The notes under the pieces were generated by a model. The model made no database searches. It was given only the letters and a program-made list of their open reading frames with translations, and was not told where the DNA came from. Below are positions 1 through 64,000 of a stretch of 64,000 nucleotides of DNA, piece by piece. The translations under genes were made by a program, and so were the position numbers. The stretch's first letter is position 1. Each line of letters starts with the position of its first letter. Location: positions 3,264,001 to 3,328,000 of the forward strand of contig OZ220089.1 in assembly GCA_964291625.2 (NCBI GenBank), given 5' to 3'. The DNA is from Candidatus Latescibacterota bacterium. Its GTDB lineage: Bacteria > Latescibacterota > UBA2968 > UBA8231.

Positions 1-366
1 AAGCCGTTGAGCGAGTTGGCCCCGGTCCAGGCCGGCTCGCTCCCGTGCCCATCTCAGGACCGTAGGCTGAAGCGTTACTCTTGCGCGTCGACCCGTCATC
101 ACTCACCGTCGTGCAACGTCCATTTGTATTCTGGGAGGCCGGCCGCCTTGAGGCTGACCACCCTCACTACACTTGGGGAAACGCAGTACCTGGGAACATA
201 GATGCTCAAACGTGCAGGGACAAGCCTGTTGCCCCTGCGCTCTACCGGGGCCCTGTGGCTTCGAGCGTTCGGGAGGGCTGAAGCCTGGGGCGGTCCACGG
301 GTACATCACTTGGCGACTGTGGACTCCATCTAGATGGCTGAGGGGCAGGAACCACTCGGAAAGATA

Positions 367-441
367 TGGTGCTCCCACGGGGAGTCGAACCCCGGTTGCC
401 AGATTGAAAATCTGGAGTCCTGACCGTTAGACGATGGGAGC
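367..441 (-). tRNA. tRNA-Glu(TTC)
   Basis: Reverse complement GCTCCCATCG...CCAGA-TT-TTC-AA-TCTGG...GGTTCGACTCC...GGGAGCACCA forms a cloverleaf with encoded CCA. Confidence 0.95.
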
Positions 442-515
442 GACGCGGTGACGCGGGTACTGCGGAGGCGCTCGAAACTACGGGCGCCCCCAAACCTTAG
501 CAAGACGGCTTCGCT

Positions 516-1943
516 TCAGTCGAAACCGCTCAGGTCGGGGTGGCGGCCGTTCCAGCCGGCGGCCGACTCGTAGGCCCGGGCCAGGCGCAGGAGCCCGGCC
601 TCCTCGAAGGGCCGGCCGATCAGCATCAGGCCCACGGGCAGCCCGCCGCGGGTGAAGCCGCAGGGCAGGGAGATCGAGCACAGGCCGAGTTGGTTGGCCG
701 CGGCGGTGTTGCGCAGGCAGAGGGCGTTGACGCGGCGGTAGGTCTCGCCCCAGTCGTCGCACTCCTGCAGGGGCAGCGCCGGGAAGGGGGTGGCCGGCGC
801 CAGCAGGGCGTCGACGTTGCGCAGGGCCTCGGCGGTGCGGCGGCGCAGCGCATCCCAGGCGCGGCTGATCTCCACGTACTCGTGGGCGCTGACGTCGCGG
901 CCGTCGAGCATGCGCTCGTAGACGATGGGATCGAAGTCGTCGGGGCGCCCCTCGAGCCACTCGCGGTAAGTGGCGTAGGTCTGCACGGCGATCAGGCTCT
1001 TGCTTGCCCGCAGCTCGGTGAGCCGGTCCAGCTCCTCCATGGAGATCTCGTCCACGTGGACGCCGAGGTCGGCGAAGACCTGGGCCGAGGCCCGCACCGC
1101 GCCCTCGACCTCGGGATCGACGTCCTCCCAGAAGTACTCCCTCGGAATGCACAGGCGGGTGCCGCCGGCCTCGCCCTCGAAGTCGTCGTCGGTGAGGTCG
1201 GGCTGGGCCAGGGTGTCGGGATCGGCGGGATCGGGGCCGGCGAGGAGGCTGTAGAGGAGGCCCACGTCGGCGACGCAGCGGGCCATGGGGCCCACCGAGT
1301 CGAGACGGGGGTCCAGGGGCAGCACGCCGGCGCTGCTGACGCGGCCGAAGGTCGGCTTGAGGCCGACGATCCCGCAGAAGGAGGCGGGGATGCGCACCGA
1401 GCCGCCCGTGTCGCTGCCGATGGCGGCGGCGGCCAGCCCCGCGGCGGCGGCCACGGCCGAGCCGCTGCTGGAGCCGCCGGGCAGGCGCTGCACCTCGGCG
1501 TCCCAGGGGTTCCAGGGGGTGCCGTAGTGGTGGTTGATGCCGGCCCCGCCGAAGGCGAACTCCACGGTGTGGGTCTTGCCGAGGAGGACGGCGCCGGCCT
1601 CGAAGAGCCGCCGCGCCACGGAGGCGTCGCGGGCGGCCACGTTGTCCCGCAGGATGGTGGAGCCGGCGGCCGTGGGCAGCCCGGCCACGTCGATCAGGTC
1701 CTTGAGGGCCAGCGGCAGGCCGTGCAGGGGGCCGCGGCTCACGCCGGCGTCGGTCCACTCGTCGGCGGCGCGGGCCATGGCCAGGGCGCGCTCGGCGGTG
1801 ACCAGGGCGTAGGCGTTGAGGGTCCCGTCGTAGCGCTCGATGCGGTCGAGGTAGAGCTCGGTCAGCTCCACGGAGCGCAGCTCGCCGTGGGCGATGAGGG
1901 AGGCCTGCTCGTGGAGCGGCGCGAAGGGAAGCCGGTCATCCAT
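516..1943 (-). CDS. Amidase signature family protein (GatA-like amidase)
   Basis: LALKD, GGSSSGS and GSDTGGSVRIPA (Ser-cisSer-Lys triad); start re-called at MDDRLPF. Confidence 0.9.
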   Translation of the reverse strand: MDDRLPFAPLHEQASLIAHGELRSVELTELYLDRIERYDGTLNAYALVTAERALAMARAADEWTDAGVSRGPLHGLPLALKDLIDVAGLPTAAGSTILRDNVAARDASVARRLFEAGAVLLGKTHTVEFAFGGAGINHHYGTPWNPWDAEVQRLPGGSSSGSAVAAAAGLAAAAIGSDTGGSVRIPASFCGIVGLKPTFGRVSSAGVLPLDPRLDSVGPMARCVADVGLLYSLLAGPDPADPDTLAQPDLTDDDFEGEAGGTRLCIPREYFWEDVDPEVEGAVRASAQVFADLGVHVDEISMEELDRLTELRASKSLIAVQTYATYREWLEGRPDDFDPIVYERMLDGRDVSAHEYVEISRAWDALRRRTAEALRNVDALLAPATPFPALPLQECDDWGETYRRVNALCLRNTAAANQLGLCSISLPCGFTRGGLPVGLMLIGRPFEEAGLLRLARAYESAAGWNGRHPDLSGFD

Positions 1944-1948
1944 GGAAT

Positions 1949-2785
1949 TCAGCCCGCGTCGAAGGAGCCGAGGCCGCGCAGGTAGGCGGCGCTGCGGCGG
2001 GCGGCCTCCCCGGCGCCGCCGAGGGCGGCCGAGGCCTGGTGGACGGTGACCCAGCCGTCGTAGCCGAGGGCCGCGAGCTGCCGGAAGATCAGGGGGAAGT
2101 CGATGCCGCCCCCCTCCCACAGGGGGATCTGGTCGAAGGGGACGGGGCCGCGGCACCAGGTCTCGATGCGGTCGGCGCCGCCGTCGTGAAGGCGGTGGTT
2201 CTGCACGTAGACGTTGAAGATCCAGGGCGCCAGGGCCTGGAGCGTCGCCGCGCCGTAGTCCTGGCCGCACAGCTCTAGGTTCGCCGGCTCGTAGGTGACG
2301 CCGAAGTTGGCCCGGTCCACGGCGCGCAGCACCCGCACCGACTCGTCGACGGTCTCGAAGAGGGAGCGAGTGTGGCACTGGTGGGCGAGCCGCAGGCCGC
2401 GCTCGCGGGCCTCGTCAGCGGCGCGGCGGGCCCACTCGACGTCGTCCTCGGTCTTCATGCAGACCCGCAGCAGGTCGCAGTCGAGGCCGTCGGCCAGGTC
2501 CAGGTAGGGGGTGATGTTGCGCAGGGAGTCGGGGCCCTCGTCGGAGTTCTCGGGGATGGGGAAGTCGCCGGTGACCATGGAGACGCCGAGACCGCGGGCG
2601 GCCAGCAGCTCCCGCGCCGCCTCCACCTCCTCCCGGGAGGAGTCGACCCCGACCTGGGAGGCGCGCATGCAGATCGCCTGGTAGCCCTCGCCGGCGGCGA
2701 GGTCGGCCAGCTCCGCCAGGGGCATGGCGGCCTGGCGCTTGTCGGAGAAGCTCTCCGCCACCCGCGTCGACAGGGACAGCTTCAC
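1949..2785 (-). CDS. Sugar phosphate isomerase/epimerase (AP endonuclease-2 TIM barrel)
   Basis: Typical IolE/xylose-isomerase-like pattern (NFGVTYEPANL, GGIDF, GYDGWVTVH); GTG start overlaps the upstream TGA. Confidence 0.8.
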   Translation of the reverse strand: MKLSLSTRVAESFSDKRQAAMPLAELADLAAGEGYQAICMRASQVGVDSSREEVEAARELLAARGLGVSMVTGDFPIPENSDEGPDSLRNITPYLDLADGLDCDLLRVCMKTEDDVEWARRAADEARERGLRLAHQCHTRSLFETVDESVRVLRAVDRANFGVTYEPANLELCGQDYGAATLQALAPWIFNVYVQNHRLHDGGADRIETWCRGPVPFDQIPLWEGGGIDFPLIFRQLAALGYDGWVTVHQASAALGGAGEAARRSAAYLRGLGSFDAG

Positions 2786-3786
2786 GACAGCGGCCCCCGG
2801 TGGCCGGCGCGGATCGCCTCGCACAGCTGCATGGTGCGCACCGCGTCCTCCAGCGTGGACCAGGGCTGGCGGTCCTCAAGGATGCAGTCGGTGAAGTGCC
2901 TCACCTCGTCGAAGTCGGGACCGCCCACCGGCTCCAGGTCCAGCTCCTCCTCGACCGGCTCTCCCCGGGTCATGCCCTCGCCGGCGTCGGCGGCGGTGTA
3001 GAGCTCCACCTGCCGGCCCCGGGTCAGCTCCAGGTAGGCGGACAGGTCGTCGGCGTGGACCTCGGCGCGCTGGATGCGGAAGCCGACGCCGTAGTGGCTC
3101 ATGAGGACGCCGATGGCGCCGGTGTCGAAGCGGACCACGGCGTTGTGGCGGTGGTCGGTGGTGCGCCCGCCGTCGGCGACCTCCCCCTGGACGGCGATCG
3201 GCCGGGCCGCCGTCATCCCCTCGCCGGCGAGCCAGCGGATCAGGTCGACGTGGTGGATGGCGTCGCAGATCAGCGGGTCCGGGCTGCCCGGCACGTCCGG
3301 GGTGCCGATGCGGATCAGGGGCTTGTTGTAGGTGGCGGCCACGTGCACGGCGCCTCCCCGCTCCTGCACCATCCGCCGCACGGCCAGCACCTCGGGGTAG
3401 TAGCGCCGATTGAGGGAGACGATGGCCCGGCCCTTCGAGGCGGCCTCGGCCTCGGCCATCTGGCGCGTCTCCTCCGAGGTCATGCCGGGCGACTTCTCCA
3501 CCGACACGTGCAGCCCCCGGTCGAGCACCTCCACCACGATCGGCAGGAGATGGCCGGGCATGGTGACCACGTGGACCACGTCCAGCTCGACCTCGTCCAG
3601 GAGCCGGCGGTAGTCCTGGAAGCCGGGCACCGGCCCGTGCTCCTCCACCGCCCGGGCGAGCCTCTCCGGGTCGAGGTCGCAGACCCCGGCCAGCCGCAGG
3701 CGCGGCTCCTCGGCGATCATGCGGAAGTGGCCCTGGGCGTGGCCGCCGCAACCGATGACGGCGGCGTTCAGGCAAGGTGTGGACAT
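2782..3786 (-). CDS. Gfo/Idh/MocA family oxidoreductase
   Basis: VIGCGGHA Rossmann motif, HVSVEKS, NRRY, DAIHHVD. Confidence 0.9.
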   Translation of the reverse strand: MSTPCLNAAVIGCGGHAQGHFRMIAEEPRLRLAGVCDLDPERLARAVEEHGPVPGFQDYRRLLDEVELDVVHVVTMPGHLLPIVVEVLDRGLHVSVEKSPGMTSEETRQMAEAEAASKGRAIVSLNRRYYPEVLAVRRMVQERGGAVHVAATYNKPLIRIGTPDVPGSPDPLICDAIHHVDLIRWLAGEGMTAARPIAVQGEVADGGRTTDHRHNAVVRFDTGAIGVLMSHYGVGFRIQRAEVHADDLSAYLELTRGRQVELYTAADAGEGMTRGEPVEEELDLEPVGGPDFDEVRHFTDCILEDRQPWSTLEDAVRTMQLCEAIRAGHRGPLS

Positions 3787-3828
3787 GAGATCTCCTCTAC
3801 GGCGGTCAGCCGAGGTGCCGGCACGGGA

Positions 3829-4074
3829 TCATCGCCACGGCTCCGCATCGATCTGGTCAGAACGGCGGAGCTGGCGATCGAACTCGTCGGCTTCCTCCTG
3901 GCTCCAGGTGCCGGCCAGGGCGGACAGGTCCCTCTTCTTGCGGGACGGGTTCAGGCCCACGGCTTCCCGAAGCAGCCGGACCATGGTCCGGTTCAGACTC
4001 TCGCCCGACCTCCGCGCCCGCTCTCGAAGCGCGCGCTCCAGGTCCTCCGGAATGCCCCGGATCGTGGTCTGCAA
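3829..4074 (-). CDS. FitA/VapB-like ribbon-helix-helix antitoxin (no adjacent toxin)
   Basis: TIRGIPEDLERALRERARRSGESLN RHH pattern plus an acidic DLSALAGTW..EEADEFD tail. Confidence 0.75.
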   Translation of the reverse strand: MQTTIRGIPEDLERALRERARRSGESLNRTMVRLLREAVGLNPSRKKRDLSALAGTWSQEEADEFDRQLRRSDQIDAEPWR

Positions 4075-4145
4075 GGGGTTTCTCCCGTGCCGGTCTCAGT
4101 GGATGCCACAGTCTATGAAATCTCCTTGATGCAATCGCATTCCGC

Positions 4146-5960
4146 TCACCCCATCCTGGTGAACCCACCGTAGCCTTGGCGGTCCTCCTCGCCCTCCACG
4201 TCGCCGGCGGGGAAGTACTCGGGCCAGCGCCGCGTGACCCGCGCCAGGGTCTCCCCGTCGGCGAACAGCTCCTCCGGGAAGCCGGGCTTGAGGCGGCAGT
4301 CGAAGACGACCGGCGGTGTGAGGACCTCGTGATGGCGGTGGATCCGCGAGCCGGCGGCGTGCACGTCGGCGGCCGGCTCGAAGCGGGTGAAGGCGCTCCA
4401 CAGGAAGGCGACGTTGCGCTCGACCACGGCCGTGTCCTCGACCAGGAACAGCAGCGGCCACGAGGCAACGCGCGGATCCTGCGCCAGGCGTTGCGGGTAG
4501 TCCCGGTCCTCGGCGTAGGAGGGGCCGGCCACGGCGAGGGCGCCGGGACAGTAGACAGCCGCCTGGCGGGCGCCGGCGGGCAGCTCGCCGCTGAACTCGC
4601 CCGGCAGCTCCCGCACCGGATCGCCGATGCCGAGGAGGATCCCCTTGCTGCCCTCGTTCACGGCGGGCCCCGAGTAGTCGAGGGTGTCCATGGCGAGGTT
4701 GGCGATGACGAAGAGGTCGGTCTCGAAGCGGCAGCGGGCGAGCACGTGGGCCAGGACCTGCCGGAAGTCGGCCTGGTCGACGCCCGGGCCGTCGTAGACG
4801 ACGAGGAACTTGGTCAGCGCCAGCTGGCCGCCGTCCTCGCCGAGGATGCGGAAGGCGAACTTCATCGCCTCGCGCTTGTAGCGCTCCTCCACGACGATCG
4901 AGGTCAGGCAGTGGTAGCCGGTCTCGCCGTAGCTCCAGACGGAGTGGATCGAGGGCATGACGAGACGGGTCAGCGGCGCCATCAGCTCCTGGATGTAGTT
5001 GCCGAGCCACAGGTCTTCCTGGGGCGGCTTGCCCACCACGGTGGCGGGGAAGACGGCGTCCCGGCGGTGGAAGAGGCGCTCCACCTGCAGGACGGGGTAG
5101 TCGTGGCGCAGCGAGTAGTAGCCGAAGTGGTCGCCGAAGGGTCCCTCCGGCCGCCGCTCGTGAGGCGGGACGTGCCCCTGGACGGCGAACTCGGCCTCGG
5201 CCAGGAGCGGGTGCGGGTGACCGTCGACGTGCGTGCGGCGAACCTTGCCGCCCTGCAGCAGCGAGGCCAGCACCAGCTCGGGCACGTTCTCGGGGAGCGG
5301 ACCGATCGCCGCCAGGATCAGCGCCGGAGGGCCGCCCACCAGCAGGGTGAGGGGCAGGGGCCGGCCCTCCCGTTCGGCGGCGTGGTAGTGGAAGCCGCCC
5401 CCCTTCTGGATCTGCCAGTGCACGCCGAGGGTGCGCTCGTCGTACCGCTGCATGCGGTACATGCCGAGGTTGTGGTGGCCGGTCCCGGGGTGCTCGGTGT
5501 AGACCAGGGGGAGGGTGACGAAGTGGCCGCTGTCCTCGGGCCAGGTCTTGAGCAGGGGCAGCCGCGCGAGGTCCGGCCTCGCCTGGCGGCGCTCGGCGAC
5601 GGGGGCGGAGCGCACCGACTTCAGGCCCACCCGCAGGGCCTCGCGGGCCAGACCGCGGCGGGACCACAGCTTCCCCGGCGACAGGTCGGGCAGGTCCTGC
5701 GCCAGGCTGACCAGCTCGCGCAGGAACCGCCCCGGCCGGGGCCCGAAGGCGAGCTCCACCCGCCGCGGCGTGCCGAAGAGGTTGGTGACGCAGGGGAAGT
5801 CGGCGCCCTCGACGTTGCGGAACATCAGCGCCGGGCCCCCGGCGGCGATGACCCGGCGGTGGATCTCGGCGATCTCGAGGTCGGAGGAGACCGGCGCCTC
5901 CACGTCGACAATCTCCTTCTCGCGCCGCAGCAGGTCCAGGAACTGCCCGAGGTTGGTCAT
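4146..5960 (-). CDS. UbiD family prFMN-dependent decarboxylase (long, menaquinone-type form)
   Basis: GGPALMF, TNLFGT, NLGMYRMQ, EGPFGDHFGYY, TVVGKPPQED, DTLDYS. Confidence 0.92.
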   Translation of the reverse strand: MTNLGQFLDLLRREKEIVDVEAPVSSDLEIAEIHRRVIAAGGPALMFRNVEGADFPCVTNLFGTPRRVELAFGPRPGRFLRELVSLAQDLPDLSPGKLWSRRGLAREALRVGLKSVRSAPVAERRQARPDLARLPLLKTWPEDSGHFVTLPLVYTEHPGTGHHNLGMYRMQRYDERTLGVHWQIQKGGGFHYHAAEREGRPLPLTLLVGGPPALILAAIGPLPENVPELVLASLLQGGKVRRTHVDGHPHPLLAEAEFAVQGHVPPHERRPEGPFGDHFGYYSLRHDYPVLQVERLFHRRDAVFPATVVGKPPQEDLWLGNYIQELMAPLTRLVMPSIHSVWSYGETGYHCLTSIVVEERYKREAMKFAFRILGEDGGQLALTKFLVVYDGPGVDQADFRQVLAHVLARCRFETDLFVIANLAMDTLDYSGPAVNEGSKGILLGIGDPVRELPGEFSGELPAGARQAAVYCPGALAVAGPSYAEDRDYPQRLAQDPRVASWPLLFLVEDTAVVERNVAFLWSAFTRFEPAADVHAAGSRIHRHHEVLTPPVVFDCRLKPGFPEELFADGETLARVTRRWPEYFPAGDVEGEEDRQGYGGFTRMG

Positions 5961-6017
5961 GGGGCCGGAAGGTAACGGCGGCTGCGGAGGGGCGGCAATG
6001 CGGCCGCCGTCGGTGCT

Positions 6018-6046
6018 TTGCCGTTGTGAGAGGGGCCGGCTAGATT
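6018..6046 (+). promoter_or_regulatory. Putative sigma70 promoter
   Basis: TTGCCG-17 nt-TAGATT upstream of the ATPase gene. Confidence 0.45.
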
Positions 6047-6070
6047 CGGCGAGGACTGGGGAGCGGTGAC

Positions 6071-7558
6071 ATGCTGACGAGACTCAAGGTTTCGGGGTTC
6101 AAGAACCTGGTGGACCTGGACGTTCGCTTCGGGCCCTTCACCTGCGTGGCCGGGCCCAACGGGGTGGGCAAGTCCAATCTCTTCGACGCGATCCGGTTTC
6201 TGAGCAACCTGACGACGATGACCCTGGCGGAAGCCGCGCTCTCGGTACGCGACGAGGACGCGAGGTCGACGGACGTACGCAGCCTCTTCCATCGGACAGG
6301 CGAGAGCTACGCCGAGGCGATGTCCCTGGAGGCGGAGATGCTGTTGCCCATGGAGGACTGGGATGACTTGGGTCAGAAGGCCGAGGCGACCATGACCTTC
6401 GTGCGCTATCGGCTGGTGCTGGGACTGAGAGAGGACGCCGATCGAGCCGGCGGCCCGGGGCTGGAGATCCGGCATGAGGAGCTGACGCACATCCGCAAGG
6501 GGTCCGCTCCCGGGAACCTGCCCTTCGCCCACGGCAAGTCGAAGTGGAGGGACAGCGTGCTGCACGGCCGGCGGCAACCACCCTTCATCTCCACGGAGAG
6601 TCGCGGAGGACAGCGGGTTATCCGCCTGCACCAGGACGGCGGCAGCCGGGGCAGGCAGGTTCCTTTCCCGGCGGAGACCCTGCCGAGAACGGTGCTGTCG
6701 TCGACCACGGCCGAGAGTCCCACGGCCCTTGTCGCTCGCCGGGAGATGGAGTCCTGGCGGCTGCTGCAGCTCGAGCCCTCGGCCATGAGGAAACCCGATT
6801 CCTTCAACGATCCCGACGAACTGGGGGCCGACGGCTCCCACCTCGCCGCCACACTCTACCGGCTCGGCCGTGGTGAGAGGCAGGAACGTGGCAACGGCCG
6901 GGAGGATGCGGAATCCAGGGTCCACGCGCAGATCGCCAACCGGCTGTCGGAGCTGGTCGAGGACGTCGCCGAGTTGCGCGTCGAGCAGGACGAGCGACGG
7001 GAGCTGCTGACGGTCAACGTGCGCATGCGGGACGGGACCGAGCATCCGGCCCGGGCCCTGTCGGACGGGACCCTTCGGTTCCTGGCGCTGTCGGTGCTGG
7101 AGCTGGACCCGCAATGCCGGGGAGTGCTCTGCCTGGAGGAGCCGGAGAACGGGATCCACCCCGAGCGCATTCCGGCGATGCTGTCCCTGCTTCAGGACAT
7201 TGCCACGGACACGCAGGAGCCGGTGGGTGACGACAACCCGCTGCGGCAGGTGATCGTCAACACCCATTCGCCGGCCGTGGTGTCCCAGGTCCCCGAAGAC
7301 AGTTTGCTCGTGGCCGAGTCGAAGGAAATGGTCAAGGGCGAAGAGCGTTTCGACCGGCTTTCCTGCTCCTGTCTCCGCGGCACCTGGAGAGCCGCTGAAA
7401 ACGGTGGGGAGGAGGTCTCGCTCGGAAAGCTGCTGTCCTACCTGAATCCGGTGCTCTCGAAGGCAGCCCAAGCAGGGGACGGGCTGGGGGGATCGACCAG
7501 GGTGATCGACCGCTCCGACGTGCAGATGCTGATGCCCTTCGATGGGCACGAGGGTTGA
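6071..7558 (+). CDS. ABC-type ATPase (AAA_21/AAA_15, AbiEii/OLD-like)
   Basis: Walker A GPNGVGKS, signature LSDGT, Walker B LCLEEPENGIHP, H-loop NTHSP. Confidence 0.88.
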   Translation: MLTRLKVSGFKNLVDLDVRFGPFTCVAGPNGVGKSNLFDAIRFLSNLTTMTLAEAALSVRDEDARSTDVRSLFHRTGESYAEAMSLEAEMLLPMEDWDDLGQKAEATMTFVRYRLVLGLREDADRAGGPGLEIRHEELTHIRKGSAPGNLPFAHGKSKWRDSVLHGRRQPPFISTESRGGQRVIRLHQDGGSRGRQVPFPAETLPRTVLSSTTAESPTALVARREMESWRLLQLEPSAMRKPDSFNDPDELGADGSHLAATLYRLGRGERQERGNGREDAESRVHAQIANRLSELVEDVAELRVEQDERRELLTVNVRMRDGTEHPARALSDGTLRFLALSVLELDPQCRGVLCLEEPENGIHPERIPAMLSLLQDIATDTQEPVGDDNPLRQVIVNTHSPAVVSQVPEDSLLVAESKEMVKGEERFDRLSCSCLRGTWRAAENGGEEVSLGKLLSYLNPVLSKAAQAGDGLGGSTRVIDRSDVQMLMPFDGHEG

Positions 7559-8193
7559 AGGAACTCCGCTGTACGCTACTGACCGATGGTCCCAGTGACC
7601 GGGCGCTGATCCCGATACTGGAATGGCTGCTGCGACAGCAAATCGCCTTGGGGGTCGAGATCACCTGGGCGGACCTCCGACGCTTGAGTCCCCCTCCCAG
7701 GCACTTGGCCGCCCGAGTGGCCCAGGCCACCGAATTGTATCCATGCGATCTGCTCTTGGTGCATCGCGATGCGGAGGCCGAGCCGAGGGAGCGACGCCTG
7801 GCGGAGATCGAGGAGGCCGTGTCCGCGGTTGAAGCTTGGGATCGTGACCGCACGGTGGCTGTGGTGCCGGAGCGCATGACGGAGGCGTGGCTGCTGATCG
7901 ACGAGGCCGCGCTGCGCAGCGCGGCGGGGGATCCGCGAGGGACGGTTCCTCTTGCCATGCCCGCGGTGCAGCAGTTGGAGAGGCTTCCCGACCCCAAGAG
8001 GACTCTGCATGATCTCATCAGTACCGCCAGCGGCCTCCCGGGGCGCCGCCTGCGCAGATTCAGGATGGATCAGGCCGTCCATCGCCTGGCCCAAGGGATT
8101 GAGGACTACTCCCCGCTGCGACAACTGGCCGCCTTCAGGGCCCTGGAGGAAGAGGTCGGACGGATCACCAAAGCGAAAGGTTGGCACCGATGA
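7555..8193 (+). CDS. DUF4276-like (TOPRIM-like) partner of the ATPase
   Basis: TDGPSD, LLVHRDAE, PERMTEAWLL and DPKRTL motifs; TTGA overlap with the ATPase stop. Confidence 0.7.
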   Translation: MKELRCTLLTDGPSDRALIPILEWLLRQQIALGVEITWADLRRLSPPPRHLAARVAQATELYPCDLLLVHRDAEAEPRERRLAEIEEAVSAVEAWDRDRTVAVVPERMTEAWLLIDEAALRSAAGDPRGTVPLAMPAVQQLERLPDPKRTLHDLISTASGLPGRRLRRFRMDQAVHRLAQGIEDYSPLRQLAAFRALEEEVGRITKAKGWHR

Positions 8194-9821
8194 TGAACCG
8201 CTCCGACGCCGGTCAACTCCAGTACTTCCGCTCCCCGGTGGACGGCCGCCTCCACCCGTACGCCGTCTGCGCCACCGATACGGGTCCGGAGCCGAAGCCG
8301 CTGCTCATCGAGGTCAGCCCCGGCGCCATGAGCGACCTGCCCGGGGCCGTGGCCCTCACCGAGGAGATGGCGGCCATCGCCGCGGCGGCGGGCCGGTCCT
8401 GCGTGGTCCTGCGGCCCACGGGGCGCGGACCCGGCTCGGTCTACCAGAACTACGGCGAGGTCGACGTCCTCGAGGCGATCGAGCATGTCGCCGCCCACCA
8501 CGCGATCGACCGGGACCGCATCAGCATCACCGGCGCCTCCATGGGCGGCGCCGCCGTCTGGTACCTGGTCTCCCACTACCCCGACCTCTTCGCCGCGGCG
8601 GCGCCCTTCTGCGGGTACTGCGACTACCGGCTGTGGGAGAAGCCCGGCGGCCTCAGCTTCCACATGCACCCATGGGAGGAAGCCTCATGGCAGTCCCGCT
8701 CGGCCGCCTTCCTGGTGGACAACCTGCGGCACACGCCGCTGTGGATCGTCCACGGGGAGTGGGACCGCGCCGTGGGGGGCGGCGTGCCGGTGGCGCACTC
8801 GCGCCAGATGGCGGAGCTGCTGGCCGAGAGGGGGTTCCCCCACACCTACACCGAGGTCCCCGCCACCGGCCACGACTGCCGCACGCCGGAGATCTGGAAG
8901 CGGGTGATCCCCTGGCTGCTGGACCAGCGCCGGCCCGGCAGCCCGGAGCATGTATCCCTGGTCGCCCACACCCTGCGCCACAACCGCTGCCACTGGGTGG
9001 AGATCGATCAGTTCGCCAGTTGTGACTCACCCGGCGAGGTGGACGCCCACCGGTCCGGAGATCACCTGACGGTGAGCACGGAGGGGGTCCGCGCTCTGTC
9101 TCTGGGTCCCCTGGAGGCGGGAGCCGCCCCGGAGGTGGTCCTCGACGGCCAGGACCTCGGCCGCCTCGACGCGGGCCTCCGCCAGTCCTTCCGCCTCCGA
9201 CCGGACGGCGCCTGGGAGAGGGGCGCCGGCCCCCTGGAGAGCCAGAAGCGGCACGGGTGCTCCGGCCCCATGGGGGACCTGTTCTTCGACGGCCTGCTGC
9301 TGGTGCCCGGGACCGCCGGCTCGGAGGAGGGGGGCTTCTTCAACGAGTGGGTGGCCGGCCACGCCGCCGCGTACTTCCGCAGCCGCAACGGCGGCGTCCA
9401 CCGCGGCGGCATCATGGGCGAGAACACGGTCGATCTTCCCATCGTCCGGGACGCGGACCTGAGCGACGAGGACCGCGACGGCCACAACCTGCTGCTCTAC
9501 GGGACCCCCGCAAGCAACTCGGTGATGGCCGAGTTCGCCGAGCACCTGCCCGTGGCCTTCGAGGACGGCGCCGTCCGCCTGGGGGGCCGCCTCTACAGGG
9601 GCGATGGCGCGGCCGTCTTCGCCCTCTTCCCCCACCCCCGCCACCCGCGGCGCTACGTCGCCGTCCACGGCGGCGCCACGCCCGACGCCGTCTGCTGGGG
9701 CAGCCACCTGGACATGCAGCTGCTGCCCGACTACCTCGTCTACGCCGGGGGCGAGGTCCTGGACTGGGGCTTCTGGGACAACGACTGGAGCTCGATTCAG
9801 CCGGTGATGAAGTCGAGGTAG
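8190..9821 (+). CDS. Alpha/beta-hydrolase (S9/esterase-like) with C-terminal extension
   Basis: GASMGG nucleophile elbow, IVHGEWD, TGH; ATGA overlap with the upstream gene. Confidence 0.8.
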   Translation: MMNRSDAGQLQYFRSPVDGRLHPYAVCATDTGPEPKPLLIEVSPGAMSDLPGAVALTEEMAAIAAAAGRSCVVLRPTGRGPGSVYQNYGEVDVLEAIEHVAAHHAIDRDRISITGASMGGAAVWYLVSHYPDLFAAAAPFCGYCDYRLWEKPGGLSFHMHPWEEASWQSRSAAFLVDNLRHTPLWIVHGEWDRAVGGGVPVAHSRQMAELLAERGFPHTYTEVPATGHDCRTPEIWKRVIPWLLDQRRPGSPEHVSLVAHTLRHNRCHWVEIDQFASCDSPGEVDAHRSGDHLTVSTEGVRALSLGPLEAGAAPEVVLDGQDLGRLDAGLRQSFRLRPDGAWERGAGPLESQKRHGCSGPMGDLFFDGLLLVPGTAGSEEGGFFNEWVAGHAAAYFRSRNGGVHRGGIMGENTVDLPIVRDADLSDEDRDGHNLLLYGTPASNSVMAEFAEHLPVAFEDGAVRLGGRLYRGDGAAVFALFPHPRHPRRYVAVHGGATPDAVCWGSHLDMQLLPDYLVYAGGEVLDWGFWDNDWSSIQPVMKSR

Positions 9822-10945
9822 TTCCCCGGGTGAACCACCCGGAAGGAGCTGTCCGGGTAAGCCTTGCGCCAACCGCCGGGCGCGCGGACCCCGGCCCGGC
9901 CGGACCACTTCATCTCCGCCGCCTCGAGGCGCCCGCCCCACTCCTCGACGAGGTCGATCTCCTGCTGATCGTAGGTGCGCCAGAAGCGGCTCTCCACCAG
10001 TCGGCCCGTGTAGAGGTTGTGCTTCATCCGCTCCACGACGACGTAGTTCTCCCACAGGGCGCCCGTGTCCTGCCGCAGGGACAGGGGGTTGAAGTTGTTG
10101 ATCAGGCCGTTTCGCAGGCCGTTGTCGTAGAAGTAGTAGCGCCGGCTCTTGGTGACCTCCTTGCGGAGATTGCGGCTGAAGCCTTGCCGGCTGTAGACGA
10201 CATAGGCTTTCTCCAGCAGGTCGAGGTAGCGATCGACGGTGTTCCGGGTCATGCCGAGGTGGGTCCCCAGTTCCGCCACCGAAACCTCCCGGCCGATCTG
10301 GAAGGCGAGCAGCTGCAGCAGGCGCTGCAGCTTGTCGGCATGCCGTACGCCCTCCAGCTGCAGGATGTCTTTCAGGAGATAGGAGGCGATCAGCTCCTTG
10401 ATGTAGAGCTCGCGATCCTCGTTCGAATCCATGAGAACGACCTCGGGATAGGATCCGTAGATCAGCCGCAGCTCGAGCTGGGCCTTTGTCTCATGGGCTT
10501 CCTCCACTTCCTGGAGCTCCATCTGCGCGAGGGGGAGGAGCAGCAGCGTGTACTTGCGGCCCGTCAGGGGCTCGCCCGTCTGTTGGGCGAGGTCGAAGGA
10601 CGACGAGCCCGTGGCGATGATGCGGAGATCCTCCACGTGATCGGCCAGCAGCTTGAGGTTCAACCCGATATTCCGCACGTACTGGGCCTCGTCCACGATC
10701 AGTGTGCGCCGCCGCCCGACGAGAGCCTTCAGCCTGGACAGGGACTGGCTCTCCAGGTACTCGCGCACCGAGATGTCCTCGCCGGTCACCACCAGGGCCT
10801 CCCGGTCGTACTCTTGGGCATAGCGCCGGATGAGGGTGGTCTTCCCGACCCTCCTGGGGCCGTACACCACCACGACCTTGCCGGGAGCGACCAGACCCGT
10901 GAGGCGTGCCATCTGGGCCTGGGGGATGTAGGAATAATCACCCAT
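9797..10945 (-). CDS. AAA_14 ATPase with DUF4143 (wHTH plus PD-(D/E)xK-like) C-terminus
   Basis: GPRRVGKTT, IVDEAQ, ATGSSS, EPLTGR, YFYDNG, GALWEN, EIDLVEE..AAEMKW. Confidence 0.9.
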   Translation of the reverse strand: MGDYSYIPQAQMARLTGLVAPGKVVVVYGPRRVGKTTLIRRYAQEYDREALVVTGEDISVREYLESQSLSRLKALVGRRRTLIVDEAQYVRNIGLNLKLLADHVEDLRIIATGSSSFDLAQQTGEPLTGRKYTLLLLPLAQMELQEVEEAHETKAQLELRLIYGSYPEVVLMDSNEDRELYIKELIASYLLKDILQLEGVRHADKLQRLLQLLAFQIGREVSVAELGTHLGMTRNTVDRYLDLLEKAYVVYSRQGFSRNLRKEVTKSRRYYFYDNGLRNGLINNFNPLSLRQDTGALWENYVVVERMKHNLYTGRLVESRFWRTYDQQEIDLVEEWGGRLEAAEMKWSGRAGVRAPGGWRKAYPDSSFRVVHPGNYLDFITG

Positions 10946-10954
10946 AAACTGAAC

Positions 10955-10983
10955 GAATTAACGTTAATGTTGTCATTTGTCAA
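10955..10983 (-). promoter_or_regulatory. Putative promoter with palindromic operator
   Basis: TTGACA-17 nt-TAATTC on the minus strand; palindrome ATTAACGTTAAT at 10957-10968. Confidence 0.5.
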
Positions 10984-11004
10984 TCCGAAATCTCCGAGGA
11001 CTCC

Positions 11005-11799
11005 ATGACCGATGTCACCCTGAGCGCCGACCAGATCCGCCGGTTCGAGGAGGACGGCTACCTCATCCTCGAGGACCAGCTCGATCCGGACCTCGTCGCG
11101 CGGGTCCTGCGGATCGCGCGCCGGGACCCGAAGCTGTCCGCCGACGCCAAGGGCAACCAGAACTACGAGGACGAGGGGCTCGATACCCGCCTGGCCTACC
11201 GTCCCGCCCTCGGCGACGATGCCTACAGCGCCCTGGCGCAGAGCCGCCGAATCATCGGGCCCCTGGAGCAGTTGTGGGGCGATCGCGTGCGCTACTACTA
11301 TCAGCTTCAGATGCTGAAGGACCCCCGGACGGGGGGATGGCAGTATCACCAGGACTACGGCTACCACTACCAGCAGTTCCTCTTCCCCGCCTTCGCCAGC
11401 GTCATGGTCGCCCTCGATCCGGCCACCCGCGCCAACGGCTGCCTCAAGGTGGTGCGCGGCTCCAACCGCCTGGGCCGGCTCGAGCACCAGTCCTCCGGCT
11501 CCCAGCTGATCACCGATCCCGGCCGCCTGGAGCTGGCCCTGCGGGAGCTGGAGGAGGTCCACTGCGAGCTGCAGCCGGGAGCGGTCCTCTACTTCCACGG
11601 CAACACCCTCCACGCCTCGGACCCCAACCTCAGCGAGCAGCCGCGCTGGTCGCTCATCTACGCGTACGTGGCCGCCTCCAACCCCTACGTCCTGCCCGAC
11701 TGGCCCGAGGACCAGTGCCCCCTCGTGGAGGTGTGGGAGGATGCCGAGGTCGAAGGCGCGGTGCGGGGCCACGAGGAGGCGCTGGGCCGACTCCCGTGA
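11005..11799 (+). CDS. PhyH/EctD-like Fe(II)/2-oxoglutarate dioxygenase
   Basis: F.EDGYL, HQD iron motif, NGCLKVVRGS, FHGNTLHAS..N.S..PR. Confidence 0.9.
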   Translation: MTDVTLSADQIRRFEEDGYLILEDQLDPDLVARVLRIARRDPKLSADAKGNQNYEDEGLDTRLAYRPALGDDAYSALAQSRRIIGPLEQLWGDRVRYYYQLQMLKDPRTGGWQYHQDYGYHYQQFLFPAFASVMVALDPATRANGCLKVVRGSNRLGRLEHQSSGSQLITDPGRLELALRELEEVHCELQPGAVLYFHGNTLHASDPNLSEQPRWSLIYAYVAASNPYVLPDWPEDQCPLVEVWEDAEVEGAVRGHEEALGRLP

Positions 11800-12683
11800 C
11801 GCGGCTCCAGCTCCTGTGCACGGGCACGCCCACGCCCCTGGCCCACCGCGGCGGCTCCAGCTACCTCGTCCGCGCGGGCGGGGAGACCCTGGTCTTCGAC
11901 TGCGGCCCGGCCTCGGTGCGGCGCATGCTCGAGGCCGGCGTCGAGCTGCCCTCGATCGACCACCTCTTCCTGACGCACCTGCACTACGACCACTGCGTCG
12001 ACTACGCCTACCTCGTGCTCACCCGCTGGGACCAGGGCGTCGGCCGGATCCCGGAGCTGCGCGTCTACGGCCCGCCGCCGACGGCGCACATGTCGCGGCG
12101 GCTGCTGGCCCCCGACGGCGCCTTCGGGCCGGACCTGGAGGCGCGCACCGTGCACCCGGGCAGCCACTTCGTGTACGAGGCCCGGGGCGGGGTCATGCCC
12201 CGGCGCAGGCCCGATCCCCAGGTGCGGGAGGTGGCCCACGGCGACCGCGTCGAGACCGCCGGCTGGCAGGTCGACGTGGCCGAGGTGGTCCACGTGCAGC
12301 CCCAGCTCACCTGCCTCGCCTACCGTCTGACCACGCCCGGCGGCACGATCGTCTTCGGCGGGGACACGGCGCCGGTGGAGAGCCTCACGGAGTTGGCTCG
12401 CGGCGCCGACGTGCTTCTGCACATGTGCCACTTCATCAACGGCGCCGAGGACGACGAGCGGATCACCGCCTGCTGCTCCGGACATCTCGACGCGGCGGCC
12501 ACGGCGAGGGACGCCGGCGTGAAGACGCTGGTCCTCGTCCACCTGACGGAGCAGCTGGAGACGCCCGGCGTGCAGGAGCGCGTTCTGCAAGAGGTGGGGG
12601 AGGTCTTCGGCGGCCAGGTGATCCTCGGGCAGGACCTGCTCGAGGTGCCTCTCGGGACGATCGCACCGGAAGCGTTGCGGTGA
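11796..12683 (+). CDS. MBL-fold metallo-hydrolase (RNase Z/AtsA-like)
   Basis: CTGTP, FDCGP, THLHYDH, GGDT, ARGADVLLH, LVLVHL; GTGA coupling. Confidence 0.85.
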   Translation: MTRLQLLCTGTPTPLAHRGGSSYLVRAGGETLVFDCGPASVRRMLEAGVELPSIDHLFLTHLHYDHCVDYAYLVLTRWDQGVGRIPELRVYGPPPTAHMSRRLLAPDGAFGPDLEARTVHPGSHFVYEARGGVMPRRRPDPQVREVAHGDRVETAGWQVDVAEVVHVQPQLTCLAYRLTTPGGTIVFGGDTAPVESLTELARGADVLLHMCHFINGAEDDERITACCSGHLDAAATARDAGVKTLVLVHLTEQLETPGVQERVLQEVGEVFGGQVILGQDLLEVPLGTIAPEALR

Positions 12684-14269
12684 GCCCGCGCCCGCCCCCG
12701 CCCGACTACGGGATCATCCTCAACAACGACGGCGGCTACCTGAAGAACGCCGAGGTCCCCATCTCCGTGGAGGACCTGCTGGAGCGGATCTACGGACCCC
12801 TGGAGGGGACCCAGGTCGGCGCCCTGTCGTGGTGCGTGGGGGTCGAGGAGGCCCACTGGCCCTCGGAGCGGCTGTCCATGGTCGGCGAGGCCGAGGGCCG
12901 CCGCTACTTCTCGGTGAGCGACATGCGCCGGGCCGAGAGCCTGCGGGCGATGTTCGACGCCGGCGTCGATCTCTACGGCGCCATGGTGCGCCGCGGCCAC
13001 GAGTTGGGGCTCGGGGTGTATGCCTCGATCCGCATGAACGACAACCACTTCTGGTCCGACAAGGCCCGCCGCGCCCCGCCGCTGAAGCCCGAAGAGATGG
13101 CGGCCATCGACAGGCCCCATCTCACCGCCTTCCGCAAGAGCCACCCGGAGTGGGTCCTCGGCGCCGGCGCCCCGGCCTGGGCGGCCACGTCGTGGAACAT
13201 GGCCGTGCCCGAGGTCCGCGAGTACACCCTGCAGCGCATCGCCGAGGCCTGCGAGCTGGCGGACTGGGACGGCGTCGAGATCGACTGGGAGCGCCACGCC
13301 TTCCACCTGCCCGAGGAGGACGCCTGGCGACTGCGCCACACCCTCACCGACCTGCACCGCGAGGTCCGCCGCATCGGGGACGGGATCGCCGAAAGCCGCG
13401 GGCGGCCGTTCTTCGTGATCGTCCGCGCCGGCGCCTCCCGGGAGACGAACCGCCGCGTCGGCTACGACCTGGAGGCCTGGATCCAGGAAGGCCTGTGCGA
13501 CATCGTCGTCACCGGGGCCAACTCGGGGACCGATCCCGGCGTGGAGGTGGAGGCCTACCTGGAGATGATGCGCGGCACCGGGACACGGCTCTATCCCGGG
13601 TTCGACAGCCACGGCGAGTGGGGCCAGGGGCACCTGCTGCCGGCCGGCCGCTGGCGGGAGGCCTGGTTCCGCGGCCTGGCCGCCGGCTTCTACGAGCGCG
13701 GCGCCTCGGGGGTGCACCTGTTCAACTGGCACAGCCACGTGCTCAGGGTGAGGCCGCTGCTGCAGAGCCTCGGCGCGCCCGATACCCTGCGGCGCCGAGA
13801 CAAGGTCTACGCCGCCGTGAAGCGCCACATCCGCGACCGCGGCGAGCTGCGCTACGGCGCCGAGCGCGACGACCGGCTGGCCGGCGAGGTGCCCGTCGAC
13901 CTGCGGCCCTCGCCGGAGGGCGGAGGGCCGCGGTTCCACGTCGGGGTCTACGAGGACCTGTCCGGGGACGCGGCCCTGGAGCTGCAGGTCGACCTGGACC
14001 ACCTGGCTCCCCTGGACCGGGTCTTCGTGGAGCTGGACGGGCAGCGGCTGGGGGAGCCGGAGCGCCGCAGTCCGGCGGCCGGGGACGCGACGAATCCTGC
14101 GGACGTGTCGGAGAACACGTGGCTCGTCTGGCCGCTGGAGCCGTCCCGGGTGCGGAAGGGGGTCCACGTCGTGGGCATCGACCTCCTCGAGCGGGACCCG
14201 CGCCTGCGGCCGCCCGTGGTGGTGCAGAACGTGGAGATCCACGTCCGCTATCCCGGGGAGGCTGGATGA
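12680..14269 (+). CDS. Glycoside-hydrolase-like TIM-barrel protein (GHL10-like)
   Basis: ILNNDGG, SIRMNDNH, PEVR, DGVEIDWERH, GVHLFNW. Confidence 0.6.
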   Translation: MSPRPPPPDYGIILNNDGGYLKNAEVPISVEDLLERIYGPLEGTQVGALSWCVGVEEAHWPSERLSMVGEAEGRRYFSVSDMRRAESLRAMFDAGVDLYGAMVRRGHELGLGVYASIRMNDNHFWSDKARRAPPLKPEEMAAIDRPHLTAFRKSHPEWVLGAGAPAWAATSWNMAVPEVREYTLQRIAEACELADWDGVEIDWERHAFHLPEEDAWRLRHTLTDLHREVRRIGDGIAESRGRPFFVIVRAGASRETNRRVGYDLEAWIQEGLCDIVVTGANSGTDPGVEVEAYLEMMRGTGTRLYPGFDSHGEWGQGHLLPAGRWREAWFRGLAAGFYERGASGVHLFNWHSHVLRVRPLLQSLGAPDTLRRRDKVYAAVKRHIRDRGELRYGAERDDRLAGEVPVDLRPSPEGGGPRFHVGVYEDLSGDAALELQVDLDHLAPLDRVFVELDGQRLGEPERRSPAAGDATNPADVSENTWLVWPLEPSRVRKGVHVVGIDLLERDPRLRPPVVVQNVEIHVRYPGEAG

Positions 14270-17247
14270 GCCGCCCCCGGGCGGCGCTCCTCGCCCTGCT
14301 GCTGGCCGAGGCCCTCGGCGCCGAGCCCCGACTGCTGGAGGTCGCCCCGGGAGGGGACCGCTGGCGGACCGCCACCGCGGGACCCTACGACGTCGTCCTC
14401 GACATCCGCGACCTCTACCAGATCAACGCCCACTGGGAGATCAGCCGCGCCGGCAACCACGGCTCCCTGTCGACCACGGTGACCCTGCCTTCCGACTGGG
14501 TGCGGCCCTGGCGGCTGCGGTTCTTCCAGGCCGACGACTACCAGGCCTGGGGCATCGACCGCTCGCAGGCGGCGGACTGGTACGCCGAGACCGGCTTCGT
14601 CGGCCACCGCTTCAAGCAGGTCCTCGTCGACGGGCGGCTGGTGTGGGAGAAGGACGTGGCCGACACCGGCACCGGCCAGTACGAGGAGGTCGACCTCAGC
14701 TGGGTCGTGCGCCCCGGCCAGAGCTTCGAGCTCACCTTCCGCGTCTTCGACCGGGTGGCGAGCGACGAGGAGCTGGAGGGGGACTACTTCCGGATCCGCT
14801 CCGAGGCCTTCCGGCCCCAGGACAACCCGGCGTGGTACGAGCCGACCACCTACAAGCGCTTCGAGACGCGCACCTACTGGGGCGACGTGGTCCTCCACGA
14901 CGCGGCGGCGGCGGACTCGGCGGTGGCCGCGGCGGCGGCCTACGACTGGCTGGAAGGCGCCCGGCCCCAGGGGGCGTGGGAGCGGGGACGGCGCGGGACC
15001 CCGGCGGAGGGACCGATCGGGCTGACCCTGGAGACGGACGCGCCGGCGCCCCTGCCGGAGGCGGGCTACCCGGTGCGCTCGGGCGTGCCCTTCGCCCGGG
15101 GCATGCTACCGCCGGGGCGGCCGGTGGCCCTGCGCGACCCCGGCGGCGCCGTGGTGCCGCTGCAGACGACGGTGCTGAGCCGCTGGCCGGACGGCTCCAC
15201 GAGATGGCTCCTGCTGGACTTCGTCGCCGGCCCGGGGAGCGACGGCGGCCGCTACAGTCTCCACTGGCAGGACGTCGAGGCGGGTCCGCCGCCTGCGCCG
15301 CCGATGCACCGGCGGACGGCGGAGGGCCTCGTCGTCGACGGCGGGCCCCTGCGGTTCACGGTGCCGGAGGCCCCGGGGCCGGACCTGCTGGCGGACGTGG
15401 CGCTGGACGGCAGGGTGGTGGTCTCCAGCCTGGTCGGCGCCCTGGAGGCGCGGGTCCAGGACGCCGACGAGGCCGAGCCCCCCGGCCCGAGCCGGCGCTA
15501 CGTGGCCGGCCGCGACCGCTACGTGGTGGAGGCGGCGGGGCCGGTGCGCACCACCGTGCGCCTCCACGGGCACCTCGTCGACGCCGCCGGCGATACCCTG
15601 GGGGCCGTGATCACCCGGGCCAGCGTCTGGGCGGGGCTGCCGTACCTGCATCTGACGTACCGCGTCTTCAACGGCTCCGACCGCCACCGGCGGCTCGATC
15701 TGTCGCGGCTGTCGCTCCGGGCTCCCGGCGGATCTCCGCGATGGGAGGGGCTGCCGGAGGTGCGCTGCCTGGAGGCGGACGGCCGGAGCCCGGGGCCCGA
15801 CGGCCTGCTGAGCCGGGACGGCTTCGGCGTCGGCGTGCGCTGGTTCTGGCAGCAGTTCCCCAAGGCGATCCTCCCCGGGACGGACCGCCTCGACATCGAC
15901 CTCTACCACCCGGCCGACCCCGCCAGCGTCCACAACTGGTTCGCCGCCGGCGAGGCGAAGCGCCACGAGGTGCTGCTGACCTTCGCCGCCGACGCCGGGC
16001 AGAGCCGGCGGGCCCTGGAGGCCTTCCAGCATCCGCCGCGGCTCTTCGACGCCCCCTGGCACCGCCGCAGCGGCGGCTGGGGCCCGGCGGGCGGACACGG
16101 CCCGGCGGCCTTCCCGGAGCTGCACGAGGCGATGGAGAAGTACGGCGCCACCCTCGAGGGCCGCTGGTCCTGGGGGAACGAGTACGGGATCCGCAACTTC
16201 GGCGACAGCCGCTACGGCGACGGCTGGTACAACAACTACTACGACATGGCCCACACCCTGCTGGGCGAGTACCTCCTCGGCGGCTCGGCCGCCTTCTACC
16301 GGCTGGGCGAGGCGATGGTCCTGCACCTGATGGACGTGGACGTGGTCCACGACCACGCCGCCGACGAGCCGATCGCCGGGCCGGCGGCCCCGGCCATGTG
16401 GGCGGCGAGGCCGCAGCTGCCGTCGGGTCCGCCCCGCCGCCGCTCCACGGGGGCCGTGCGCGCCTTCGGCTCCAGCCGGCACCACAACCTGACGCCGGTG
16501 GTCGACTACAAGGGGCTGTCGCCGAAGGCCTACCTGCGTCTCTACCACCTGACGGGCGACCTGGACGCCCTCGAGACGGCCCTGGCCGTCGGCGACTACG
16601 TGGCCCGCAGCGCCAGCGGCCTCGGCGGCCGCTCCTCGCGGGCCCAGGCCTTCCCCCTGGCGGCGCTGATGGCGGTCTACGAGGAGACCTTCGACGAGCG
16701 GCTGCTGCAGGCGGCGCGGCGGCTCTTCGAGGACGCCCTGAGCTTCGGGCCGCGGCGGGGCGCCTACGTGGAACCGATGATGAGCTTCGAGTACATGTCC
16801 AACGGCGGCGGCATGGTCACCCACCTGACGGAGGGCATGATGCTCTACTGGGCCGCCAGCGGCGACCGCCGGGCGGCGGCGGCGATCGTCGCCCTGGCCT
16901 CCTCCGTCCTCGCCGAGAACACGGGCGGTCCCGAATCCCTGCCCTGCTACTGGGAGCGCGGTCCGGGGGGCCTGCGGCTGCTGCCCGAAGGACAGGGGGA
17001 CCGCGGGCAACCGGGCGTCACCCACTACTCCGGGAACCCGCTGCAGAAGAACTGGGCGCCCGAGTACGTCCACCAGGTCTGCCAGGGGTTCGCCTACGCC
17101 TACGACCTCACCGGTGATCCACGCTTTCTCGAGGCGGCGCGGGGCGGCTACGAGGCGGCGGCCCGGGCGGGGCTGCTGAACGCGATGTACGTCTACTGGG
17201 CCGCGCCGGTGCTGCTGTTCTACCTCGACGCCTTCGCCGGCCACTGA
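14266..17247 (+). CDS. Large secreted RIFT-barrel / exo-rhamnogalacturonan-lyase (YetA)-like protein
   Basis: Signal peptide; PVRSGVPF..G, WPDGSTRWLLLDF, FWQQFPKA, YGIRNFGD, WYNNYYD, H.MDVD. Confidence 0.65.
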   Translation: MSRPRAALLALLLAEALGAEPRLLEVAPGGDRWRTATAGPYDVVLDIRDLYQINAHWEISRAGNHGSLSTTVTLPSDWVRPWRLRFFQADDYQAWGIDRSQAADWYAETGFVGHRFKQVLVDGRLVWEKDVADTGTGQYEEVDLSWVVRPGQSFELTFRVFDRVASDEELEGDYFRIRSEAFRPQDNPAWYEPTTYKRFETRTYWGDVVLHDAAAADSAVAAAAAYDWLEGARPQGAWERGRRGTPAEGPIGLTLETDAPAPLPEAGYPVRSGVPFARGMLPPGRPVALRDPGGAVVPLQTTVLSRWPDGSTRWLLLDFVAGPGSDGGRYSLHWQDVEAGPPPAPPMHRRTAEGLVVDGGPLRFTVPEAPGPDLLADVALDGRVVVSSLVGALEARVQDADEAEPPGPSRRYVAGRDRYVVEAAGPVRTTVRLHGHLVDAAGDTLGAVITRASVWAGLPYLHLTYRVFNGSDRHRRLDLSRLSLRAPGGSPRWEGLPEVRCLEADGRSPGPDGLLSRDGFGVGVRWFWQQFPKAILPGTDRLDIDLYHPADPASVHNWFAAGEAKRHEVLLTFAADAGQSRRALEAFQHPPRLFDAPWHRRSGGWGPAGGHGPAAFPELHEAMEKYGATLEGRWSWGNEYGIRNFGDSRYGDGWYNNYYDMAHTLLGEYLLGGSAAFYRLGEAMVLHLMDVDVVHDHAADEPIAGPAAPAMWAARPQLPSGPPRRRSTGAVRAFGSSRHHNLTPVVDYKGLSPKAYLRLYHLTGDLDALETALAVGDYVARSASGLGGRSSRAQAFPLAALMAVYEETFDERLLQAARRLFEDALSFGPRRGAYVEPMMSFEYMSNGGGMVTHLTEGMMLYWAASGDRRAAAAIVALASSVLAENTGGPESLPCYWERGPGGLRLLPEGQGDRGQPGVTHYSGNPLQKNWAPEYVHQVCQGFAYAYDLTGDPRFLEAARGGYEAAARAGLLNAMYVYWAAPVLLFYLDAFAGH

Positions 17248-17293
17248 GGTCACTGTACATACAGGAGGATGTGCTCTCCTGAGGGGAAGAGCT

Positions 17294-18304
17294 CTACTTG
17301 GGAGCTCTAATCCTATGACGGATAGTCCTCTCCTCAGTTCCAAACGACATGGCAAGTCCTCCATCAAATCGGAGCCAAGCTTGAGCTGATGAAAACACAT
17401 CGTCCGGTACTTCCAAGCATAACACGGGAGAAGGAGAGCCCTTCTGAGCAAGCTGGTTGTACAGATACATGGCCGTCTGAAAGACTATCAAATGACTGTA
17501 TCGTATACCACACGTTCTCAGATGGCCCAAGATGTGAATCTCAGAGTCCTTCACGACCCTGAACCTAGCAGTATCCTCCTGTCCCTCAACGAGCATAAGC
17601 CGTTCCACAGGAGGAGAGTGGGCTCCCTCCACGTTAACCATCACTCTTATCACATCCCTCAGAGTAATCCCTCGCCCATCAAAGACCACAAGCTGCTGAC
17701 CAAGCCATGATTCACAGTCAAGACTCTCTGGAGAATGAGAGTCAAACAGCTCCTCTGGCCTTACCTCGAACATCGGCTGAGTGCCCCAACTCACCATGCC
17801 GGGCAACGGCCACTCTACATGAAAGTTGAGGCTTTGAGGAGCTATGGGAAGAATATGCTCCACTTCCGGATCTCCTGTCTCATCATTCAGTTTGGTAGCG
17901 TGCATCCGACCGCCCTTGACAGTAAAAGGAGTAAGCGAGAGATGCACTCGTTCCCCTGAAACCTGGCGAATTCTGCCGAACTTCAATCCCTCCTTACAGC
18001 AGACTTCTCCATCGAGCAGCCTCTGGGTATGTCTGTCTCCCAAAACCATCTTGCGCAAGAAAAGGGAACAATGCCTAGCAAGGCTCGCCGTTAGGTCAGC
18101 AATCAGACCAGAGGTCATCTCTATCCTACGTCCTTCAGCAGGCAGAGTACCACCACTGACCATTGAACCGGTCCCTTCGAATACCAATCGAAGGTCCATC
18201 ATCGCCTCACGAATCCGTTCCTCCCTAGTCCTGCGACCGACCATCACAGGACTGCCGGTCATCGGAACGAATTCTATTCTCTCAATGGACTCATCTTCGA
18301 TCAT
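17294..18304 (-). CDS. Low-GC hypothetical protein
   Basis: 336-aa ORF with GGAGAG RBS; composition visibly more AT-rich than the flanks; WL.QQLV...TLRDVIR.MVNVEGAH motif. Confidence 0.7.
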   Translation of the reverse strand: MIEDESIERIEFVPMTGSPVMVGRRTREERIREAMMDLRLVFEGTGSMVSGGTLPAEGRRIEMTSGLIADLTASLARHCSLFLRKMVLGDRHTQRLLDGEVCCKEGLKFGRIRQVSGERVHLSLTPFTVKGGRMHATKLNDETGDPEVEHILPIAPQSLNFHVEWPLPGMVSWGTQPMFEVRPEELFDSHSPESLDCESWLGQQLVVFDGRGITLRDVIRVMVNVEGAHSPPVERLMLVEGQEDTARFRVVKDSEIHILGHLRTCGIRYSHLIVFQTAMYLYNQLAQKGSPSPVLCLEVPDDVFSSAQAWLRFDGGLAMSFGTEERTIRHRIRAPK

Positions 18305-18514
18305 TGCGAACCACTCTCCGACTTTCGCACCACCCAAGTGGGGCGGATCAGGCTTGGACTTTGGGAAATCGACAGGGCTGTAACCTGGGGATGTGGAATC
18401 CAGGGAGGGAGCATCCTAGATCATCGGCAACGGAACAGTTGGCTTCCGGAGCGATTCTCCGGGAGAGCAGAAGGGTCGCGGGCTCGGAGTGTCCAATAAT
18501 GTGTCATATCGCCG

Positions 18515-21259
18515 TCAACGCAGCAGCAACAGCTTCTCCGTGCCGATCCAGCGCCCGGCCGACAGCCGCACCAGGTACACGCCGGAGGCCAGGGGGAGGC
18601 CCGACCCGTCGCGCCCGTCCCAGCTCACGCGGTGGGCCCCGGCCTCGCGGCGGCCTCGGAAGAGTTCCACGACCCGCTGCCCGGCGAGGTTGTAGACGGA
18701 CAGCCGAACCTCGGAGGCCGCCGGCAGGTCGAAGCGCAGGACGGTCTCGGCGTTGAAGGGGTTCGGATAGCTCGGCCCCAGCGCGTACTCATCCGGCGTG
18801 CCGTCCCCGATGATCTCGCTCACCGCCGTCACAGGCTCCGGCTCCGCCGCCGGGATGCGGGTGACGAGGCGCACGTCGTCCAGGTAGAGGGTGCCGGACA
18901 TGGAGCCGCGCAGCACGATCGCGTCGACCTCCTCGACGATACGGTCCGGGCCGCCGTACCGGTTCTCCACCGTGAAGGCGTCGAAGTCGATCTCCACGAC
19001 CTGCCACCCCGGGTCTCCGGGGACGACCTCGTACGGCGGGCGCAGCAGGTCGACGGAGAGATCGTCGACGACCACCGACAGGGCTGCGGGACCGGGCATA
19101 GCGGCGGCGCCCACGTGGAGGACGAGACGCAGGCCGGCGAAGCCCTGGATGTCCACGGGGGAGGGCGGCACCATGGTGGCCCGCCAGAGGGTCCAGAAGT
19201 TCACCGGCTGCAGGTGCAGCTCCAGGGCCTGGCGGCCGTTGAAGACGGGTCCCGCGTCCGTGGGACCGACGATCGTCGCCCCCTCCTCGCCGAGGAGCTG
19301 CCAGCCGCCGGCGAGCCCGTCGTCGAGGATCGGCAGGTCGGGCGGCGAGAGCACCATGTCGTGGCGGAACTCGTGGCCGAAGACGACGCCGCCGACCTCC
19401 TGCTCGAAGCGCACCCGAAGCGGGTAGGTGCCGGGGGGCACGTCGAGGGCGACGACCGCCCGCAGCGAGTACTCGTCCTCGCCGGCCGGGGTCAGCGGCA
19501 CCTCCGCGGGGCCGCCAAGGGCCGACAGGTCCGCCGTCACGCGCGGGTCCCCTCCGTCGGCCGACAGCGGCTCGATGCGCACCGTGGCCCGCAGCTCGGC
19601 CGTCTGCCCGAGGGTCAGGCCCGCGGGCAGGTCGTGACTCCAGATCGGGGGCAGCACGTACACGGTGCTGGCGAAGCGCAGCGACTCGGTGCGCTCCCCG
19701 GCCCGCTGCTCGACGCGGATGACGATGTCGCGGCGGCCGACCTCGCCGGCGACGAGCTCGACCTCCAGGCCGTACTCCCCGTCGCCGAGGGGGGTCAGCT
19801 CCACCTCGGCGGGTCCGCCGAGGGCGCTCAGGTCGGCGGTCACCCGCGGCTCCCCGCCGCCTTCGGCCAGGCGCTCGAGGCGCACGGTGCCCTTCAGCGT
19901 CACCCGGCCGGCGAGGCCGACCGACTCCGGCAGGTCGTGCTCCCAGGAACCCTGCAGCTGGCTGTGGGTGATCTTCAGGATCACCGTGTTGCGGCTGTCG
20001 CTGCCGACGTAGAGGCTGCCCTCCGCGTCGCTGGCGAGGCCGTGGGGGAAGCCCCAGACGCTGCTGGTGGTGGTGCCCGTCTGGAACCCCGTGACGAAGT
20101 CGGCCATGACGGCATCGGAGCCGTCAGGGTCGCTGAACAGGGCCTGCACCTTGTACCCGGGGTGGGAGGAGAGCTTGGCGCGGCCGGCGCGGAAGGCGAC
20201 GAAGGCGGCGTTCCTGTACCTCGCGGGGAACTGCTCGCCCGTGTAGAAGTGGATGCGCATCGGCGCCCAGTGGGCCGGCACCAGGACCGCCGGCTTCTTC
20301 TGGGTCATGGCCAGCAGCGAGTCCTCGCGCGTGATCGGCAGCATCGGGTGGTAGCGGCCGATGGTGAAGTCGTTCCAGACCTGGTGGCTCTGCACGAAGG
20401 GGTAGCCCTGGAAGTCGCCGTCGCGCAGCACGTCGATCCACTCCGGCGGACGGGAGCGGCCCTCCTCGTCGTGGCCGTTGTTGGTGCCCCACAGCTCGTT
20501 GGTGACCGGGTGCAGGTCCATGCCGACGACGTTGCGCACGCCGGTGACGAAGATGCGCCCGCCCGTGCCGTCGGCGTTGAACTCCATGACGGTGCCGCGC
20601 TCGGGGCGGTAGGGGAGGACATCGGTGGTGCTGGCCCCGGCAAACTGGTGGCCGGGCTCCATGCGGCACAGGTCGCAGGGGGAGCCGACGCTGACGTAGA
20701 GCTTCTCGTTCGGCTCGTCGAAGACGATCGTCTTGGTGTCGTGCCAGGCCTCGTAGGGCAGGTCGGAGACGAGGACCTCGGTATCCTCGTAGAGGCCGTC
20801 GCCGTCGGCGTCGATGGCTCGGATCACCCGGTGCTCCTCGCCGACGTACATCTCCCCCTTGTAGAACGCCAGACCGTCGCAGGTCCGCAGGCCGCCGAGG
20901 ACGACGGTCTCGTCGTCGGCGACGCCGTCCCCGTCGCGGTCGGGCAGGGCCATGACCTGGCCCCGCCGGGTGACGGCGTGGAGCACGCCTTCGGGGCTGA
21001 ACTGCAGGTCCCGCGGGCCCCCCTGGACCACGGCGAAGAGCCGGGCGCTGAAGCCCGGCGGGAGGTTGACGCTCAGGCCCCTGGGCACGTCGCCGCGGTA
21101 CTTCTCCGGCACCTCGATCTCGACCTTCTGCAGGCCCAGGTCGATGGTCGGGGTCAGAGTGCCGGGTGGGTAGTCGGCGCCGTAGTCCTGGGCGGACGGG
21201 GCGCCGGCGGCGAGCAGGCTCAGCAGGGCGAGGGGCCGGGAGGTCCGGAAGGCGCGCAT
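18515..21259 (-). CDS. Secreted PQQ-dependent sugar/sorbosone dehydrogenase-like beta-propeller with Ig-like repeats, a CBM-like domain and C-terminal FlgD-Ig
   Basis: DRDGDGVAD, LYVSVGSPCD, GVRNVVG, LWGTNNG, PAHWAP; C-terminal YPNPFN...WDGRDGSG..LASGVYLVRL. Confidence 0.85.
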   Translation of the reverse strand: MRAFRTSRPLALLSLLAAGAPSAQDYGADYPPGTLTPTIDLGLQKVEIEVPEKYRGDVPRGLSVNLPPGFSARLFAVVQGGPRDLQFSPEGVLHAVTRRGQVMALPDRDGDGVADDETVVLGGLRTCDGLAFYKGEMYVGEEHRVIRAIDADGDGLYEDTEVLVSDLPYEAWHDTKTIVFDEPNEKLYVSVGSPCDLCRMEPGHQFAGASTTDVLPYRPERGTVMEFNADGTGGRIFVTGVRNVVGMDLHPVTNELWGTNNGHDEEGRSRPPEWIDVLRDGDFQGYPFVQSHQVWNDFTIGRYHPMLPITREDSLLAMTQKKPAVLVPAHWAPMRIHFYTGEQFPARYRNAAFVAFRAGRAKLSSHPGYKVQALFSDPDGSDAVMADFVTGFQTGTTTSSVWGFPHGLASDAEGSLYVGSDSRNTVILKITHSQLQGSWEHDLPESVGLAGRVTLKGTVRLERLAEGGGEPRVTADLSALGGPAEVELTPLGDGEYGLEVELVAGEVGRRDIVIRVEQRAGERTESLRFASTVYVLPPIWSHDLPAGLTLGQTAELRATVRIEPLSADGGDPRVTADLSALGGPAEVPLTPAGEDEYSLRAVVALDVPPGTYPLRVRFEQEVGGVVFGHEFRHDMVLSPPDLPILDDGLAGGWQLLGEEGATIVGPTDAGPVFNGRQALELHLQPVNFWTLWRATMVPPSPVDIQGFAGLRLVLHVGAAAMPGPAALSVVVDDLSVDLLRPPYEVVPGDPGWQVVEIDFDAFTVENRYGGPDRIVEEVDAIVLRGSMSGTLYLDDVRLVTRIPAAEPEPVTAVSEIIGDGTPDEYALGPSYPNPFNAETVLRFDLPAASEVRLSVYNLAGQRVVELFRGRREAGAHRVSWDGRDGSGLPLASGVYLVRLSAGRWIGTEKLLLLR

Positions 21260-21562
21260 AGCGGGTCTCTCTTCGGAGGAGGGAGTGCCAGGGCGCGGAC
21301 AGTCGCGCGGGGCCACACCAACACCAAGAACTAACTCAGGCCTCCCGTCATCTGCCAGGGCGAGAGAGCGTCGGCGCACGAGCAGCAGGCGCCGGGGCCG
21401 GCCGCGAAGGTGATTCCGAGGGGGAGTTGACCGGGAGCGCGGACCCGGCGTAGCGTGCGGGCCCCCGCCGTCGCCGAGCCGCGGCGGGCGGCTGGCATCG
21501 ATCTGCTCAGGGCCTCGGGCCCTGCCGCCGATGGCGATGCGCAACGTGGAGATACAGGTCCC

Positions 21563-22561
21563 CTGCAACTGCCCAACTACCCCCCGGCCCAGGGCATCCG
21601 CGTGCCGGCGGCCGAGATGCGCCGGCTGACGGCCTCCCTCCTCGAGCGGGCCGGCATGCCCCGGGAGCGGGCCGGGTGGCTGGCCGCCCGGCTCGTCGAG
21701 TGCGACCTGCGCTGCGTCTTCAGCCACGGCACCAAGCACGTGGCCCACTACGTGCGGCTCATGCGCGACGGCCGCGTCAACCCCGCGCCCGAGGTCCGGG
21801 TCGTGGACGAGTCCGGGACCACGGCCGTCCTCGACGGCGACGGCGGCCTCGGCTACTTCCCCTGCCAGCGGGGGATGGAGATGGCGCTGGCCCGGGCCGG
21901 CGCCCACGGCCTCGGAGCGGTGACGACCGGCAACCATCACCACATCGGCTCGGCGGGCCTCTACTCGCGCCTGGCCCTGGAGGCCGACTGCATCGGCCTG
22001 GCGGCGTCGTCGGTGCGCTACCCCATGGACCCGGACGACCTGGTGCTGCGCGCCGCCGGGGCCTCGCCCCTGAGCGTGGCCGTGCCGACAGACAAGCAGC
22101 CGCCGCTGGTCGTCGACATGGGGGCGCACATGCTGCCCCACGAGCCGGAGCTGCTCGAGCGCTTCCCGCGGGTGTTCTTCAAGAGCCTCGGGCTGGGGGC
22201 CGTGCTGCAGGTCCTCGGCGGGGTGCTGGCCGGCATCCATCGGCCGGAGCTGCAGGCCACGGGGTCGCCATGGGTCTCCGACCAGGGCGGTTTCGTCGCC
22301 GCCATCGCCGTCGAGCGGTTCATGCCCGCGGCCGAGTTCAAGGCCGCCATGGACGGGTACGTCTCCCGGGCGCGGAGCATGCAACCCTTCCCGGGCGTGG
22401 ACCGCGCCGAGCTGCCAGGCGGCCTGGAGTGGCAATGGGAGCGGGACCACGCCCGCGACGGCATCCGCGTCGGCGCCGAGCACCGGGAGGTGCTGGAGGA
22501 GATCGCCGCCGAGGTCGGCGTGGCCACACCCTTCGCCCGCTACGAGAGCACCCGTTTCTGA
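21563..22561 (+). CDS. Ldh_2 (malate/L-lactate/ureidoglycolate dehydrogenase) family oxidoreductase
   Basis: DLRCVFSHG, DGDGGLGY, NHHHIGSAG, LVVDM, LPGGLE. Start uncertain: CTG follows GGAGA; alternatives are GTG 21602 and ATG 21617. Confidence 0.82.
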   Translation: MQLPNYPPAQGIRVPAAEMRRLTASLLERAGMPRERAGWLAARLVECDLRCVFSHGTKHVAHYVRLMRDGRVNPAPEVRVVDESGTTAVLDGDGGLGYFPCQRGMEMALARAGAHGLGAVTTGNHHHIGSAGLYSRLALEADCIGLAASSVRYPMDPDDLVLRAAGASPLSVAVPTDKQPPLVVDMGAHMLPHEPELLERFPRVFFKSLGLGAVLQVLGGVLAGIHRPELQATGSPWVSDQGGFVAAIAVERFMPAAEFKAAMDGYVSRARSMQPFPGVDRAELPGGLEWQWERDHARDGIRVGAEHREVLEEIAAEVGVATPFARYESTRF

Positions 22562-22574
22562 CCAGGAGCCGCTA

Positions 22575-23798
22575 ATGAGGATCACGGACGTCGACATCAT
22601 CCCCATCCATCCCCGCCTGGCGGAGCGCAACCGGCACGATCCGGTGCGCTTCGCCGGCATCGACCACCGCGTCGTCTGCCGGGTGCGCACCGACGACGGC
22701 CTCGTCGGCTACGGCGACCACCGGGGGGGCGCGCCCTCGGCCGCGAGCGTGGAGCCGCTGATCGGCCGCAGCCCCTTCGAGTTCCTCGGCAACGGATTCG
22801 ATCCGGCCGTGGGCGGCGCCCTCTACGACGTGATGGGAAAGCACCTGGGGGTTCCCGCGTACCGGCTCATGGGCCCCAAGGTGAGGGATGCGGTCTCGGT
22901 GGCCGCCTGGACGCGGCAGGCGTCGCCGGAGGAGTTCGCCGCCGAGGTGCGGCGGGCGGCGCAGCAGGGGTACCTGGTGATCAAGATGCACACGACGCCG
23001 GTCCACGACGTGCGGGAGCAGGTGCTCGCCGCCGAGGAAGTGGCGCCGGAGGGTTTCCGCCTGCACTTCGACCTGAACGGCTCGCGGACGCTGGCCACGC
23101 TGCTGCCGATCGTGCGCTGGCTCGAGGGCCGTCCCGTGGTCGGCTGCATCGAGGACCCGTGCCAGAAGGACGACCTGGACTCCTGGTGCCGGCTGCGCGA
23201 GCAGACCACCCTGCCCCTGGTCTTCCACGTGCCGCCCGGCGAGTCCCGCCTGCCGGCCCTGGGCCGGGGCGCCGCCGACGCCTACCTCATCGGCAGCGGC
23301 GGCAGCAGCATCGGCGACACTCTGGCCAACGGCACCGCCTGCGCCCGGCTCAACACCCAGTGCCTGATCCAGCTGACGGGCGGCACCCTGACCAAGGCCC
23401 TGGGCCTGCACATGGCCGCCGTGCTGCCCACGGCCACGGGCCACTCGATCCACCTCGACGACCAGTACGAGGACGACATCACCACCGAGAGGATCGAGGT
23501 GGCGGCGGGGTGCTCTCCCGTGCCGGAGCGGCCGGGGCTCGGCTTCGACGTGGACGAGGACGCCCTCGAGCGGCTGGCCGCGAACCCGCCCGCCCAGGTC
23601 CCGCGTCACCTGGAGCGCGTGCACCTGCCGGGCGGACGAACGCTGTACGGGCGCTCGCCGGGGGACGTGGCCCGCGCCACCGGGCGCGAGGAGGGGGCGA
23701 TCCAGGGCCTGCGGAGCGAGACCTGGCACGACGACGGGTCGGAGGAGTTCCGCCGGACCTGGGAGCGCGTGCGGCGGGACGGACCCTACATCCACTGA
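22575..23798 (+). CDS. Mandelate racemase/muconate lactonizing enzyme (enolase superfamily)
   Basis: TDDGLVGYG, ALYDVMGK..GVPAYRLMG, IKMH, FDLN, IEDP, PGLGFDVD. Confidence 0.87.
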   Translation: MRITDVDIIPIHPRLAERNRHDPVRFAGIDHRVVCRVRTDDGLVGYGDHRGGAPSAASVEPLIGRSPFEFLGNGFDPAVGGALYDVMGKHLGVPAYRLMGPKVRDAVSVAAWTRQASPEEFAAEVRRAAQQGYLVIKMHTTPVHDVREQVLAAEEVAPEGFRLHFDLNGSRTLATLLPIVRWLEGRPVVGCIEDPCQKDDLDSWCRLREQTTLPLVFHVPPGESRLPALGRGAADAYLIGSGGSSIGDTLANGTACARLNTQCLIQLTGGTLTKALGLHMAAVLPTATGHSIHLDDQYEDDITTERIEVAAGCSPVPERPGLGFDVDEDALERLAANPPAQVPRHLERVHLPGGRTLYGRSPGDVARATGREEGAIQGLRSETWHDDGSEEFRRTWERVRRDGPYIH

Positions 23799-23914
23799 GA
23801 GGGGGCCCCACGCCGATCGACCACCGAGCATCGACGGAAGAGCCGGCGGCAGAGCTGCCAGGAGCGGGGAGTTCTCGACATGAATGCAGTCGCCATCGAG
23901 AGGGAGCGCGAGCG

Positions 23915-25648
23915 ATGACCGGCGCCCTCGGGATCCTCACCGAGGCCGACGTGGGCGTGCCGATGCGGGACGGCGCGCGCATGGAGGCCCACGTCTTCCG
24001 GCCCGACGCCGGGGGCCCCTTCCCGGCGATCCTGCACCGCACGCCGTACGGCCGCTCGAAGGGCGGGTACGAGCGCTACGTGCGCGCCGGGTACGCCGTC
24101 GTCTCCATGGACTCCCGCGGCCGCTACGGCTCCGAGGGCGACTGGGTCCCCTTCACCGTGGAGGACACTGGGGACGCCGAGGACGGGTACGACTCGGTGG
24201 AGTGGCTGGCGGCGCAGCCGTGGTGCGACGGCCGGGTGGGCACCCTCGGGGCCTCGTACGACGCCTGGATGCAGTGGCAGCTCGCCCGGCTGCGGCCGCC
24301 CCACCTGCAGGCGATGTGCGCCTACACCATCCCCCTGGAGCTGACCGAGGTCGACTGGCCGGGCGGCTTCCGGCCGGGGCGGCGCATCAAGTGGTGGCTC
24401 ACCTCCATGGCGCCGGACCTGCGCCGCCGGCGGGGACTGCCGCCGCCGCACACGCCGGCCGAGGCCCGCCGGGAGTGGGACGAGGCCGACGGCGAGTCCC
24501 CCTGGGTCGAGTACCTGCCCTGGCTCGACCTGCCGCGCCACCTGCCGCCGGGTCTGGCGGAGTACGCCCGGGACTGGCTGGAGCACCCCAACCGCCGGCC
24601 CTGGCGCCTCGACGAGGTCCACGGCGAGGTGGAGGTGCCGAACCTCGACTTCAGCGGCTGGTACGACCACTGCAACGGTTCCATGCGCCACCTGCAGCTC
24701 ATGCAGCGCCGCGGCCGCACCGAGTTGGCGCGGTCCCAGACGAGGCTGATCGCCGGCCCCTGGAACCACCCCGGCCTCGGCAGCCGCGCCGTGGCCGGCG
24801 TCGACTTCGGACCCCAGGCGCGGCTCGACCTCCCCGACCTGATCATCCGCTGGTTCGACCGCTGGCTCAAAGGCGTCGACAACGGCGTCGACCGCGAGCC
24901 GGCGGTGCGCTACTTCGTCATGGGCGGCGGCGGCCGGTGGCGCTCGGCCGAGACCTGGCCGCCGGCTGAAACGACACCCCGGGAGTATCAGTTGAGCAGC
25001 GGCGGCGGCGCCGGCTTCGGCGGTTCGGGGCGGCTGTCCACCGGCGGCCGGCAGGACGGCGCCGACGGCGCCGAGGCCGACCGCTTCGACTACGATCCCC
25101 GCGACCCCGTGCCGACCCTGTGGACGAAGGAGTGGTTCACGGGGCCCTCGGACCGCCGCCGGGTGGAGGAGCGCGCGGACATCCTCTGCTACCGCACGGA
25201 GCCGCTGGCCCAGGCGGTGGAGATCGCCGGCTACCCGGAGGCCGTGCTCTTCGTCAGCTCCTCGGCGCCGGACACGGATTTCTTCGCCCGCCTCGTGGAC
25301 GAGCATCCCCCGGAGGGAGAGGACCGGTCCTCTGGGCGGGCCCTGGAGGTCTGCTACGGCATGGTCCGCGTCCGCCACCGCAACTCCCTCGACGCCGAGG
25401 AGCTGCTCTCACCGGGGGAGGTGGTGGAGCTGCGCATCCAGCTCGGGCCGACGGCCTGCCGCTTCGAGCCCGGCCACCGCATCCGCCTGGAGATCACCTC
25501 GAGCGACTTCCCCAACCACGACCGCAACCACAACACGGGGAAGAACGACCTGGCCGACACGGAGCTGGCGGTGGCGGCCAACGCCGTGCACCACTCGGAC
25601 GGGCGGCCGTCGCGGCTGGTGCTGCCGGTGCTGGGGGGCGAGGGGTGA
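23915..25648 (+). CDS. CocE/NonD family hydrolase (peptidase S15)
   Basis: PMRDG, RTPY, DSRGRYGSEG, GASYDA, GWYD, GPWNH, SSDFP. Confidence 0.92.
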   Translation: MTGALGILTEADVGVPMRDGARMEAHVFRPDAGGPFPAILHRTPYGRSKGGYERYVRAGYAVVSMDSRGRYGSEGDWVPFTVEDTGDAEDGYDSVEWLAAQPWCDGRVGTLGASYDAWMQWQLARLRPPHLQAMCAYTIPLELTEVDWPGGFRPGRRIKWWLTSMAPDLRRRRGLPPPHTPAEARREWDEADGESPWVEYLPWLDLPRHLPPGLAEYARDWLEHPNRRPWRLDEVHGEVEVPNLDFSGWYDHCNGSMRHLQLMQRRGRTELARSQTRLIAGPWNHPGLGSRAVAGVDFGPQARLDLPDLIIRWFDRWLKGVDNGVDREPAVRYFVMGGGGRWRSAETWPPAETTPREYQLSSGGGAGFGGSGRLSTGGRQDGADGAEADRFDYDPRDPVPTLWTKEWFTGPSDRRRVEERADILCYRTEPLAQAVEIAGYPEAVLFVSSSAPDTDFFARLVDEHPPEGEDRSSGRALEVCYGMVRVRHRNSLDAEELLSPGEVVELRIQLGPTACRFEPGHRIRLEITSSDFPNHDRNHNTGKNDLADTELAVAANAVHHSDGRPSRLVLPVLGGEG

Positions 25649-26799
25649 GAGCGCGGGCCGAGGCGAGGACCGGCGACGCCGCCGACCTCGACTTCCTCGA
25701 CGAGGGATCGGTGGACCTGGTGGTCACCTCCCCCCCGTACCCGATGATCGAGATGTGGGACGAGGCCTTCGGTTGCCAGAGATCGGGCGTTGCGGAGGCC
25801 CTGGACGCGGGTGACGGAGCCCGGGTCTTCGAGTTGATGCACGAGCTGCTCGACGCCGCCTGGGCCGAGGTCCACCGCGTCCTGCGCCCGGGCGGGATCG
25901 CCTGCATCAACATCGGCGACGCCACCCGCACCCTGAACGGCGACTTCCGCCTCTGGTCGAACCACTCCCGGGTCCTGTCCGGCCTGCTGCGCGCCGGATT
26001 CGTCCTTCTCCCCGACATCCTCTGGCGCAAGCCGAACAACGCGCCCAACAAGTTCCTCGGCTCGGGGATGCTGCCCGCCGGCGCCTACGTGACCTACGAG
26101 CACGAGTACGTCCTGATCGCCCGCAAGGGCCCGCGCCGGGAGTTCGCCACCGAAGAGGAGAGGAGCCGCCGCCGGGAGAGCGCCTACTTCTGGGAGGAGA
26201 GGAACCTCTGGTTCTCGGACGTCTGGACGGACATCCCCGGGGCCGGCCAGGAGCTTGTCGACCAGGCTTCCCGCAAGAGGAGCGCGGCCTTCCCCTTCGA
26301 GCTGGCCTACCGGCTGATCTGCATGCACTCGGTGAAGGGAGACACGGTCCTGGATCCCTTCGCCGGCACCGGGATCACCGCCGCGGCCTCCCTGGCCTCG
26401 GGGAGGAACGCCGTCTCGGTGGAGCTGGACCCGACGCTGCTCCCCGTGACGCGGCGTCTCCTCCTGTCGCTGCCGGAGTTCGCGAACCGGCATCTCCGTC
26501 AGCGGCTCCGCCGCCACGTGGAGTTCGTCGAGAGGAGGACCGCCGAGGGCGGGGCCTTCAAGCACGTCAACCGGAACTACGGCTTCCCCGTGGTGACCTC
26601 CCAGGAGCGGGACCTGCTGCTCAACGATCTCCTGTCGGTGACCGACAACGATGGTTCGATGGTCGCCCGGTACGACGAGCAGCCGCAGCCGGAGTTCGTG
26701 AAGGAGTGGACGCCGGAGGAAGTGGAACGCTTCACCTTGAGCCCGAGCGAACTTCAGGCCGAGCTCCCGCTAATCCCTCCTCAGAACACCGACAGGTAG
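25645..26799 (+). CDS. Beta-class N4-cytosine/N6-adenine DNA methyltransferase (solitary)
   Basis: Catalytic VVTSPPY precedes SAM-binding LDPFAGTG; GTGA overlap with the CocE gene. Confidence 0.9.
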   Translation: MRARAEARTGDAADLDFLDEGSVDLVVTSPPYPMIEMWDEAFGCQRSGVAEALDAGDGARVFELMHELLDAAWAEVHRVLRPGGIACINIGDATRTLNGDFRLWSNHSRVLSGLLRAGFVLLPDILWRKPNNAPNKFLGSGMLPAGAYVTYEHEYVLIARKGPRREFATEEERSRRRESAYFWEERNLWFSDVWTDIPGAGQELVDQASRKRSAAFPFELAYRLICMHSVKGDTVLDPFAGTGITAAASLASGRNAVSVELDPTLLPVTRRLLLSLPEFANRHLRQRLRRHVEFVERRTAEGGAFKHVNRNYGFPVVTSQERDLLLNDLLSVTDNDGSMVARYDEQPQPEFVKEWTPEEVERFTLSPSELQAELPLIPPQNTDR

Positions 26800-28115
26800 G
26801 TCTCCCGCTCCCAGTCGCTGACCGACTGGTGGTAGTCCCGCCACTCCTCGCGCTTGCACTCCAGGTAGTAGCCGGAGTACTCCCGGCCGAGGGCCTCGCG
26901 GACCACCTCGTCCTGCTCCAGGGCGTCGCAGGCGTCGCGCAGGGTGGCGGGCAGGTAGTCGATGCCGCGCTCGGCCAGCTCGGCCTCGGTCAGCTCGTAG
27001 AGGTTCTCGTTGTTGCGGCGGCCGGGGTCGGTCTCGTTCTCGATGCCGTCGAGGCCGGCGGCCAGGAGCACGGCGCTGGCCAGGTACGGGTTGGCGGCGC
27101 CGTCGACGCAGCGGTTCTCGATGCGGCCGGGCGCCGGGATGCGGATCATCTGGGTGCGGTTGGAGCCGCCGTAGGTGACGTAGACCGGAGCCCAGCTGGC
27201 GCCGGAGCGGGGGGCGCCGCGGGTGAGGCGCTTGTAGCTGTTGACCAGGGGGCCGGAGACCGCCACGAGGGCCTTGGCGTGGGCCAGGACGCCGCCCATG
27301 AAGTGGTAGGCCATCCGCGACAGGCCGCTGGGGTCGCTCTCGTCGAAGAAGAGGTTGGTCTCGTTGTCCGTGTCCCACAGGCTCATGTGGAAGTGGGCGC
27401 CCGAGCCGGTGAGGTCGCCGAAGGGCTTGGGCATGAAGGTGGCGTGGAGGCCGCGCTCCTCGGCCATGGTCTTGACCATCCAGCGGTAGAAGGTGTGGCG
27501 GTCGGCCGTGGTCAGGGCGTCGGAGTACTCCCAGTTGATCTCGAACTGGCAGTTGGCGTCCTCGTGGTCGTTGGCGTACGGACCCCACCCGAGGGCCTGC
27601 AGGTGGCCGATGAGGGTGGTCATGAGGTCGAAGTTGCGGTTGAGGGTGACCAGGTCGTAGCAGGGCTTGTCCAGGGTGTCGAAGGGATCGCTGGTGGTGA
27701 AGCGGCCCTCCTCGTCGCGCTTGAGGAGGATGAACTCGGCCTCGACGCCGACGTTGAAGCGGTAGCCGAGACCGCGGGCCCGCTCGAGCTGGCGGTTGAG
27801 GATGGTGCGCGGGCAGTAGTCGAAGGGCTCGCCCTCGACCTCGAGGTTGCCGGGGACCCAGGCCATGTCGGGCCGCCAGGGCACGATCATCCCCTGGCCG
27901 AAGTCGGGCATGTTGGCCAGCTCGGGGCTGTGGGGGCCCTGGCCCATGTTGCCGGCGGCGAAGCCGGCGAAACCGGCGCCCTCGGCGGCCATGTCCTGAA
28001 GGTTGGTGGCCGGCACCAGCTTGGCCTTGGGCATGCCGCCCATCTCGACGAAGGAGCACAGGAAGTACTCGATCTCTTTGTCCTTCACCCACTTCTCGAC
28101 ATCTCTGAGTTCCAT
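26781..28115 (-). CDS. glnT: Type III glutamate-ammonia ligase / gamma-glutamylmethylamide synthetase (GmaS)
   Basis: PKAKLVP, GAGFAGFA, YANDHEDANCQFEINW, ATFMPKPF, SGASWAP, NRTQMIRIP; context of mgd and mgs genes. Confidence 0.9.
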   Translation of the reverse strand: MELRDVEKWVKDKEIEYFLCSFVEMGGMPKAKLVPATNLQDMAAEGAGFAGFAAGNMGQGPHSPELANMPDFGQGMIVPWRPDMAWVPGNLEVEGEPFDYCPRTILNRQLERARGLGYRFNVGVEAEFILLKRDEEGRFTTSDPFDTLDKPCYDLVTLNRNFDLMTTLIGHLQALGWGPYANDHEDANCQFEINWEYSDALTTADRHTFYRWMVKTMAEERGLHATFMPKPFGDLTGSGAHFHMSLWDTDNETNLFFDESDPSGLSRMAYHFMGGVLAHAKALVAVSGPLVNSYKRLTRGAPRSGASWAPVYVTYGGSNRTQMIRIPAPGRIENRCVDGAANPYLASAVLLAAGLDGIENETDPGRRNNENLYELTEAELAERGIDYLPATLRDACDALEQDEVVREALGREYSGYYLECKREEWRDYHQSVSDWERETYLSVF

Positions 28116-28150
28116 GACCCTCTCCTCGGGGGATGCGTTTGAAGTAATGC

Positions 28151-28834
28151 TCAGGCTTCCAGCTCTCGGAGGGCGGCGGCGCCGATGGGGACGATGCCGA
28201 ACTCGGCGCCCGCCTCCATGAGGATGTCCCAAACGTAGGCGCCCGGGGCGCGCCCGCCGAGGACGCGGTAGGCGGGCCGACCGCCGGCGTCGGCGCGGAC
28301 CACCAGGGCCTTGACGCGGGCGACGCTGGTCTCGCGGCAGCGGCGGTCCGGGAAGGCGTCGTCGTCGAAGTCCAGCCCGCAGAGCTTGCTCAGCAGCCGC
28401 GGGGCCTCCGGGCCGACGATGCGGTACTCGAAGCGGCCGTGGGTCACGTCGGTGACGGTCACCAGTCCGGTGGCTCCACCAGCGGCTTGCTCGATGGTCT
28501 TGAGGATTGCCGCTCCCTCGCCGGGGCCGGCGGCCATGAGCAGGAGGTCGGGCCGGAGGCCGCAGGCGGTCACCCGGCCCCCGCTCACCTCTCCCATTCC
28601 GGGGGCCGCCAGGCCGGTGGCCGCGGCGATCACCGCGCCGGCCTCCTCACCCTGCACGAGCAGCTTCGCCCGGGGCGTCTCGTCGCCGAGGGCCACCCCT
28701 TCCCGCGCCGCCCGCGCCTCGGCGGCGCCGTCGCCGAAGCGCTCGGGGAACTGCCACCCGTCGATCTCGGTCAGGTGCGCGCCCAGGGTCTCCCAGCGGC
28801 CGTGGAGGGGGGTCGCGTACCAGGGCCCGGCCAT
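28151..28834 (-). CDS. soxG: Sarcosine oxidase gamma / N-methylglutamate dehydrogenase MgdD-like subunit
   Basis: GcvT-like fold, VTDVTHG, LLSKLCGLDF; position in the BDAG operon. Confidence 0.78.
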   Translation of the reverse strand: MAGPWYATPLHGRWETLGAHLTEIDGWQFPERFGDGAAEARAAREGVALGDETPRAKLLVQGEEAGAVIAAATGLAAPGMGEVSGGRVTACGLRPDLLLMAAGPGEGAAILKTIEQAAGGATGLVTVTDVTHGRFEYRIVGPEAPRLLSKLCGLDFDDDAFPDRRCRETSVARVKALVVRADAGGRPAYRVLGGRAPGAYVWDILMEAGAEFGIVPIGAAALRELEA

Positions 28835-31761
28835 CAGCTGCGCAGCCTCTCGCCGGCGGGATCGTAGAACGCCCCGTGGTGCACCCGTCCCTCCTCCAGG
28901 CCTCCGCCGGAGTACACGGAGAAGGCGGCTCCCTCCTCCTCGGCGAGGTCGGCCGGCAGCCAGCACAGGCCGATGACGCCGCCGAGGGTTGGCGAGCGCC
29001 GGCAGGAGGTGATCCAGCCGATGATGTCGAAGCCGCCGCCGGAGCGGCGGGTGACGATCTGCAGGCCCTCCTCCACGACGGCGTCGTCGCGGCTCATGCG
29101 GAAGCCCGTGAGGCGCTGCTTCGGTCCGGTCTCCGCCACCCGGGTCAGGGCCCGCTTCCCGAGGAAGTCGGGCTTCTCCAGCTTGACGGCCCATCCGGAG
29201 TCGGCGGAGATGGCGTCGGAGAGGGCGTCCGTGTCCTGGCCGACGATCAGGTGGCCCTTCTCCAGTCGGAGGATGCGCTGGGCCTCGACGCCGAAGGGGC
29301 GGATGCCGTGGTCGGCCCCGGCCTCCATGAGCGCCTCCCACAGGTGCCGGCCGCCGCCGGCCGGGCCGTGGATCTCGTAGGACAGCTCGCCGGTGAAGCC
29401 GATGCGCAGGACCAGGCAGGAGAGGCCGGCGACCCGGGTGCGGCGGGCGCGCATGTAGGGGAACTTCGCCTTCGACAGGTCGCGGGAGGTGAGCTTCTGC
29501 AGCACCTCGCGGGAGGCGGGGCCGGCGAGGTTGACGGCGGCCCGGGCCTCGGTGAGGTCGGTGACGTGGACGCCGTCGCCCCAGCCCGACTGGCGCCACC
29601 ACTCGACCCACTCCAGGGCGCCGGCGGCGCCGGTGGAGGTGGTGCTCACGTACCAGTCGTCGTCGGCCAGGCGGGCGCAGACGCCGTCGTCGAGGACGAC
29701 CCCCTCGTCGTTGCACATCAAGCCGTAGCGCACCCGCCCCCGGCGCAGGTCCCGCCAGGAGTTGACGTAGAGGCGCTCCAGCAGGTCCGGCACCCCCGGC
29801 CCGGTGAGGCGCAGCTTGCCGAGGGGGCTCACGTCGATGAGGCCGACGGCGTTGCGCACCGCCGCCACCTCCTCGGCGGGGTCGCCGTAGCGCTCCGGCC
29901 GCAGCCAGGTGCCGGCGGTCATCATGCGGGCGCCGTGGGCCAGGTGCCAGTCGTGCATCGCCGAGACCTGCACCGGCTCCATCTTCTGGCCGGCGAGAGT
30001 CCCCAGGGAGAGCGGCGTCACGGGAGGCCGTGCCGTCGTCCGGCCCGTCTCCTGCACCGAGCGGCCGGTGCCGGCGGCGCACAGGCGGATCCCGTGGAGG
30101 TTGCACATGCGGCCCTGGCAGGGACCCATGCCGATGGTCGTGTATCGCTTGAGCAGCTCGAGGTGGTCGTACCCCTCGGCCAGGGAGGTGTCGATGTCGG
30201 TGTCGGTCACGTCCTCGCACAGGCAGACGAAGCGCTTGCCGCCGCCGCAGGCGGGAGCGCTGACCAGCGCCGAGGAGCGGGAGGCGGCGTCTTCGGGCGG
30301 GTCCGCGTCGGCCGCTCCGGGGTCCGCCGCCAAGGGGTGGGCGGCATCGGCCTCCGGGGCCTGCCCGGCCTCCGCTGTCCCCGAGCCCCGGGCGTGGGCC
30401 GCCGCGGCGGCGCCGGCCCGGCGGCCGTGCTCCTCCTCGGCCTCCAGCGGTCCCTGCAGGCCGGCGGCCCTCCCCGCCAGGAACACCCCCGCCGGCAGGT
30501 CGACCACCCGCATCTCGGCGCGCTCCTCGTCGTAGCGGCTGCCCGCTCCGGCCATCCAGGCGAGCTCCGCCGAGGGCTGCCGCCCGGTGCTGACGGCGAC
30601 GAGGTCGCAGCGCACCCGGCGCCTCGCGCCGGCGCCGGAGACCGGCACCAGCACCGCCGAGCGCACGCGGCGGCGGCCCCGGGCGGCGCCGATGGTGTAC
30701 CCGGTGAGCACCTCCGCCCCGGAGGCGGCCACCTCCGCGGCCCCGGGCGGCTCCGCCCCGGGCCGCTCGTCGGCCACGGCGGCGACCTCGACCCCGGCGG
30801 CCAGCAGGTCGGCGGCCACCTCCCAGCCGCCGTCGCCGGCGGTGACGACCACCGCCCTCCGGCCCGGGGCCACGCCGTGGAGGCGCAGCAGCCGCTGCAC
30901 CGCCGTGCCGAGCATGACCCCCGGCCGGTCGTTGCCGTCGAAGAGCGGCGGGATCTCGTGGCTGCCGGTGGCCACGACCACGGCGCGGGCGCGGATCTTG
31001 AACAAGCGGTGGCCGCACGCCGCCGACAGCCAGTGGTCCTGGTACCAGCCGGTCACCGAGGTCCCGGTGAGCACCTCCACGCCGGCCCGGGAGAGCCGCT
31101 GCGCGGCGTCGTCGAGATCGCCCCGGGGGGTGCCGCTGTAGCGCAGGTGCCCGCCGAGGCCGGGGTTCTCGTCGAGCAGCAGCACCCGGGCGCCGCTCTC
31201 GCGGGCGGCCAGGGCGGCGCCCTGGCCGGCGGGACCTCCCCCGGCGACGACCACGTCGGCGTGGAGGTACTGCTTGTCGTACTCCCCCTCCGGCGTCTGC
31301 TCGTCCACGGTGCCGAGGCCGGCGGCGGTGCGCAGCACCCGGTCGTAGAGGGGCCACAGCCGCCGCGGCCGGATGAAGGTCTTGTAGTAGAACCCCGCCG
31401 GCAGGAAGCGCGAGACCCGCTCCGTCAGGGCCATGAGGTCGAGCTTGAGCGACGGCCAGGCGTTCTGGGGCCGCACGTCCAGGCCTTCCTCCAGCGGCCG
31501 GGTGCAGGCCCGCACGTTCGGCTCGGTGCCGACCTGCACGAGGCAGTTGGGGCAGTGGCCGGCGCAGCACAGCAGGCCGCGGGGGCGGTGGTACTTGAAG
31601 GAGCGGCTGAAGAGGGAGACCCCGGCGGCGGCCAGGGCCGAGGCGATCGTGTCCCCGGCGCAGCCGCTGTACTCGCGGCCACCGAAGCGGAAGCGCAGGC
31701 TGCGCCCGCGGTCCAGAACCTCTCCCGGCCGCGGCTCGATGCGGTGCGAGGGCCCGCTCAT
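28834..31761 (-). CDS. soxA: Sarcosine oxidase alpha / MgdC-like subunit
   Basis: SRSFKYHRPRG, GGGPAG, CLCEDVT, KRYTTIGMGPCQG, TARPP, GcvT domain (DVSPLGK, RIGFTGELSYE, LRLEKG). Confidence 0.92.
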   Translation of the reverse strand: MSGPSHRIEPRPGEVLDRGRSLRFRFGGREYSGCAGDTIASALAAAGVSLFSRSFKYHRPRGLLCCAGHCPNCLVQVGTEPNVRACTRPLEEGLDVRPQNAWPSLKLDLMALTERVSRFLPAGFYYKTFIRPRRLWPLYDRVLRTAAGLGTVDEQTPEGEYDKQYLHADVVVAGGGPAGQGAALAARESGARVLLLDENPGLGGHLRYSGTPRGDLDDAAQRLSRAGVEVLTGTSVTGWYQDHWLSAACGHRLFKIRARAVVVATGSHEIPPLFDGNDRPGVMLGTAVQRLLRLHGVAPGRRAVVVTAGDGGWEVAADLLAAGVEVAAVADERPGAEPPGAAEVAASGAEVLTGYTIGAARGRRRVRSAVLVPVSGAGARRRVRCDLVAVSTGRQPSAELAWMAGAGSRYDEERAEMRVVDLPAGVFLAGRAAGLQGPLEAEEEHGRRAGAAAAAHARGSGTAEAGQAPEADAAHPLAADPGAADADPPEDAASRSSALVSAPACGGGKRFVCLCEDVTDTDIDTSLAEGYDHLELLKRYTTIGMGPCQGRMCNLHGIRLCAAGTGRSVQETGRTTARPPVTPLSLGTLAGQKMEPVQVSAMHDWHLAHGARMMTAGTWLRPERYGDPAEEVAAVRNAVGLIDVSPLGKLRLTGPGVPDLLERLYVNSWRDLRRGRVRYGLMCNDEGVVLDDGVCARLADDDWYVSTTSTGAAGALEWVEWWRQSGWGDGVHVTDLTEARAAVNLAGPASREVLQKLTSRDLSKAKFPYMRARRTRVAGLSCLVLRIGFTGELSYEIHGPAGGGRHLWEALMEAGADHGIRPFGVEAQRILRLEKGHLIVGQDTDALSDAISADSGWAVKLEKPDFLGKRALTRVAETGPKQRLTGFRMSRDDAVVEEGLQIVTRRSGGGFDIIGWITSCRRSPTLGGVIGLCWLPADLAEEEGAAFSVYSGGGLEEGRVHHGAFYDPAGERLRS

Positions 31762-31843
31762 GACCGGCCCTTCCGGACGCCGCTGCCGCGGCTGGAGGAG
31801 GTCGCCCAACCCACCCGGGTGCCGCCGGGGCGGCCGGAGCGGC

Positions 31844-32128
31844 TCATCCGGCGCCTTCGGCCGGCGCGCCGTCGGGGGACCACCGGAAGGTCCGGGAGAC
31901 GGCGTTCGTGCGGCGGTCGCGCTCGGCCAGGAACCACAGGCCGCAGCCGGCGCGGTGGATCCACCACTCGCGGCGGGGGCCCATGGGGTTGTCGCGCAGG
32001 TAGAGGTAGTCGTGCCACTCCTCGTCGCCCGCCGCCGTGGACGGGGAAGGCCGTGGACTGTACTCGCCGCCGTAGTGGAACTCGGAGACGTTGCGCTCGC
32101 CGCAGTGGGGGCAGGCCAGCAGCAGCAT
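31844..32128 (-). CDS. soxD: Sarcosine oxidase delta / MgdB-like subunit
   Basis: CPHCGER...EF.YGGE, YLYLRDNP.G, EWW.H..GC. Confidence 0.92.
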   Translation of the reverse strand: MLLLACPHCGERNVSEFHYGGEYSPRPSPSTAAGDEEWHDYLYLRDNPMGPRREWWIHRAGCGLWFLAERDRRTNAVSRTFRWSPDGAPAEGAG

Positions 32129-33360
32129 CAGTGGCCCACCGCGGCGGCGCCCTTCTCGCCCACGGGGTCGAACTCGGCGAAGCGGGAGAGGCGGAAGGGA
32201 TGGATGAGGTCGGGGGTGCGCCCCGTGGCGATCAGCTCGGCCAGGGTCTGGCCGCAGATGGGGGAGGCCTTGAAGCCGTAGGTGCCCCAGCCGGCGTCGA
32301 GGTAGAAGCCCTTCACCGGCGTGACCCCCATGAGGGGGCTGTAGTCGGGGGGCATCTCGCACAGCCCCGCCCACTGGCGCAGGATGCGGACCTGCGACAG
32401 GAAGGGGAAGAGCTCCAGCACGTGCCCCGAGAGGCCCTCGAGGAAGTCGAGGGAGCCGGCCGTGGAGTAGGAGGTGAAGGGATCGACGCTGGCGCCCATG
32501 ACCAGCTCGCCGCGGCCGGACTGGCTGATGTAGACGTGGAGGGAGCCGGAGACGACGACCACGTCGAGGAACGGCTTGAGGGGTTCGGTGACGCAGGCCT
32601 GGAGGGGGAAGGTGTCCAGGGGCAGGCGCAGGCCGGCCATGGCGGCCAGGTCGGAGGCCCAGCCGGCCGTGGCCGAGAGCACGGTCCCGGCCGCCACCGG
32701 CCCCCGGGTGGTCTGCACGCCGGTGACGCCGCCGGCGGCCACGTCGATGCCGGTGACCTCGGTGTACTGATGGATGTCGACGCCGCGCTCGTCGGCGCCG
32801 CGGGCGTACCCCCAGACGACGGCGTCGTGGCGGATGATCCCCCCCGGCGGATGGTAGAGGGCGGCGTGGATGGGGAAGCGGGGGCGGTCCGACAGGTCGA
32901 GCTGCGGGCAGATGCGGGCCAGCTCGTCGGGGAAGACGAGGCGGGAGTCGACGCCCTCCAGGCGGTTGACCTCGGCGCGGCGGCGCATGGTGCGCACCGA
33001 GCCGTCGTCGTGGGCCAGGGTGAGGTGGCCGCGGCGGCTGAACATGACGTTGAAATCGAGGTCTTCGGACAGGTCTTCGTAGAGATCGAGGCTGGCGTCG
33101 TAGAAGCGCACGCCCTCGGGGGTGAGGTAGTTGGAGCGCAGGATGGCGGTGTTTCGTCCCGAGCCCCCGGAGCCGATGTAGCTCTTCTCGAGGACGGCCA
33201 CGTCGGTGACGCCGTGGTCCCGGGCCAGGTAGTAGGCGCAGGCCAGTCCGTGGGCGCCGCCGCCGATGATGACGACGTCGTAGCGGTCCTTCAGGGGTCG
33301 GTCGTGCCACATGCGCCGGGGCCTGGCGCCCAGGCCGTGGCGCAGCAGCTTGAAGGGCAT
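32128..33360 (-). CDS. soxB: Sarcosine oxidase beta / MgdA-like FAD subunit
   Basis: IGGGAHGLA.AYYLA, GGSGRNTAILRSNY, RHDAVVWG, GWGTYGFKA, EKGAAAVGH. Confidence 0.93.
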   Translation of the reverse strand: MPFKLLRHGLGARPRRMWHDRPLKDRYDVVIIGGGAHGLACAYYLARDHGVTDVAVLEKSYIGSGGSGRNTAILRSNYLTPEGVRFYDASLDLYEDLSEDLDFNVMFSRRGHLTLAHDDGSVRTMRRRAEVNRLEGVDSRLVFPDELARICPQLDLSDRPRFPIHAALYHPPGGIIRHDAVVWGYARGADERGVDIHQYTEVTGIDVAAGGVTGVQTTRGPVAAGTVLSATAGWASDLAAMAGLRLPLDTFPLQACVTEPLKPFLDVVVVSGSLHVYISQSGRGELVMGASVDPFTSYSTAGSLDFLEGLSGHVLELFPFLSQVRILRQWAGLCEMPPDYSPLMGVTPVKGFYLDAGWGTYGFKASPICGQTLAELIATGRTPDLIHPFRLSRFAEFDPVGEKGAAAVGH

Positions 33361-33634
33361 ACGGTGGCGCTCCGGCGCGGAAGTCCACGGGAGAAGGGCG
33401 ATAAGATGGTGGGCCCACGGGGTGCCCGCCACCGGGGGCCGGTGGCCGGCCGCCGGACATCCTGCGCCGCGTCGGGACGCGTGGTCCGGGTTGCCGGCCC
33501 CACTTCCCTTGCGCAACATCAGCGACTTGGGCCTGCGCGCGCCGAAGTGCGATCGGCGAGAGAAATCACGGGAGACCGCGAAGCGCAGGCCCCAGGAGGC
33601 ACGTCGACGCCGCGCGCCTCCGGGAGACGCCGAG

Positions 33635-35650
33635 ATGCCCTCACCCCGCTTCGACCGCAGCCTGCTGCCGCCGGCGGACCTCGAGTTCGTCGTCGTCTCC
33701 GACACCCACTACATGATCGACGTGGGCGACGCGCCCCTGGAGTTCGAGTCGCGCCGCCGCCAGGGCGAGCGGGCCGGGGCCGCCTGGCGCGCCATCGCCG
33801 GCCTCGACCCGGCCTTCGTCGTGCACCTGGGCGACATGGTGCAGGAGTTCCCGGGCCGTCCCGACTACGACCGCGCCGCGCGCGAGGCCCTCGGCCAGAT
33901 CCACGGCGCCGGCCTGTGGGAGCGCTGCCGTTTCGCGGCCGGCAACCACGACATCGGCGACCGGCCCGACCCGACCATGCCCACGGGCGAGGCCACGGAG
34001 GAGAGTCTCGACACCTGGGAGCGCCGGCACGGCCCGTCCTGGCACGCATGGGACGCGGCCGGGATCCGCTTCCTGGTGCTCAACTCGCAGCTGTTCAACA
34101 CGGGCCTGGCCGCGCACGCCCGCCAGCGGGCCTGGCTCGAGGCGCAGCTGGCGGAGGCCGATGGCAGGCCGTGCGTCCTGTTCCTGCACATGCCGCCGTA
34201 CCTCGCGGACCCCGCCGAGCCCTGGCTCGGCCACTACGACAACCTCGGCGAGCCGGACCGCGGCTGGCTCCTCGACCTGGTGCGCCGGCACCGGGTGCTG
34301 GCCATGTTCGCCGGCCACGTGCACTTCCAGTTCTTCGACCACGTGGCCGGGGAGAGCGGCGTCTGCCGCTACTACGTCACCCCCTCCCCGTCCTTCACCC
34401 GACCCGGGTTCTCGCACCTCTTCACCTCGGCCCCGCCCCCGGAGCAGGGCCGGGACGACGAGGAGAAGCTGGGGTTCTTCTTGTGCCGGATGGTCGGCGG
34501 CCGCCTCGACGTTCACCGCCTGCGCATGGCGGCCCTGCTGGCCGCGGGCGACGGTGCCTGCCTGATCACTCCGCTGCCGGCGGCGTGCGAGGGGCCGTCC
34601 CGAAGCAGACCGGGTTTCGACCCGGGCGTCACCCTGCGCCATGCGCTGGCCCCCCGGGCCGAGGTGCCCCTGGCCTGGCCGTCGGTGATTCGCCAGCCGG
34701 TGCGCAACGACTACCCCCTGCTCGCCTGCCTGGAGATGGGCGTCTCGTGGGTGCGCGCGCCCCTGGCCGACCTGGCGGACCCGCTCCAGGCCCGGCGCCT
34801 GGAGGTGCTGCGCGCCGAGGGGGTCCGCGTGCAGGCCGTCGCCCTCGGCGAGGAGGAGGCCCTCGGCCGCGCCGGCGATCTTGCCGGGGCGGACGCCCTG
34901 GAGGTGCAGTTGCCCGGGCGCCTGCTGCCGGACATCCGGTCCCTGGCGGCGCTGGGAGAGGCCGCCCTTCCCCTGGTGCTGTCCCCCGTGCTGCCGGGCC
35001 AGCCGGTGCCGGGCAAGCAGCACCACCGCACGAGGATCGGGTACTTGCCCGAAGAGCTGGACGGCCTCGCCGAGGCCCTCGAGGAGGCGCACCTGACGGC
35101 CGCCGCCGCCTGCCGGCTGGACCCGTCTGACCCTTGGGAGACGGCGCGGCTCCTGGAGCAGGCCCGTGGCCGCAGACCGTTGCAGCTGCAGCTGCTGGCC
35201 GAGATGCCCGGCGTCGACGACGGGACCAACGCTCACTCGGTGGCGCGCGCCATGCTGGCCGCGGCGAGTCTCGACGTGCCCCTCTTCCTGGAGCCGCTGG
35301 TCGACCTGGACCGCACCATGGACGTGGCCCGGGGCCTGCTGGACACGCGCTGCAACCCGCGGCCCCCCTTCGAGGTCGCCCGTTGCCTTGGCGCCCTGCT
35401 GCGCCGGGGAGCCGGCCGAGCGGTCTCCGTCTCCCGGCGCGGGTCCTGCGAGATCGCCTCCCTCGGAGACCATGCCTGCCTGGTGATCGTCGAGGCCGGG
35501 TCCGTCCGTCCGGGTGAGGTGCTGGAGCAGCCGCCCCCCGGGCCCTTGTGGTCGTGCCGGCTCGCCGTGGGCGCGGTCTCCGCCTACCAGCCGCGGACCG
35601 AGCTGAGGCCGGAGGACGGCCCCCTGCTGGTGGTCCGCCGCGCCGACTGA
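33635..35650 (+). CDS. Calcineurin-like metallophosphoesterase with an uncharacterised C-terminal half
   Basis: SDTH, HLGD, AGNHD, FLHMP, AGHVH. Confidence 0.82.
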   Translation: MPSPRFDRSLLPPADLEFVVVSDTHYMIDVGDAPLEFESRRRQGERAGAAWRAIAGLDPAFVVHLGDMVQEFPGRPDYDRAAREALGQIHGAGLWERCRFAAGNHDIGDRPDPTMPTGEATEESLDTWERRHGPSWHAWDAAGIRFLVLNSQLFNTGLAAHARQRAWLEAQLAEADGRPCVLFLHMPPYLADPAEPWLGHYDNLGEPDRGWLLDLVRRHRVLAMFAGHVHFQFFDHVAGESGVCRYYVTPSPSFTRPGFSHLFTSAPPPEQGRDDEEKLGFFLCRMVGGRLDVHRLRMAALLAAGDGACLITPLPAACEGPSRSRPGFDPGVTLRHALAPRAEVPLAWPSVIRQPVRNDYPLLACLEMGVSWVRAPLADLADPLQARRLEVLRAEGVRVQAVALGEEEALGRAGDLAGADALEVQLPGRLLPDIRSLAALGEAALPLVLSPVLPGQPVPGKQHHRTRIGYLPEELDGLAEALEEAHLTAAAACRLDPSDPWETARLLEQARGRRPLQLQLLAEMPGVDDGTNAHSVARAMLAAASLDVPLFLEPLVDLDRTMDVARGLLDTRCNPRPPFEVARCLGALLRRGAGRAVSVSRRGSCEIASLGDHACLVIVEAGSVRPGEVLEQPPPGPLWSCRLAVGAVSAYQPRTELRPEDGPLLVVRRAD

Positions 35651-35661
35651 CCCCGCGGGAG

Positions 35662-36153
35662 CTACTCGCGGCGCCGGATGAGCCGGGCGGGAACGCCGCC
35701 GACGACCGAGTACGGCTCGACGTCGCGGGTGACCACGGCTCCGGCTCCGACGATGCTGTGAGCCCCGATGCGAACGCCGCCGATGATCACCGCGTTAGCG
35801 CCGATCCAGACATCGTCCTCGACCACGATCTCCCGGCGGGTCACCGGCTGGTCGACCATGGGCTGGTCGACGCGGTCGTGGCCGTGGCCGATGCTGGCGA
35901 AGACCACGTGGGCGGCCACGGCGACCCGGGAGCCGATGGTGAGGGGCCCGTAGAGGACGCAGTACGGAGCGAAGTGGGTGTGACTGCCGACCTCGATCCA
36001 GGTGGCGCCGGGGTTGACGAAGGCCCCGTGGATGAAGCTCACGTGGTCGCCGAGGCGGATGTTCCCCGGCCGCAGGATCGTCGTGAGGGGACCGAAGTCG
36101 ACGGATTCGCCGATCGCCTGGAAGCCGCTGCGGTCGATGGGATCGCTGTTCAC
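35662..36153 (-). CDS. Hexapeptide-repeat (LbH) acyltransferase
   Basis: VEDDVWIGANAVI..GVRIG.HSIVGAGAVVTRDV..YSVVGGVPAR. Confidence 0.9.
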   Translation of the reverse strand: MNSDPIDRSGFQAIGESVDFGPLTTILRPGNIRLGDHVSFIHGAFVNPGATWIEVGSHTHFAPYCVLYGPLTIGSRVAVAAHVVFASIGHGHDRVDQPMVDQPVTRREIVVEDDVWIGANAVIIGGVRIGAHSIVGAGAVVTRDVEPYSVVGGVPARLIRRRE

Positions 36154-36209
36154 GGATCGCCTCCCGATGGACGGCCGCGGCGCCGTCCGTTGAATGCGGA
36201 GAAATCAGA

Positions 36210-36238
36210 TTGCATTACATGACCGGGGCAAGTATACT
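36210..36238 (+). promoter_or_regulatory. Sigma70-type promoter of the regulator-mgs operon (likely leaderless mRNA)
   Basis: TTGCAT-17 nt-TATACT ending 7 nt before ATG 36246, which has no clear SD. Confidence 0.6.
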
Positions 36239-36245
36239 CCCGGGG

Positions 36246-36875
36246 ATGGCCGAGTCGAACCACAGGAACGCCGTCGCCGACCCGGCGACCACGGGGGCCC
36301 CGGAGAGCCGCCTGGAGCGTTCCATCGGCCGCCAGATCCGCACCTTCCGGCAGCAGCTGGACATGACCGCCGCCGACCTGTCGCGCGAGGCGGGCCTGTC
36401 GGCGGGGATGCTCTCCAAGATCGAGAACGGCCTGACCTCGCCCTCCCTGGCGACCCTGAGCGCCCTGGCGGGGGCCCTCAACGTCCCGGTGACCGCCCTC
36501 TTCCGCAAGTACGAGGAGGCCCGCGACGTCTCCTTCGTGCCCGCCGGCGCCGGTCTCGACATCGAGCGCCGGGGCACCCGCGCCGGCCACCAGTACCAGC
36601 TCCTCGGGCACACGGTGAGCCGGCGCATGTTCGTCGAGCCCTACCTCATCCACCTGACCGGCGAGTCGGACGTCTTCCCGGTCTTCCAGCACGGCGGCGT
36701 CGAGTTCATCTACATCCTCGAGGGGCGGATCACCTACCGCCACGGGGACCGCACCTGGGCCATGGGTCCGGGCGACTCCCTGTTCTTCGACGCCGAGGCC
36801 CCCCACGGGCCCGAGGAGCTCACCGAGCTGCCCATCCGCTTCCTGTCCATCCTGATCGAGCCGAGGGAGAGCTGA
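36246..36875 (+). CDS. XRE-family HTH plus cupin transcriptional regulator
   Basis: LSAGMLSKIENG.TSPSL HTH; FQH.GVEFIYILEG cupin; GDSLFFDA..PHGP. Confidence 0.92.
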   Translation: MAESNHRNAVADPATTGAPESRLERSIGRQIRTFRQQLDMTAADLSREAGLSAGMLSKIENGLTSPSLATLSALAGALNVPVTALFRKYEEARDVSFVPAGAGLDIERRGTRAGHQYQLLGHTVSRRMFVEPYLIHLTGESDVFPVFQHGGVEFIYILEGRITYRHGDRTWAMGPGDSLFFDAEAPHGPEELTELPIRFLSILIEPRES

Positions 36876-36876
36876 C

Positions 36877-37782
36877 ATGTGCGGCATCGCCGGAATCCTG
36901 TTCAAGCGCCCGCCGGAGCACCTGAGCGCCGGCCGGGCCCTGGTGGAGATGCTCGACGGCTGCCAGCACCGCGGCCCCGACTCCACCGGCTTCGCCCTCT
37001 ACGGCCGGGACGAGCCCGGCCGCCTGCGGCTGCGCTTCATCGTCGGCGAGGACGGCTGCGCCGAGGCGGCCTGCGCCCGCATCGCGGAGGTGCTGCACCG
37101 GGAGGGCGCCGCCGTGGTGAGCGAGGAGCGGGTCGGCGGCGACTACCGGGTCACCGTGGAGTTCGACGGCGACCTGCAGAGCTTCGCCTACGCCGTGGAG
37201 CACGCCGCCAAGGTCGTCTCCATCGGCTCGAGCCTGGAGATCGTCAAGGACGTGGGCGGCGCCCGCGACGTGGACGGCCGCTACGGCGTGCACGGCTTCG
37301 AGGGCAGCCACGGCCTCGGCCACGTGCGCCTGGCCACCGAGAGCGACGTCAAGCCCGAGGCCTCCCACCCCTTCTGGGCCACGGGCTTCGCCGACGTGGC
37401 GATCGTCCACAACGGCCAGATCACCAACTACTGGAAGATGCGCCGCCGCCTGGAGCAGCGCGGCTTCGAGTTCGCCACCGACAACGACTCGGAGCTGATC
37501 GCCGTCTACCTGGCGGACAAGCTCTCCCAGGGGGTGCCGCTCCAGGACGCCCTGCGCACCTCCATCGACGACCTGGACGGGACCTTCTCCTTCCTCGTGT
37601 CGACGAAGGACGAGATCGGCTACGCCAAGGACCGCATCGCCGCCAAGCCGATGATCATGTACGAGAACGAGGAGCTGGTGGCGGTCGCCTCGGAGGAGGT
37701 CTCCCTCAACCGCCTCTTCCCCGGCCAGGCCCTCGACACCCGCGAGCCCCCGCCGGGGACCTACGCCACGTGGTCCAGGTAG
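36877..37782 (+). CDS. mgsA: Class II glutamine amidotransferase, N-methylglutamate synthase subunit A (GlxB-like)
   Basis: N-terminal MCGIAG, HRGPDSTG, GHVRLATES, SHPF, VHNGQITNY, DNDSE. Confidence 0.88.
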   Translation: MCGIAGILFKRPPEHLSAGRALVEMLDGCQHRGPDSTGFALYGRDEPGRLRLRFIVGEDGCAEAACARIAEVLHREGAAVVSEERVGGDYRVTVEFDGDLQSFAYAVEHAAKVVSIGSSLEIVKDVGGARDVDGRYGVHGFEGSHGLGHVRLATESDVKPEASHPFWATGFADVAIVHNGQITNYWKMRRRLEQRGFEFATDNDSELIAVYLADKLSQGVPLQDALRTSIDDLDGTFSFLVSTKDEIGYAKDRIAAKPMIMYENEELVAVASEEVSLNRLFPGQALDTREPPPGTYATWSR

Positions 37783-39695
37783 ATCTCGCCCGGGTCCCGG
37801 TCCGCCAGGCCAACGAGCGCATCCGCGCCCACGGCGAGGCCGGCGAGGACGTGGAGGTCCTCAACCCCGACGCCCGACACCACATCGGCGTCGGCCTCAC
37901 CTCGCCGATCCGCGTGCGGGTGCGGGGGTCGGCGGGATACTTCTGCGCCGGCCTCTCCGACCAGGCCCGCTTCGAGGTCGACAACAACGTCGGCTGGGGG
38001 CTGGCCGACAACATGTACACCGGGTCGGTGGTAGTCCGCGGCAACGCCGGCGCCATCGCCGGGGTCGCCGTCCGCGGCGCCGAGGTCGTGGTCCACGGCA
38101 ACCTCGGCTCCCGCGCCGGACAGGTGATGAAGGCCGGCACCCTGTGCTGCGCCGGCAACGCCAACTTCATGGCCGGCTACATGATGTACGGGGGGCGCAT
38201 CATCCTCCTCGGCGACTCGGGGGAGCGCGTCGGCGAGGACATGACGGGGGGCGAGATCTTCGTGGGGGGCCAGGTCCGCGACCTCGGCAGCGACGCCGAG
38301 CTGACCGACCTGGACGACGGCGACGACGATGGCGTGCGCGAGTTCCTCGACCGCTGGGAGATCCCCTTCCGCGGGTCGCTGCGGAAGATCGTCAACGCCG
38401 GCACGAAGCTGCGCTACGCCACCGAGGAGCCCCAGGTGCGCAGCATTCCCTTCTTCACCTACTCGCGGGACTCGGAGTACTGGAACCCCAAGGTGCAGGA
38501 GGACGTGCACGTCAAGTCGCGCATCGGCCGCTACCGGATCCGCGGCTACGGGGCGGCGCGGCCCCTGCCGCACCTGGCGGACCTCGGCTTCCGCGCCGAC
38601 CTGGGCGCCGCCGGCCGGGCGGAGGACGTGGTCTCCCGGGTCCAGATGCGCACCGAGATCGGCGGCCTCAACGGCGCCGAGCCCCTGAAGCTGAGCATGC
38701 CGGTCATGATCGCGCCCATGAGCTACGGCGCCATCAGCCGCTCGACGAAGCAGGCCGTGGCCATGGCCTCGGCCATGTCCGACATCGCCGAGAACACCGG
38801 CGAGGGCGGCATGAGCGACGCCCAGAGGGACGCGGCCAAGCAGTTGATCTTCCAGTGCCTGGGGGGCCGCCTGGGCTGGAACATCCACGACATGAAGCGC
38901 GCCGACGGCCTGGAGATCTACATCTCCCAGGGGGCCAAGCCCGGCCTCGGCGGCCAGCTGATGGCCAAGAAGGTGACGCCGGAGCTGGCGGCGATCCGCG
39001 GCATCCCGGCGGGCATCGACCTGCGCTCGCCGTCGCGCCACCCGGACATCCTCGGCGCCGACGACCTGGTGATCAAGATCGAGGAGTTCCGCGAGGCCAC
39101 GGGCTACCGCAAGCCGGTGAGCGTCAAGCTCGGCGCCGGGCGGGTGCGCGACGACATCAAGATCGCCGTCAAGGACGGCTTCGACTTCGTCGAGCTCGAC
39201 GGCATGCAGGGGGCCACCGGCGCCGGCAGCGGCGAGGTCATCGACCACGTGGGCATCCCCACCCTGCCGGCGATCATCGAGGCCCTGGAGGCGCTCGAGG
39301 AGATCGGCCGCCGCCAGGACATCGAGGTCGTCCTCATGGGCGGCCTGCGGGACGGCATCGACGCGGTGAAGGCCCTCTGCCTCGGGGCGGACGCCGCCGC
39401 CTTCGGCACCTCGGTGCTCATCGCCGGCGGCTGCATCGCCTGCATGCAGTGCCACGTGGGCCAGTGCGTCACCGGCATCGCCACCCAGGACCCGGAGCAC
39501 GAGAAGCGCTACGAGCCGGCCGTGGAGGCGCGCAACATCCACCGCTTCCTGGAGACCGTGCGCTGGCAGATCGCGGCCCTGACCCACGCCATGGGCTACT
39601 CCAGCACCCGCGAGCTGAACCGCGGCGACCTCGTGGCCCTGACGCCGGAGGCCGCCGAGATCACCGGCCTGCCGCTGGCGCCCGGACCGGGCTGA
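37770..39695 (+). CDS. Fused MgsB (GXGXG beta-helix) - MgsC (FMN glutamate-synthase barrel)
   Basis: N-terminal GSAGYFCAG, GNAG, MKAG and GGEIFVGG repeats; then APMSYGA, NTGEGGM, SQGAKPGLGG, LRSPSRHPD, DGMQGATGA, CIACMQCHVGQC. Confidence 0.88.
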   Translation: MVQVDLARVPVRQANERIRAHGEAGEDVEVLNPDARHHIGVGLTSPIRVRVRGSAGYFCAGLSDQARFEVDNNVGWGLADNMYTGSVVVRGNAGAIAGVAVRGAEVVVHGNLGSRAGQVMKAGTLCCAGNANFMAGYMMYGGRIILLGDSGERVGEDMTGGEIFVGGQVRDLGSDAELTDLDDGDDDGVREFLDRWEIPFRGSLRKIVNAGTKLRYATEEPQVRSIPFFTYSRDSEYWNPKVQEDVHVKSRIGRYRIRGYGAARPLPHLADLGFRADLGAAGRAEDVVSRVQMRTEIGGLNGAEPLKLSMPVMIAPMSYGAISRSTKQAVAMASAMSDIAENTGEGGMSDAQRDAAKQLIFQCLGGRLGWNIHDMKRADGLEIYISQGAKPGLGGQLMAKKVTPELAAIRGIPAGIDLRSPSRHPDILGADDLVIKIEEFREATGYRKPVSVKLGAGRVRDDIKIAVKDGFDFVELDGMQGATGAGSGEVIDHVGIPTLPAIIEALEALEEIGRRQDIEVVLMGGLRDGIDAVKALCLGADAAAFGTSVLIAGGCIACMQCHVGQCVTGIATQDPEHEKRYEPAVEARNIHRFLETVRWQIAALTHAMGYSSTRELNRGDLVALTPEAAEITGLPLAPGPG

Positions 39696-39699
39696 CCCC

Positions 39700-42237
39700 A
39701 TGGCCGTCTACGATCTGCTGCGCATCGAGATGCCGGACGCGCCGCCCGGCTTCGCCGACGACACCGGCGACCTCCACTACGTGCCGGCCCCCTGCCAGGT
39801 CGCCTGTCCCGTGGGCACCGACGCGGCCTCCTACATCGGCCTGATCTGGGAGGGGAAGTACGAGGAGGCCTTCGAGGCGATCACGGCGACCAACCCCTTC
39901 AGCTCGATCTGCGGCCGCGTCTGCGACGCCCCCTGCGAGCCCGCCTGCCGGCGCACCGACTCGGACGGCCCGATACAGATCCGCAACCTCAAGCGCTTCG
40001 TCATGGACCGCATCGGCCACCGCTGCGACCCGCCGCCGGTGCCGGTGACGAAGAAGGAAACGGTCGGCATCGTCGGCGCCGGCCCGGCGGGGCTGACCGC
40101 GGCCCACGACCTCGGCGAGGCCGGGTACGCCGTGCACGTCTACGAGATGACGGACCGCCTCGGCGGCATGATGGTCTGGGGGATCCCGGCCTTCCGCCTG
40201 CCGCCGGGGATCATCGACGAGGACATCACGCGCCTGACGCGGCGTTGCCCCGGCCTCGAGGTGCACCTGAACACCGGCCTCGGCCGCGACATCAGCCTGG
40301 CGGAGCTGAAGGAGCGCCACGACGCCGTGCTGCTGGCCATCGGCGCCTGGTGGGGCAAGCCGATGGGGATCCCCGGCGAGGAGCACGAGGGCGTGATCGA
40401 CGGCGTCGGCTGGCTGCGCGAGATCAACGCCGGGGCGCGGCCCCGGCTCCCCAAGAAAGTGGTCGTCGTCGGCGGCGGCGACGTGGCCATGGACGCCTGC
40501 CGCGTCGCCCGGCGGCTGCCCGGCTGCGAGCACGTGCAGGTCCTCTACCGCCGCGGGCCGGAGGAGATCCCGGCGCGCCCCATCGAGCTGGAGGGGGCGA
40601 TCGCCGAGGGCATCGAGTTCGTCTACCACACCCAGCCGGTGGCCGTCGAGCCCCGGGGCGACGGACTCGCCCTCAGGTGCGTGCGCACCGAGCTCGGCGA
40701 GCCCGAGGCCGACGGCCGCCGCCGCCCCGTCAACGTGGCGGGCAGCGAGCACGACTTCGAGTGCGGCCTGGTGATCGCGTCGGTGGGGCAGAAGGGGGTC
40801 TGCGACGAGCTCGACGAGCTGGGCATGATGCGCCCCGACCGCATCGACGCCGACTTCGAGAGCATGCGCACCACCGACCCCAAGGTCTTCGCCGCCGGCG
40901 ACGGCGCCTTCGGCGGCTCGACGATCGTCATCGCCATGCACCACGGGCAGAAGGCCGCCTACTACGTGCGCAACTTCCTCGAGGGCCACGACGAGCCCCT
41001 GCCCTACCGCACCCCCTACCGCACGCGGCGCGTGGAGGTGGCCCAGGACGCCCTGTGGGAGCGGCTGGCCCTGCAGCACCCGGAGTTCCACGGCCTCGGC
41101 CGCGAGCCGGTGACCTTCCCCGAGATCGAGAGCACCTACGACCCGGAGTCGGCCCACAAGGAGGCGGCGCGCTGCTACCGCTGCGACGCCGAGACCGGCA
41201 CCCCCGACTACAGCGTGCAGCACCGCGAGGACCTGTTCTCCATGGCGCGGATGGAGAAGGGCGAGTCCGACAAGCAGCAGGCGATGCTGCGGCGCCGCCT
41301 GGCGCCCCGGGACAACCCCTTCCCCGAGCAGCGGCCGCCGCAGCTGGAGGACCTGGTCTTCCTGCCGGCGAACCTGTCGCGCCTGGTGATCGACCCCTAC
41401 CGCGAGGCCTGCCGCGTCGGCTGCGATCTCGGCGGCTCCCTGGAGCTGGCCCACCCGCTGATGGTCACCGGCTTCGACGGGGCGCCCCGCCAGGTGAAGG
41501 AGGCGGTCGCCACCGGGCTGGCCGAGGCGGAGGCCGTCTACGTGGGGGCGCAGCCCCTGTCCCGGGAGACGGCGGTCACCTGGCTCCAGGTGCTCGGCGA
41601 GGACGGCGCGGAGCCGCGGGCGGAGGCGGCGGGGCTGCTGCGGTTGGTCTCCGGCACCGGGGAGGCGCGACTGCCCGAGCGCTTGCGCGAGGAACAGGTC
41701 ACGGGTCTGGTGGTCTCGCGGCGGGAGCACCTGGAGGCGGCGGTTTCCGCCGCCCTCGAGCAGGACCAGTCCCTGCTGCTGCTCAACGGCCAGGGTCCCG
41801 CGTGGCCCGCCAACGGCTGGGCGGAGCTGGCCGGGGCGCCCGACCTGCGGCTGCTGCGGGATGCCGTGCGCCTGCTGCGGGAACACCGCCGCGAGGGCGA
41901 CGTGGACCTCGTCCACTTCGGCGGGGTCCGCTCCGGCACGGATGCGGCCAAGCTCATCGGCCTGGGCGCCGCGGCCATGGTGATGGGCGTCTCGGCGGGA
42001 CTGGCGGCCGGCGGTCACATTCGGGGCCCGGAGCTGGCCTTCGACGCCGACCTCGGCGCCGAGGAGCGCGCCTCCGCGGTGGCCAACCTGGTCCGCGCCA
42101 ACTGCAGCGAGGCGTCGATGATGGCGCGCTGCTGCGGCAAGACGGTGCTCCACAACATCGAGCCCGAGGACCTGCGGGCCCTGACCCTGGCCACCAGCGA
42201 CAGCACGGGGATTCCGCTGGCGGGGCAGCGGGGGTGA
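39700..42237 (+). CDS. GltD-like Fe-S/FAD NAD(P)H oxidoreductase fused to a degenerate glutamate-synthase FMN domain
   Basis: CQVACP, NPFSSICGRVC..PCE..C, GAGPAG, GIPAFRLP, GGGDVAMD, YRR, FAAGD, EAARCYRC; then LVFLPANLSRLVIDPYRE and GGVRSGTDAAKLIGLGA. Confidence 0.85.
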   Translation: MAVYDLLRIEMPDAPPGFADDTGDLHYVPAPCQVACPVGTDAASYIGLIWEGKYEEAFEAITATNPFSSICGRVCDAPCEPACRRTDSDGPIQIRNLKRFVMDRIGHRCDPPPVPVTKKETVGIVGAGPAGLTAAHDLGEAGYAVHVYEMTDRLGGMMVWGIPAFRLPPGIIDEDITRLTRRCPGLEVHLNTGLGRDISLAELKERHDAVLLAIGAWWGKPMGIPGEEHEGVIDGVGWLREINAGARPRLPKKVVVVGGGDVAMDACRVARRLPGCEHVQVLYRRGPEEIPARPIELEGAIAEGIEFVYHTQPVAVEPRGDGLALRCVRTELGEPEADGRRRPVNVAGSEHDFECGLVIASVGQKGVCDELDELGMMRPDRIDADFESMRTTDPKVFAAGDGAFGGSTIVIAMHHGQKAAYYVRNFLEGHDEPLPYRTPYRTRRVEVAQDALWERLALQHPEFHGLGREPVTFPEIESTYDPESAHKEAARCYRCDAETGTPDYSVQHREDLFSMARMEKGESDKQQAMLRRRLAPRDNPFPEQRPPQLEDLVFLPANLSRLVIDPYREACRVGCDLGGSLELAHPLMVTGFDGAPRQVKEAVATGLAEAEAVYVGAQPLSRETAVTWLQVLGEDGAEPRAEAAGLLRLVSGTGEARLPERLREEQVTGLVVSRREHLEAAVSAALEQDQSLLLLNGQGPAWPANGWAELAGAPDLRLLRDAVRLLREHRREGDVDLVHFGGVRSGTDAAKLIGLGAAAMVMGVSAGLAAGGHIRGPELAFDADLGAEERASAVANLVRANCSEASMMARCCGKTVLHNIEPEDLRALTLATSDSTGIPLAGQRG

Positions 42238-42395
42238 GCTGACCCAACGTCGGTCTGATGTCCGTATATTCGCTTACCGCTTGCACTTGACAGTCAGCCG
42301 TGTCTGTCATGGCGAACCCAGTGCGTGGTCAGGTCCCTTCAACGCTGCCGTGACTGCTTCGAACCCCAATAGTCCGGAGCGAGGATTGGTTCCAG

Positions 42396-43679
42396 ATGCT
42401 CATTGAATTCTCCGTCACCAATTTCAGATCGATCAAGGAGGAGGCTCGCCTCAGCTTGGTGGCCCGTCCCGGCAAGGAACACGAAGAGTCCATCATCACG
42501 GTGGAGAGCCCCGCCGAAGGCGCAAGGCCGATCCGACTTCTTCGCTCGGCCGCGATCTACGGCGCCAACGCAGCGGGCAAGACCAATCTGCTTTGGGGCC
42601 TCAAGACGATGCACGACATCGTGCTACGTGCCTCCGGCAGTGTAGATGAGCTCCCAGTGACCCCGTTCAGGTTCGACCCCGCGTGCAAGACCCAACCGAC
42701 CTCTTTCGAAGTGGTGTGCGTGGCGGAAGGTGTTCGTTACCAGTACGGCTTTTCTGCCACTGCCGAGAAAGTGACCGATGAGTGGCTCTACGCGTGGCCC
42801 AGCGGAAGGCCCCAGACCTGGTTCGAAAGAAGCCGTAGTCGATCGGACAAGCCTGGGCCATGGAAACTAGGCGGGAAGCTCACCGGGGACCGAGAGGTCT
42901 GGAAGAGGGCCACCCGTGCCAACGACCTGTTTCTGTCAACAGCCGTTGCGCTCAACAGCAAGCAACTTCGCCCCATCTTCGACTGGTTTCACAAACGGCT
43001 CCACATCGCCGGAGTCGGCGGATGGCGTCCTGACTTTTCTGTGGATTTCTGTCGAAAGAAGAGCCAGGCAGCCGTAGTCGACTTTCTCAGCGAGGCCGAT
43101 CTCGCGGTTGCTGACATGCGGATTGTTGAGAAGGAGTTCTCTCCCAACATGCTCCCAAAGGGTATGCCGACGAAGCTGAGAGAGAGCATCGCCGAAGCCC
43201 CTGTTGGAGGCAAGACGGTAGATGTCTTTGTGCAGCATCAACCGAGGGGTGGTACACCGGACGAAATGGATATGGACGAGGAGTCTCACGGGACCCAGAA
43301 GATGTTTGCCCTTGCCGGCCCGTGGCTCGACTCCCTTGCCGAGGGCAACGTCATTGTCTTCGATGAGTTGCATGAACACTTGCATCCGCAATTGGTCCGA
43401 TTCCTTGTCGGCCGGTTCCACGATCCTTCAGCCAATCCTCGCGGTGCACAGCTCGTCTTCACGACGCACGATACGTCCATTCTCGATCGGGACGTGTTTC
43501 GGGTTGATCAGATTTGGCTCTGCGAGCGCAATGAGCGCCTCGAGACAACGATTTTCCCGCTGAGTGATTTCCGGCCTCGCAAGGGAGTCAAGAGTCTGGG
43601 AAGGGCATATCTGTCCGGACGATTCGGAGCGCTTCCGTACATCCCTGGGTCCAGCCGTCAGGTATCCAATTCAGACTGA
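42396..43679 (+). CDS. RloA/AbiLi-like AAA_21 ABC ATPase
   Basis: IYGANAAGKTN, ESHGTQK, FDELHEHLHP, QLVFTTHD, YLSGRFGA; lower GC. Confidence 0.88.
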   Translation: MLIEFSVTNFRSIKEEARLSLVARPGKEHEESIITVESPAEGARPIRLLRSAAIYGANAAGKTNLLWGLKTMHDIVLRASGSVDELPVTPFRFDPACKTQPTSFEVVCVAEGVRYQYGFSATAEKVTDEWLYAWPSGRPQTWFERSRSRSDKPGPWKLGGKLTGDREVWKRATRANDLFLSTAVALNSKQLRPIFDWFHKRLHIAGVGGWRPDFSVDFCRKKSQAAVVDFLSEADLAVADMRIVEKEFSPNMLPKGMPTKLRESIAEAPVGGKTVDVFVQHQPRGGTPDEMDMDEESHGTQKMFALAGPWLDSLAEGNVIVFDELHEHLHPQLVRFLVGRFHDPSANPRGAQLVFTTHDTSILDRDVFRVDQIWLCERNERLETTIFPLSDFRPRKGVKSLGRAYLSGRFGALPYIPGSSRQVSNSD

Positions 43680-43682
43680 GCG

Positions 43683-44318
43683 ATGGCGCCACGCAGACGT
43701 CGCCATCGCCGGCAGATTCAGCGAAGAGGCCCCCAGCGGGAGCCTTACGATAGAGTGCTTGTGGTGTGTGAGGGCAAGAAGACCGAGCCGACGTATTTCA
43801 AGTCCCTGATACGCCGATTGCGTCTGAGTACCGCGAACGTCGAGGTCGAGGGAAGCGGCTCGGATCCCAGCCAGTTGGTAGAGAAGGCAAAGAGCCTCAG
43901 GAACAAGGAACAGCGACGGGGCGAGCGATACGACGCAGTCTATTGCGTCTTTGACAAAGACGAACATGCGCATTTCGCTGAGGCATCCGATGCAGCGAAA
44001 TCGGCCAACCTGAAGTTGGCTCGCTCTTGGCCGTGCTTCGAATTCTGGCTTCTGCTGCACTTCCTCTATAGTCGCAAGCCCTATGTGCGATCGGGCGACA
44101 GATCCCCGGCGCAGAACTGCGTGAGGGACCTGAGGAAGCACATGCCAAACTACGCGAAGGGAGACGCAGGCGTGTTCGAAGAGTTGGAGGACCGCCTGGA
44201 AACCGGGAATTCCAACGCGAGGCTTGCGCTGGCAGACGCGGAGGCAACAGGGGAGAGAAACCCCTCAACGGAGGTTCATTGCCTCATCGCGTACCTTCAG
44301 GCCCTCAAGGGCAATTGA
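43683..44318 (+). CDS. rloB: RloB/AbiLii-like TOPRIM protein
   Basis: VCEGKKTEPTYF, CVFDKD, SWPCFEFWLLLHF, NPSTEV. Confidence 0.88.
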   Translation: MAPRRRRHRRQIQRRGPQREPYDRVLVVCEGKKTEPTYFKSLIRRLRLSTANVEVEGSGSDPSQLVEKAKSLRNKEQRRGERYDAVYCVFDKDEHAHFAEASDAAKSANLKLARSWPCFEFWLLLHFLYSRKPYVRSGDRSPAQNCVRDLRKHMPNYAKGDAGVFEELEDRLETGNSNARLALADAEATGERNPSTEVHCLIAYLQALKGN

Positions 44319-44453
44319 TCGAACCAAGTCTCTGTCGATCCATGGGATTGCCCCGATCTGAGTGCCGCCTGGGGCGAGGGCTGTCAATTCAGACGGAGTG
44401 TGTCTCCGGAGGACCGCGAGCTTGACTGGCCCAGGGCGGACGACTGGTCCGAG

Positions 44454-44670
44454 CTAACCGCTGCCGCCGATCTTCTCCCGCCCCTCCAGGAGTTTGGCCA
44501 CCACCTCTTCGATGTCGCCCTCGTCGACGAAGGGCGACAGGATGTACGATTTCAGGGCCACGATAGGCTCGTCGTAGGCGGTGCGCCGGTAGCAGTCGGT
44601 GGAGGAGATGACGACGCCCCGTCCCCTCCCCCCACATCGCCTCGGAGTGCACGTAGTCGAAGACCTTCCC
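44454..44670 (-). pseudogene. Frameshifted C-terminal remnant, probably of a PLP-dependent decarboxylase
   Basis: KVFDYVHSEAMWGEG / frameshift / GVVISSTDCYRRTAYDEPIVALKSYILSPFVDEGDIEEVVAKLLEGREKIGGSG*; host-like codon usage; no 5' part. Confidence 0.55.
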
Positions 44671-44713
44671 TGAGACTCCAGCGGGGGGCGCGGGGATACG
44701 GTACGGCCGCAGG

Positions 44714-46561
44714 TCAGCGCAGGAAGAGCAGCTTGCGCGTCTCCTTCACTGCACCCGTCTCCAGGCGGTAGAGATAGACGCCGCCGGCGACCGGGCGTCC
44801 GTGCTGGTCGCGGCCGTCCCAGGAAACCTCGCCGTAGCCGGCGGCGACCGGACCGTCGATCAGGGTTCGGACCCTCTGGCCCTGCAGGTTGTAGATGTGC
44901 AGGGTCGCCCTGGCGTCGCGGGGAGCCACGAAAGGCAGGACCGTGCTCCCGTTGAAGGGGTTGGGGTAGTTCTGGAGGAGGGTCCAGTCCGAGGGCGTTG
45001 AGGCCGGGGCGTCAGCGGTCCCGATGGCGGTGATGATGTCGGGCGGTCCCGAGGTGCGGAGTTGCTCCACGGTGAGCGCCGCTGGTTCGACGAAGGGCAT
45101 CGGCCACCCGCCGTCGACGAGGGGTTTGGAGCGGACCTCCCGCCCGTCGGACAGGGTGACGACCAGTTCCCACTCCTCGATCGGGGTCTCCGGGTCGCCG
45201 CCGCAGTCCCAGCGGGCGTCGGCGAAGCGGATGTTGTCCACCGCGGGCAGGTCGGGGTTGTAGTCGAACATGGGGTCCACCGTCATCTCGTCGGCCGAGA
45301 GGGTGGTGTAGAGCCGGGTGAGATAGGGTTTCTCGTCGAAGAGCCGGCCCACCTCTTCCAGCGGCTCTACGACGATCCGCTGCAGGTCGTCGGCCAGGGC
45401 GTCGGGATCGAAGGGGAGATCGCCGGTCCAGCGGTCGTAGGCGCGCATGTTGTTGTAGAAGGAGCGCTCGGCGATGTCGAGGAGCCGGCCCTCCTCCCGG
45501 GCGCGGTCGTAGGCTTCGCGGTCGCCGCCGAAGACGACATCGAGCACCCCTTCGTCGAGCACGGCGTCCGACATGGGGATGTGGCGGCGGATCAGGGTCT
45601 GCATCTGGGTGTCGCGGGGGAATCCCTGGGCGAGGGCGGCGTCGAGGAAGTCGGCGGGATGGGTCTTCCCGCGCAGCGCCTCCAGATCGAGCTCTCCGAA
45701 GAAGAACTCGCCCACGATGCTGCTCGGCCCGGCGTAGTCGGTGACGAAGGCCTGGCCTCCCGCCTCGTTCGCCGCCTGGGTGACGACCTCGGGGTAGTTG
45801 AAGCCGCCGCTCCACCAGTCGATCAGGGCCTCGTTGATCCGCACGTGCAGGTAGTTCTCCGGGATGGCGCGCCGGTCGGCCAGGACCCATGCGAGGATCC
45901 CGAGGTCGGGCTCGGTGGCCACCGCCGTGAGGCGGATCGGGATGCCCGGCCTCTCGGCGGCGTAGGTCATGGCGATCGGCTGCAGGTCCCCGACCTCGCT
46001 CTCGGCGGCGAGCTTGAGGGCCAGGAAGTAGAAGCCCTCCTCCACGTACGGTGTCAGGAGGGGAACCCCGAGGTCGCCGAGCTGGTAGCCGTTGTCGACG
46101 AGCCAGTCGACGATCGCCTGGGGGTCCTCGGAGGTGATGACCGCCGTGTCGTAGGGGCCCACCTGTTCCTGGAGGACCACCTCTACTTCCCCTCCCTCCT
46201 CGTCGAGGGCGGTGGGGACGGAGGCCCTCGTGAAGGCGATGGGGAAGCCGCAGTCGTCCTCCTGGAAGTTCAACCGGAAGCCGGGCCGGGTGGTCCACTG
46301 CAGCTGCGTGAAGATCTGGTTGTGGCTCACGGCCAGCTCCGGCACCGCGGGCACCGGCAGGATCCAGGCGAAGTCGGAGGCCGCGCCGCTGTAGAGGAGC
46401 TGCAGGTGGGTGGTGACCGTGCCCTCCCCCTGGACGAAGAGGATGTTCTCGGCCACCTGGTTCATGGGGAAGGTGGTGCAGAAGAAGCCGCCGCAGGCGC
46501 GGGCGGCGGGGGCGCCGAGCAGGAGGGAGAGGAACGCGGCGAGGGGCAGTCTGGCGGTCAT
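44714..46561 (-). CDS. DUF2330 family secreted protein with C-terminal FlgD-Ig domain
   Basis: Signal peptide then ACGGFFC, FAWILPVP, WL..NGY, FLALKL, IPIRLTAVA, LTRLYTTLS..EMTVDP; NYPNPFN...GVYLYRL. Confidence 0.85.
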   Translation of the reverse strand: MTARLPLAAFLSLLLGAPAARACGGFFCTTFPMNQVAENILFVQGEGTVTTHLQLLYSGAASDFAWILPVPAVPELAVSHNQIFTQLQWTTRPGFRLNFQEDDCGFPIAFTRASVPTALDEEGGEVEVVLQEQVGPYDTAVITSEDPQAIVDWLVDNGYQLGDLGVPLLTPYVEEGFYFLALKLAAESEVGDLQPIAMTYAAERPGIPIRLTAVATEPDLGILAWVLADRRAIPENYLHVRINEALIDWWSGGFNYPEVVTQAANEAGGQAFVTDYAGPSSIVGEFFFGELDLEALRGKTHPADFLDAALAQGFPRDTQMQTLIRRHIPMSDAVLDEGVLDVVFGGDREAYDRAREEGRLLDIAERSFYNNMRAYDRWTGDLPFDPDALADDLQRIVVEPLEEVGRLFDEKPYLTRLYTTLSADEMTVDPMFDYNPDLPAVDNIRFADARWDCGGDPETPIEEWELVVTLSDGREVRSKPLVDGGWPMPFVEPAALTVEQLRTSGPPDIITAIGTADAPASTPSDWTLLQNYPNPFNGSTVLPFVAPRDARATLHIYNLQGQRVRTLIDGPVAAGYGEVSWDGRDQHGRPVAGGVYLYRLETGAVKETRKLLFLR

Positions 46562-46752
46562 GGGGGCTCCTTGGCTGATGGTAAGATCGCCGCGGGGGAG
46601 GTCCGTCACCAGTCCAGGGCGAGGTCGTCCCCCCGGAGGTCGATCGAGGGCCGCGGGCGAAGGCGCGGACTCGGCACCGGCGCCCGGCGCCGCAGTGGCC
46701 GCGTGGCGGCGCTGCCCGCCCCCGGCGAGGCACGCGGCCACGGGGTGGAGCC

Positions 46753-46883
46753 AGCGCGGCTCCACGGCGGCGGTGTCCGGCGGCGGGCGCGTACAACTGG
46801 CGCGGCGCTGGTCGCCCCCCGGCGAGGGCCCCCGGCCCGGGTCGGGACTAGCGCGGCTCCGCGGCGGTGGTGTCCGGCGGCGG
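46753..46883. repeat. 34-bp imperfect direct repeat, two copies
   Basis: AGCGCGGCTCC[A/G]CGGCGG[C/T]GGTGTCCGGCGGCGG at 46753-46786 and 46850-46883. Confidence 0.75.
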
Positions 46884-47786
46884 CGCCCACGATCCCGGGA
46901 CCTCCAGTCCGGCCACCTTGATGCTGGCCAGGCGCGACATGCCCAGCCGCAGGCCGCCCGCCGCGAAGAGCGGCGCCAGTCTCTCCTCGCCGGCCCCGAG
47001 AAGCGAGGCGGCGACGCGGTCGACGGCGATGCCGTCGGCGCCGGCCAGCAGCAGCGGCCCTCGGTGTCCGGTCATGTCGAGGAGGGTGTAGTCGACCTCG
47101 GCGAGCAGGGCCAGCTCGACCGGGCCGGGAGCGGATCCGTCGGCGCCGGGGCCCGCCAGCCCCCGGAGGTTGTCGAGGCCGGCCAGGGCTCCCGCCGGAC
47201 GGGCGGCGTTGACGAGGGCGTCGCACTCCAGAAGGCTGATCGGCACCGGGTAGGCGCCGCCTCCTCCGGGCACCTCCGTCTCCTCCAGCTCTTCCTCTCC
47301 CAGATCGAGGATCTCCAGGTCGAGGCCGGCCAGCCCCGGGTCCTCGCGCAGTGCCGCCAGGGCCTGCGGCAGGCCGGCGGCAGGTTCCGCCGGCGCCCCC
47401 GGCACGCCGCCCAACAGCAGGCCGATGCCGGCCTCGGGCGCGATCCGGGCGATCTCCTCCAGCAGGGCGCCGATCACCCGTACGTGGGCGGCCACTCCCC
47501 GGGCGTCCATGGCCCCATGGCCGGGGCGCACCAGGATGCGTTCCGAGGACGGGTCGACGGTCCTGTGGAGGCCGCCGGAGAGGTAGATGGCGCCGCGCAC
47601 GAGGTCGGCCTCGTCGGCCGACGCCGGGGCTCCTTCTCCGGAGGGGGAGGCGGCGCCGACGACGGGGACGTATCCGGGGGTGGCCGCCGAGAGCGCGTCG
47701 GGCCCTCCGGGACCGGGCGGCCAGAGGTGCGGCAGGGCCATCGCGAGGGCCACAGCCAACAGGACCGGGTGGGCCCGGCGCCTCAA
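46848..47786 (-). CDS. Degenerate DUF362-like protein with N-terminal signal or anchor
   Basis: RILVRPG, YPVPISLLECDALVN, LDNLRGL, LLAGADGIAVDRVAASLLG; TTGA overlap with the glcF stop. Confidence 0.55.
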   Translation of the reverse strand: MRRRAHPVLLAVALAMALPHLWPPGPGGPDALSAATPGYVPVVGAASPSGEGAPASADEADLVRGAIYLSGGLHRTVDPSSERILVRPGHGAMDARGVAAHVRVIGALLEEIARIAPEAGIGLLLGGVPGAPAEPAAGLPQALAALREDPGLAGLDLEILDLGEEELEETEVPGGGGAYPVPISLLECDALVNAARPAGALAGLDNLRGLAGPGADGSAPGPVELALLAEVDYTLLDMTGHRGPLLLAGADGIAVDRVAASLLGAGEERLAPLFAAGGLRLGMSRLASIKVAGLEVPGSWAPPPDTTAAEPR

Positions 47787-49081
47787 GCGGGGTCCGCCTC
47801 CGCCAGCGCCTCGGGGCGGGGGCCTCCCGTGGCCCAGTCGAGGAGCTCGACGGTGTGGACCACCGGGCAGCCGGCGGCCGCCCCGATCTGCTCTAGGCAG
47901 CCGATGTTGCCGGCCGCCACGGCGTCCGGCGCCAGGCCGCGGATGTGATCGGCCTTGCGCTGTTGCAGGGGCCCGGCGAGGTGCGGGCGCAGCAGGTTGT
48001 AGGTGCCGGCGCTGCCGCAGCAGATGTGGCCCTCGGGGATCTCGACCACCTCGAACCCCGCCTCGCCCAGCAGGCGCCTCGGCTGGTCGCGGATCTTCAG
48101 TCCGTGCTGCAGGGAGCAGGCGTCGTGGTAGGCCAGGCGCAGGGGCGGGACCTCGATGGTCTCGCCGAGGCCGAGGTCCGCCACGACTTCGGCGATGTCG
48201 CGGGTCGCCGCGGCCACCCGCTCGCTGGCGCCGGCGCGTTCGGGATCCTCGGCGAAGATGTGCCCGTACTCGCGCACGGCGGTGGCGCACCCGGAGGTGG
48301 TGAGCACCACGCCGTCGACTCCCTCGTCGAGGAGCCGGCTCCAGACGCCGACGTTGTTCGCCATCCACCGCAGGCTCCGCGGCCGTTCCCCCATGTGCCA
48401 GGTGAGGGCGCCGCAGCACCCGGCCTCCCCGGGGATCACCACCTCCACCCCGAGGCGCGTCAGCAGGCGCACGGCGGCGTCGTTGATCGCCGGTCCGAGG
48501 ACCGACTGGGCGCAGCCGGTGAGCAGGGCCGCCCGCAGGCGCGTCGCGCCCTCGGCGGGATGAACGCCCGGCGTCGCCAGTCTCGCCGGCGCCGGCAGCC
48601 GCCGGGGCGCCATGGCCGCCAGATGCCGGAACCGCCGCGGCAGCAGGGCCGCCAGCGGGCGGGTCCAGCGGGCCAGGTGCAGGGCGAGGCGGAAGCGGCC
48701 CGGATGGGGCAGCAGCCGCGTGATCAAGGCGCGCTGCAGGCGGTCGGCCAGCCCGCGCCGGCGCATCTTCTCGAGTCGGGGACGGGCGTCGTCGAGCAGC
48801 CTCGAGTAGAGGACGCCGCTCGGGCAGGTGGTCTCGCAGGCGAGGCAGCCGAGGCAGTTGTCGATGTGATCGAGAGTCGCCGTCGAGGGTTTCACCCGCC
48901 CCTCGAGGACGCTCTTCATCAGGTAGATCCGGCCCCTCGGTCCCTCCAGCTCGTTGCCGGTGAGCAGGTAGGTGGGACAGGTGGCGTTGCAGAACCCGCA
49001 GTGCACGCAGGTGCGCAGGGCGGTCTCGGCGTCGCGCACCGAGGCCTCGGCCCGGAGATCGTCGGGGATGTCGGTGCGCAC
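47783..49081 (-). CDS. glcF: Glycolate oxidase iron-sulfur subunit
   Basis: CVHCGFCNATCPTY, PRGRIYL, CLGCLACETTCPSGV, CCG domains, CCGSAGTYN, NIGC. Confidence 0.92.
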   Translation of the reverse strand: MRTDIPDDLRAEASVRDAETALRTCVHCGFCNATCPTYLLTGNELEGPRGRIYLMKSVLEGRVKPSTATLDHIDNCLGCLACETTCPSGVLYSRLLDDARPRLEKMRRRGLADRLQRALITRLLPHPGRFRLALHLARWTRPLAALLPRRFRHLAAMAPRRLPAPARLATPGVHPAEGATRLRAALLTGCAQSVLGPAINDAAVRLLTRLGVEVVIPGEAGCCGALTWHMGERPRSLRWMANNVGVWSRLLDEGVDGVVLTTSGCATAVREYGHIFAEDPERAGASERVAAATRDIAEVVADLGLGETIEVPPLRLAYHDACSLQHGLKIRDQPRRLLGEAGFEVVEIPEGHICCGSAGTYNLLRPHLAGPLQQRKADHIRGLAPDAVAAGNIGCLEQIGAAAGCPVVHTVELLDWATGGPRPEALAEADPA

Positions 49082-49172
49082 GGTGGGCCGTAGGGTTCGG
49101 AGGGTGGGGAGGTTTGAGCGGGCCGGTGTTGTTGTGGAAGTTACGGGCGCCCTGATACACCGGCAAAGAGAG

Positions 49173-50288
49173 ATGATGAGGATCGTCGACGGCGTCCCAC
49201 TCGCCCCGTACACCAGCCTCGGCCTCGGCGGCGAGGCCCGCCACTTCGCCCACTGTACCTCCGAGGAGGAGGTCCGCGAGGCCCTGCGGTGGGGCCGGTC
49301 CCGTGGCCTGCCCGTGCACGTCCTGGGCGGCGGCAGCAACACCCTCTTCGACGACGCCGGGTACGACGGCCTCGTGCTGCACGTGGGGCTCCTCGGCGTG
49401 CGCATCGAGGAGAGCGGGGGCGTCGCCGCCGTCTCCGCCGCCGCGGGCGAGGACTGGGACGCCCTCGTGCGCCGCTGCATCGAGGTGAACCTGTCCGGCA
49501 TCGAGTGCCTCTCCGGCATCCCCGGCCAGGTGGGGGCCACGCCGATGCAGAACGTGGGCGCCTACGGCCAGGAGGTCAGCGACACCATCGTCGAGGTGCG
49601 GGCCATCGAGCGCGATTCCGGGGAGGGCCGGACCTTCGCCAACGGCGAGTGCGGCTTCGGCTACCGGACCAGCCGGTTCAAGGCCGAGGACCGCGACCGC
49701 TGCATCATCACCGGGGTCACCTACCGGTTGCCGAAGAGCCGCCGTCCCGAGATCCGCTATCCCGAGCTGCAACGCCGGCTGGAGGCGGACGGCGTCGACC
49801 TGGAGAGCCTGGCGGCGGGAGGGCCGGCGTCTGCGGCCGTGCGCGACGCCGTCCTGGACCTGCGCCGCGGCAAGGCGATGCTTCTGGACAGCGGGCCGGA
49901 CTCGCGCTCGGCGGGGTCCTTCTTCCTGAACCCCGTGCTCACGGGGGACCAGCTGGCCGATGTGCGGGAGCGCTGGCGGGAGCGGGGCGGGTCCGCCGCC
50001 GAGATCCCGGTGTATCCCGCCGGAGGCGGACGCAACAAGGTGGCCGCCGCCTGGCTGGTGGAGCGCGCCGGCTTCGCAAAGGGGACCCTCCGCGGCGGCG
50101 CCGCCATCTCGGAGCGCCACGCCCTGGCCCTGGTCAACCGGGGCGGCGGCAGCGCCGACCTGCTCGCCCTGGCCGGCGAGGTCGCCGCCGGCGTGCGCGA
50201 GACCTTCGGCGTGTCCCTCGAGCCCGAGCCGGTCTACGTGCCCCCGGATGGAGGCGCTGGCGGCGGGTCCGCAGAGGAGAGCGGCTGA
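49173..50288 (+). CDS. murB: UDP-N-acetylenolpyruvoylglucosamine reductase
   Basis: LGGGSN, LSGIPGQVGA.PMQNVGAYG, FGYRTSRFK, SAGSFFLNP, HALALVN, LEPEP. Confidence 0.95.
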   Translation: MMRIVDGVPLAPYTSLGLGGEARHFAHCTSEEEVREALRWGRSRGLPVHVLGGGSNTLFDDAGYDGLVLHVGLLGVRIEESGGVAAVSAAAGEDWDALVRRCIEVNLSGIECLSGIPGQVGATPMQNVGAYGQEVSDTIVEVRAIERDSGEGRTFANGECGFGYRTSRFKAEDRDRCIITGVTYRLPKSRRPEIRYPELQRRLEADGVDLESLAAGGPASAAVRDAVLDLRRGKAMLLDSGPDSRSAGSFFLNPVLTGDQLADVRERWRERGGSAAEIPVYPAGGGRNKVAAAWLVERAGFAKGTLRGGAAISERHALALVNRGGGSADLLALAGEVAAGVRETFGVSLEPEPVYVPPDGGAGGGSAEESG

Positions 50289-51004
50289 TGTCGACGATCC
50301 TGGTGATGCAGCACCACCCCGTGGAGGACCTCGGCACCATCGAGCCGGCCCTGAACGAGCGCGGGTTGAAGACCGAGTACGTGCACTCGTACGCCGGGCA
50401 GCCGGTGCCCCGGGACATGGAAGGCTTCCGGGGCCTGGTGATCATGGGCGGGCCCATGGGGGTCTACGAGGGCGACCGCTACCCGTGGCTCAACGACGAG
50501 ATGCGCCTGGCCGAGCGGGCCCTGGAGGCCGGGCTCCCGGTCCTCGGCGTCTGCCTGGGCAGCCAGCTCCTGGCCGCCGTCCTCGGGTCCCGGGTGCGCA
50601 AGGGCGAGGCCCGCGAGATCGGCTGGCACGAGGTCCGGCTGGGCGAGGCCGCCGCCGAGGACCCCCTGTGGAGGGAGACGGCCGCGGCCGGCGGCCGGTT
50701 CGATGCCTTCCACTGGCACGGCGACATCTTCGACCTGCCCGAGGGCGCCGGGTTCCTGGCCTCCTCGGAGCAGACGGCCTGCCAGGCCTTCGTCTACGGC
50801 GGCAACGCCTACGGCCTGCTCTTTCACATGGAGGTGACGGAGAAGGGCGCCTGCGAGATGATCACCTCCTTCGAGGACGAGGCGCGCGAGGCGGGGCTCG
50901 AACCCGCCCACCTCCTCGAGGAGACGCCGGCCCGGCTCGCCGAGCTCCATCGCGTCGGCGGCCCCGTCTACCGGAACTGGGCCGGACTGGCCGCGGGCAG
51001 GTGA
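50288..51004 (+). CDS. Class I glutamine amidotransferase
   Basis: IMGGPMG, LGVCLGSQLLA, WHGD, LFHME. Confidence 0.88.
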   Translation: MSTILVMQHHPVEDLGTIEPALNERGLKTEYVHSYAGQPVPRDMEGFRGLVIMGGPMGVYEGDRYPWLNDEMRLAERALEAGLPVLGVCLGSQLLAAVLGSRVRKGEAREIGWHEVRLGEAAAEDPLWRETAAAGGRFDAFHWHGDIFDLPEGAGFLASSEQTACQAFVYGGNAYGLLFHMEVTEKGACEMITSFEDEAREAGLEPAHLLEETPARLAELHRVGGPVYRNWAGLAAGR

Positions 51005-51582
51005 GGCGCCCCTTCCGACCGTGGTGGGCGGGGCTGCCCCTGCTCGTCCTCCTCCTACCCGCCGAGGCCGGCCGCAACCTGGCCATCGACGCCCTGACCC
51101 GGGCCACCACCTGGAACGAGCACGAGGGGGACCCGGCCTGGCTCACCGACGGCCTCGTCCCGCCCGAGGCCGGGGCGCGCCCTTTCGTCTGGAAGTCCAA
51201 GGGCATCCTGGTCTTCACCTGGGAGGGGATCAGCGAGATCGAGGGCGTGCGCATCCGCGTCGGTGAGATCGCCAACGACTACCAGGTGCGCACCTTCGTG
51301 GGGGGCCGCCTCGAGGACGAGGGCGCGGCACGCGATCCTCCGGGGACGCAGACCGCCCGGGTGGAGGACTTCTCCCGCGTCGTCGACAGCTGGGTGGAGA
51401 TCGCGTTTCCCGCCGGGGCGCAGGCCGACAACCTGGAGTTGCGCGCCTTGGGGCCGGCTCACTTCTTCGAGGTCGAAATCCTGGCCGCCGCCCCCACCCC
51501 GATCCGCGACCGGAGCTGGGGGGTGGTGAAGCTGGAAGCCTCGGCCGCCGCCAACCATCCGCCACAGAGGAGTCAACCATGA
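51001..51582 (+). CDS. Secreted hypothetical protein (discoidin-like) with SWGxxK tail
   Basis: Signal peptide, WLTDG, FFEVEI, TPIRDRSWGVVK; overlaps both neighbouring genes by 4 nt. Confidence 0.65.
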   Translation: MRRPFRPWWAGLPLLVLLLPAEAGRNLAIDALTRATTWNEHEGDPAWLTDGLVPPEAGARPFVWKSKGILVFTWEGISEIEGVRIRVGEIANDYQVRTFVGGRLEDEGAARDPPGTQTARVEDFSRVVDSWVEIAFPAGAQADNLELRALGPAHFFEVEILAAAPTPIRDRSWGVVKLEASAAANHPPQRSQP

Positions 51583-52511
51583 TCGACAGAAAGGTCCTGG
51601 GCGCCTACGCCGCCATCGGCGCCCTGTCCCCCGATGAGCAGGTCGGCTGGTACCGGCGCGCGGCCTCCGACTGGAACCTGGGCTGCTTCGAGATCCCGCT
51701 GCTGGCCGGGGTGCCGCTGAGCGAGCCCGTGCAGCAGGTCTTCTCCGAGGTGTCGGCGTCGCTGGTGGTGACCCTGGTCGCCCAGTGGGCCGTCAAGGGC
51801 CAGTCCAACGTCGCCTACGGCCTCGGCTCGACCGAGGAGCGGGGCCGGCGCGAGGCCGTCCTCGACGCGCAGTCGGTGATCCAGCAGTGCCTGCGCCTGC
51901 AGCGGGAGGGCATCGGCATCGCCGCCCTGGAGGTCCACGTGGGGCAGCGGACCGGGGGACCCGTGGCTCATTCCGTGTCCCTCTACCGGAGCCTGCTGGA
52001 GCTGCGCGGCGCCCTCGCCACGGTCCTGCCCGACTGCCGCCTCGCCGTGGAGATCACCGACAGCCTGGCCGCCGATCACGCCATCCCCTTCCCGAGTGCC
52101 AAGAAGGCCTCCCTGAACACGGCCGAGCTCCTCGACGCGGTGGGCGCGGCCAACGCCCCGGGGGGTCCTCCGGTATCGGCGGTGATCAACTGGGGCCGAC
52201 TGCTGATCAACGGCGACCGGCCCCTGGACGTGGTGGAGGAGGTCCTGGCCTCGCCCGTGCCCCTGGCCGGGGTGATCCTGTCCGGGGCGGCGGCCACACC
52301 CGACGGCTTCGCCGACGGCCACAACTCGCACCTCGACCCGGAGAGCGGCTTCACCCTGGCCGACGGCGAGGCCTGCGCCGAGCGGCTGGGGCGCGCGTCC
52401 GAGTCCGCCTTCCTGGGGATGAAGTGCAGCGCCAAGACGGGGGCGGGAGTGCGGGGTTTCGATGCGGCCGAGGTGCTGCAGGCCGAGGCGGACTTCCTCA
52501 ACCGAGTGTAG
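51579..52511 (+). CDS. DUF4862-like TIM-barrel protein
   Basis: LGAYAA, YGLGS..E.GR, INWGR, ILSGA, DGH, LGMK. Confidence 0.65.
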   Translation: MIDRKVLGAYAAIGALSPDEQVGWYRRAASDWNLGCFEIPLLAGVPLSEPVQQVFSEVSASLVVTLVAQWAVKGQSNVAYGLGSTEERGRREAVLDAQSVIQQCLRLQREGIGIAALEVHVGQRTGGPVAHSVSLYRSLLELRGALATVLPDCRLAVEITDSLAADHAIPFPSAKKASLNTAELLDAVGAANAPGGPPVSAVINWGRLLINGDRPLDVVEEVLASPVPLAGVILSGAAATPDGFADGHNSHLDPESGFTLADGEACAERLGRASESAFLGMKCSAKTGAGVRGFDAAEVLQAEADFLNRV

Positions 52512-52518
52512 GCGCCCC

Positions 52519-53361
52519 GTGAAGATGGGCTACACCACCTGGGGCATGCCGCGGGTGCCCATCGACGATGCCTTGCGGCACCTGGCGGGGCTCGGCTTCG
52601 ACTGCGTCGAGATCGCCGTCATCCGCGGCTTCACCACCGAGCTGGACACCCTCGACGCCGCCGAGCGCCGGCGCATCCGGCGCCTCCTCGACGACCACGG
52701 CCTGGAGCTGACCGCCGTCGGCGGCCACGCTTCCCTGCTGAGCCGGGAGGCGGACGCCCACGCCGAGAGCTGGCGCCGCCTGACGGGGGCGGTGGACCTG
52801 TGCGTCGACTGGGCCGGCCCCCAGGGCCCCCCGGTGCTGGACAGCGTCCTCGGCAGCACGCCGGAGACCTGGAACGGCGGCGAGGGGTTCGTCCTCGAGC
52901 GGCTGGGGGAGATCGTCGGCTACTGCGCCTCCCGGGGGGTGGTCCTGGCCCTGGAGCCGCACATCGGCGACGGGCTGTGCGAGCAGCCGGAGAAGATCGT
53001 CGAGCTGCTGCGGCAGGTGGACTCGCCGTACCTGCGGCTCAACTTCGACATCAGCCACTTCGAGGTCAGCGGCATCCCCACGGGACGCAGCGTGGAGCTG
53101 CTGGCGCCGTGGGCGGCGCACACCCACGTGAAGGACCAGCGGGGGCGGGTGCCCGACTTCGAGTTCCTGATCCCGGGGGAGGGGCCCTTCGACTACGGCG
53201 ACTACCTGCGCAGGATGGACGCGGCCGGCTACACGGGCTGCGTAACCGCGGAGGTGAGCATGGCCGTGCACCGCCGGCCGGGGTACGATCCCATGGAAGC
53301 CGCGGCGCTCTGCCACCGGACCCTGCAGCGGGCCTTCCGGGAGACGGGACTGCACGGCTGA
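52519..53361 (+). CDS. Sugar phosphate isomerase/epimerase (TIM barrel)
   Basis: GFDCVE, LALEPH, NFDISH, THVKD, GYTGCVTAE. Confidence 0.88.
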   Translation: MKMGYTTWGMPRVPIDDALRHLAGLGFDCVEIAVIRGFTTELDTLDAAERRRIRRLLDDHGLELTAVGGHASLLSREADAHAESWRRLTGAVDLCVDWAGPQGPPVLDSVLGSTPETWNGGEGFVLERLGEIVGYCASRGVVLALEPHIGDGLCEQPEKIVELLRQVDSPYLRLNFDISHFEVSGIPTGRSVELLAPWAAHTHVKDQRGRVPDFEFLIPGEGPFDYGDYLRRMDAAGYTGCVTAEVSMAVHRRPGYDPMEAAALCHRTLQRAFRETGLHG

Positions 53362-53416
53362 ACGGGCAGGCATCCCTGCCTCACCGGCCGGCGCACCCGG
53401 CGCTCCTGCGTCTTGG

Positions 53417-54271
53417 TTACCTCGCCGAGGCCGGACGCTGGAAGACCGGCTTCGCGGGGGTCGACTCCGACTCGCTGAAGCGGTAGCCGCCGCCGTCGAA
53501 CCCGGGCAGCTCCCCCGGGTCCCGCACGTCGTTGTCGACCAGCCACCGGGCCATCAGGCCGCGGGCGTGCTTGGCGAACATGCCCAGCACCTTGAACGTC
53601 CCCTTCGACTCGTCCTGGAAGGCCGGGTGCACCACCGGGCACGGCAGCTCCTTCTCGCGCACCGACCGGTAGTACTCCTGGCTGGCCAGGTTGCAGATCC
53701 AGGCGGGGTTCTCCTCGGCCAGCCCCTCGGTGATGGCGCCGCCCCAGAACTGGTAGAGGTCCTTGCCGCGGGGGGTCTGCAGCTTCGTCCCCATCTCCAG
53801 CCGGTAGGGGAGCATGAGATCCAGGGGTCTGAGGAAGCCGTACAGGCCCGACAGGATGCGGATGCGCCGCTCGGCGCGGTCGATCCCCCGGCCCTTCAGG
53901 GAAGGGGCGTCGAAGCCCTGGTAGACGTCGCCGGTGAAGGCCCACAGGGCCTGCTTGCCCGGCGGCGGCGAGGCCGCCCGGCCCGCCTGGCCCGCCTGCT
54001 TCGCCTGCCGGCGGAGGACGGCTGGATCGAAGCTCTGGTAGCGCCGGAAGTTGAGCTCGGCGAGTCGCTCGCTCAGGCCCATCAGGCCGGCGAGCTCGAC
54101 GGCGGACTTCTCCTTGAGCAGTCCGGCCAGCTCCCCGGTCTGGGCGCCGAGGAACGGGGGAACTCCGGCCCGGGCCGTGGGCGCCGGCGTCTCGAAGTCG
54201 AGGGACTTGGCCGGGGACAGCAGGATCAGGGGCGGCTTGCCGGCTTTCCTGGAGGACTTGGTGTCAGCCAT
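53417..54271 (-). CDS. yaaA: Peroxide stress protein YaaA (DUF328)
   Basis: LSPAKSLDF, GDVYQG, LSGLYG.LRPLD, PYRLEMGT, NLASQEY, AKHARG. Confidence 0.93.
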   Translation of the reverse strand: MADTKSSRKAGKPPLILLSPAKSLDFETPAPTARAGVPPFLGAQTGELAGLLKEKSAVELAGLMGLSERLAELNFRRYQSFDPAVLRRQAKQAGQAGRAASPPPGKQALWAFTGDVYQGFDAPSLKGRGIDRAERRIRILSGLYGFLRPLDLMLPYRLEMGTKLQTPRGKDLYQFWGGAITEGLAEENPAWICNLASQEYYRSVREKELPCPVVHPAFQDESKGTFKVLGMFAKHARGLMARWLVDNDVRDPGELPGFDGGGYRFSESESTPAKPVFQRPASAR

Positions 54272-54438
54272 GCTCTGGTTCTCCGGATGGAGGGTCGGCG
54301 CCCCTGGGGGCGTCGGGATCGCCGCGGGCCGGCCGAGTCGGGCGTACCACCTCGGCCTGCACGGCGCCTGCGAATTTCAGCGCCGGCACCGGGCCTCGCA
54401 AATGGCTCTCGCAGCCGTCCGGGGCCTCGGCGGAAGGT

Positions 54439-54972
54439 TCAGGCCCCGCCTTGGAGGAAGCCGACGTAGCGCAGGCCGCGGTAGCGCTGATCGAGGTCCA
54501 TCCCGTAGCCGACGACGAACACGTCCTCCACCTCGAACCCCCGGTAGTCGATCGGCACCGGGACCCGGCGCCGGCCCGGCTTGTCCAGCAAGGTGCAGAC
54601 GCGGACCCCGGAGGGGCCCTGCCGCCGCAGGTGATCGAGGACGGCGCGCATGGTCTCGCCCGTGTCGACGATGCCGTCGACGACGAGCACGGCCCGTCCC
54701 GCGACGTCGACCACGAGGTCGCCGGCCAGGTGGACGCGGCCCGTGGAGCGGGCCCCCACGTAGGACGCGGCGTCGAGGAAGTCGAAGACCAGGTCGGGGC
54801 GCCAGGAGGCCGGCAGGAGCCGGAGGAGATCCATCATGAAGGGGACGGCGCCGTTGCGGATGCCCACGATCACCGGCGGCTCGTCGTGGTCGGCGGCGAT
54901 CTCCGCGGCCAGCGCCGCGACCCTGCCCTCGATGGCGGCCTCGTCGAAGAGGACGCGGACGGGGGCGGACAT
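54439..54972 (-). CDS. hpt: Hypoxanthine phosphoribosyltransferase
   Basis: VLVVDGIVDTGET PRPP motif, LLDKP, FVVGYGMD...YR. Confidence 0.9.
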   Translation of the reverse strand: MSAPVRVLFDEAAIEGRVAALAAEIAADHDEPPVIVGIRNGAVPFMMDLLRLLPASWRPDLVFDFLDAASYVGARSTGRVHLAGDLVVDVAGRAVLVVDGIVDTGETMRAVLDHLRRQGPSGVRVCTLLDKPGRRRVPVPIDYRGFEVEDVFVVGYGMDLDQRYRGLRYVGFLQGGA

Positions 54973-55307
54973 CAGGCTCCCCCGGCCTGCTCGAGGGCCT
55001 GCAGCAGGAGGGCCCGGTCCTCCTCCAGGTCGGGGGGCAGGTGCCGCTCGATGACGAAGACGCCGTCGGAGGACTGCTCCAGGTAGCGGCAGATCGTCTG
55101 CACGTGGAAGTCGCCTCGGACGGAGCGCAGGCCGGAGGCCGAGACCCGGCGGCGGATGTCGCTGCGCAGGTGGTATTCCAGGAGCACGGGGAACCGCTCG
55201 ACCAGCTCGTGCACCGCGAACAGGACGCGGACCGCCTCCAGGAAGGGGATGGCGCCGGCCGACTCCGGCGACCACTCGTTTTTCTTGACCACCCAGTTGG
55301 GATCCAT
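54972..55307 (-). CDS. Hypothetical protein (111 aa)
   Basis: MDPNWVVKKNEW...; host-like codon usage; stop overlaps the hpt start. Confidence 0.65.
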   Translation of the reverse strand: MDPNWVVKKNEWSPESAGAIPFLEAVRVLFAVHELVERFPVLLEYHLRSDIRRRVSASGLRSVRGDFHVQTICRYLEQSSDGVFVIERHLPPDLEEDRALLLQALEQAGGA

Positions 55308-55468
55308 GGCCGCGGAAATGTAGCGAGAGGGGCTGTCGAGGCGAGCGACAGCCCCTCTCGCAGGGGAGGGCCGGGGAGGCTGGGGAGTGGGGAGGGGAAA
55401 CGGGGAGGCGGCCCCCACGGGGTGGGGTTCCCGGAAAGCTCTGCAGGGGGCCGCTCCCGGGGAGTGCG

Positions 55469-56572
55469 TCAGGCAGCTGCCTTCTGTCTCTTGGCCGGCG
55501 CCGCCGCTTCCTCGCCGCCGTCGCCGCCGGGCTCGGGGTCCGTCCCGGGCAGCGGGATCTCCAGCAGGTGGCGCACCTCGTCCTCGATCTGTCCGGCGAG
55601 CTGGGGATTCTCGCGCAGGAAGAGGCGGGCGTTCTCCTTGCCCTGACCGAGGCGCTCGCCGCCGTAGGAGAACCAGGTGCCGCTCTTGTCGACGACCCGG
55701 TGCTCGACGCCCAGGTCGATCAGGTCGCCCTCGCGGGAGATACCCACGTCGTCGCCGCGGAACATGATGTCGAACTCGGCCTCGCGGAAGGGCGGCGCCA
55801 CCTTGTTCTTGACCACCTTGATGCGCGTGCGCCGTCCGATGACCTCCTCGCCGTCCTTGATGGTGCCGATGCCGCGGATGTCGAGACGGACGGAGGCGTA
55901 GAAGCACAGGGCCCGGCCGCCCGTGGTCGTCTCGGGGTTGCCGAACATGACGCCGATCTTCATGCGCAGCTGGTTGATGAAGATGACGGTGGTGCGCGAC
56001 TTCTGGATCGATCCGGTGAGCTTGCGCAGGGCCTGGGACATGAGCCGGGCCTGCAGGCCCATCTGCGAGTCGCCCATCTCCCCCTCGAGCTCGGCGCGCG
56101 GCACGAGGGCGGCCACCGAGTCGACGACGATCACGTCGATGGCGCCGGAGCGCACCAGCGTGTCGGTGATCTCCAGCGCCTCCTCGCCGCAGTCGGGCTG
56201 GGAGACCAGCAGGTTCTCGACGTCGATGCCGAGGCGGCGGGCGAAACCGACGTCGAGGGAGTGCTCGGCGTCGATGAAGGCGGCCGTGCCCCCGCGCTGC
56301 TGGGCCTGGGCGACCGCGGTGAGGGCGCACATCGTCTTGCCCGCCGACTCGGGGCCGAACATCTCGATGACCCGGCCCCGCGGCAGACCGCCGATGCCGA
56401 GAGCGGCATCGAGCGAGAGACACCCCGTAGGGATGACGTCGACGTCGACAACCTGGGACTCACCCAGGCGCATGATGGCGCCCTTGCCGTACTGCTTTTG
56501 CACCTGGGCGAGGGCCTGATCCATGGCCTTCTGCTTGTCCTTCGGTGCGTCGCCGGTGTTTTTGGAGACCAT
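55469..56572 (-). CDS. recA: Recombinase RecA
   Basis: [55 protein letters not shown]. Confidence 0.98.
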
Positions 56573-56639
56573 CGCTTGACTCCTCTTGAAGGGGTGGGGC
56601 CGCGAGCCACGGGCCGCTTTTGGAGTGGGCACCTTGTCG

Positions 56640-56678
56640 ATGCACAAAAGAATAGTGCAGATTTGTGCATATTGTCAA
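56640..56678 (-). promoter_or_regulatory. recA promoter with overlapping palindromic TGCAC motifs
   Basis: TTGACA-18 nt-TATTCT; ATGCACAAA...TTTGTGCAT inverted repeat. Confidence 0.65.
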
Positions 56679-56890
56679 GGGATTTCACGACTAGGGGACG
56701 AATCAAGGAACGTGCCATCTCCGCGAGCTGCCGACCCCTCGCGCAACTCCCAGGAATATCAAAGGGTTGTGATCCGGCGGGGATGCGGTCCGCCAGGAGG
56801 GGCCGTGTGCAGCGGGGGACATCGGCGTGAACCGGGGTTCACGCAGGGGGATGAGCGGTGTCAGCGGCGGCCGGGGAGGCCGCCCGGCGA

Positions 56891-57760
56891 TCAGGAAGGC
56901 GCCGCGGCGATGATCAGCCGGGGGAGGCCGGCCACGTCGGGACGCATCTCGGGCTCGCCGAAGCCGGCGTCGCGGACCAGGCGGGAAGCCTCCTCGGACT
57001 GGCGGGCCCCGATCTCGAGGAACAGCCGGCCCCCCGGCTCCAGGTGAGGCAGGATGGTCCCGGCAACCCTGCGGATCAGGTCGAGCCCGTCGGGGCCGCC
57101 ATCGAGGGCCAGGCGCGGCTCGTGGTCGCGGACCTCGGGCTCAAGGGTCTCCAGATCGGCGGTGGCGATGTAGGGAGGGTTGCAGAGCACGGCCCGATAG
57201 CGCCGCGCCCCCAGGGGGGCGCACAGGTCCCCGCACACGAAGCGGATGCGGTCCTCGAGCCCGTGGCGCCGGGCGTTCCGCCGCGCCAGGACCAGCGCCT
57301 CATGGGACAGATCGCTGGCCACCACCTGGACGCCCTCGTGCTCGCGGGCGATGGCGATGGCGATGGCGCCGGAGCCGCAGCCCAGGTCGAGGACGGGTCC
57401 CGGGGGGGCGTCGGCGAGAAAGGTCAGGGCCTCCTCCACGAGCAGCTCGGTCTCGGGGCGGGGCACCAGGACGCTGTCGTCCACGTGCAGGTCGAGGAGG
57501 CGGAACCCGGCCTCGCCGGTGATGTACTGGGACGGCCGCCCCGCCAGGCGCTGGCGCACGAAGCCGCGGAAGGCCTCGACCTCGGCGGCGGCGAGGATCC
57601 TGTCGAACTGCAGGTAGAGGTCGAGCCGGCGGATGCCGAGAGCGGCGGCCAGCAGCAGTTCCGCCTCGAGGCGGGCGCTGTCGAGGCCCCGGGAGTCGAG
57701 AAAGCCGCTGGCCTCCTGCAGCAGGTCGAGGAGTTTCCAGCGGCGTCCGTCGCCGGCCAT
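56891..57760 (-). CDS. prmC: Release factor glutamine methyltransferase
   Basis: VLVPRPETE, LDLGCGSG, NPPY, ALDGGPDGL; downstream of prfA. Confidence 0.95.
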   Translation of the reverse strand: MAGDGRRWKLLDLLQEASGFLDSRGLDSARLEAELLLAAALGIRRLDLYLQFDRILAAAEVEAFRGFVRQRLAGRPSQYITGEAGFRLLDLHVDDSVLVPRPETELLVEEALTFLADAPPGPVLDLGCGSGAIAIAIAREHEGVQVVASDLSHEALVLARRNARRHGLEDRIRFVCGDLCAPLGARRYRAVLCNPPYIATADLETLEPEVRDHEPRLALDGGPDGLDLIRRVAGTILPHLEPGGRLFLEIGARQSEEASRLVRDAGFGEPEMRPDVAGLPRLIIAAAPS

Positions 57761-58860
57761 CAGCCCGGAGGGGGCCCGGCGGCCAGGACGCGCTGCTGCT
57801 CGGCGGAGATCAGCTCCTCGACGAAGGCATCGATGCCCCCGTCGAGGACCTCCTCGAGCTGGTACAGACTGAGCTTGACGCGGTGGTCGGTGACCCGGCC
57901 CTGGGGGAAGTTGTAGGTGCGGATCTTGTCGCTGCGGTCCCCGGAGCCGATCTGCTGTCGGCGCTCCCGCGACAGCTCCGCCTCCTGCTTCGCCTTCCGG
58001 AGCTCCAGCAGCCGCGCCCGCAGGACCTTCAGGGCCTTGGTCTTGTTCTTCAACTGGGACTTCTCGTCCTGGCAGCTGACCACCAGGCCGGTGGGCCCGT
58101 GGGTGACGCGGACGGCCGAGTCGGTGGTGTTGACGCTCTGGCCGCCGGGGCCGCCGGAGCGGAAGACGTCGATCTCCAGATCTTCGGGATCGATGTGAAC
58201 GTCCACCTCCTCGGCCTCGGGGAGGACCGCCACCGAGGCCGCCGAGGTGTGGATCCGGCCGCTGGCCTCGGTCTTGGGGACCCGCTGCACGCGGTGCACG
58301 CCGCTCTCGAACTTGAGGCGGCCGAAGGCGCCGGCGCCCGAGACCAGGAGGACCGCTTCCTTGAATCCGCCGGCGGGGTTGGTGCTCGACGACAGGGGCT
58401 CGATGGCCCAGCGGCGGCGCTCGGCGTAGCGGTCGTACATCCGGTAGAGATCGGCGGCGAAGAGTCCGGCCTCGTCGCCGCCGGCCCCGGCGCGGATCTC
58501 GACGATGGCGTTGCGGGCGTCGTTGGGGTCCCTGGGGACCAGCAGCAGCTTGAGGGCCTGTGTGAGGGTCTCGACTTCGGGGTCGAGCGTCTCCAGCTCG
58601 GCCCGCGCCAGCTCGAGAAGCTCCTCGTCCCCGCCGTCGGCGAGGATCTGCCGCGCCTCGTCCCGGCGGACCAGGACCTCCCGGTAGCGCGCCGTGGTCT
58701 CCACGGTCTCCTTGAGATCGCCCGCCTCCCGGGCCAGCTTGCGGAACTCGGCGGCGTTGCGCGCCACCTCCGGTTGGGAGAGCCGCTCGTTGAGCTCGGC
58801 GTAGCGCCTATCGATCTCCTCCAGCCGTTCGAGCACGTCAGCCGCCTCCCTCAGCGGCAT
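57760..58860 (-). CDS. prfA: Peptide chain release factor 1
   Basis: [17 protein letters not shown] (PxT), GGQSVN, RTYNFPQ. Confidence 0.97.
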
Positions 58861-58871
58861 CCTTCGGAGAC

Positions 58872-58921
58872 AAAAAAAGGGTGATGGGCCGAAGCGCCGA
58901 GCGCGCCTCCGCCCATCACCC
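58872..58921 (-). terminator. Intrinsic terminator between rpmE and prfA
   Basis: GGGTGATGGGC...GCCCATCACCC stem followed by TTTTTTT. Confidence 0.8.
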
Positions 58922-58940
58922 GTCGTCGCCGCCGAGGCGG

Positions 58941-59267
58941 CTAACCGTCGGTCGCTTCGGCAGCCGGCGCCTCGGCCGGCGCCTCCTCCGCCTCGTCTCC
59001 CTCGTCCGTCTTGCCGGCGTTGAAACCCGCGTAACGCTGGCGGAACTGCTCGATGCGGCCGCCCCTCTCGGAGAGCTGCTGCTCCTTGCCGGTGTAGAAG
59101 GCGTGCGAGGCGGAGCTGAGGTCGAAGCGGATGACGGGGTACTCCCGTCCGTCGTCCCAGGCCATCTTCTCGTCGGAAGTCGCCGTCGACCGCGTCAGCA
59201 CCTTGAAGTCGACGCTGACGTCGTAGAAGATGACCGGTCTGTACTCTGGGTGGATGTCTTGTTTCAT
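58941..59267 (-). CDS. rpmE: 50S ribosomal protein L31, type B (Cys-less)
   Basis: [29 protein letters not shown]. Confidence 0.93.
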
Positions 59268-59346
59268 CGCTCCGGCTCGCTGCGAGTCACTGACGGGGAA
59301 AATAAGACACGGCTTGGTATCGGCAAGAGGTCTCCGGCGGGGGCAC

Positions 59347-60783
59347 TCAGTCGTTCATCGCCTTGAGGAACTCCTCGTTCGACGTCGTGCCGTCCATGCG
59401 CTCGAGGAGGAACTCCATGCCCTCCACGACCCCCATCTGGTTGAGGATGCGGCGGAGGATGTGGGAGCGGGTGAGCTCGAACTCCGAGAGCAGCAGTTCC
59501 TCCTTCCGCGTCGCCGTGGCGGTCACGTCCATGGCCGGCCAGGTGCGGCGGTTGCTCAGGCGCCGGTCGAGGGTGACCTGCATGTTGCCGGTGCCCTTGA
59601 ACTCCTCGAAGATCACCTCGTCCATGCGGCTGCCCGTGTCGACGAGGGCGGTGCCGATGATGGTCAGGGAGCCGCCTTCCTCGACGTTGCGCGCCGCCGC
59701 GAAGAACCGGCGCGGGTGCTGCAGGGCCGTGGAGTCGACGCCGCCGGTGAGGATGCGTCCCGAATGGGGCGTGACCACGTTGTAGGCCCGCGCCAGGCGG
59801 GTGATGCTGTCGAGGAGGATCACCACGTCGCGGCGGTGCTCGGTGAGGCGCTTGGCCTTCTCGATGACCATCTCCGCCACCTGCACGTGCCGCGTAGCCG
59901 GCTCGTCGAAGGTGGAGCTCACCACCTCGCCCTTGACCGAGCGCGACATCTCCGTCACTTCCTCGGGGCGCTCGTCGATGAGCAGCACGATGAGGACGCA
60001 CTCGGGATGGTTGGTGGTGATGGCGTTGGCCAGGTTCTGCAGCAGCATCGTCTTGCCGGTGTACGGCGGGGCCACGATCAGTCCGCGCTGCCCCTTGCCG
60101 ATGGGCGAGAGCAGGTCGAGGATGCGCGTCGTCATGTTCTTGGGATTGTGCTCGAGCTGGAGCCGCTCCCGTGGATGCAGGGCCGTCAGGTTCTCGAAGA
60201 TCGTCTTGTTCTTCGTGACCTCGGGGTCCTCGAAGTTGATCGCCTCCACGCGCAGCAGGGCGAAGTACTTCTCGTCGTTCTTGGGCGGCCGCACCTGTCC
60301 GGAGATCGTGTCTCCCGAACGCAGGCTGAAACGCTTGATCTGGGAGTGGGAGACGTAGATGTCGTCGGGTCCCGGCAGGTAGTTGTAGGTCGGGGACCGC
60401 AGGAACCCGAAGCCCTCCTCGAGGACCTCGAGGACGCCCTGGGCGAAGAGCAGGCCGCTGCGCTCGGTCTGCGCCTTCAGGATCGAGAAGATCAGCTCCT
60501 GCTTGCGCAGCGAGTGGTAGTCCAGCACGCCGAGGTCCTTGGCCAGCGACTGCTGGTCGAGGATGTTCATCGCCTGCAGCTCGATGATGTTCAGGCGCTC
60601 GACCCGCGACCTGGACTCGGAGGTGTTCTCGGGGCGTTCCGGGCGCTCGCCGCGCTCGGGGAGACCGTCGCCGTCCTGGGTTGGCGCCTGGCGCACGACC
60701 GGAGGCCGGTCGCGGTTGCTGCGGTAGCGGGAGCGGCTGTTGCCGCGCTCGGTGCGTTCGCTGTTCGGGCGCTGCGGGGGCAT
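59347..60783 (-). CDS. rho: Transcription termination factor Rho
   Basis: [45 protein letters not shown]. Confidence 0.98.
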
Positions 60784-61057
60784 GCGGATCGTTACCTTTC
60801 GAAGGGTGGGCCGGTTGCTGCGGAGGGGGGCTTGAAGTGAGGCGGCGGAGCCGCCCGGGGGGGACCGGCAAGGAACTGCCGGCCGTGCAAGTCAGATCTC
60901 GTAAGACCGGATACCGCCGCGCCGCAGGTCCGTCGACGGGAACCGCGGACACTGGTCAGCCGGCTGGCTGCGCTGGGGTATTCGAGTTGAGATCAGGGGG
61001 ATCCGGAAGTGGAGCCCCGGACGTTGGGAGGAAAGCGGCTTTCAACAGCGTTCGGTC

Positions 61058-61086
61058 AAGTTATCCAAGCCGCCCGGCGTTGTCAA
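61058..61086 (-). promoter_or_regulatory. rho promoter
   Basis: TTGACA-17 nt-TAACTT. Confidence 0.6.
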
Positions 61087-61133
61087 GCGCAAACACCCCG
61101 GGACGCCGCGTCCCCCGGCCCGCCCGGGAGCCT

Positions 61134-61162
61134 TTGACCCGGTTCGGGGGGAGGGGTAGCTT
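61134..61162 (+). promoter_or_regulatory. dnaG promoter
   Basis: TTGACC-17 nt-TAGCTT. Confidence 0.5.
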
Positions 61163-61194
61163 GTCCGCGCCCGGTCCTCTCTCCGCCCCTGCCC

Positions 61195-63024
61195 ATGCCC
61201 GAAATCCCCCGGGATACCATCGAGCGCGTCAAGGCGGCCACCGACATCGTCGAGGTCGTCTCGGAGCACGTCCAACTCCGTCAACAGGGCCGCAACTGGC
61301 TGGGGCTGTGCCCGTTCCACAACGAGAACACGCCCTCCTTCAACGTCAATCCCGAGCTCCAGATCTATCACTGCTTCGGCTGCGGCGTCGGCGGCGACAT
61401 CTACAAGTTCCTCCAGGAGATCGACAAGGTCTCCTTCTTCGAGGCCCTCACCTTCCTCGCCGGGCGCGCCGGGATCTCGCTGCCGCGGTCCGGGGGCGCC
61501 GCGGCCGACGACGAGCGCAACGACCGGCTCTTCGGGGCCAACGAGCTGGCGGCGAAGTACTTCCAGTACATGCTGCGCCGTCCCGAGGGCGCGGCGGCGC
61601 TGCGCTATCTGCACCGCCGCGGGGTCACCGACGAGACCGCCGAGGCCTTCCGCCTCGGCTACGCCCCGGGGGGGTGGACCAGCTTCCTCGACATGGCGAC
61701 GAAGCCCAGGAGAGGCTTCCGCGCCGAGGAGCTTGAGCAGGCCGGCCTCGCCCTGCCGGGCCGCTCCGGCCGCGGCCACTACGACCGCTTCCGCGACCGC
61801 GTCGTCTTTCCCATCACCAACCTGTCGGGCCGCACCATCGGCTTCGGCGCGCGGGCCCTGCGCGACGACGACGAGCCGAAGTATCTCAACTCTCCGGAGA
61901 CCCCCATCTATCACAAGAGCGGCGTGCTCTACGGGATGGCCGCGGCCCGGGAGTCGATCCGCCGCCGCCGGACGGCGCTGGTGGTCGAGGGATACATGGA
62001 CGTCGTCGGCCTGGCGCAGCACGGCGCCACCCACGTCGTCGCCTCCTCCGGGACTTCCCTGACGCCGGGGCACGCGCGCCTGCTGGGGCGGTACGCGGAG
62101 CGCGTCGTCCTGCTCTTCGACGGCGACGCCGCCGGGGGTGCGGCGGCCGAGCGCGGTGTGGAGGTGCTCCTCGGGACGGAGCTCGACACCCGCATCGCCA
62201 CCCTTCCCGCCGGTCAGGACCCCGACAGCTTCGTCCGCCGGGAGGGCGGCGCCGGGGCTTTGGAGGAGCTCGTCGAGTCGGCGCCCCCGGCCCTCGACGT
62301 CTACCTCGACCGCCTGGCGGCGGCCGTCGACCTGACCTCCGTCGCCGGCCGCGCCCGCGCCGTGGACCGGCTGGTCCCCCTGTTCTCCCAGTGCCGGGAG
62401 GAGGTCCGGCGCGACCTCATGCTGCGCCGCGTGGCCCAGCGCTTCGAGGTCGACGAGCAGGCGCTGCGGCGGGACGTGGCCGCCGCCATGTCCCGGCCGC
62501 GGCGGGCCCGCCCCGAAGAGCCGGCGGCTCAGGCTCCCCGGCCGCGGACGGCGGGAGGCGCTCCGAAGCCGGCCACGGGGAGCGAGCTCGAGCGCCAGTT
62601 CGTCGGCCTGCTGCTGCAGCACCCGGAGTTGATCGTGCGCAGCCGGGAGCACCTCGCTTCGGAACTCTTCGGCGATGCCGACGTCCGCCGCCTGGTGGAC
62701 TATCTCACCGGCCATCCGCCGGAGGACGGCCACGTCGACCTCACGGCCTTGCTGAACCACGTGGACGAGGATCTCCGGCGCCTGGTCTCCACCTGCGCCA
62801 TGGAGAGCTTCGACCCCGGCCACGTGGAGGAGCTGTGGAGCGATCACCTGCACCGGCTGCGGCGCGCCGACCTCACGCGCCGCATCGACGACGCCACCCG
62901 GCAGCTGCGGCGGGCCTCGGAGGCCGGCGCCGCCGGCGAGGTGGAGCGGCTCCAGGCCGACCATCGCCGGCTGGTGGTGGAACGGACGCGGCTGGAGGGG
63001 CAGGGATCGGCTGCCCCGTCTTGA
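61195..63024 (+). CDS. dnaG: DNA primase
   Basis: CPFH..TPSF..HCFGC zinc ribbon, DRFRDR, KYLNSPET, EGYMD, FDGD.AG, DPD. Confidence 0.97.
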   Translation: MPEIPRDTIERVKAATDIVEVVSEHVQLRQQGRNWLGLCPFHNENTPSFNVNPELQIYHCFGCGVGGDIYKFLQEIDKVSFFEALTFLAGRAGISLPRSGGAAADDERNDRLFGANELAAKYFQYMLRRPEGAAALRYLHRRGVTDETAEAFRLGYAPGGWTSFLDMATKPRRGFRAEELEQAGLALPGRSGRGHYDRFRDRVVFPITNLSGRTIGFGARALRDDDEPKYLNSPETPIYHKSGVLYGMAAARESIRRRRTALVVEGYMDVVGLAQHGATHVVASSGTSLTPGHARLLGRYAERVVLLFDGDAAGGAAAERGVEVLLGTELDTRIATLPAGQDPDSFVRREGGAGALEELVESAPPALDVYLDRLAAAVDLTSVAGRARAVDRLVPLFSQCREEVRRDLMLRRVAQRFEVDEQALRRDVAAAMSRPRRARPEEPAAQAPRPRTAGGAPKPATGSELERQFVGLLLQHPELIVRSREHLASELFGDADVRRLVDYLTGHPPEDGHVDLTALLNHVDEDLRRLVSTCAMESFDPGHVEELWSDHLHRLRRADLTRRIDDATRQLRRASEAGAAGEVERLQADHRRLVVERTRLEGQGSAAPS

Positions 63025-63073
63025 CCCTGCCGGGCGGCGGGGGCACCTTTTCCCGGCCGGGTCGTGCGTTCTC

Positions 63074-63150
63074 GGGCCCATAGCTCAGCTGGTCAGAGCG
63101 GCGGACTCATAATCCGTTGGTCCCAGGTTCGAACCCTGGTGGGCCCACCA
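63074..63150 (+). tRNA. tRNA with CAT anticodon, most likely tRNA-Ile2 (lysidine)
   Basis: GGGCCCATAGCTCAG...GCGGA-CT-CAT-AA-TCCG...GGGCCCACCA; paired G1-C72 and no triple G-C anticodon stem, so not the initiator. Confidence 0.9.
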
Positions 63151-63162
63151 GGTCCCCATCGC

Positions 63163-63239
63163 GGGCGATTAGCTCAGTTGGTTAGAGCGCCGGTCTCACA
63201 TACCGGAGGTCGCTGGTTCAAATCCAGCATCGCCCACCA
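63163..63239 (+). tRNA. tRNA-Val(CAC)
   Basis: GGGCGATTAGCTCAG...CCGGT-CT-CAC-AT-ACCGG...CGCCCACCA. Confidence 0.93.
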
Positions 63240-63337
63240 TGTGCAACGGCCCCGCCGGCGGCCCCCGGCCGGGGCCGTTCCGTTGCGCTCTCCGGCCTTG
63301 GCCGCGATCTCCTGGCCCGTAGACGGGAGGTGTCCCC

Positions 63338-63514
63338 ATGGCGCTCCGCCGCCTTCTCGCGCTCCTGCTCCTGCTCGTCCTGCTGACCTCCTGCGGCAGG
63401 GGGTTCTTCACGACCAGTTCCCCGGGCGTGGAGCCCGAGCCCCCTCCGGGAGACCCCACCGACACCGGCCCCGTGCCGGAGGCGACACCCGCGCAGACGG
63501 CCCCCGGGGCCTGA
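63338..63514 (+). CDS. Small Pro/Thr-rich lipoprotein (58 aa)
   Basis: GGAGG RBS; MALRRLLALLLLLVLLTS-C lipobox; below the ORF-track size cut-off. Confidence 0.65.
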   Translation: MALRRLLALLLLLVLLTSCGRGFFTTSSPGVEPEPPPGDPTDTGPVPEATPAQTAPGA

Positions 63515-63712
63515 CCTCGTGAGCCGGCCTCACACCCGACCCGGCGACGGGCCGGGGCGGAACCGGTGTCTGTGCAATCGAAGGCGGGCCCGGCCCGCCC
63601 CCGGAGGGAGAGTCCTCCTTTGACACCCAACCTGTTGGAGAACAGATTGTTACGGCGGTTTTTGGCGGGTCGGCGCCACCCTGATCGGGCGGAGGTTCGC
63701 GGCTGAGGCCAG

Positions 63713-64000
63713 ATGGCGGATCTGTTCATCCACGGTATGGGGCACTTCCACCCCGAGAACACCATCGACAACGCGTTCCTCGAGGAGTTGGATATCGGCA
63801 CCGACGACCGCTGGATCCTCGAGCGGGTGGGGATCCGCGAGCGCCGCACGGTGCTGCCCCTGGACTACATCCGCCAGACCCGCAACGGCGACCCTCGACA
63901 GGCGCGGGAGGCGGCGGTCTACGACAACGCCGAGACGTCGGTGCGCGCCTCCGGCCTGGCCCTCGAACGGGCCGGAGTCGGCCGCGAGCAGATCGGACTG
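63713..64000 (+). CDS. 3-oxoacyl-ACP synthase III (FabH-like), partial
   Basis: MADLFIHGMGHFHPEN.IDN..LEELDIGT...WILERVGIRERR; runs off the window end. Confidence 0.85.
   Translation, partial: MADLFIHGMGHFHPENTIDNAFLEELDIGTDDRWILERVGIRERRTVLPLDYIRQTRNGDPRQAREAAVYDNAETSVRASGLALERAGVGREQIGL

What the first reader, a model, noticed from the sequence alone, without database searches (positions are those of the whole stretch)
36877..42237. N-methylglutamate synthase operon with an extra NAD(P)H-input subunit: a possible 'methylamine GOGAT'
Seen: mgsA, fused mgsB-mgsC and a GltD-like flavoprotein are tightly packed in one operon (13-nt overlap and 4-nt gap). Known: characterised MgsABC is described without a dedicated GltD subunit, and GltD supplies NADPH electrons in glutamate synthase. 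Inference: MgsA may release methylamine from GmaS-made gamma-glutamylmethylamide, and MgsC may reductively aminate 2-oxoglutarate with electrons from this subunit. That would be a GS/GOGAT-like cycle producing N-methylglutamate.
Basis: partly seen in the sequence, partly recalled or inferred. Interest (0 to 1): 0.85.

Follow-up and report, generated by a model that had tools for sequence, protein, structure and literature searches.

The report
GOGAT-style N-methylglutamate synthase gene module
A tightly packed three-gene unit looks like a methylamine-handling version of glutamate synthase with its own NAD(P)H-type electron-input subunit; it is conserved across several bacterial phyla and could settle how this step of methylamine use is powered.

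Summary
Genes for a class-II amidotransferase (36877-37782), a fused GXGXG+FMN protein (37770-39695) and a GltD-like protein (39700-42237) lie with a 13-nt overlap and a 4-nt gap. A PuuR-like regulator sits one base upstream.

New points:
- The 845-aa third protein is GltD-like only to about residue 500. It ends in a degenerate MgsC-like barrel.
- The unit is a conserved module. Gene order held in 56 of 56 loci with enough upstream flank, across Proteobacteria, Planctomycetota and Latescibacterota, the window's own phylum.
- Its FMN domain keeps the three iron-sulfur cysteine positions of GltB. Three alphaproteobacterial MgsC lack them.
- The neighbouring GS is GmaS-type.
- In the window's family, all 21 module-bearing genomes have GmaS and mgdA-like genes, and none has a canonical MgsC. 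Congeners carry canonical mgsABC-gmaS beside the same mgd orthologues.

Against simple equivalence, 20 of 25 other genomes hold both the module and MgsC-like genes.

Best reading (0.55): an NAD(P)H-driven N-methylglutamate synthase. No biochemistry exists for it, and the GS/GOGAT analogy itself is already in print. It is a new variant of a known kind.

The parts
26781..28232 (-). GmaS-type (type III GS family) gamma-glutamyl-alkylamide synthetase. The true start is probably some 40 codons inside this ORF.
   Evidence: Pfam Gln-synt_C 1e-106. TIGR03105 scores 597 bits against a cut-off of 469.6. The best solved relatives are 7cql RhGmaS (6e-131) and 9qur 'glutamate--methylamine ligase' (4e-123), against 1.8e-82 or weaker for true GS. 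Of the 14 GmaS marker residues named in PMC7948447, 13 are kept and Q175 is Ala.
28151..28828 (-). mgdD/soxG-like gamma subunit
   Evidence: Pfam GCV_T 4.1e-24 and SoxG 1.1e-3. TIGR01375 scores 57 bits, below its cut-off.
28834..31809 (-). mgdC/soxA-like alpha subunit with a folate-binding GCV_T domain
   Evidence: Pfam GCV_T 3.5e-74, Fer2_4, SO_alpha_A3 and Pyr_redox_2. TIGR01372 scores 829 bits, below its cut-off of 1164. It is 41% identical to the SoxA-like protein of the A. caldus NMG cluster.
31844..32125 (-). mgdB/soxD-like delta subunit
   Evidence: Pfam SoxD 3.6e-30.
32128..33480 (-). mgdA/soxB-like beta subunit
   Evidence: Pfam DAO 1e-72. TIGR01373 scores 488 bits, below its cut-off of 529. 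It is 49% identical to the SoxB-like protein of a Rhizobium NMG cluster. Orthologues of 74-96% identity occur in all 20 other module-bearing genomes of the family.
36210..36875 (+). XRE-HTH plus cupin regulator (PuuR-like architecture). Its stop codon lies one base before the amidotransferase ATG.
   Evidence: Pfam HTH_3 2.8e-14 and Cupin_2 3.9e-13. It is 55% and 48% identical to the HTH regulators inside the Rhizobium and Methylobacterium NMG clusters. Orthologues of 59-68% identity lie beside the module in 16 of 80 loci.
36877..37782 (+). Class-II (Ntn, GlxB/MgsA-type) amidotransferase of 301 aa with an N-terminal Cys
   Evidence: The protein begins MCGIAG. Pfam GATase_6/7. It is 61-80% identical across 80 loci and 32-39% identical to canonical MgsA.
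37770..39695 (+). Fused GXGXG beta-helix (MgsB-like) plus FMN barrel (MgsC/GltB synthase-like), 641 aa. It carries the loop C555-x2-C558-x2-C561-x4-C566 and the motif GAKPGLGG.
   Evidence: Pfam hits. The fusion is present in 65 of 66 loci. The Cys motif is present in 69 of 70 module ORFs and GAKPG[L/F]GG in 68 of 70. The cysteines align with positions 1102, 1108 and 1113 of 1ea0_A.
39700..41300 (+). GltD/NfnB-like N-terminal part of the 845-aa protein. It has the Fer4_20 cysteines, an FAD site (GAGPAGL) and a second dinucleotide site (GGGDVAMD).
   Evidence: Pfam and NCBIfam hits. Cysteines 32, 36, 71, 75, 79, 83, 492 and 495 are invariant. Foldseek finds NfnABC 9bov_A at 39% identity (1.6e-34) and GltD 6s6s_E at 33%.
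41317..42237 (+). C-terminal degenerate MgsC-like TIM barrel of the same protein. It keeps GGVRSGTDAAKL and EASMMARCxGKTxLHNxEPEDL. It lacks the QGAKPGxGG and SPxRHPD segments and the Cys loop.
   Evidence: Alignment. BLASTP gives 32-33% identity to three alphaproteobacterial MgsC and 27% to A. caldus MgsC, E down to 1e-18. hhalign against the BC profile gives probability 98.4%, E 6.9e-15. The AF2 domain model has pLDDT 75 and pTM 0.73. Foldseek finds FMN-type barrels at TM 0.43-0.52. It is predicted to dock on the BC protein with ipSAE 0.80 against a best control of 0.00.

Best explanation
The regulator gene plus three structural genes encode a variant N-methylglutamate (NMG) synthase built like a complete glutamate synthase.

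Proposed steps (all inferred):
- GmaS makes gamma-glutamylmethylamide (GMA) from methylamine, glutamate and ATP.
- The Ntn amidotransferase, through its N-terminal Cys, releases methylamine from GMA.
- Methylamine passes to the FMN barrel of the fused GXGXG-FMN protein, where it condenses with 2-oxoglutarate.
- The N-methyl-iminoglutarate is reduced by FMNH2.
- FMN is re-reduced by the 845-aa subunit. Electrons pass from NAD(P)H to FAD, through two [4Fe-4S] clusters, to the iron-sulfur cluster held by the Cys loop of the FMN domain.
- The degenerate C-terminal barrel of that subunit docks on the catalytic barrel, probably as a structural or active-site-capping element.
- The mgdABCD-like dehydrogenase then turns NMG into glutamate plus methylene-tetrahydrofolate.

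The net effect is that methylamine nitrogen ends up in glutamate without free ammonium. This parallels GS/GOGAT.

Shown here:
- Gene anatomy and domain content.
- Conservation of the cofactor-binding motifs.
- Conserved synteny.
- GmaS-type character of the GS.
- The genome-level pattern of partners.

Inferred: substrates, product, direction, nucleotide specificity, cofactor content and the physical complex.
For: Anatomy:
- All GOGAT cofactor modules are present. The amidotransferase starts MCG. The remaining domains are GXGXG plus Glu_synthase, and Fer4_20 plus Pyr_redox_2.
- C555, C561 and C566 of the FMN domain align with positions 1102, 1108 and 1113 of A. brasilense GltB chain 1ea0_A. I recall these positions as the [3Fe-4S] ligands. 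The motif is kept in 69 of 70 module ORFs.
- The MgsC of P. aminophilus, Methylobacterium sp. DM1 and R. ruizarguesonis have no Cys in that loop.

Linkage of the electron-input subunit:
- It is preceded by the amidotransferase and BC genes in 56 of 56 loci.
- A 1486-aa natural protein, P0125, fuses BC (62% identity) to the GltD-long protein (45% identity).
- The predicted complex of BC with the C-terminal barrel scores ipSAE 0.80, 0.81 and 0.80. The best of 3 controls scores 0.00. Partner pLDDT is 87-88 and the runs share at least 90% of contacts. The tool's calibration for this mark is 58 of 80 solved complexes reaching it, against 2 of 110 mismatched pairs.

Methylamine rather than ammonium:
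- The GS reaches TIGR03105 and is nearest to two solved GmaS enzymes.
- It has Trp at the Glu-flap position and Ala at the Asp50' position, as PMC7948447 describes for GmaS.
- The Glu of GAKPGEGG, present in the five solved GOGAT large-chain sequences matched (four alignments shown) and in the genome's own GltB, is Leu or Phe in 68 of 70 modules. It is Gly in 4 of 4 canonical MgsC.
- The regulator is 48-55% identical to regulators of canonical NMG clusters.
- The genome has a separate GltB in an ORF of 1580 aa.

Natural swap:
- In family f1, 21 genomes carry the module. All 21 have TIGR03105 over its cut-off and all 21 have a SoxB orthologue of at least 74% identity. None of the 21 has a 40-44% MgsC-like gene, whereas 40 of the other 55 genomes do.
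- In congeners G159 and G162, and in G158, the orthologous soxB (82-85%), soxA (65-67%) and soxG genes are followed directly by canonical mgsA, mgsB, mgsC (77-82% identical to the three alphaproteobacterial MgsC) and gmaS.

Wider sample:
- 25 of 25 module-bearing genomes of other phyla have TIGR03105 over its cut-off, against 1 of 14 control genomes.
- Amt-family transporters recur beside the module in 16 of 80 loci.
Against: - There is no biochemical or genetic datum for any member of this module.
- Locally the link to the pathway is a minority pattern. Of 39 loci with wide flanks, 12 have a gmaS-like gene, 6 have soxB-like and 5 have soxA-like.
- In 20 of 25 proteobacterial or planctomycete genomes the module coexists with one or more MgsC-like genes of 40-45% identity. 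In 5 of these the extra gene lies beside the GmaS gene, Aestuariivirga litoralis among them. The module is therefore not simply a replacement and may do something else there.
- Cys-bearing MgsC without any GltD gene exist, in the A. caldus cluster and in G150. The Cys loop alone does not prove a GltD partner.
- The GltD-like half scores below the curated glutamate-synthase small-subunit cut-offs (TIGR01317 200 against 448; TIGR01318 255 against 483). It is somewhat nearer to NfnB-type proteins.
- As recalled, classical NMG synthase is a redox-neutral FMN enzyme that needs no external reductant.
- The full-length AF2 model is of low confidence (pLDDT 65, pTM 0.44).
- The complex score rests on my own alignments.
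- P0125 is one predicted metagenomic protein and could be a calling or assembly artefact.
Confidence: 0.55

Rival explanations
1. The module works in a gamma-glutamylation pathway, but on another small amine (ethylamine, other alkylamines or hydroxyalkylamines) or on a broad range of them. It would make N-alkylglutamates rather than specifically NMG.
For: - RhGmaS accepts ethylamine, propylamine, hydroxylamine and others in vitro (PMC7948447, passages).
- The window's GS has Ala where RhGmaS has Q175, a residue of the amine pocket.
- In many proteobacterial genomes the module coexists with MgsC-like genes (20 of 25). In loci L003, L028, L033 and L077 it sits beside a second amidotransferase/GXGXG set (L028 and L077 with an MgsC-like FMN gene; L003 and L033 with a different GS-like gene). 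This would fit two synthases with different substrates.
- The motif residue varies between Leu (43) and Phe (25).
Against: - The partner dehydrogenase carries folate-binding GCV_T domains suited to a one-carbon group.
- The same mgd orthologues pair with canonical mgsABC in congeners.
- Q175 is kept in most module-associated GS, so Q175A is a lineage trait and not a feature of the module.
Confidence: 0.13
2. It is a redox-neutral NMG synthase like the classical enzyme (glutamate + methylamine -> NMG + NH4+). The GltD-long protein would be accessory. It might keep FMN or the iron-sulfur cluster reduced, act as a scaffold through its pseudo-barrel, or link the enzyme to another redox partner, without stoichiometric NAD(P)H use.
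For: - The classical enzyme needs no external reductant (recalled, not read here).
- Expression of Methylobacterium mgsABC alone in P. putida gave NMG (PMC6237917, passages).
- The part of the 845-aa protein predicted to touch the catalytic loop is the degenerate barrel. A contact by the GltD half was not tested.
Against: - Conserving a full FAD, dinucleotide-site and two-cluster module at 55-75% identity across phyla, with eight invariant cysteines, is expensive for a scaffold.
- The GltB-spaced Cys triad is present exactly where GltB receives electrons.
Confidence: 0.12
3. The complex runs in the oxidative direction, or as a different redox enzyme. One option is an NAD(P)+-linked oxidation of NMG or glutamate. 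Another is an Nfn-like electron-transfer or bifurcating role for the GltD-like half.
For: - The best structural matches of the N-terminal half are NfnABC and Stn-type bifurcating enzymes at 39-40% identity, ahead of GltD at 33%.
- The glutamate synthase half-reactions are reversible in principle (general knowledge).
Against: - A separate four-subunit NMG dehydrogenase is present in every module-bearing genome of the family (21 of 21).
- An amidotransferase subunit with its catalytic Cys is always attached (56 of 56 loci). That makes sense only for a synthase direction.
Confidence: 0.08
4. It is a genuine second glutamate synthase (glutamine + 2-oxoglutarate + NAD(P)H -> 2 glutamate) of split architecture. 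It would work with a type III GS and Amt transporters as an alternative ammonium-assimilation system.
For: - The GOGAT domain set is complete.
- The GltB Cys triad and the residues aligning with Q969, K972, Q978, R992 and E903 of 1llw are kept.
- Amt-family genes are frequent neighbours (16 of 80 loci).
- Sources name relatives 'glutamate synthase'.
Against: - The partner GS lacks the ammonium-binding Asp50' and the Glu-flap Glu, and is nearest to solved GmaS.
- The motif Glu of all solved GOGATs is Leu or Phe here.
- Every genome of the family examined but one (G096, 85% complete) already has a GltB of about 1500-1600 aa.
- The regulator and dehydrogenase partners are those of NMG clusters.
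- The module and canonical MgsC are mutually exclusive in the family.
Confidence: 0.07

Closest known systems
Canonical N-methylglutamate synthase MgsABC (GlxBCD-type) of the NMG pathway, as in Methylobacterium, Methyloversatilis and Paracoccus aminophilus
   Same: - Both have the same three domain kinds: a GlxB-type Ntn amidotransferase starting MCG, a GXGXG protein and an FMN-binding Glu_synthase barrel.
- Both have the same partners: GmaS-type GS, four-subunit Sox-like dehydrogenase and XRE-type regulator.
- In the window's family the two are mutually exclusive beside orthologous mgd genes.
   Different: - Identity is only 32-43%.
- B and C are fused (65 of 66 loci).
- The FMN domain has a GltB-spaced Cys loop that three alphaproteobacterial MgsC lack.
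- The motif is GAKPG[L/F]GG instead of GAKPGGGG.
- An 845-aa GltD-like protein with a pseudo-MgsC barrel is always attached, whereas 0 of 4 canonical clusters have one.
NADPH-dependent glutamate synthase GltBD (solved examples 1ea0, 2vdc, 6s6s, 7mfm)
   Same: - The full set of cofactor modules and the presumed electron path are shared.
- The Cys positions 1102, 1108 and 1113 of 1ea0_A are kept.
- Residues aligning with Q969, K972, Q978, R992 and E903 of 1llw are kept, and an acidic residue stands at E1013.
- The GltD fold is present.
   Different: - The enzyme is split over three genes.
- No Glu_syn_central domain was detected.
- The amidotransferase has 301 aa rather than about 420.
- The motif Glu is replaced by Leu or Phe.
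- The small subunit carries an extra barrel and falls below the curated GltD cut-offs.
- The partner GS is GmaS-type.
- The housekeeping GltB is encoded elsewhere.
Dihydropyrimidine dehydrogenase and the NfnB/GltD-family flavoproteins
   Same: - DPD also joins a GltD-like module (two [4Fe-4S], FAD, NADPH) to an FMN-type TIM barrel on one chain. It aligns over about 1000 columns.
- NfnABC and Stn subunits are the best structural matches of the N-terminal half (39-40% identity).
   Different: - The barrel here is of the Glu_synthase/MgsC lineage, not the dihydroorotate-dehydrogenase lineage.
- It has lost its catalytic-loop motifs.
- DPD identity is only 16-17% with a poor rmsd.
- There is no evidence here for bifurcation.
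Cys-bearing MgsC-like proteins without a GltD gene (A. caldus plasmid cluster; G150; the second sets in L028 and L077)
   Same: They have the FMN barrel with a CxxCxxxxC segment and NMG-type neighbours: GS, Sox-like genes and folD.
   Different: - They have a long insertion inside the Cys loop.
- The B and C genes are separate.
- The motif is GAKPGGGG, GAKPGTGG or CKVGLGG.
- There is no linked GltD-like gene, and their electron donor, if any, is unknown.

Membership tests
N-methylglutamate synthase (MgsABC/GlxBCD type) | GlxB-type class-II amidotransferase with an N-terminal catalytic Cys | tested here: met
   The protein begins MCGIAG. Pfam gives GATase_6/7. It is 32-39% identical to four MgsA over the full length.
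N-methylglutamate synthase (MgsABC/GlxBCD type) | GXGXG (GlxC/MgsB) and FMN-binding Glu_synthase (GlxD/MgsC) components | tested here: met
   PF01493 1.3e-12 and PF01645 2e-93 lie on one 641-aa protein. It is 28-35% identical to MgsB and 39-43% identical to MgsC.
N-methylglutamate synthase (MgsABC/GlxBCD type) | Occurs with gmaS and mgdABCD | tested here: met
   They are adjacent in the window. At genome level, 21 of 21 (family f1) and 25 of 25 (other phyla) module-bearing genomes have TIGR03105 over its cut-off, and 21 of 21 have a SoxB orthologue. Locally only 12 of 39 loci have a gmaS-like gene within about 10 kb.
N-methylglutamate synthase (MgsABC/GlxBCD type) | Three separate subunits and no dedicated pyridine-nucleotide subunit | tested here: not met
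   B and C are fused in 65 of 66 loci. The GltD-like gene follows in 56 of 56 loci. None of 4 canonical clusters has such a gene.
N-methylglutamate synthase (MgsABC/GlxBCD type) | Catalyses NMG formation from methylamine or GMA | not testable with these tools
   This needs an enzyme assay or genetics.
NADPH-glutamate synthase (GltBD) | [3Fe-4S] cysteine triad in the FMN domain | tested here: met
   C555, C561 and C566 align with positions 1102, 1108 and 1113 of 1ea0_A. Their role as ligands is recalled, not checked in a paper. The motif is kept in 69 of 70 module ORFs.
NADPH-glutamate synthase (GltBD) | Large subunit with the central domain (PF04898) and a long amidotransferase domain | tested here: not met
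   No PF04898 hit on any of the three proteins at E up to 0.01. The amidotransferase has 301 aa. The extra barrel resembles generic FMN barrels. GltB is not among the roughly 45 Foldseek rows shown.
NADPH-glutamate synthase (GltBD) | GAKPGEGG motif with its Glu | tested here: not met
   The Glu is present in 7mfm, 1llw, 2vdc/1ea0 and the genome's own GltB. The window has Leu, and the modules have Leu in 43 and Phe in 25 of 70.
NADPH-glutamate synthase (GltBD) | GltD small subunit by curated model | tested here: inconclusive
   TIGR01317 scores 200 bits against a cut-off of 448. TIGR01318 scores 255 against 483. NF009410 'NAD(P)-binding protein' scores 400 against 516. The fold match to GltD 6s6s_E has E 2.3e-25.
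Gamma-glutamylmethylamide synthetase (GmaS) | GS fold lacking the ammonium-binding Asp50' and the Glu-flap Glu, with D177, E186 and R312 conserved (PMC7948447) | tested here: met
   In the alignment to 7cql_A the positions A48', W300, D177, E179, E186, N188, W189, Y191, Y147, Y174, R312, R317 and K30' are identical. Q175 is Ala (with passages).
NMG dehydrogenase / heterotetrameric sarcosine-oxidase family | Four genes in beta-delta-alpha-gamma order with a folate-binding alpha subunit | tested here: met
   The Pfam hits are DAO, SoxD, Fer2_4 with SO_alpha_A3 and GCV_T, and GCV_T/SoxG. The proteins fall below the curated soxA and soxB cut-offs, so they are not filed as true sarcosine oxidase.

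The most novel reading that the evidence does not exclude
The module is a true 'methylamine GOGAT'. It would be a four-cofactor, NAD(P)H-dependent gamma-glutamylmethylamide:2-oxoglutarate N-methylaminotransferase, in which a degenerate copy of MgsC fused to a GltD/NfnB-type reductase caps the catalytic barrel. Together with GmaS it would form a second GS/GOGAT-type cycle that puts methylamine nitrogen straight into glutamate. In the many genomes that also keep a canonical NMG synthase, the two enzymes would divide the work much as GOGAT and glutamate dehydrogenase do for ammonium. The module would scavenge nitrogen at the cost of reductant. The canonical enzyme would be redox-neutral and release ammonium.
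Probability: 0.35. Interest if true: 0.8.

Novelty: new variant of a known kind. Interest (0 to 1): 0.65.

Why it matters
**Open question.** The NMG pathway is a main route of methylamine use. According to the abstract of PMC7948447, gmaS occurs in about 23% of surface-ocean microbial genomes. Yet the passages I read state that the redox cofactor of NMG synthase is unknown and that the topology of the pathway still awaits enzymology (PMC6237917; PMC5023235). No NMG synthase appears among solved structures when searched by sequence.

**What this module offers.** It is a conserved form of the enzyme that carries its own electron-input subunit. That makes the question directly testable, because one defined complex can be assayed for NAD(P)H use with GMA, methylamine, glutamine or ammonium.

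**Consequences if the reading holds:**
- It changes the nitrogen and reductant budget assumed for methylamine use in marine Alpha- and Gammaproteobacteria, Planctomycetota and Latescibacterota.
- It shows that gene surveys counting only mgsABC miss or mislabel this form. Sources currently name it 'glutamate synthase' or 'FAD-dependent oxidoreductase'.
- It gives a route to N-alkylated amino acids driven by NAD(P)H.

Tried and rejected
- **Dimethylamine monooxygenase DmmA.** I considered this identity for the GltD-like protein and rejected it. The Dmm subunits are small (36 and 24 kDa are named in the passage read), and the gene is always tied to the amidotransferase/BC pair.
- **C-terminal barrel as a stand-in for the GltB central domain.** This is not supported. 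There is no PF04898 hit. Foldseek returned generic FMN barrels at TM 0.43-0.52, with no GltB among the rows shown.
- **Q175Ala in the GS as a hallmark of module-associated GS.** Rejected. Most module-associated GS keep Gln.
- **First neighbourhood scan.** One search used an out-of-frame FMN query by my mistake. I repeated it in frame, and only the latter is used for identities.
- **Plasmid search for the long protein.** None of the 164 matching records covers 80% or more of it.
- **Promoter and terminator scan of 35600-42600.** It found one promoter-like and one terminator-like site, at or near shuffle expectation and in uninformative places.
- **Earlier notes of this scan.** Nothing was found by place or by sequence.
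- **Expression.** Contigs from two RNA-library runs (X18, X20) lie on parts of the cluster at 90-99% identity, including one across the amidotransferase/BC junction. The tool warns that such contigs do not show transcription. The thin or absent cover at 42.7-44.5 kb in X18, X20 and X5 proves nothing by itself.
- **Full-length AF2 model of the 845-aa protein.** Confidence was too low (pLDDT 65, pTM 0.44) to read domain packing.
- **Class-I amidotransferase at 50300-51004.** It is only 33% identical to the class-I amidotransferase that recurs beside the module elsewhere, so I do not count it as part of the system.
- **Literature.** Five searches found no paper that describes a GltD-like subunit with mgs genes or the names mgsD or mgsABCD. 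This holds only for the held library.

Full report
**1. What is in the sequence**

The window has about 72% G+C. Frame analysis and translation give four co-directional genes with almost no spacing.

| Coordinates | Product | Key features |
|---|---|---|
| 36210-36875 | XRE-HTH plus cupin regulator | TGA stop one base before the next ATG |
| 36877-37782 | Class-II amidotransferase, 301 aa | Begins MCGIAG |
| 37770-39695 | Fused GXGXG + FMN protein, 641 aa | GTG start; 13-nt overlap with the previous gene; PF01493 and PF01645 |
| 39700-42237 | GltD-like protein, 845 aa | ATG after a 4-nt gap; Fer4_20 and Pyr_redox_2 in its first ~500 residues |

Upstream on the other strand lie:
- a GS-family gene (26781-28232);
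- four Sox-like genes in beta-delta-alpha-gamma order (28151-33480).

A metallophosphoesterase gene and a hexapeptide acetyltransferase gene separate this block from the operon. Directly downstream lies a 60% G+C island with an AbiLi/AbiLii-like pair. The genome has a separate full-length GltB in an ORF of 1580 aa, 0.9 Mb away.

**2. The third protein is more than GltD**

Twenty homologues align at 64-78% identity over the full 845 residues. Invariant blocks lie well beyond the GltD part.

The C-terminal 300 or so residues are homologous to the MgsC/Glu_synthase barrel:
- BLASTP gives 32-33% identity to three alphaproteobacterial MgsC and 27% to A. caldus MgsC, with E down to 1e-18.
- Profile-profile comparison against the module's own FMN domain gives probability 98.4% and E 6.9e-15.

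The alignment shows what this domain keeps and what it has lost.
- Kept: the N-terminal LPANLSRLVIDPYREAC block, the phosphate-type loop GGVRSGTDAAKL, and the C-terminal EASMMARCxGKTxLHNxEPEDL block.
- Lost: the QGAKPGxGG and SPxRHPD segments and the Cys loop.

A domain model (pLDDT 75, pTM 0.73) resembles FMN-type TIM barrels at TM 0.43-0.52. I read it as a degenerate, probably non-catalytic barrel. Whether it still binds FMN is open.

The N-terminal half has these features:
- eight invariant cysteines (32, 36, 71, 75, 79, 83, 492, 495);
- an FAD-type GxGxxG site and a second GGGDVAMD site;
- best structural matches to NfnABC/Stn subunits (39-40% identity), then GltD (33%).

**3. A conserved module, not a local accident**

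The protein search listed 120 clusters. Apart from two records that their source labels partial (816 and 823 aa), they are 833-869 aa long, and all are 63-97% identical. They come from sources labelled Gammaproteobacteria, Alphaproteobacteria, Planctomycetaceae and others.

In those 80 loci:
- The amidotransferase and the BC gene precede the long gene in 56 of 56 loci with at least 3.5 kb of upstream flank.
- B and C are fused in 65 of the 66 loci that hold both domains.
- Identities to the window are 61-80% (amidotransferase), 64-86% (FMN domain), 55-75% (GltD part) and 38-64% (C-terminal barrel).

Canonical mgsA, mgsB and mgsC of four annotated clusters are only 32-43% identical, are separate genes, and have no GltD gene nearby. 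The four are P. aminophilus pAMI6, Methylobacterium sp. DM1, A. caldus and R. ruizarguesonis. No plasmid record holds the long protein (0 of 164).

A profile of the C-terminal barrel found 114 representatives at E of 1e-30 or better in the 50%-identity library, many of them fragments. One of them, P0125 (1486 aa), is a single chain. Its residues 1-639 match the BC protein at 62% identity and residues 655-1481 match the long protein at 45%.

**4. Evidence that the long protein feeds electrons to the FMN domain**

The FMN domain carries G-C-I-A-C-M-Q-C-H-V-G-Q-C. In the alignments to solved glutamate synthases, C555, C561 and C566 fall on chain positions 1102, 1108 and 1113 of A. brasilense GltB (1ea0_A). 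I recall these positions as the [3Fe-4S] ligands, but I did not read the paper here. A fourth Cys (C558) sits at the position of V1105.

The motif is present in 69 of 70 module ORFs. The three alphaproteobacterial MgsC have no Cys in this loop. The A. caldus MgsC and some others have a Cys segment interrupted by a long insertion, so the loop alone is not diagnostic.

A complex prediction of the BC protein with residues 520-845 of the long protein gave:
- ipSAE of 0.80, 0.81 and 0.80, against 0.00 for the best of three controls;
- partner pLDDT of 87-88, with the runs sharing at least 90% of contacts.

The tool states that this mark was reached by 58 of 80 solved complexes and by 2 of 110 mismatched pairs, and that these counts hold only roughly because I supplied my own alignments.

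The predicted interface uses the partner's most conserved blocks (552-565, 742-751, 793-813, 826-845). It touches BC residues 385-393 (the ISQGAKPGL loop), 422-433, 493-507 and 624-633. This supports binding but does not show it. The contact of the GltD half with the FMN domain was not tested.

**5. Evidence for methylamine rather than ammonium**

*The GS is GmaS-type.*
- It reaches TIGR03105 (597 bits against a cut-off of 469.6).
- It is closest to two solved GmaS entries (7cql, 6e-131; 9qur 'glutamate--methylamine ligase', 4e-123), against 1.8e-82 or weaker for true GS.
- PMC7948447 (passages) reports that in GmaS the Glu-flap Glu is Trp300 and Asp50' is Ala48'. It also reports that D177, E186 and R312 are catalytic.
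- In the printed alignment the window's protein has W, A, D, E and R at these places and keeps eight further named residues. Q175 is Ala.
- That last change is a lineage trait and not general to module-associated GS.

*The synthase site departs from GltB at one motif position.*
- The five solved GOGAT large-chain sequences matched (four alignments shown) and the genome's own GltB read GAKPGEGG.
- The module reads GAKPGLGG (43) or GAKPGFGG (25) in 68 of 70 ORFs.
- Four canonical MgsC read GAKPGGGG.
- Residues aligning with Q969, K972, Q978, R992 and E903 of 1llw are kept. Their roles are recalled, not checked.

*The regulator is shared with canonical NMG clusters.* It is 55% and 48% identical to the HTH regulators inside the Rhizobium and Methylobacterium clusters.

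**6. Phylogenetic pattern**

Matching a contig length to a titled record places the window's family in Candidatus Latescibacterota. It is therefore not an actinobacterium, despite the high G+C.

In the 168 genomes of that phylum, the C-terminal barrel is found full-length in 21 genomes, all of the window's family. For those 21:

| Feature | Count |
|---|---|
| TIGR03105 over its cut-off | 21 of 21 (87 of 168 in the phylum overall) |
| SoxB orthologue of 74-100% identity | 21 of 21 (four matches contain a stop) |
| MgsC-like gene of 40-44% identity | 0 of 21 (40 of the other 55 family genomes have one) |

- Within the window's own genus, six genomes have the module and four have canonical mgsC.
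- In G159, G162 and G158, the orthologous soxB (82-85%), soxA (65-67%) and soxG genes are followed directly by mgsA, mgsB, mgsC (77-82% identical to the three alphaproteobacterial MgsC) and gmaS.
- In other genera that carry the module, the sox genes and the GmaS gene sit together at one locus, and the regulator plus module sit at another.

So the same dehydrogenase and GmaS-type partners go with one synthase form or the other. This is the strongest argument that the module does the NMG synthase job. These genomes are kin, so the counts are not independent events.

**7. Results that cut the other way**

- Among 39 loci with wide flanks, only 12 have a gmaS-like gene, 10 the regulator, 6 soxB-like and 5 soxA-like genes within about 10 kb.
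- I took 25 genomes of other phyla, 23 of them chosen because no GS gene lay in the fetched locus. All 25 have TIGR03105 over its cut-off, against 1 of 14 control genomes.
- However, 20 of those 25 also have one to three further MgsC-like genes of 40-45% identity. Five of these lie next to the GmaS gene, including in the cultured Aestuariivirga litoralis.
- Four loci (L003, L028, L033, L077) hold a second amidotransferase/GXGXG set (L028 and L077 with an FMN gene as well) beside the module.

The two forms therefore coexist widely outside the window's family. Either they divide labour or the module has a related but different substrate.

Recurrent neighbours are Amt-family transporters (16 loci), ABC ATPases (23), class-I amidotransferases (8) and GlxA-type regulators (6).

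**8. Comparison with what is in print**

PMC6237917 (passages) already draws GmaS/NMGS as a GS/GOGAT-like pair. [quoted passage not shown] NADH, NADPH or reduced ferredoxin are possible candidates)'.

PMC5023235 (passages) says GMA has been proposed as the NMGS substrate and that the topology awaits enzymology.

What I did not find in five searches is any description of a dedicated GltD-like subunit, of the B-C fusion, or of the pseudo-barrel. The library is partial and supplements were closed.

**9. Occurrence and expression**

Near-identical or closely related sequence stands in runs labelled sponge metagenome from five studies: P3, P4, P5, P10 and P11. The best holder, X1, may be the source and is left out.

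I laid runs of two of those studies.
- X5 (DNA?) has contigs of 90-99% identity across the cluster.
- X18 and X20 (RNA libraries) have contigs of the same identity range across the cluster. One of these contigs spans 37426-38182, across the amidotransferase/BC junction.

This does not show transcription.

**10. Verdict**

The most likely reading is an NAD(P)H-driven, GOGAT-architecture NMG synthase (confidence 0.55). The rivals are another amine substrate (0.13), an accessory role for the reductase (0.12), the reverse direction or an Nfn-like role (0.08), and a true glutamine GOGAT (0.07). It is a new variant of a known kind, and a direct handle on an open enzymological question.

Noticed in passing
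window 42396-44318 (+), within the 60% G+C stretch 42181-44820: An AAA_21 ATPase (PADLOC AbiLi, 3.5e-91) and an RloB-like protein (AbiLii, 3.6e-26) form an AbiL-type defence pair in a low-G+C island right after the operon. Of the four runs laid, only X1 has appreciable cover there. The island may therefore be strain-specific.
   Followed up: partly
L110 (G162), L111 (G159), L113 (G158): The canonical MgsC of these Latescibacterota genomes is 77-82% identical to MgsC of Rhizobium, Methylobacterium and Paracoccus, and their GmaS is 59-68% identical. This is far above what the phylum distance would suggest. It points to horizontal transfer of the canonical operon.
   Followed up: no
L108 (A. caldus plasmid), L114 (G150), L028 1592-3139, L077 913-3387: There is a third kind of MgsC-like barrel. 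It has a Cys segment split by a long insertion and reads GAKPGGGG, GAKPGTGG or CKVGLGG. No GltD-like gene lies beside it, and its redox partner, if any, is unknown. In L028 and L077 it sits about 6 kb upstream of the module, with an Amt-family gene between them in L028 (not located in L077).
   Followed up: partly
protein P0125 (1486 aa, metagenomic representative): A single-chain fusion of the BC protein and the GltD-long protein. P0132 (1031 aa) may be another long form. Neither was checked for assembly or gene-calling artefacts.
   Followed up: partly
G171 (genome behind L011), C1:1148827-1150008 and C1:1192662-1193843: Two matches to the module's FMN domain with identical score (75% identity) lie 44 kb apart. 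This suggests a recent duplication of the module.
   Followed up: no
window 33600-35650 (+) and 35662-36153 (-): A metallophosphoesterase gene and a hexapeptide-repeat acetyltransferase gene sit between the mgd-like genes and the operon. Congener loci carry them as well (metallophosphoesterase in G167, acetyltransferase in G166), but none of the 80 distant loci does.
   Followed up: no
window 25700-26799 (+): An N6/N4 DNA methylase gene (PF01555, 2.7e-35) abuts the GmaS gene.
   Followed up: no
window 18515-21300 (-) and 44714-46765 (-): Two large proteins end in FlgD Ig-like domains. One also has a glucose/sorbosone dehydrogenase-like domain and the other DUF2330. They are possibly secreted or surface proteins.
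   Followed up: no

Follow-up and report, generated by a model that had tools for sequence, protein, structure and literature searches.

In a 64,000-nucleotide stretch of contig OZ220089.1 from a Candidatus Latescibacterota bacterium (the window), the gene gltDx joins a GltD-type reductase and a degenerate Glu_synthase-type barrel, here called the dead barrel, in one protein. We consider it probable that GltDx feeds electrons into a GOGAT-like, NAD(P)H-coupled enzyme built from MgsA, MgsBC and GltDx, with the dead barrel tethering the reductase to the catalytic subunit MgsC. We found no description of this architecture, a reductase followed by a dead barrel, in the published literature. The features are listed in Table 1.

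Table 1. Features of gltDx and its neighbourhood, with positions in the window.
Feature	Position	Strand	Residues	Basis or remark
gltDx, GltD-type reductase fused to degenerate Glu_synthase-type barrel	39700..42237	+		845 aa
Fer4_20	39787..40011	+	30-104	Pfam E 4.7e-23
Pyr_redox_2, FAD/NAD(P)H module	40063..40947	+	122-416	Pfam E 2e-28
RCYRCD	41170..41187	+	491-496	by position; C492 and C495 invariant
Helical linker	41185..41334	+	496-545	helices in models; predicted to wrap onto MgsC
Degenerate (beta/alpha)8-type barrel	41335..42234	+		AF2 pLDDT 87.7, pTM 0.86; hhalign; VIA
Invariant arm LVFLPANLSRLVIDPYRE	41353..41406	+	552-569	L60-R73 (C-terminal-part numbering) invariant in 63 sequences
Phosphate-loop motif GGVRSGTDAAKLIGLGA, retained	41920..41970	+	741-757	
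mgsBC, GXGXG beta-helix fused to catalytic Glu_synthase FMN barrel	37779..39695	+		Pfam GXGXG E 1.3e-12, Glu_synthase E 2e-93
Fe-S cysteine loop of MgsC, CIACMQCHVGQC	39432..39467	+	C552, C555, C558, C563	invariant in 35 sequences
mgsA, class-II (Ntn) glutamine-amidotransferase-like subunit, start MCGIAG	36877..37782	+		Pfam GATase_6/7
XRE-type HTH + cupin regulator	36210..36875	+		Pfam HTH_3, Cupin_2
Type III glutamine-synthetase-like ligase (GmaS/GlnT class)	26781..28232	-		NCBIfam TIGR03105, 597 bits vs cut-off 469.6
Heterotetrameric sarcosine-oxidase-family genes beta, delta, alpha, gamma	28151..33705	-		Pfam SoxD, GCV_T

The frame of gltDx is open throughout, with a GC3 of 0.98. The family is common. 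Relatives of its protein at E ≤ 1e-3 made up 821 of the 8000 candidates scored; full-length relatives have about 831–863 aa, and at least 434 metagenome stretches encode one. Judged by its sequence, the GltD-type module is intact. The six cysteines of Fer4_20 (C32, C36, C71, C75, C79 and C83) are invariant across 59 sequences, and both Gly-rich dinucleotide motifs of Pyr_redox_2 are invariant as well (G126, G128, G131; G258–G260, D261). Together with C492 and C495 of the RCxRC motif, this makes eight invariant cysteines in the module. C492 and C495 would be the seventh and eighth ligands of two [4Fe-4S] clusters, and a cluster-by-cluster assignment of the eight ligands is likewise putative. 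The NCBIfam GltD-type models align over about residues 29–499, and the GltD part therefore ends near 41190, the boundary that an earlier note on this DNA had drawn. GltDx (P0001) misses the cut-offs of the NCBIfam GOGAT small-subunit equivalogs (TIGR01318, 255 vs. 483; TIGR01317, 200 vs. 448) and that of its best NCBIfam model, PRK12771 (400 vs. 516). In the full-length monomer model, the two halves of GltDx are unplaced relative to each other (pTM 0.56).

The sequence evidence puts the homology of the C-terminal part (350 aa) to the glutamate-synthase barrel beyond chance. Against MgsC-type barrels, hhalign returned a probability of 99.4 and an E of 1.7e-21 over 290 columns, with C-terminal-part residues 51–342 aligned on MgsC barrel positions 40–412. 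Similarly, BLASTP against the neighbouring MgsC barrel gave an E of 4e-8 (29% identity over 146 aa). The proposal of a second glutamate-synthase FMN barrel at the C-terminus is thus upheld by hhalign and by the TIM-barrel model, and aligning it with the MgsC barrel, a suggested check, gave homology over the full barrel. Another suggested check, an HMM scan, found Fer4_20 and Pyr_redox_2 in the window protein and Glu_synthase (PF01645) through the family: the window protein by itself stayed below threshold (16.1 bits, cut-off 20.4), and 60 of the 63 family members matched at E ≤ 1 (best E 1.9e-8). The hhalign match to the classical GltB FMN domain had an E of just 0.042, over 40 columns.

In VIA comparisons, the dead barrel matched 1fcb_A (Z 21.2, rmsd 3.2, 250 aligned), the FMN domain of Azospirillum GltS (6s6s_A 820–1189; Z 18.5, rmsd 3.5, 270 aligned) and 1gt8_A (Z 14.6). 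Its AF2 model lacks the helices between strands 2 and 5. The dead barrel is, going by its dN/dS of 0.17–0.28 (0.13–0.18 for GltD and 0.08–0.14 for MgsBC), under purifying selection. BLASTP also matched it more strongly with MgsC from ordinary mgsABC clusters that lack GltD (E 1e-18 to 1e-20) than with the adjacent MgsC (E 1e-5 to 1e-10), and it is not a recent copy of its neighbour. Where the earlier note spoke of a pseudo-enzyme paralogue, descent from an MgsC-type barrel stands, and recent copying of the adjacent gene does not.

Of the catalytic-barrel motifs compared, the dead barrel keeps a single one, the GGxRSGxD phosphate loop. Within it, G246, G247, R249, G251, D253, A255 and G261 (C-terminal-part numbering) are invariant in 63 sequences, a conservation that would also be expected of a barrel still binding FMN or another phosphate ligand. 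The adjacent MgsBC has MSYG (38718–38729), TGEGG (38796–38810), QGAKPG (38928–38945) and CIACMQCHVGQC. An exact-string comparison found none of the four in the C-terminal part, and the alignments show the MSxG, TGEGG and QGAKPG sites of the dead barrel deleted or replaced. In GltS, the MS of beta1, TGEGG and QGAKPG hold the flavin ring and 2-oxoglutarate. Furthermore, the Fe-S cysteine loop after strand 8 is deleted, and the four MgsC cysteines are without counterparts in the dead barrel, which has one invariant cysteine (C571) and one nearly invariant cysteine (C811); Pfam gave no Fer4-family match beyond residue 104 of GltDx. From these lost motifs, we infer that the dead barrel is probably catalytically degenerate and without FMN. 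The pattern is the one expected beforehand, with LVFLPANLSRLVIDPYRE and GGVRSGTDAAKLIGLGA kept at the residues given in Table 1 and the MSxG, TGEGG, QGAKPG and Cys-cluster motifs lost. The arm motif and an ARxCGK..LHNLEPEDL motif are lost in type-G MgsC and kept in canonical MgsC and in the dead barrel. Arm residues 557–569 have a pLDDT below 50 and are disordered in both monomer models.

The genes of the conserved operon stand in the order mgsA, fused mgsBC and gltD-barrel, and GS-III often comes next. Barrel and GltD are contiguous at all 91 loci that reach upstream, of the 93 nearest loci, and MgsBC lies immediately 5' of gltDx at 73 of the 73 loci with enough flank. MgsA abuts MgsBC at 53 of 55 loci, a GS-III-type gene is immediately 3' of gltDx at 29 of 60, and sox-type genes occur at 15 of 93. 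The XRE-type HTH/cupin regulator gene recurs beside the operon at many loci. In the window, the sarcosine-oxidase-family genes, which the NCBIfam soxA and soxB models match below their cut-offs, are of the class of N-methylglutamate dehydrogenase. This context, GS-III together with sox-type genes, would fit an N-methylglutamate-forming role of the operon, and the limited recurrence of both kinds of gene across loci (29 of 60 and 15 of 93) counts against that assignment. A separate classical GltB, a 1580-aa open frame, is present in the same genome.

The dead barrel co-occurs strictly with fused, Fe-S-bearing MgsBC: among 121 genomes of the phylum, all 14 with fused-type MgsBC also have the barrel. 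Two further barrel-bearing genomes are 84–85% complete, with the gene near a contig end. The cysteines of the MgsC loop are absent in all four canonical GltD-less MgsC sampled, from Paracoccus, Methylobacterium, Rhizobium and Acinetobacter plasmids. The family also includes a fusion of MgsBC, GltD and barrel (P0129, 1486 aa), a fusion of MgsBC and barrel without GltD (P0132, 1031 aa, on 3 contigs), and stand-alone barrels of about 360–440 aa that are without GltD and in which arm, phosphate loop and C-terminal motif are all retained. Because GltD is missing from P0132 and from the stand-alone forms, reductase tethering cannot be all that the domain does. One stand-alone barrel sits on a 3.9-Mb contig.

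Could the dead barrel dock the reductase onto MgsC? Complex prediction for the dead barrel and MgsC gave scores of 0.88, 0.89 and 0.90, and the best control scored 0.00. Of the solved complexes, 58 of 80 attained the score mark, as did 2 of 110 mismatched pairs, counts that hold only roughly here because our own alignments were used for the complex prediction. At least 90% of the contacts agree between runs, with a partner pLDDT of at least 87. In the model, the dead barrel and MgsC meet face to face, on the catalytic side of MgsC. Predicting the interface had been proposed in advance, and the outcome (0.89 vs. 0.00 for the control) favours the proposed docking through a barrel–barrel pseudo-dimer as far as contact with the MgsC barrel is concerned; the predicted arrangement is face to face, not side by side. 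The lowest-error contacts include the arm (1:490-492 with 2:58-59, error 0.5–0.7 Å). Many predicted interface residues lie at C-terminal-part positions 4–46, in the linker region, and the phosphate-loop residues 247 and 249–252 (same numbering) are inside the predicted interface. On the MgsC side, it covers the loops ISQGAKPGLG (382–391), RSPSR (416–420) and GGLRDG (522–527) and the Cys loop (544–556). RCYRCD is directly N-terminal to the part predicted to be in contact with MgsC.

Dead-barrel columns are more conserved in the interface (mean 0.767) than elsewhere (0.584; Mann–Whitney p 1.4e-8), and 21 of the 42 invariant residues fall within the 89 interface positions out of 350 (Fisher p 2.2e-4), although conservation and complex prediction share alignments and are therefore not fully independent. 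On the MgsBC side, conservation in the interface is not higher than in the rest (0.846 vs. 0.809, p 0.14), and invariant residues are not enriched there (41 of 225, Fisher p 0.44). The interface reflects the model's own confidence and may draw on solved GltS structures, where a single chain holds both the FMN barrel and a truncated barrel packed against it. Docking of the reductase onto MgsC by the dead barrel is thus a prediction with in silico support.

We propose that the N-terminal 495 residues of GltDx would transfer hydride from NAD(P)H to FAD, from which electrons would pass to two [4Fe-4S] clusters on C32, C36, C71, C75, C79, C83, C492 and C495, then to the MgsC Fe-S cluster (C552, C555, C558 and C563) and finally to the MgsC FMN. 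At this FMN, the imine of 2-oxoglutarate and an amine would be reduced. The amine would be freed by MgsA from a gamma-glutamyl amide, most likely gamma-glutamylmethylamide, the product of the neighbouring GS-III. The C-terminal 350 residues would descend from an MgsC/GlxD-type FMN barrel and be non-catalytic, having lost all substrate, flavin-ring and Fe-S motifs as well as three outer helices. The invariant arm FLPANLSRLVIDPYRE, the retained phosphate loop and the last long helix would insert into the MgsC face, and this tether would hold the RCxRC-bound cluster of GltDx beside the MgsC Cys loop.

The dead barrel might instead be primarily an obligatory structural half of the synthase, with the GltD fusion secondary, a possibility to be taken seriously but one that we doubt. 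In that role, it would cover MgsC on its catalytic face, complete the active site or an amine tunnel from MgsA and perhaps gate electrons, by analogy with the truncated central domain that acts within one chain in classical GltS. P0132, with MgsBC joined straight to the barrel, and the stand-alone barrels that retain the conserved motifs argue for such a role, as do the predicted covering of the MgsC active-site loops and the loss from type-G MgsC of the arm and ARxCGK..LHNLEPEDL motifs that canonical MgsC and the dead barrel keep. The GltS central domain is itself described, in the accessible part of PMC8097209, as a truncated alpha/beta barrel that is possibly a duplicate of the FMN barrel. 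However, a sequence relation of the dead barrel to that domain is undetectable: compared by hhalign with central domains from 15 GltB proteins of the phylum, it gave an E of 0.12, and PF04898 (Glu_syn_central), matched by 0 of 63 members, is not among the 22 Pfam families that they match at E ≤ 1. Structurally, GltS aligns best through its FMN domain rather than its central domain, and the barrel's junction with GltD at 91 of 91 loci also fits poorly with a secondary fusion.

The phosphate loop bears on two further alternatives. A second redox site in the C-terminal barrel, with FMN or another phosphorylated cofactor still bound there, is unlikely; it would make GltDx a self-contained, DPD-like enzyme running from NAD(P)H through FAD and Fe-S to FMN. 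The GGxRSGxD..K...GA loop, invariant in 63 sequences, would suit such a site; FMN_dh is matched at E ≤ 1 by 63 of 63 members, the PDB profile matches are FMN oxidases (through the phosphate loop), and a GltD-like module followed by a TIM barrel may recall dihydropyrimidine dehydrogenase (1gt8_A, Z 14.6). On the other hand, the beta1 MS, TGEGG and QGAKPG elements are deleted or replaced, the barrel is without helices on one side, and there is no DPD-like extra Fe-S domain, with just C571 invariant and C811 nearly so. The position of the loop in the predicted interface would be enough by itself to explain its conservation. We regard as very improbable that the dead barrel is a ligand-sensing regulatory domain that tunes electron input, for example in response to a phosphorylated or dicarboxylate metabolite. 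Such a sensor would account for the conserved phosphate loop and for the invariant charged set of the last 40 residues (E309, R315, K319, N324, E326, E328, D329 and R331), which is partly outside the interface, but the predicted interface accounts for half of the invariant residues, and strict co-occurrence with fused MgsBC better suits a structural partner.

Two linked claims can be offered as a more speculative reading, to which we give limited credence. The dead barrel would correspond to the GltS central domain but be encoded in trans: a truncated duplicate of the synthase barrel, it would complete both the active site and the amine tunnel of MgsC and lie between the Fe-S wire and FMN, and, unlike in the central domain, its FMN-barrel descent would still be readable in the sequence. 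The operon would encode an NAD(P)H-dependent 'N-methyl-GOGAT', converting gamma-glutamylmethylamide, 2-oxoglutarate and NAD(P)H to N-methylglutamate and glutamate. The loss of the arm from the catalytic barrel and of the active site from the dead barrel suggests how the dead barrel arose, in that it fits a former face-to-face MgsC homodimer turned into an obligate catalytic/non-catalytic heterodimer.

If this is true, the long-suspected origin of the GltS central domain by duplication would have a living intermediate in the dead barrel, which would offer a sequence-traceable model for that origin. The dead barrel would also clearly exemplify how a pseudoenzyme domain can be recruited as the docking and capping module of a multi-cofactor redox enzyme. 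The operon would represent a version of the N-methylglutamate pathway that is reductive and ammonia-free and that is widespread among soil and marine bacteria. The operons lumped by annotation as 'mgs/glx' fall into a reductase-less kind without Fe-S cysteines and a kind with a dedicated NAD(P)H reductase and an Fe-S-bearing synthase; the two would differ in the stoichiometry of amine nitrogen and carbon assimilation. Genes of the N-methylglutamate pathway serve as markers of methylamine use, as the abstract of PMC7948447 says for gmaS. Cultured Rhodoblastus strains carry members of the family, and the proposal is therefore directly testable.

The module set of mgsA/mgsBC/gltDx is that of NADPH-glutamate synthase, GltB alpha plus GltD beta (6S6S/6S6X): an Ntn amidotransferase, an FMN/Fe-S barrel, a GXGXG beta-helix and a GltD reductase carrying two [4Fe-4S] clusters. 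Aligned by hhalign, the barrel of type-G MgsC matches the GltB FMN domain with an E of 2e-41. In contrast to GltB/GltD, three genes are used here, the beta-helix precedes the barrel, and neither MgsA nor MgsBC has PF04898. Both systems have a truncated barrel beside the catalytic one, on the synthase chain in GltB (the central domain, as described in the accessible part of PMC8097209) and on the reductase chain here. The dead barrel is predicted to touch the Cys, FMN-phosphate and QGAKPG loops of MgsC, elements of the same kinds as for the central domain, which suggests a possible parallel; unlike the central domain, it is on a separate polypeptide, and the two are without detectable sequence similarity. 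The same part of PMC8097209 reports one [4Fe-4S] ligand in GltS as Glu, and describes for DPD (PreT/PreA) a single chain in which a TIM barrel of FMN-oxidoreductase type comes after a GltD-like module. In DPD, the barrel is an active FMN site of DHODH-like type with an 8Fe ferredoxin-like domain behind it, whereas the GltDx barrel is of Glu_synthase descent, with its catalytic motifs gone and no extra Fe-S domain.

Canonical MgsABC/GlxBCD clusters, such as those of Paracoccus aminophilus pAMI6 and Methylobacterium sp. DM1, consist of three separate genes without a reductase (4 of 4 examined), and their MgsC Fe-S loop is without cysteines. To our knowledge, the canonical N-methylglutamate synthase reaction needs no external reductant. 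In the gltDx operon, on the other hand, B and C are fused and 35–40% identical to the canonical proteins, none of the Fe-S cysteines varies, and between mgsC and GS-III stands a GltD-barrel gene, absent from 4 of 4 canonical clusters. The two kinds of operon have in common the protein families, the order amidotransferase, GXGXG, FMN barrel and GS-III, and the neighbouring sox-type dehydrogenase and XRE-family regulator genes. Furthermore, the dead barrel shares its arm and C-terminal motifs with canonical MgsC, which it matches at E 1e-18 to 1e-20.

The fusion of GltD to a degenerate Glu_synthase barrel, which the earlier note had read from the sequence, was confirmed by domain matches, homology, a structural model and motif losses in GltDx (P0001), which source annotations label 'FAD-dependent oxidoreductase' or 'glutamate synthase' and whose gene lies in a window of ~72% G+C. 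The GltD-type NCBIfam models, every one under its cut-off (the top model, PRK12771, scored 400 bits against a cut-off of 516), cover residues ~29-499, and, because they stop at residue ~499, the end of the GltD part can be placed near window position 41190, as the note had done. Across 59 full-length sequences, both dinucleotide glycine motifs and eight cysteines (C32, C36, C71, C75, C79, C83, C492 and C495) are invariant in this half, the last two cysteines forming an RCxRC motif C-terminal to the flavin domain. The GltD half is intact, and its eight invariant cysteines probably ligate two [4Fe-4S] clusters, by analogy with GltD-like modules, which typically carry two such clusters according to a review (PMC8097209).

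Features of the gltDx region (window coordinates) and of the GltDx protein
Feature	Position	Remarks
Sarcosine-oxidase-family beta, delta, alpha, gamma genes	minus strand, farther upstream	
Type III glutamine-synthetase-like ligase (GS-III)	minus strand, farther upstream	TIGR03105, 597 bits vs cut-off 469.6
Calcineurin-like metallophosphoesterase	33311-35650	779-aa open frame; Pfam match at residues 126-338
XRE/cupin regulator	36210-36875	5' of MgsA
MgsA, Ntn amidotransferase	36877-37782	5' of MgsBC
MgsBC, GXGXG beta-helix + Glu_synthase FMN barrel	37779-39695	Glu_synthase E 2e-93
gltDx (P0001)	39700-42237 (+)	open frame, 845 aa; GC3 0.98
AAA_21 ATPase	42396-43679	directly 3' of gltDx
RloB-like protein	43683-44318	3' of AAA_21 ATPase
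Fer4_20	P0001 residues 30-104	Pfam
Pyr_redox_2	P0001 residues 122-416	Pfam
Arm, FLPANL(S/T)RLVIDPYRE.C	dead barrel, N-terminal to strand 1	kept, 63 sequences
W133 and Q135	dead barrel	kept, 63 sequences
Phosphate loop, GG.RSG.D.AK...G	dead barrel	kept, 63 sequences
C-terminal motif, E..MMARC.GKT..HN.EPEDLR	dead barrel	kept, 63 sequences

The C-terminal part of GltDx, here called the dead barrel and numbered separately, is a Glu_synthase-type barrel. P0001 residues 481-845 aligned with the adjoining MgsC barrel in BLASTP (E 4e-8; 146 aa at 29% identity, collinear up to the C-terminus), and a comparison of profiles from ten C-terminal parts and eleven MgsC barrels extended the homology to nearly the whole barrel (probability 99.4, E 1.7e-21, 290 columns). 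Among the families that the earlier note had named, Fer4_20 and Pyr_redox_2 were matched outright; Glu_synthase stays under its cut-off in the window protein itself (16.1 bits against 20.4) and was matched by 60 of the 63 non-redundant family members, all of which matched FMN_dh (Pfam, E <= 1). The sole Pfam match past residue 416 of P0001 is a sub-threshold one to FMN_dh (732-773). The AlphaFold2 model of the C-terminal part, built on a 63-sequence alignment (pLDDT 87.7, pTM 0.86), has eight strands and no helices between strands 2 and 5. Foldseek and VIA-align group it with FMN-linked TIM barrels, with VIA-align values of Z 21.2, rmsd 3.2 and 250 aligned residues for 1fcb_A, and Z 18.5, rmsd 3.5 and 270 aligned residues for Azospirillum GltS 6s6s_A, where the matched chain residues (820-1189) are the FMN domain and not the central domain. 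In a PDB sequence profile search with the dead barrel, the 60 matches listed fell on the phosphate loop and its surroundings in FMN oxidases, IPP isomerase and IMPDH, and none of them was a GltS chain. A model of the full-length monomer (pTM 0.56) did not fix how the barrel lies with respect to the GltD half.

In alignments with MgsC, the strand-1 MS, the TGEGG segment, the QGAKPG loop, the RSPSRHPD segment and the entire Fe-S cysteine loop are deleted or replaced in the dead barrel, which bears out the losses named beforehand (MSxG, TGEGG, QGAKPG and the cysteine cluster); the two motifs quoted as retained are present at P0001 residues 552-569 and 741-757. Four elements, by comparison, are invariant or nearly so in 63 sequences (see the table). 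Measured against three close relatives, dN/dS was 0.17-0.28 for the dead barrel (GltD part, 0.13-0.18; MgsBC, 0.08-0.14); the dead barrel is under constraint and is not in decay.

The gltDx operon is conserved and distinct from the ordinary mgsABC. Among 8000 candidates scored, 821 were GltDx relatives at E <= 1e-3, with full-length forms of ~831-863 aa, and a profile searched against 1.84 billion representatives had 1296 matches at E <= 1e-3 and 119 at E <= 1e-30. We compared 93 loci, consisting of 13 genome loci (Gemmatimonadaceae, 'Latescibacterota' MAGs, Alphaproteobacteria, Defluviicoccus, three Rhodoblastus strains and one Rhodoblastus MAG) and the best 80 of at least 434 metagenome loci. 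MgsBC lies directly 5' of gltDx in all 73 loci with at least 700 nt of flank, MgsA adjoins MgsBC in 53 of 55 (the exceptions being L007 and L017), a GS-III gene is found within 1.2 kb 3' of gltDx in 29 of 60, and sox-type genes occur in 15 of the 93. None of the 93 loci has a G+C content below 45%, and we make no claim that the SAR11 glxBCD genes belong to the gltDx type. Furthermore, in a phylum sample of 121 genomes, the dead barrel was present in 16 and the fused-type MgsBC (at least 68% identity across both halves) in 14, and all 14 of the latter also carry the dead barrel, which is a pattern rather than a statistic because related genomes are not independent; the two further barrel-bearing genomes have a completeness of 84-85%, and in them the gene lies close to the end of a contig. 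The genome of the window encodes a classical GltB elsewhere, and a second Mgs-type barrel was not found in it.

Several observations concern the surroundings of the operon. The stretch 42396-44318 has 60% G+C, compared with ~72% elsewhere in the window, and occupies the position of the GS-III gene in many relatives; it resembles an inserted island of two genes, of the ATPase and RloB kind. The metallophosphoesterase frame, situated between a soxB-like gene and the regulator, encodes a long C-terminal part without any Pfam family match and is 80-89% conserved in the three closest relatives having that flank. At metagenome locus L093 (1184-3395), mgsBC starts ~1 kb downstream of gltDx and not upstream, which suggests a permuted gene order. 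In the ESM Atlas, the clusters most similar to the product of window 41185-42234 include archaeal (Nitrososphaerota) 'hypothetical proteins' of ~390 aa, 58% of which carry Glu_synthase (score 0.94, 9 hits) and which may be further shortened barrels.

In the canonical clusters on four named plasmids (L096-L099, from Paracoccus aminophilus pAMI6, Methylobacterium sp. DM1, Rhizobium ruizarguesonis and Acinetobacter sp. PK01), the amidotransferase, GXGXG and FMN-barrel genes are separate, glnT comes next and a GltD-like gene is absent. In the GltDx-associated MgsC, four cysteines (C552, C555, C558 and C563) are invariant in CIACMQCHVGQC (window 39432-39467), whereas all four canonical MgsC proteins have a Cys-free loop, 16 residues longer, where GltS-type barrels bind their Fe-S cluster. 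Because of this difference, the partner of GltDx, unlike the canonical enzyme, looks designed for accepting electrons, and the cysteine loop could be a simple sequence marker splitting the two kinds of mgs operon. A search of a plasmid collection with the dead barrel did not find a GltD-barrel gene; its only two matches, both weak, were to ordinary FMN-binding glutamate synthase family proteins, at their C-terminal motif. Two Defluviicoccus loci (L008, 5848-8723; L009, 10120-12995) contain a second mgsA and fused mgsBC set in tandem, 3' of the gltDx operon and 5' of the sox-type genes. This second set shares 39-40% identity with the first and lacks gltDx; its barrel combines the long loop of canonical MgsC with four cysteines and looks, from its sequence, intermediate between the two kinds.

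The arm motif and the ARxCGK..LHNLEPEDL motif are common to canonical MgsC and the dead barrel and are lost in the GltDx-associated MgsC. Similarly, three dead barrels matched canonical MgsC in BLASTP at E 1e-18 to 1e-20, compared with E 1e-5 to 1e-10 for their own partners' type, and gave no match to the GltB of the genome that holds the window. The closer match to canonical MgsC argues that the dead barrel is an old offshoot of the MgsC/GlxD kind and not a recent copy of its neighbour.

How might such a barrel engage MgsC? We predicted a complex between full MgsBC (638 aa; alignment of 35 rows) and the C-terminal part (350 aa; alignment of 63 rows). The scores were 0.88, 0.89 and 0.90, compared with 0.00 for the best of three controls. 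The tool's mark is passed by 58 of the 80 solved complexes and 2 of the 110 mismatched pairs in its benchmark, frequencies that carry over only approximately because the alignments were our own, and the model may lean on solved GltS structures. The runs agreed on at least 90% of some 300 contacts, and the partner pLDDT was 87 or higher. The dead barrel is predicted to lie face to face with the catalytic face of MgsC, its linker helices, whole arm (57-73), phosphate loop (247, 249-252), last long helix (297-316) and C-terminal strand meeting the pre-barrel segment (228-280), ISQGAKPGLG (382-391), RSPSR (416-420), DHVGIP (489-494), GGLRDG (522-527) and the cysteine loop (544-556). The first residues placed on MgsC are those right after C495. 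In a test that shares its alignment with the complex prediction, the 89 interface positions of the dead barrel were more conserved than the other 261 (0.767 versus 0.584, p 1.4e-8), and 21 of its 42 invariant residues fell inside the interface (Fisher p 2.2e-4); the MgsBC side, in a protein 81% conserved throughout, showed no conservation enrichment (p 0.14). In both monomer models the arm has the lowest confidence of any segment, yet it makes the lowest-error contacts in the complex, as would suit a segment that becomes ordered only when bound to a partner.

The interpretation offered earlier, of a pseudo-enzyme paralogue that docks the electron donor onto MgsC barrel to barrel, is supported in silico with refinements: motif loss and homology uphold the paralogue, although not as a recent copy of the adjoining MgsC, and the predicted docking is face to face over the catalytic face. 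Does the dead barrel serve mainly to tether the reductase, or mainly to complete MgsC? It is contiguous with the GltD part in all 91 loci that reach upstream, the remaining two beginning at a contig end, and one of the representatives (P0129, 1486 aa, one contig) holds GXGXG, catalytic barrel, GltD and dead barrel in a single chain. A 1536-aa open frame in the complete genome G079 (locus L120) was rejected as a full fusion, since mgsBC and gltDx lie in different frames there and its length is an artefact of the high G+C. Among the representatives, the dead barrel is likewise found without GltD, fused straight to MgsBC in P0132 (1031 aa, three contigs) and alone in six proteins of 361-437 aa (P0165, P0171, P0175, P0186, P0176 and P0177), which keep the arm, phosphate loop and C-terminal motif and one of which is on a 3.9-Mb contig. 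The partner that stays constant across these forms thus seems to be the synthase barrel, and for that reason we retain the reading, which we consider rather unlikely, that the dead barrel serves primarily to cap or complete MgsC and secondarily to tether GltD.

With the dead barrel taken as a dock for the reductase, the most likely chemistry may be sketched by analogy with GltS (PMC8097209) and from the gene context. NAD(P)H would reduce the FAD of GltDx, from which electrons would travel by way of the two [4Fe-4S] clusters to the cluster of MgsC and then to its FMN. MgsA would hydrolyse a gamma-glutamyl amide, itself made by GS-III, and the freed amine would add to 2-oxoglutarate on MgsC to give an imine that is then reduced, while the dead barrel would keep the reductase in register and cover the MgsC active site. 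Because sox-type genes are present in the window, gamma-glutamylmethylamide is the likeliest substrate and N-methylglutamate the likeliest product.

The closest known system is the bacterial NADPH-GltS, compared with which the gltDx system is split, has no central domain and carries a truncated barrel on the reductase. The GltS central domain and the dead barrel are closely analogous, and we treat the likeness as analogy only because sequence support for homology is lacking: hhalign against 15 GltB central domains gave E 0.12, and none of the 63 family members matched PF04898 (Pfam). Against the GltB FMN domain, the dead-barrel profile gave E 0.042 over 40 columns. Separately, the Pfam profile of the GltS central domain gave weak over-cut-off matches (E ~1e-6) in the phylum genomes, in open frames mostly of ~470-620 aa, several of which match the MgsC FMN barrel across the same stretch, and it also matched the FMN barrel of the protein P0246 (residues 521-612), which hints that the central domain and the FMN barrel may be related. 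DPD has a GltD-like module followed by a barrel, in the same order as GltDx, but its barrel is active and it has an extra ferredoxin domain. No description of GltD fused to a degenerate barrel was found in the open-access literature, covered mostly at the abstract level; within that literature, MgsA/MgsBC/GltDx is a previously undescribed variant of a known enzyme type.
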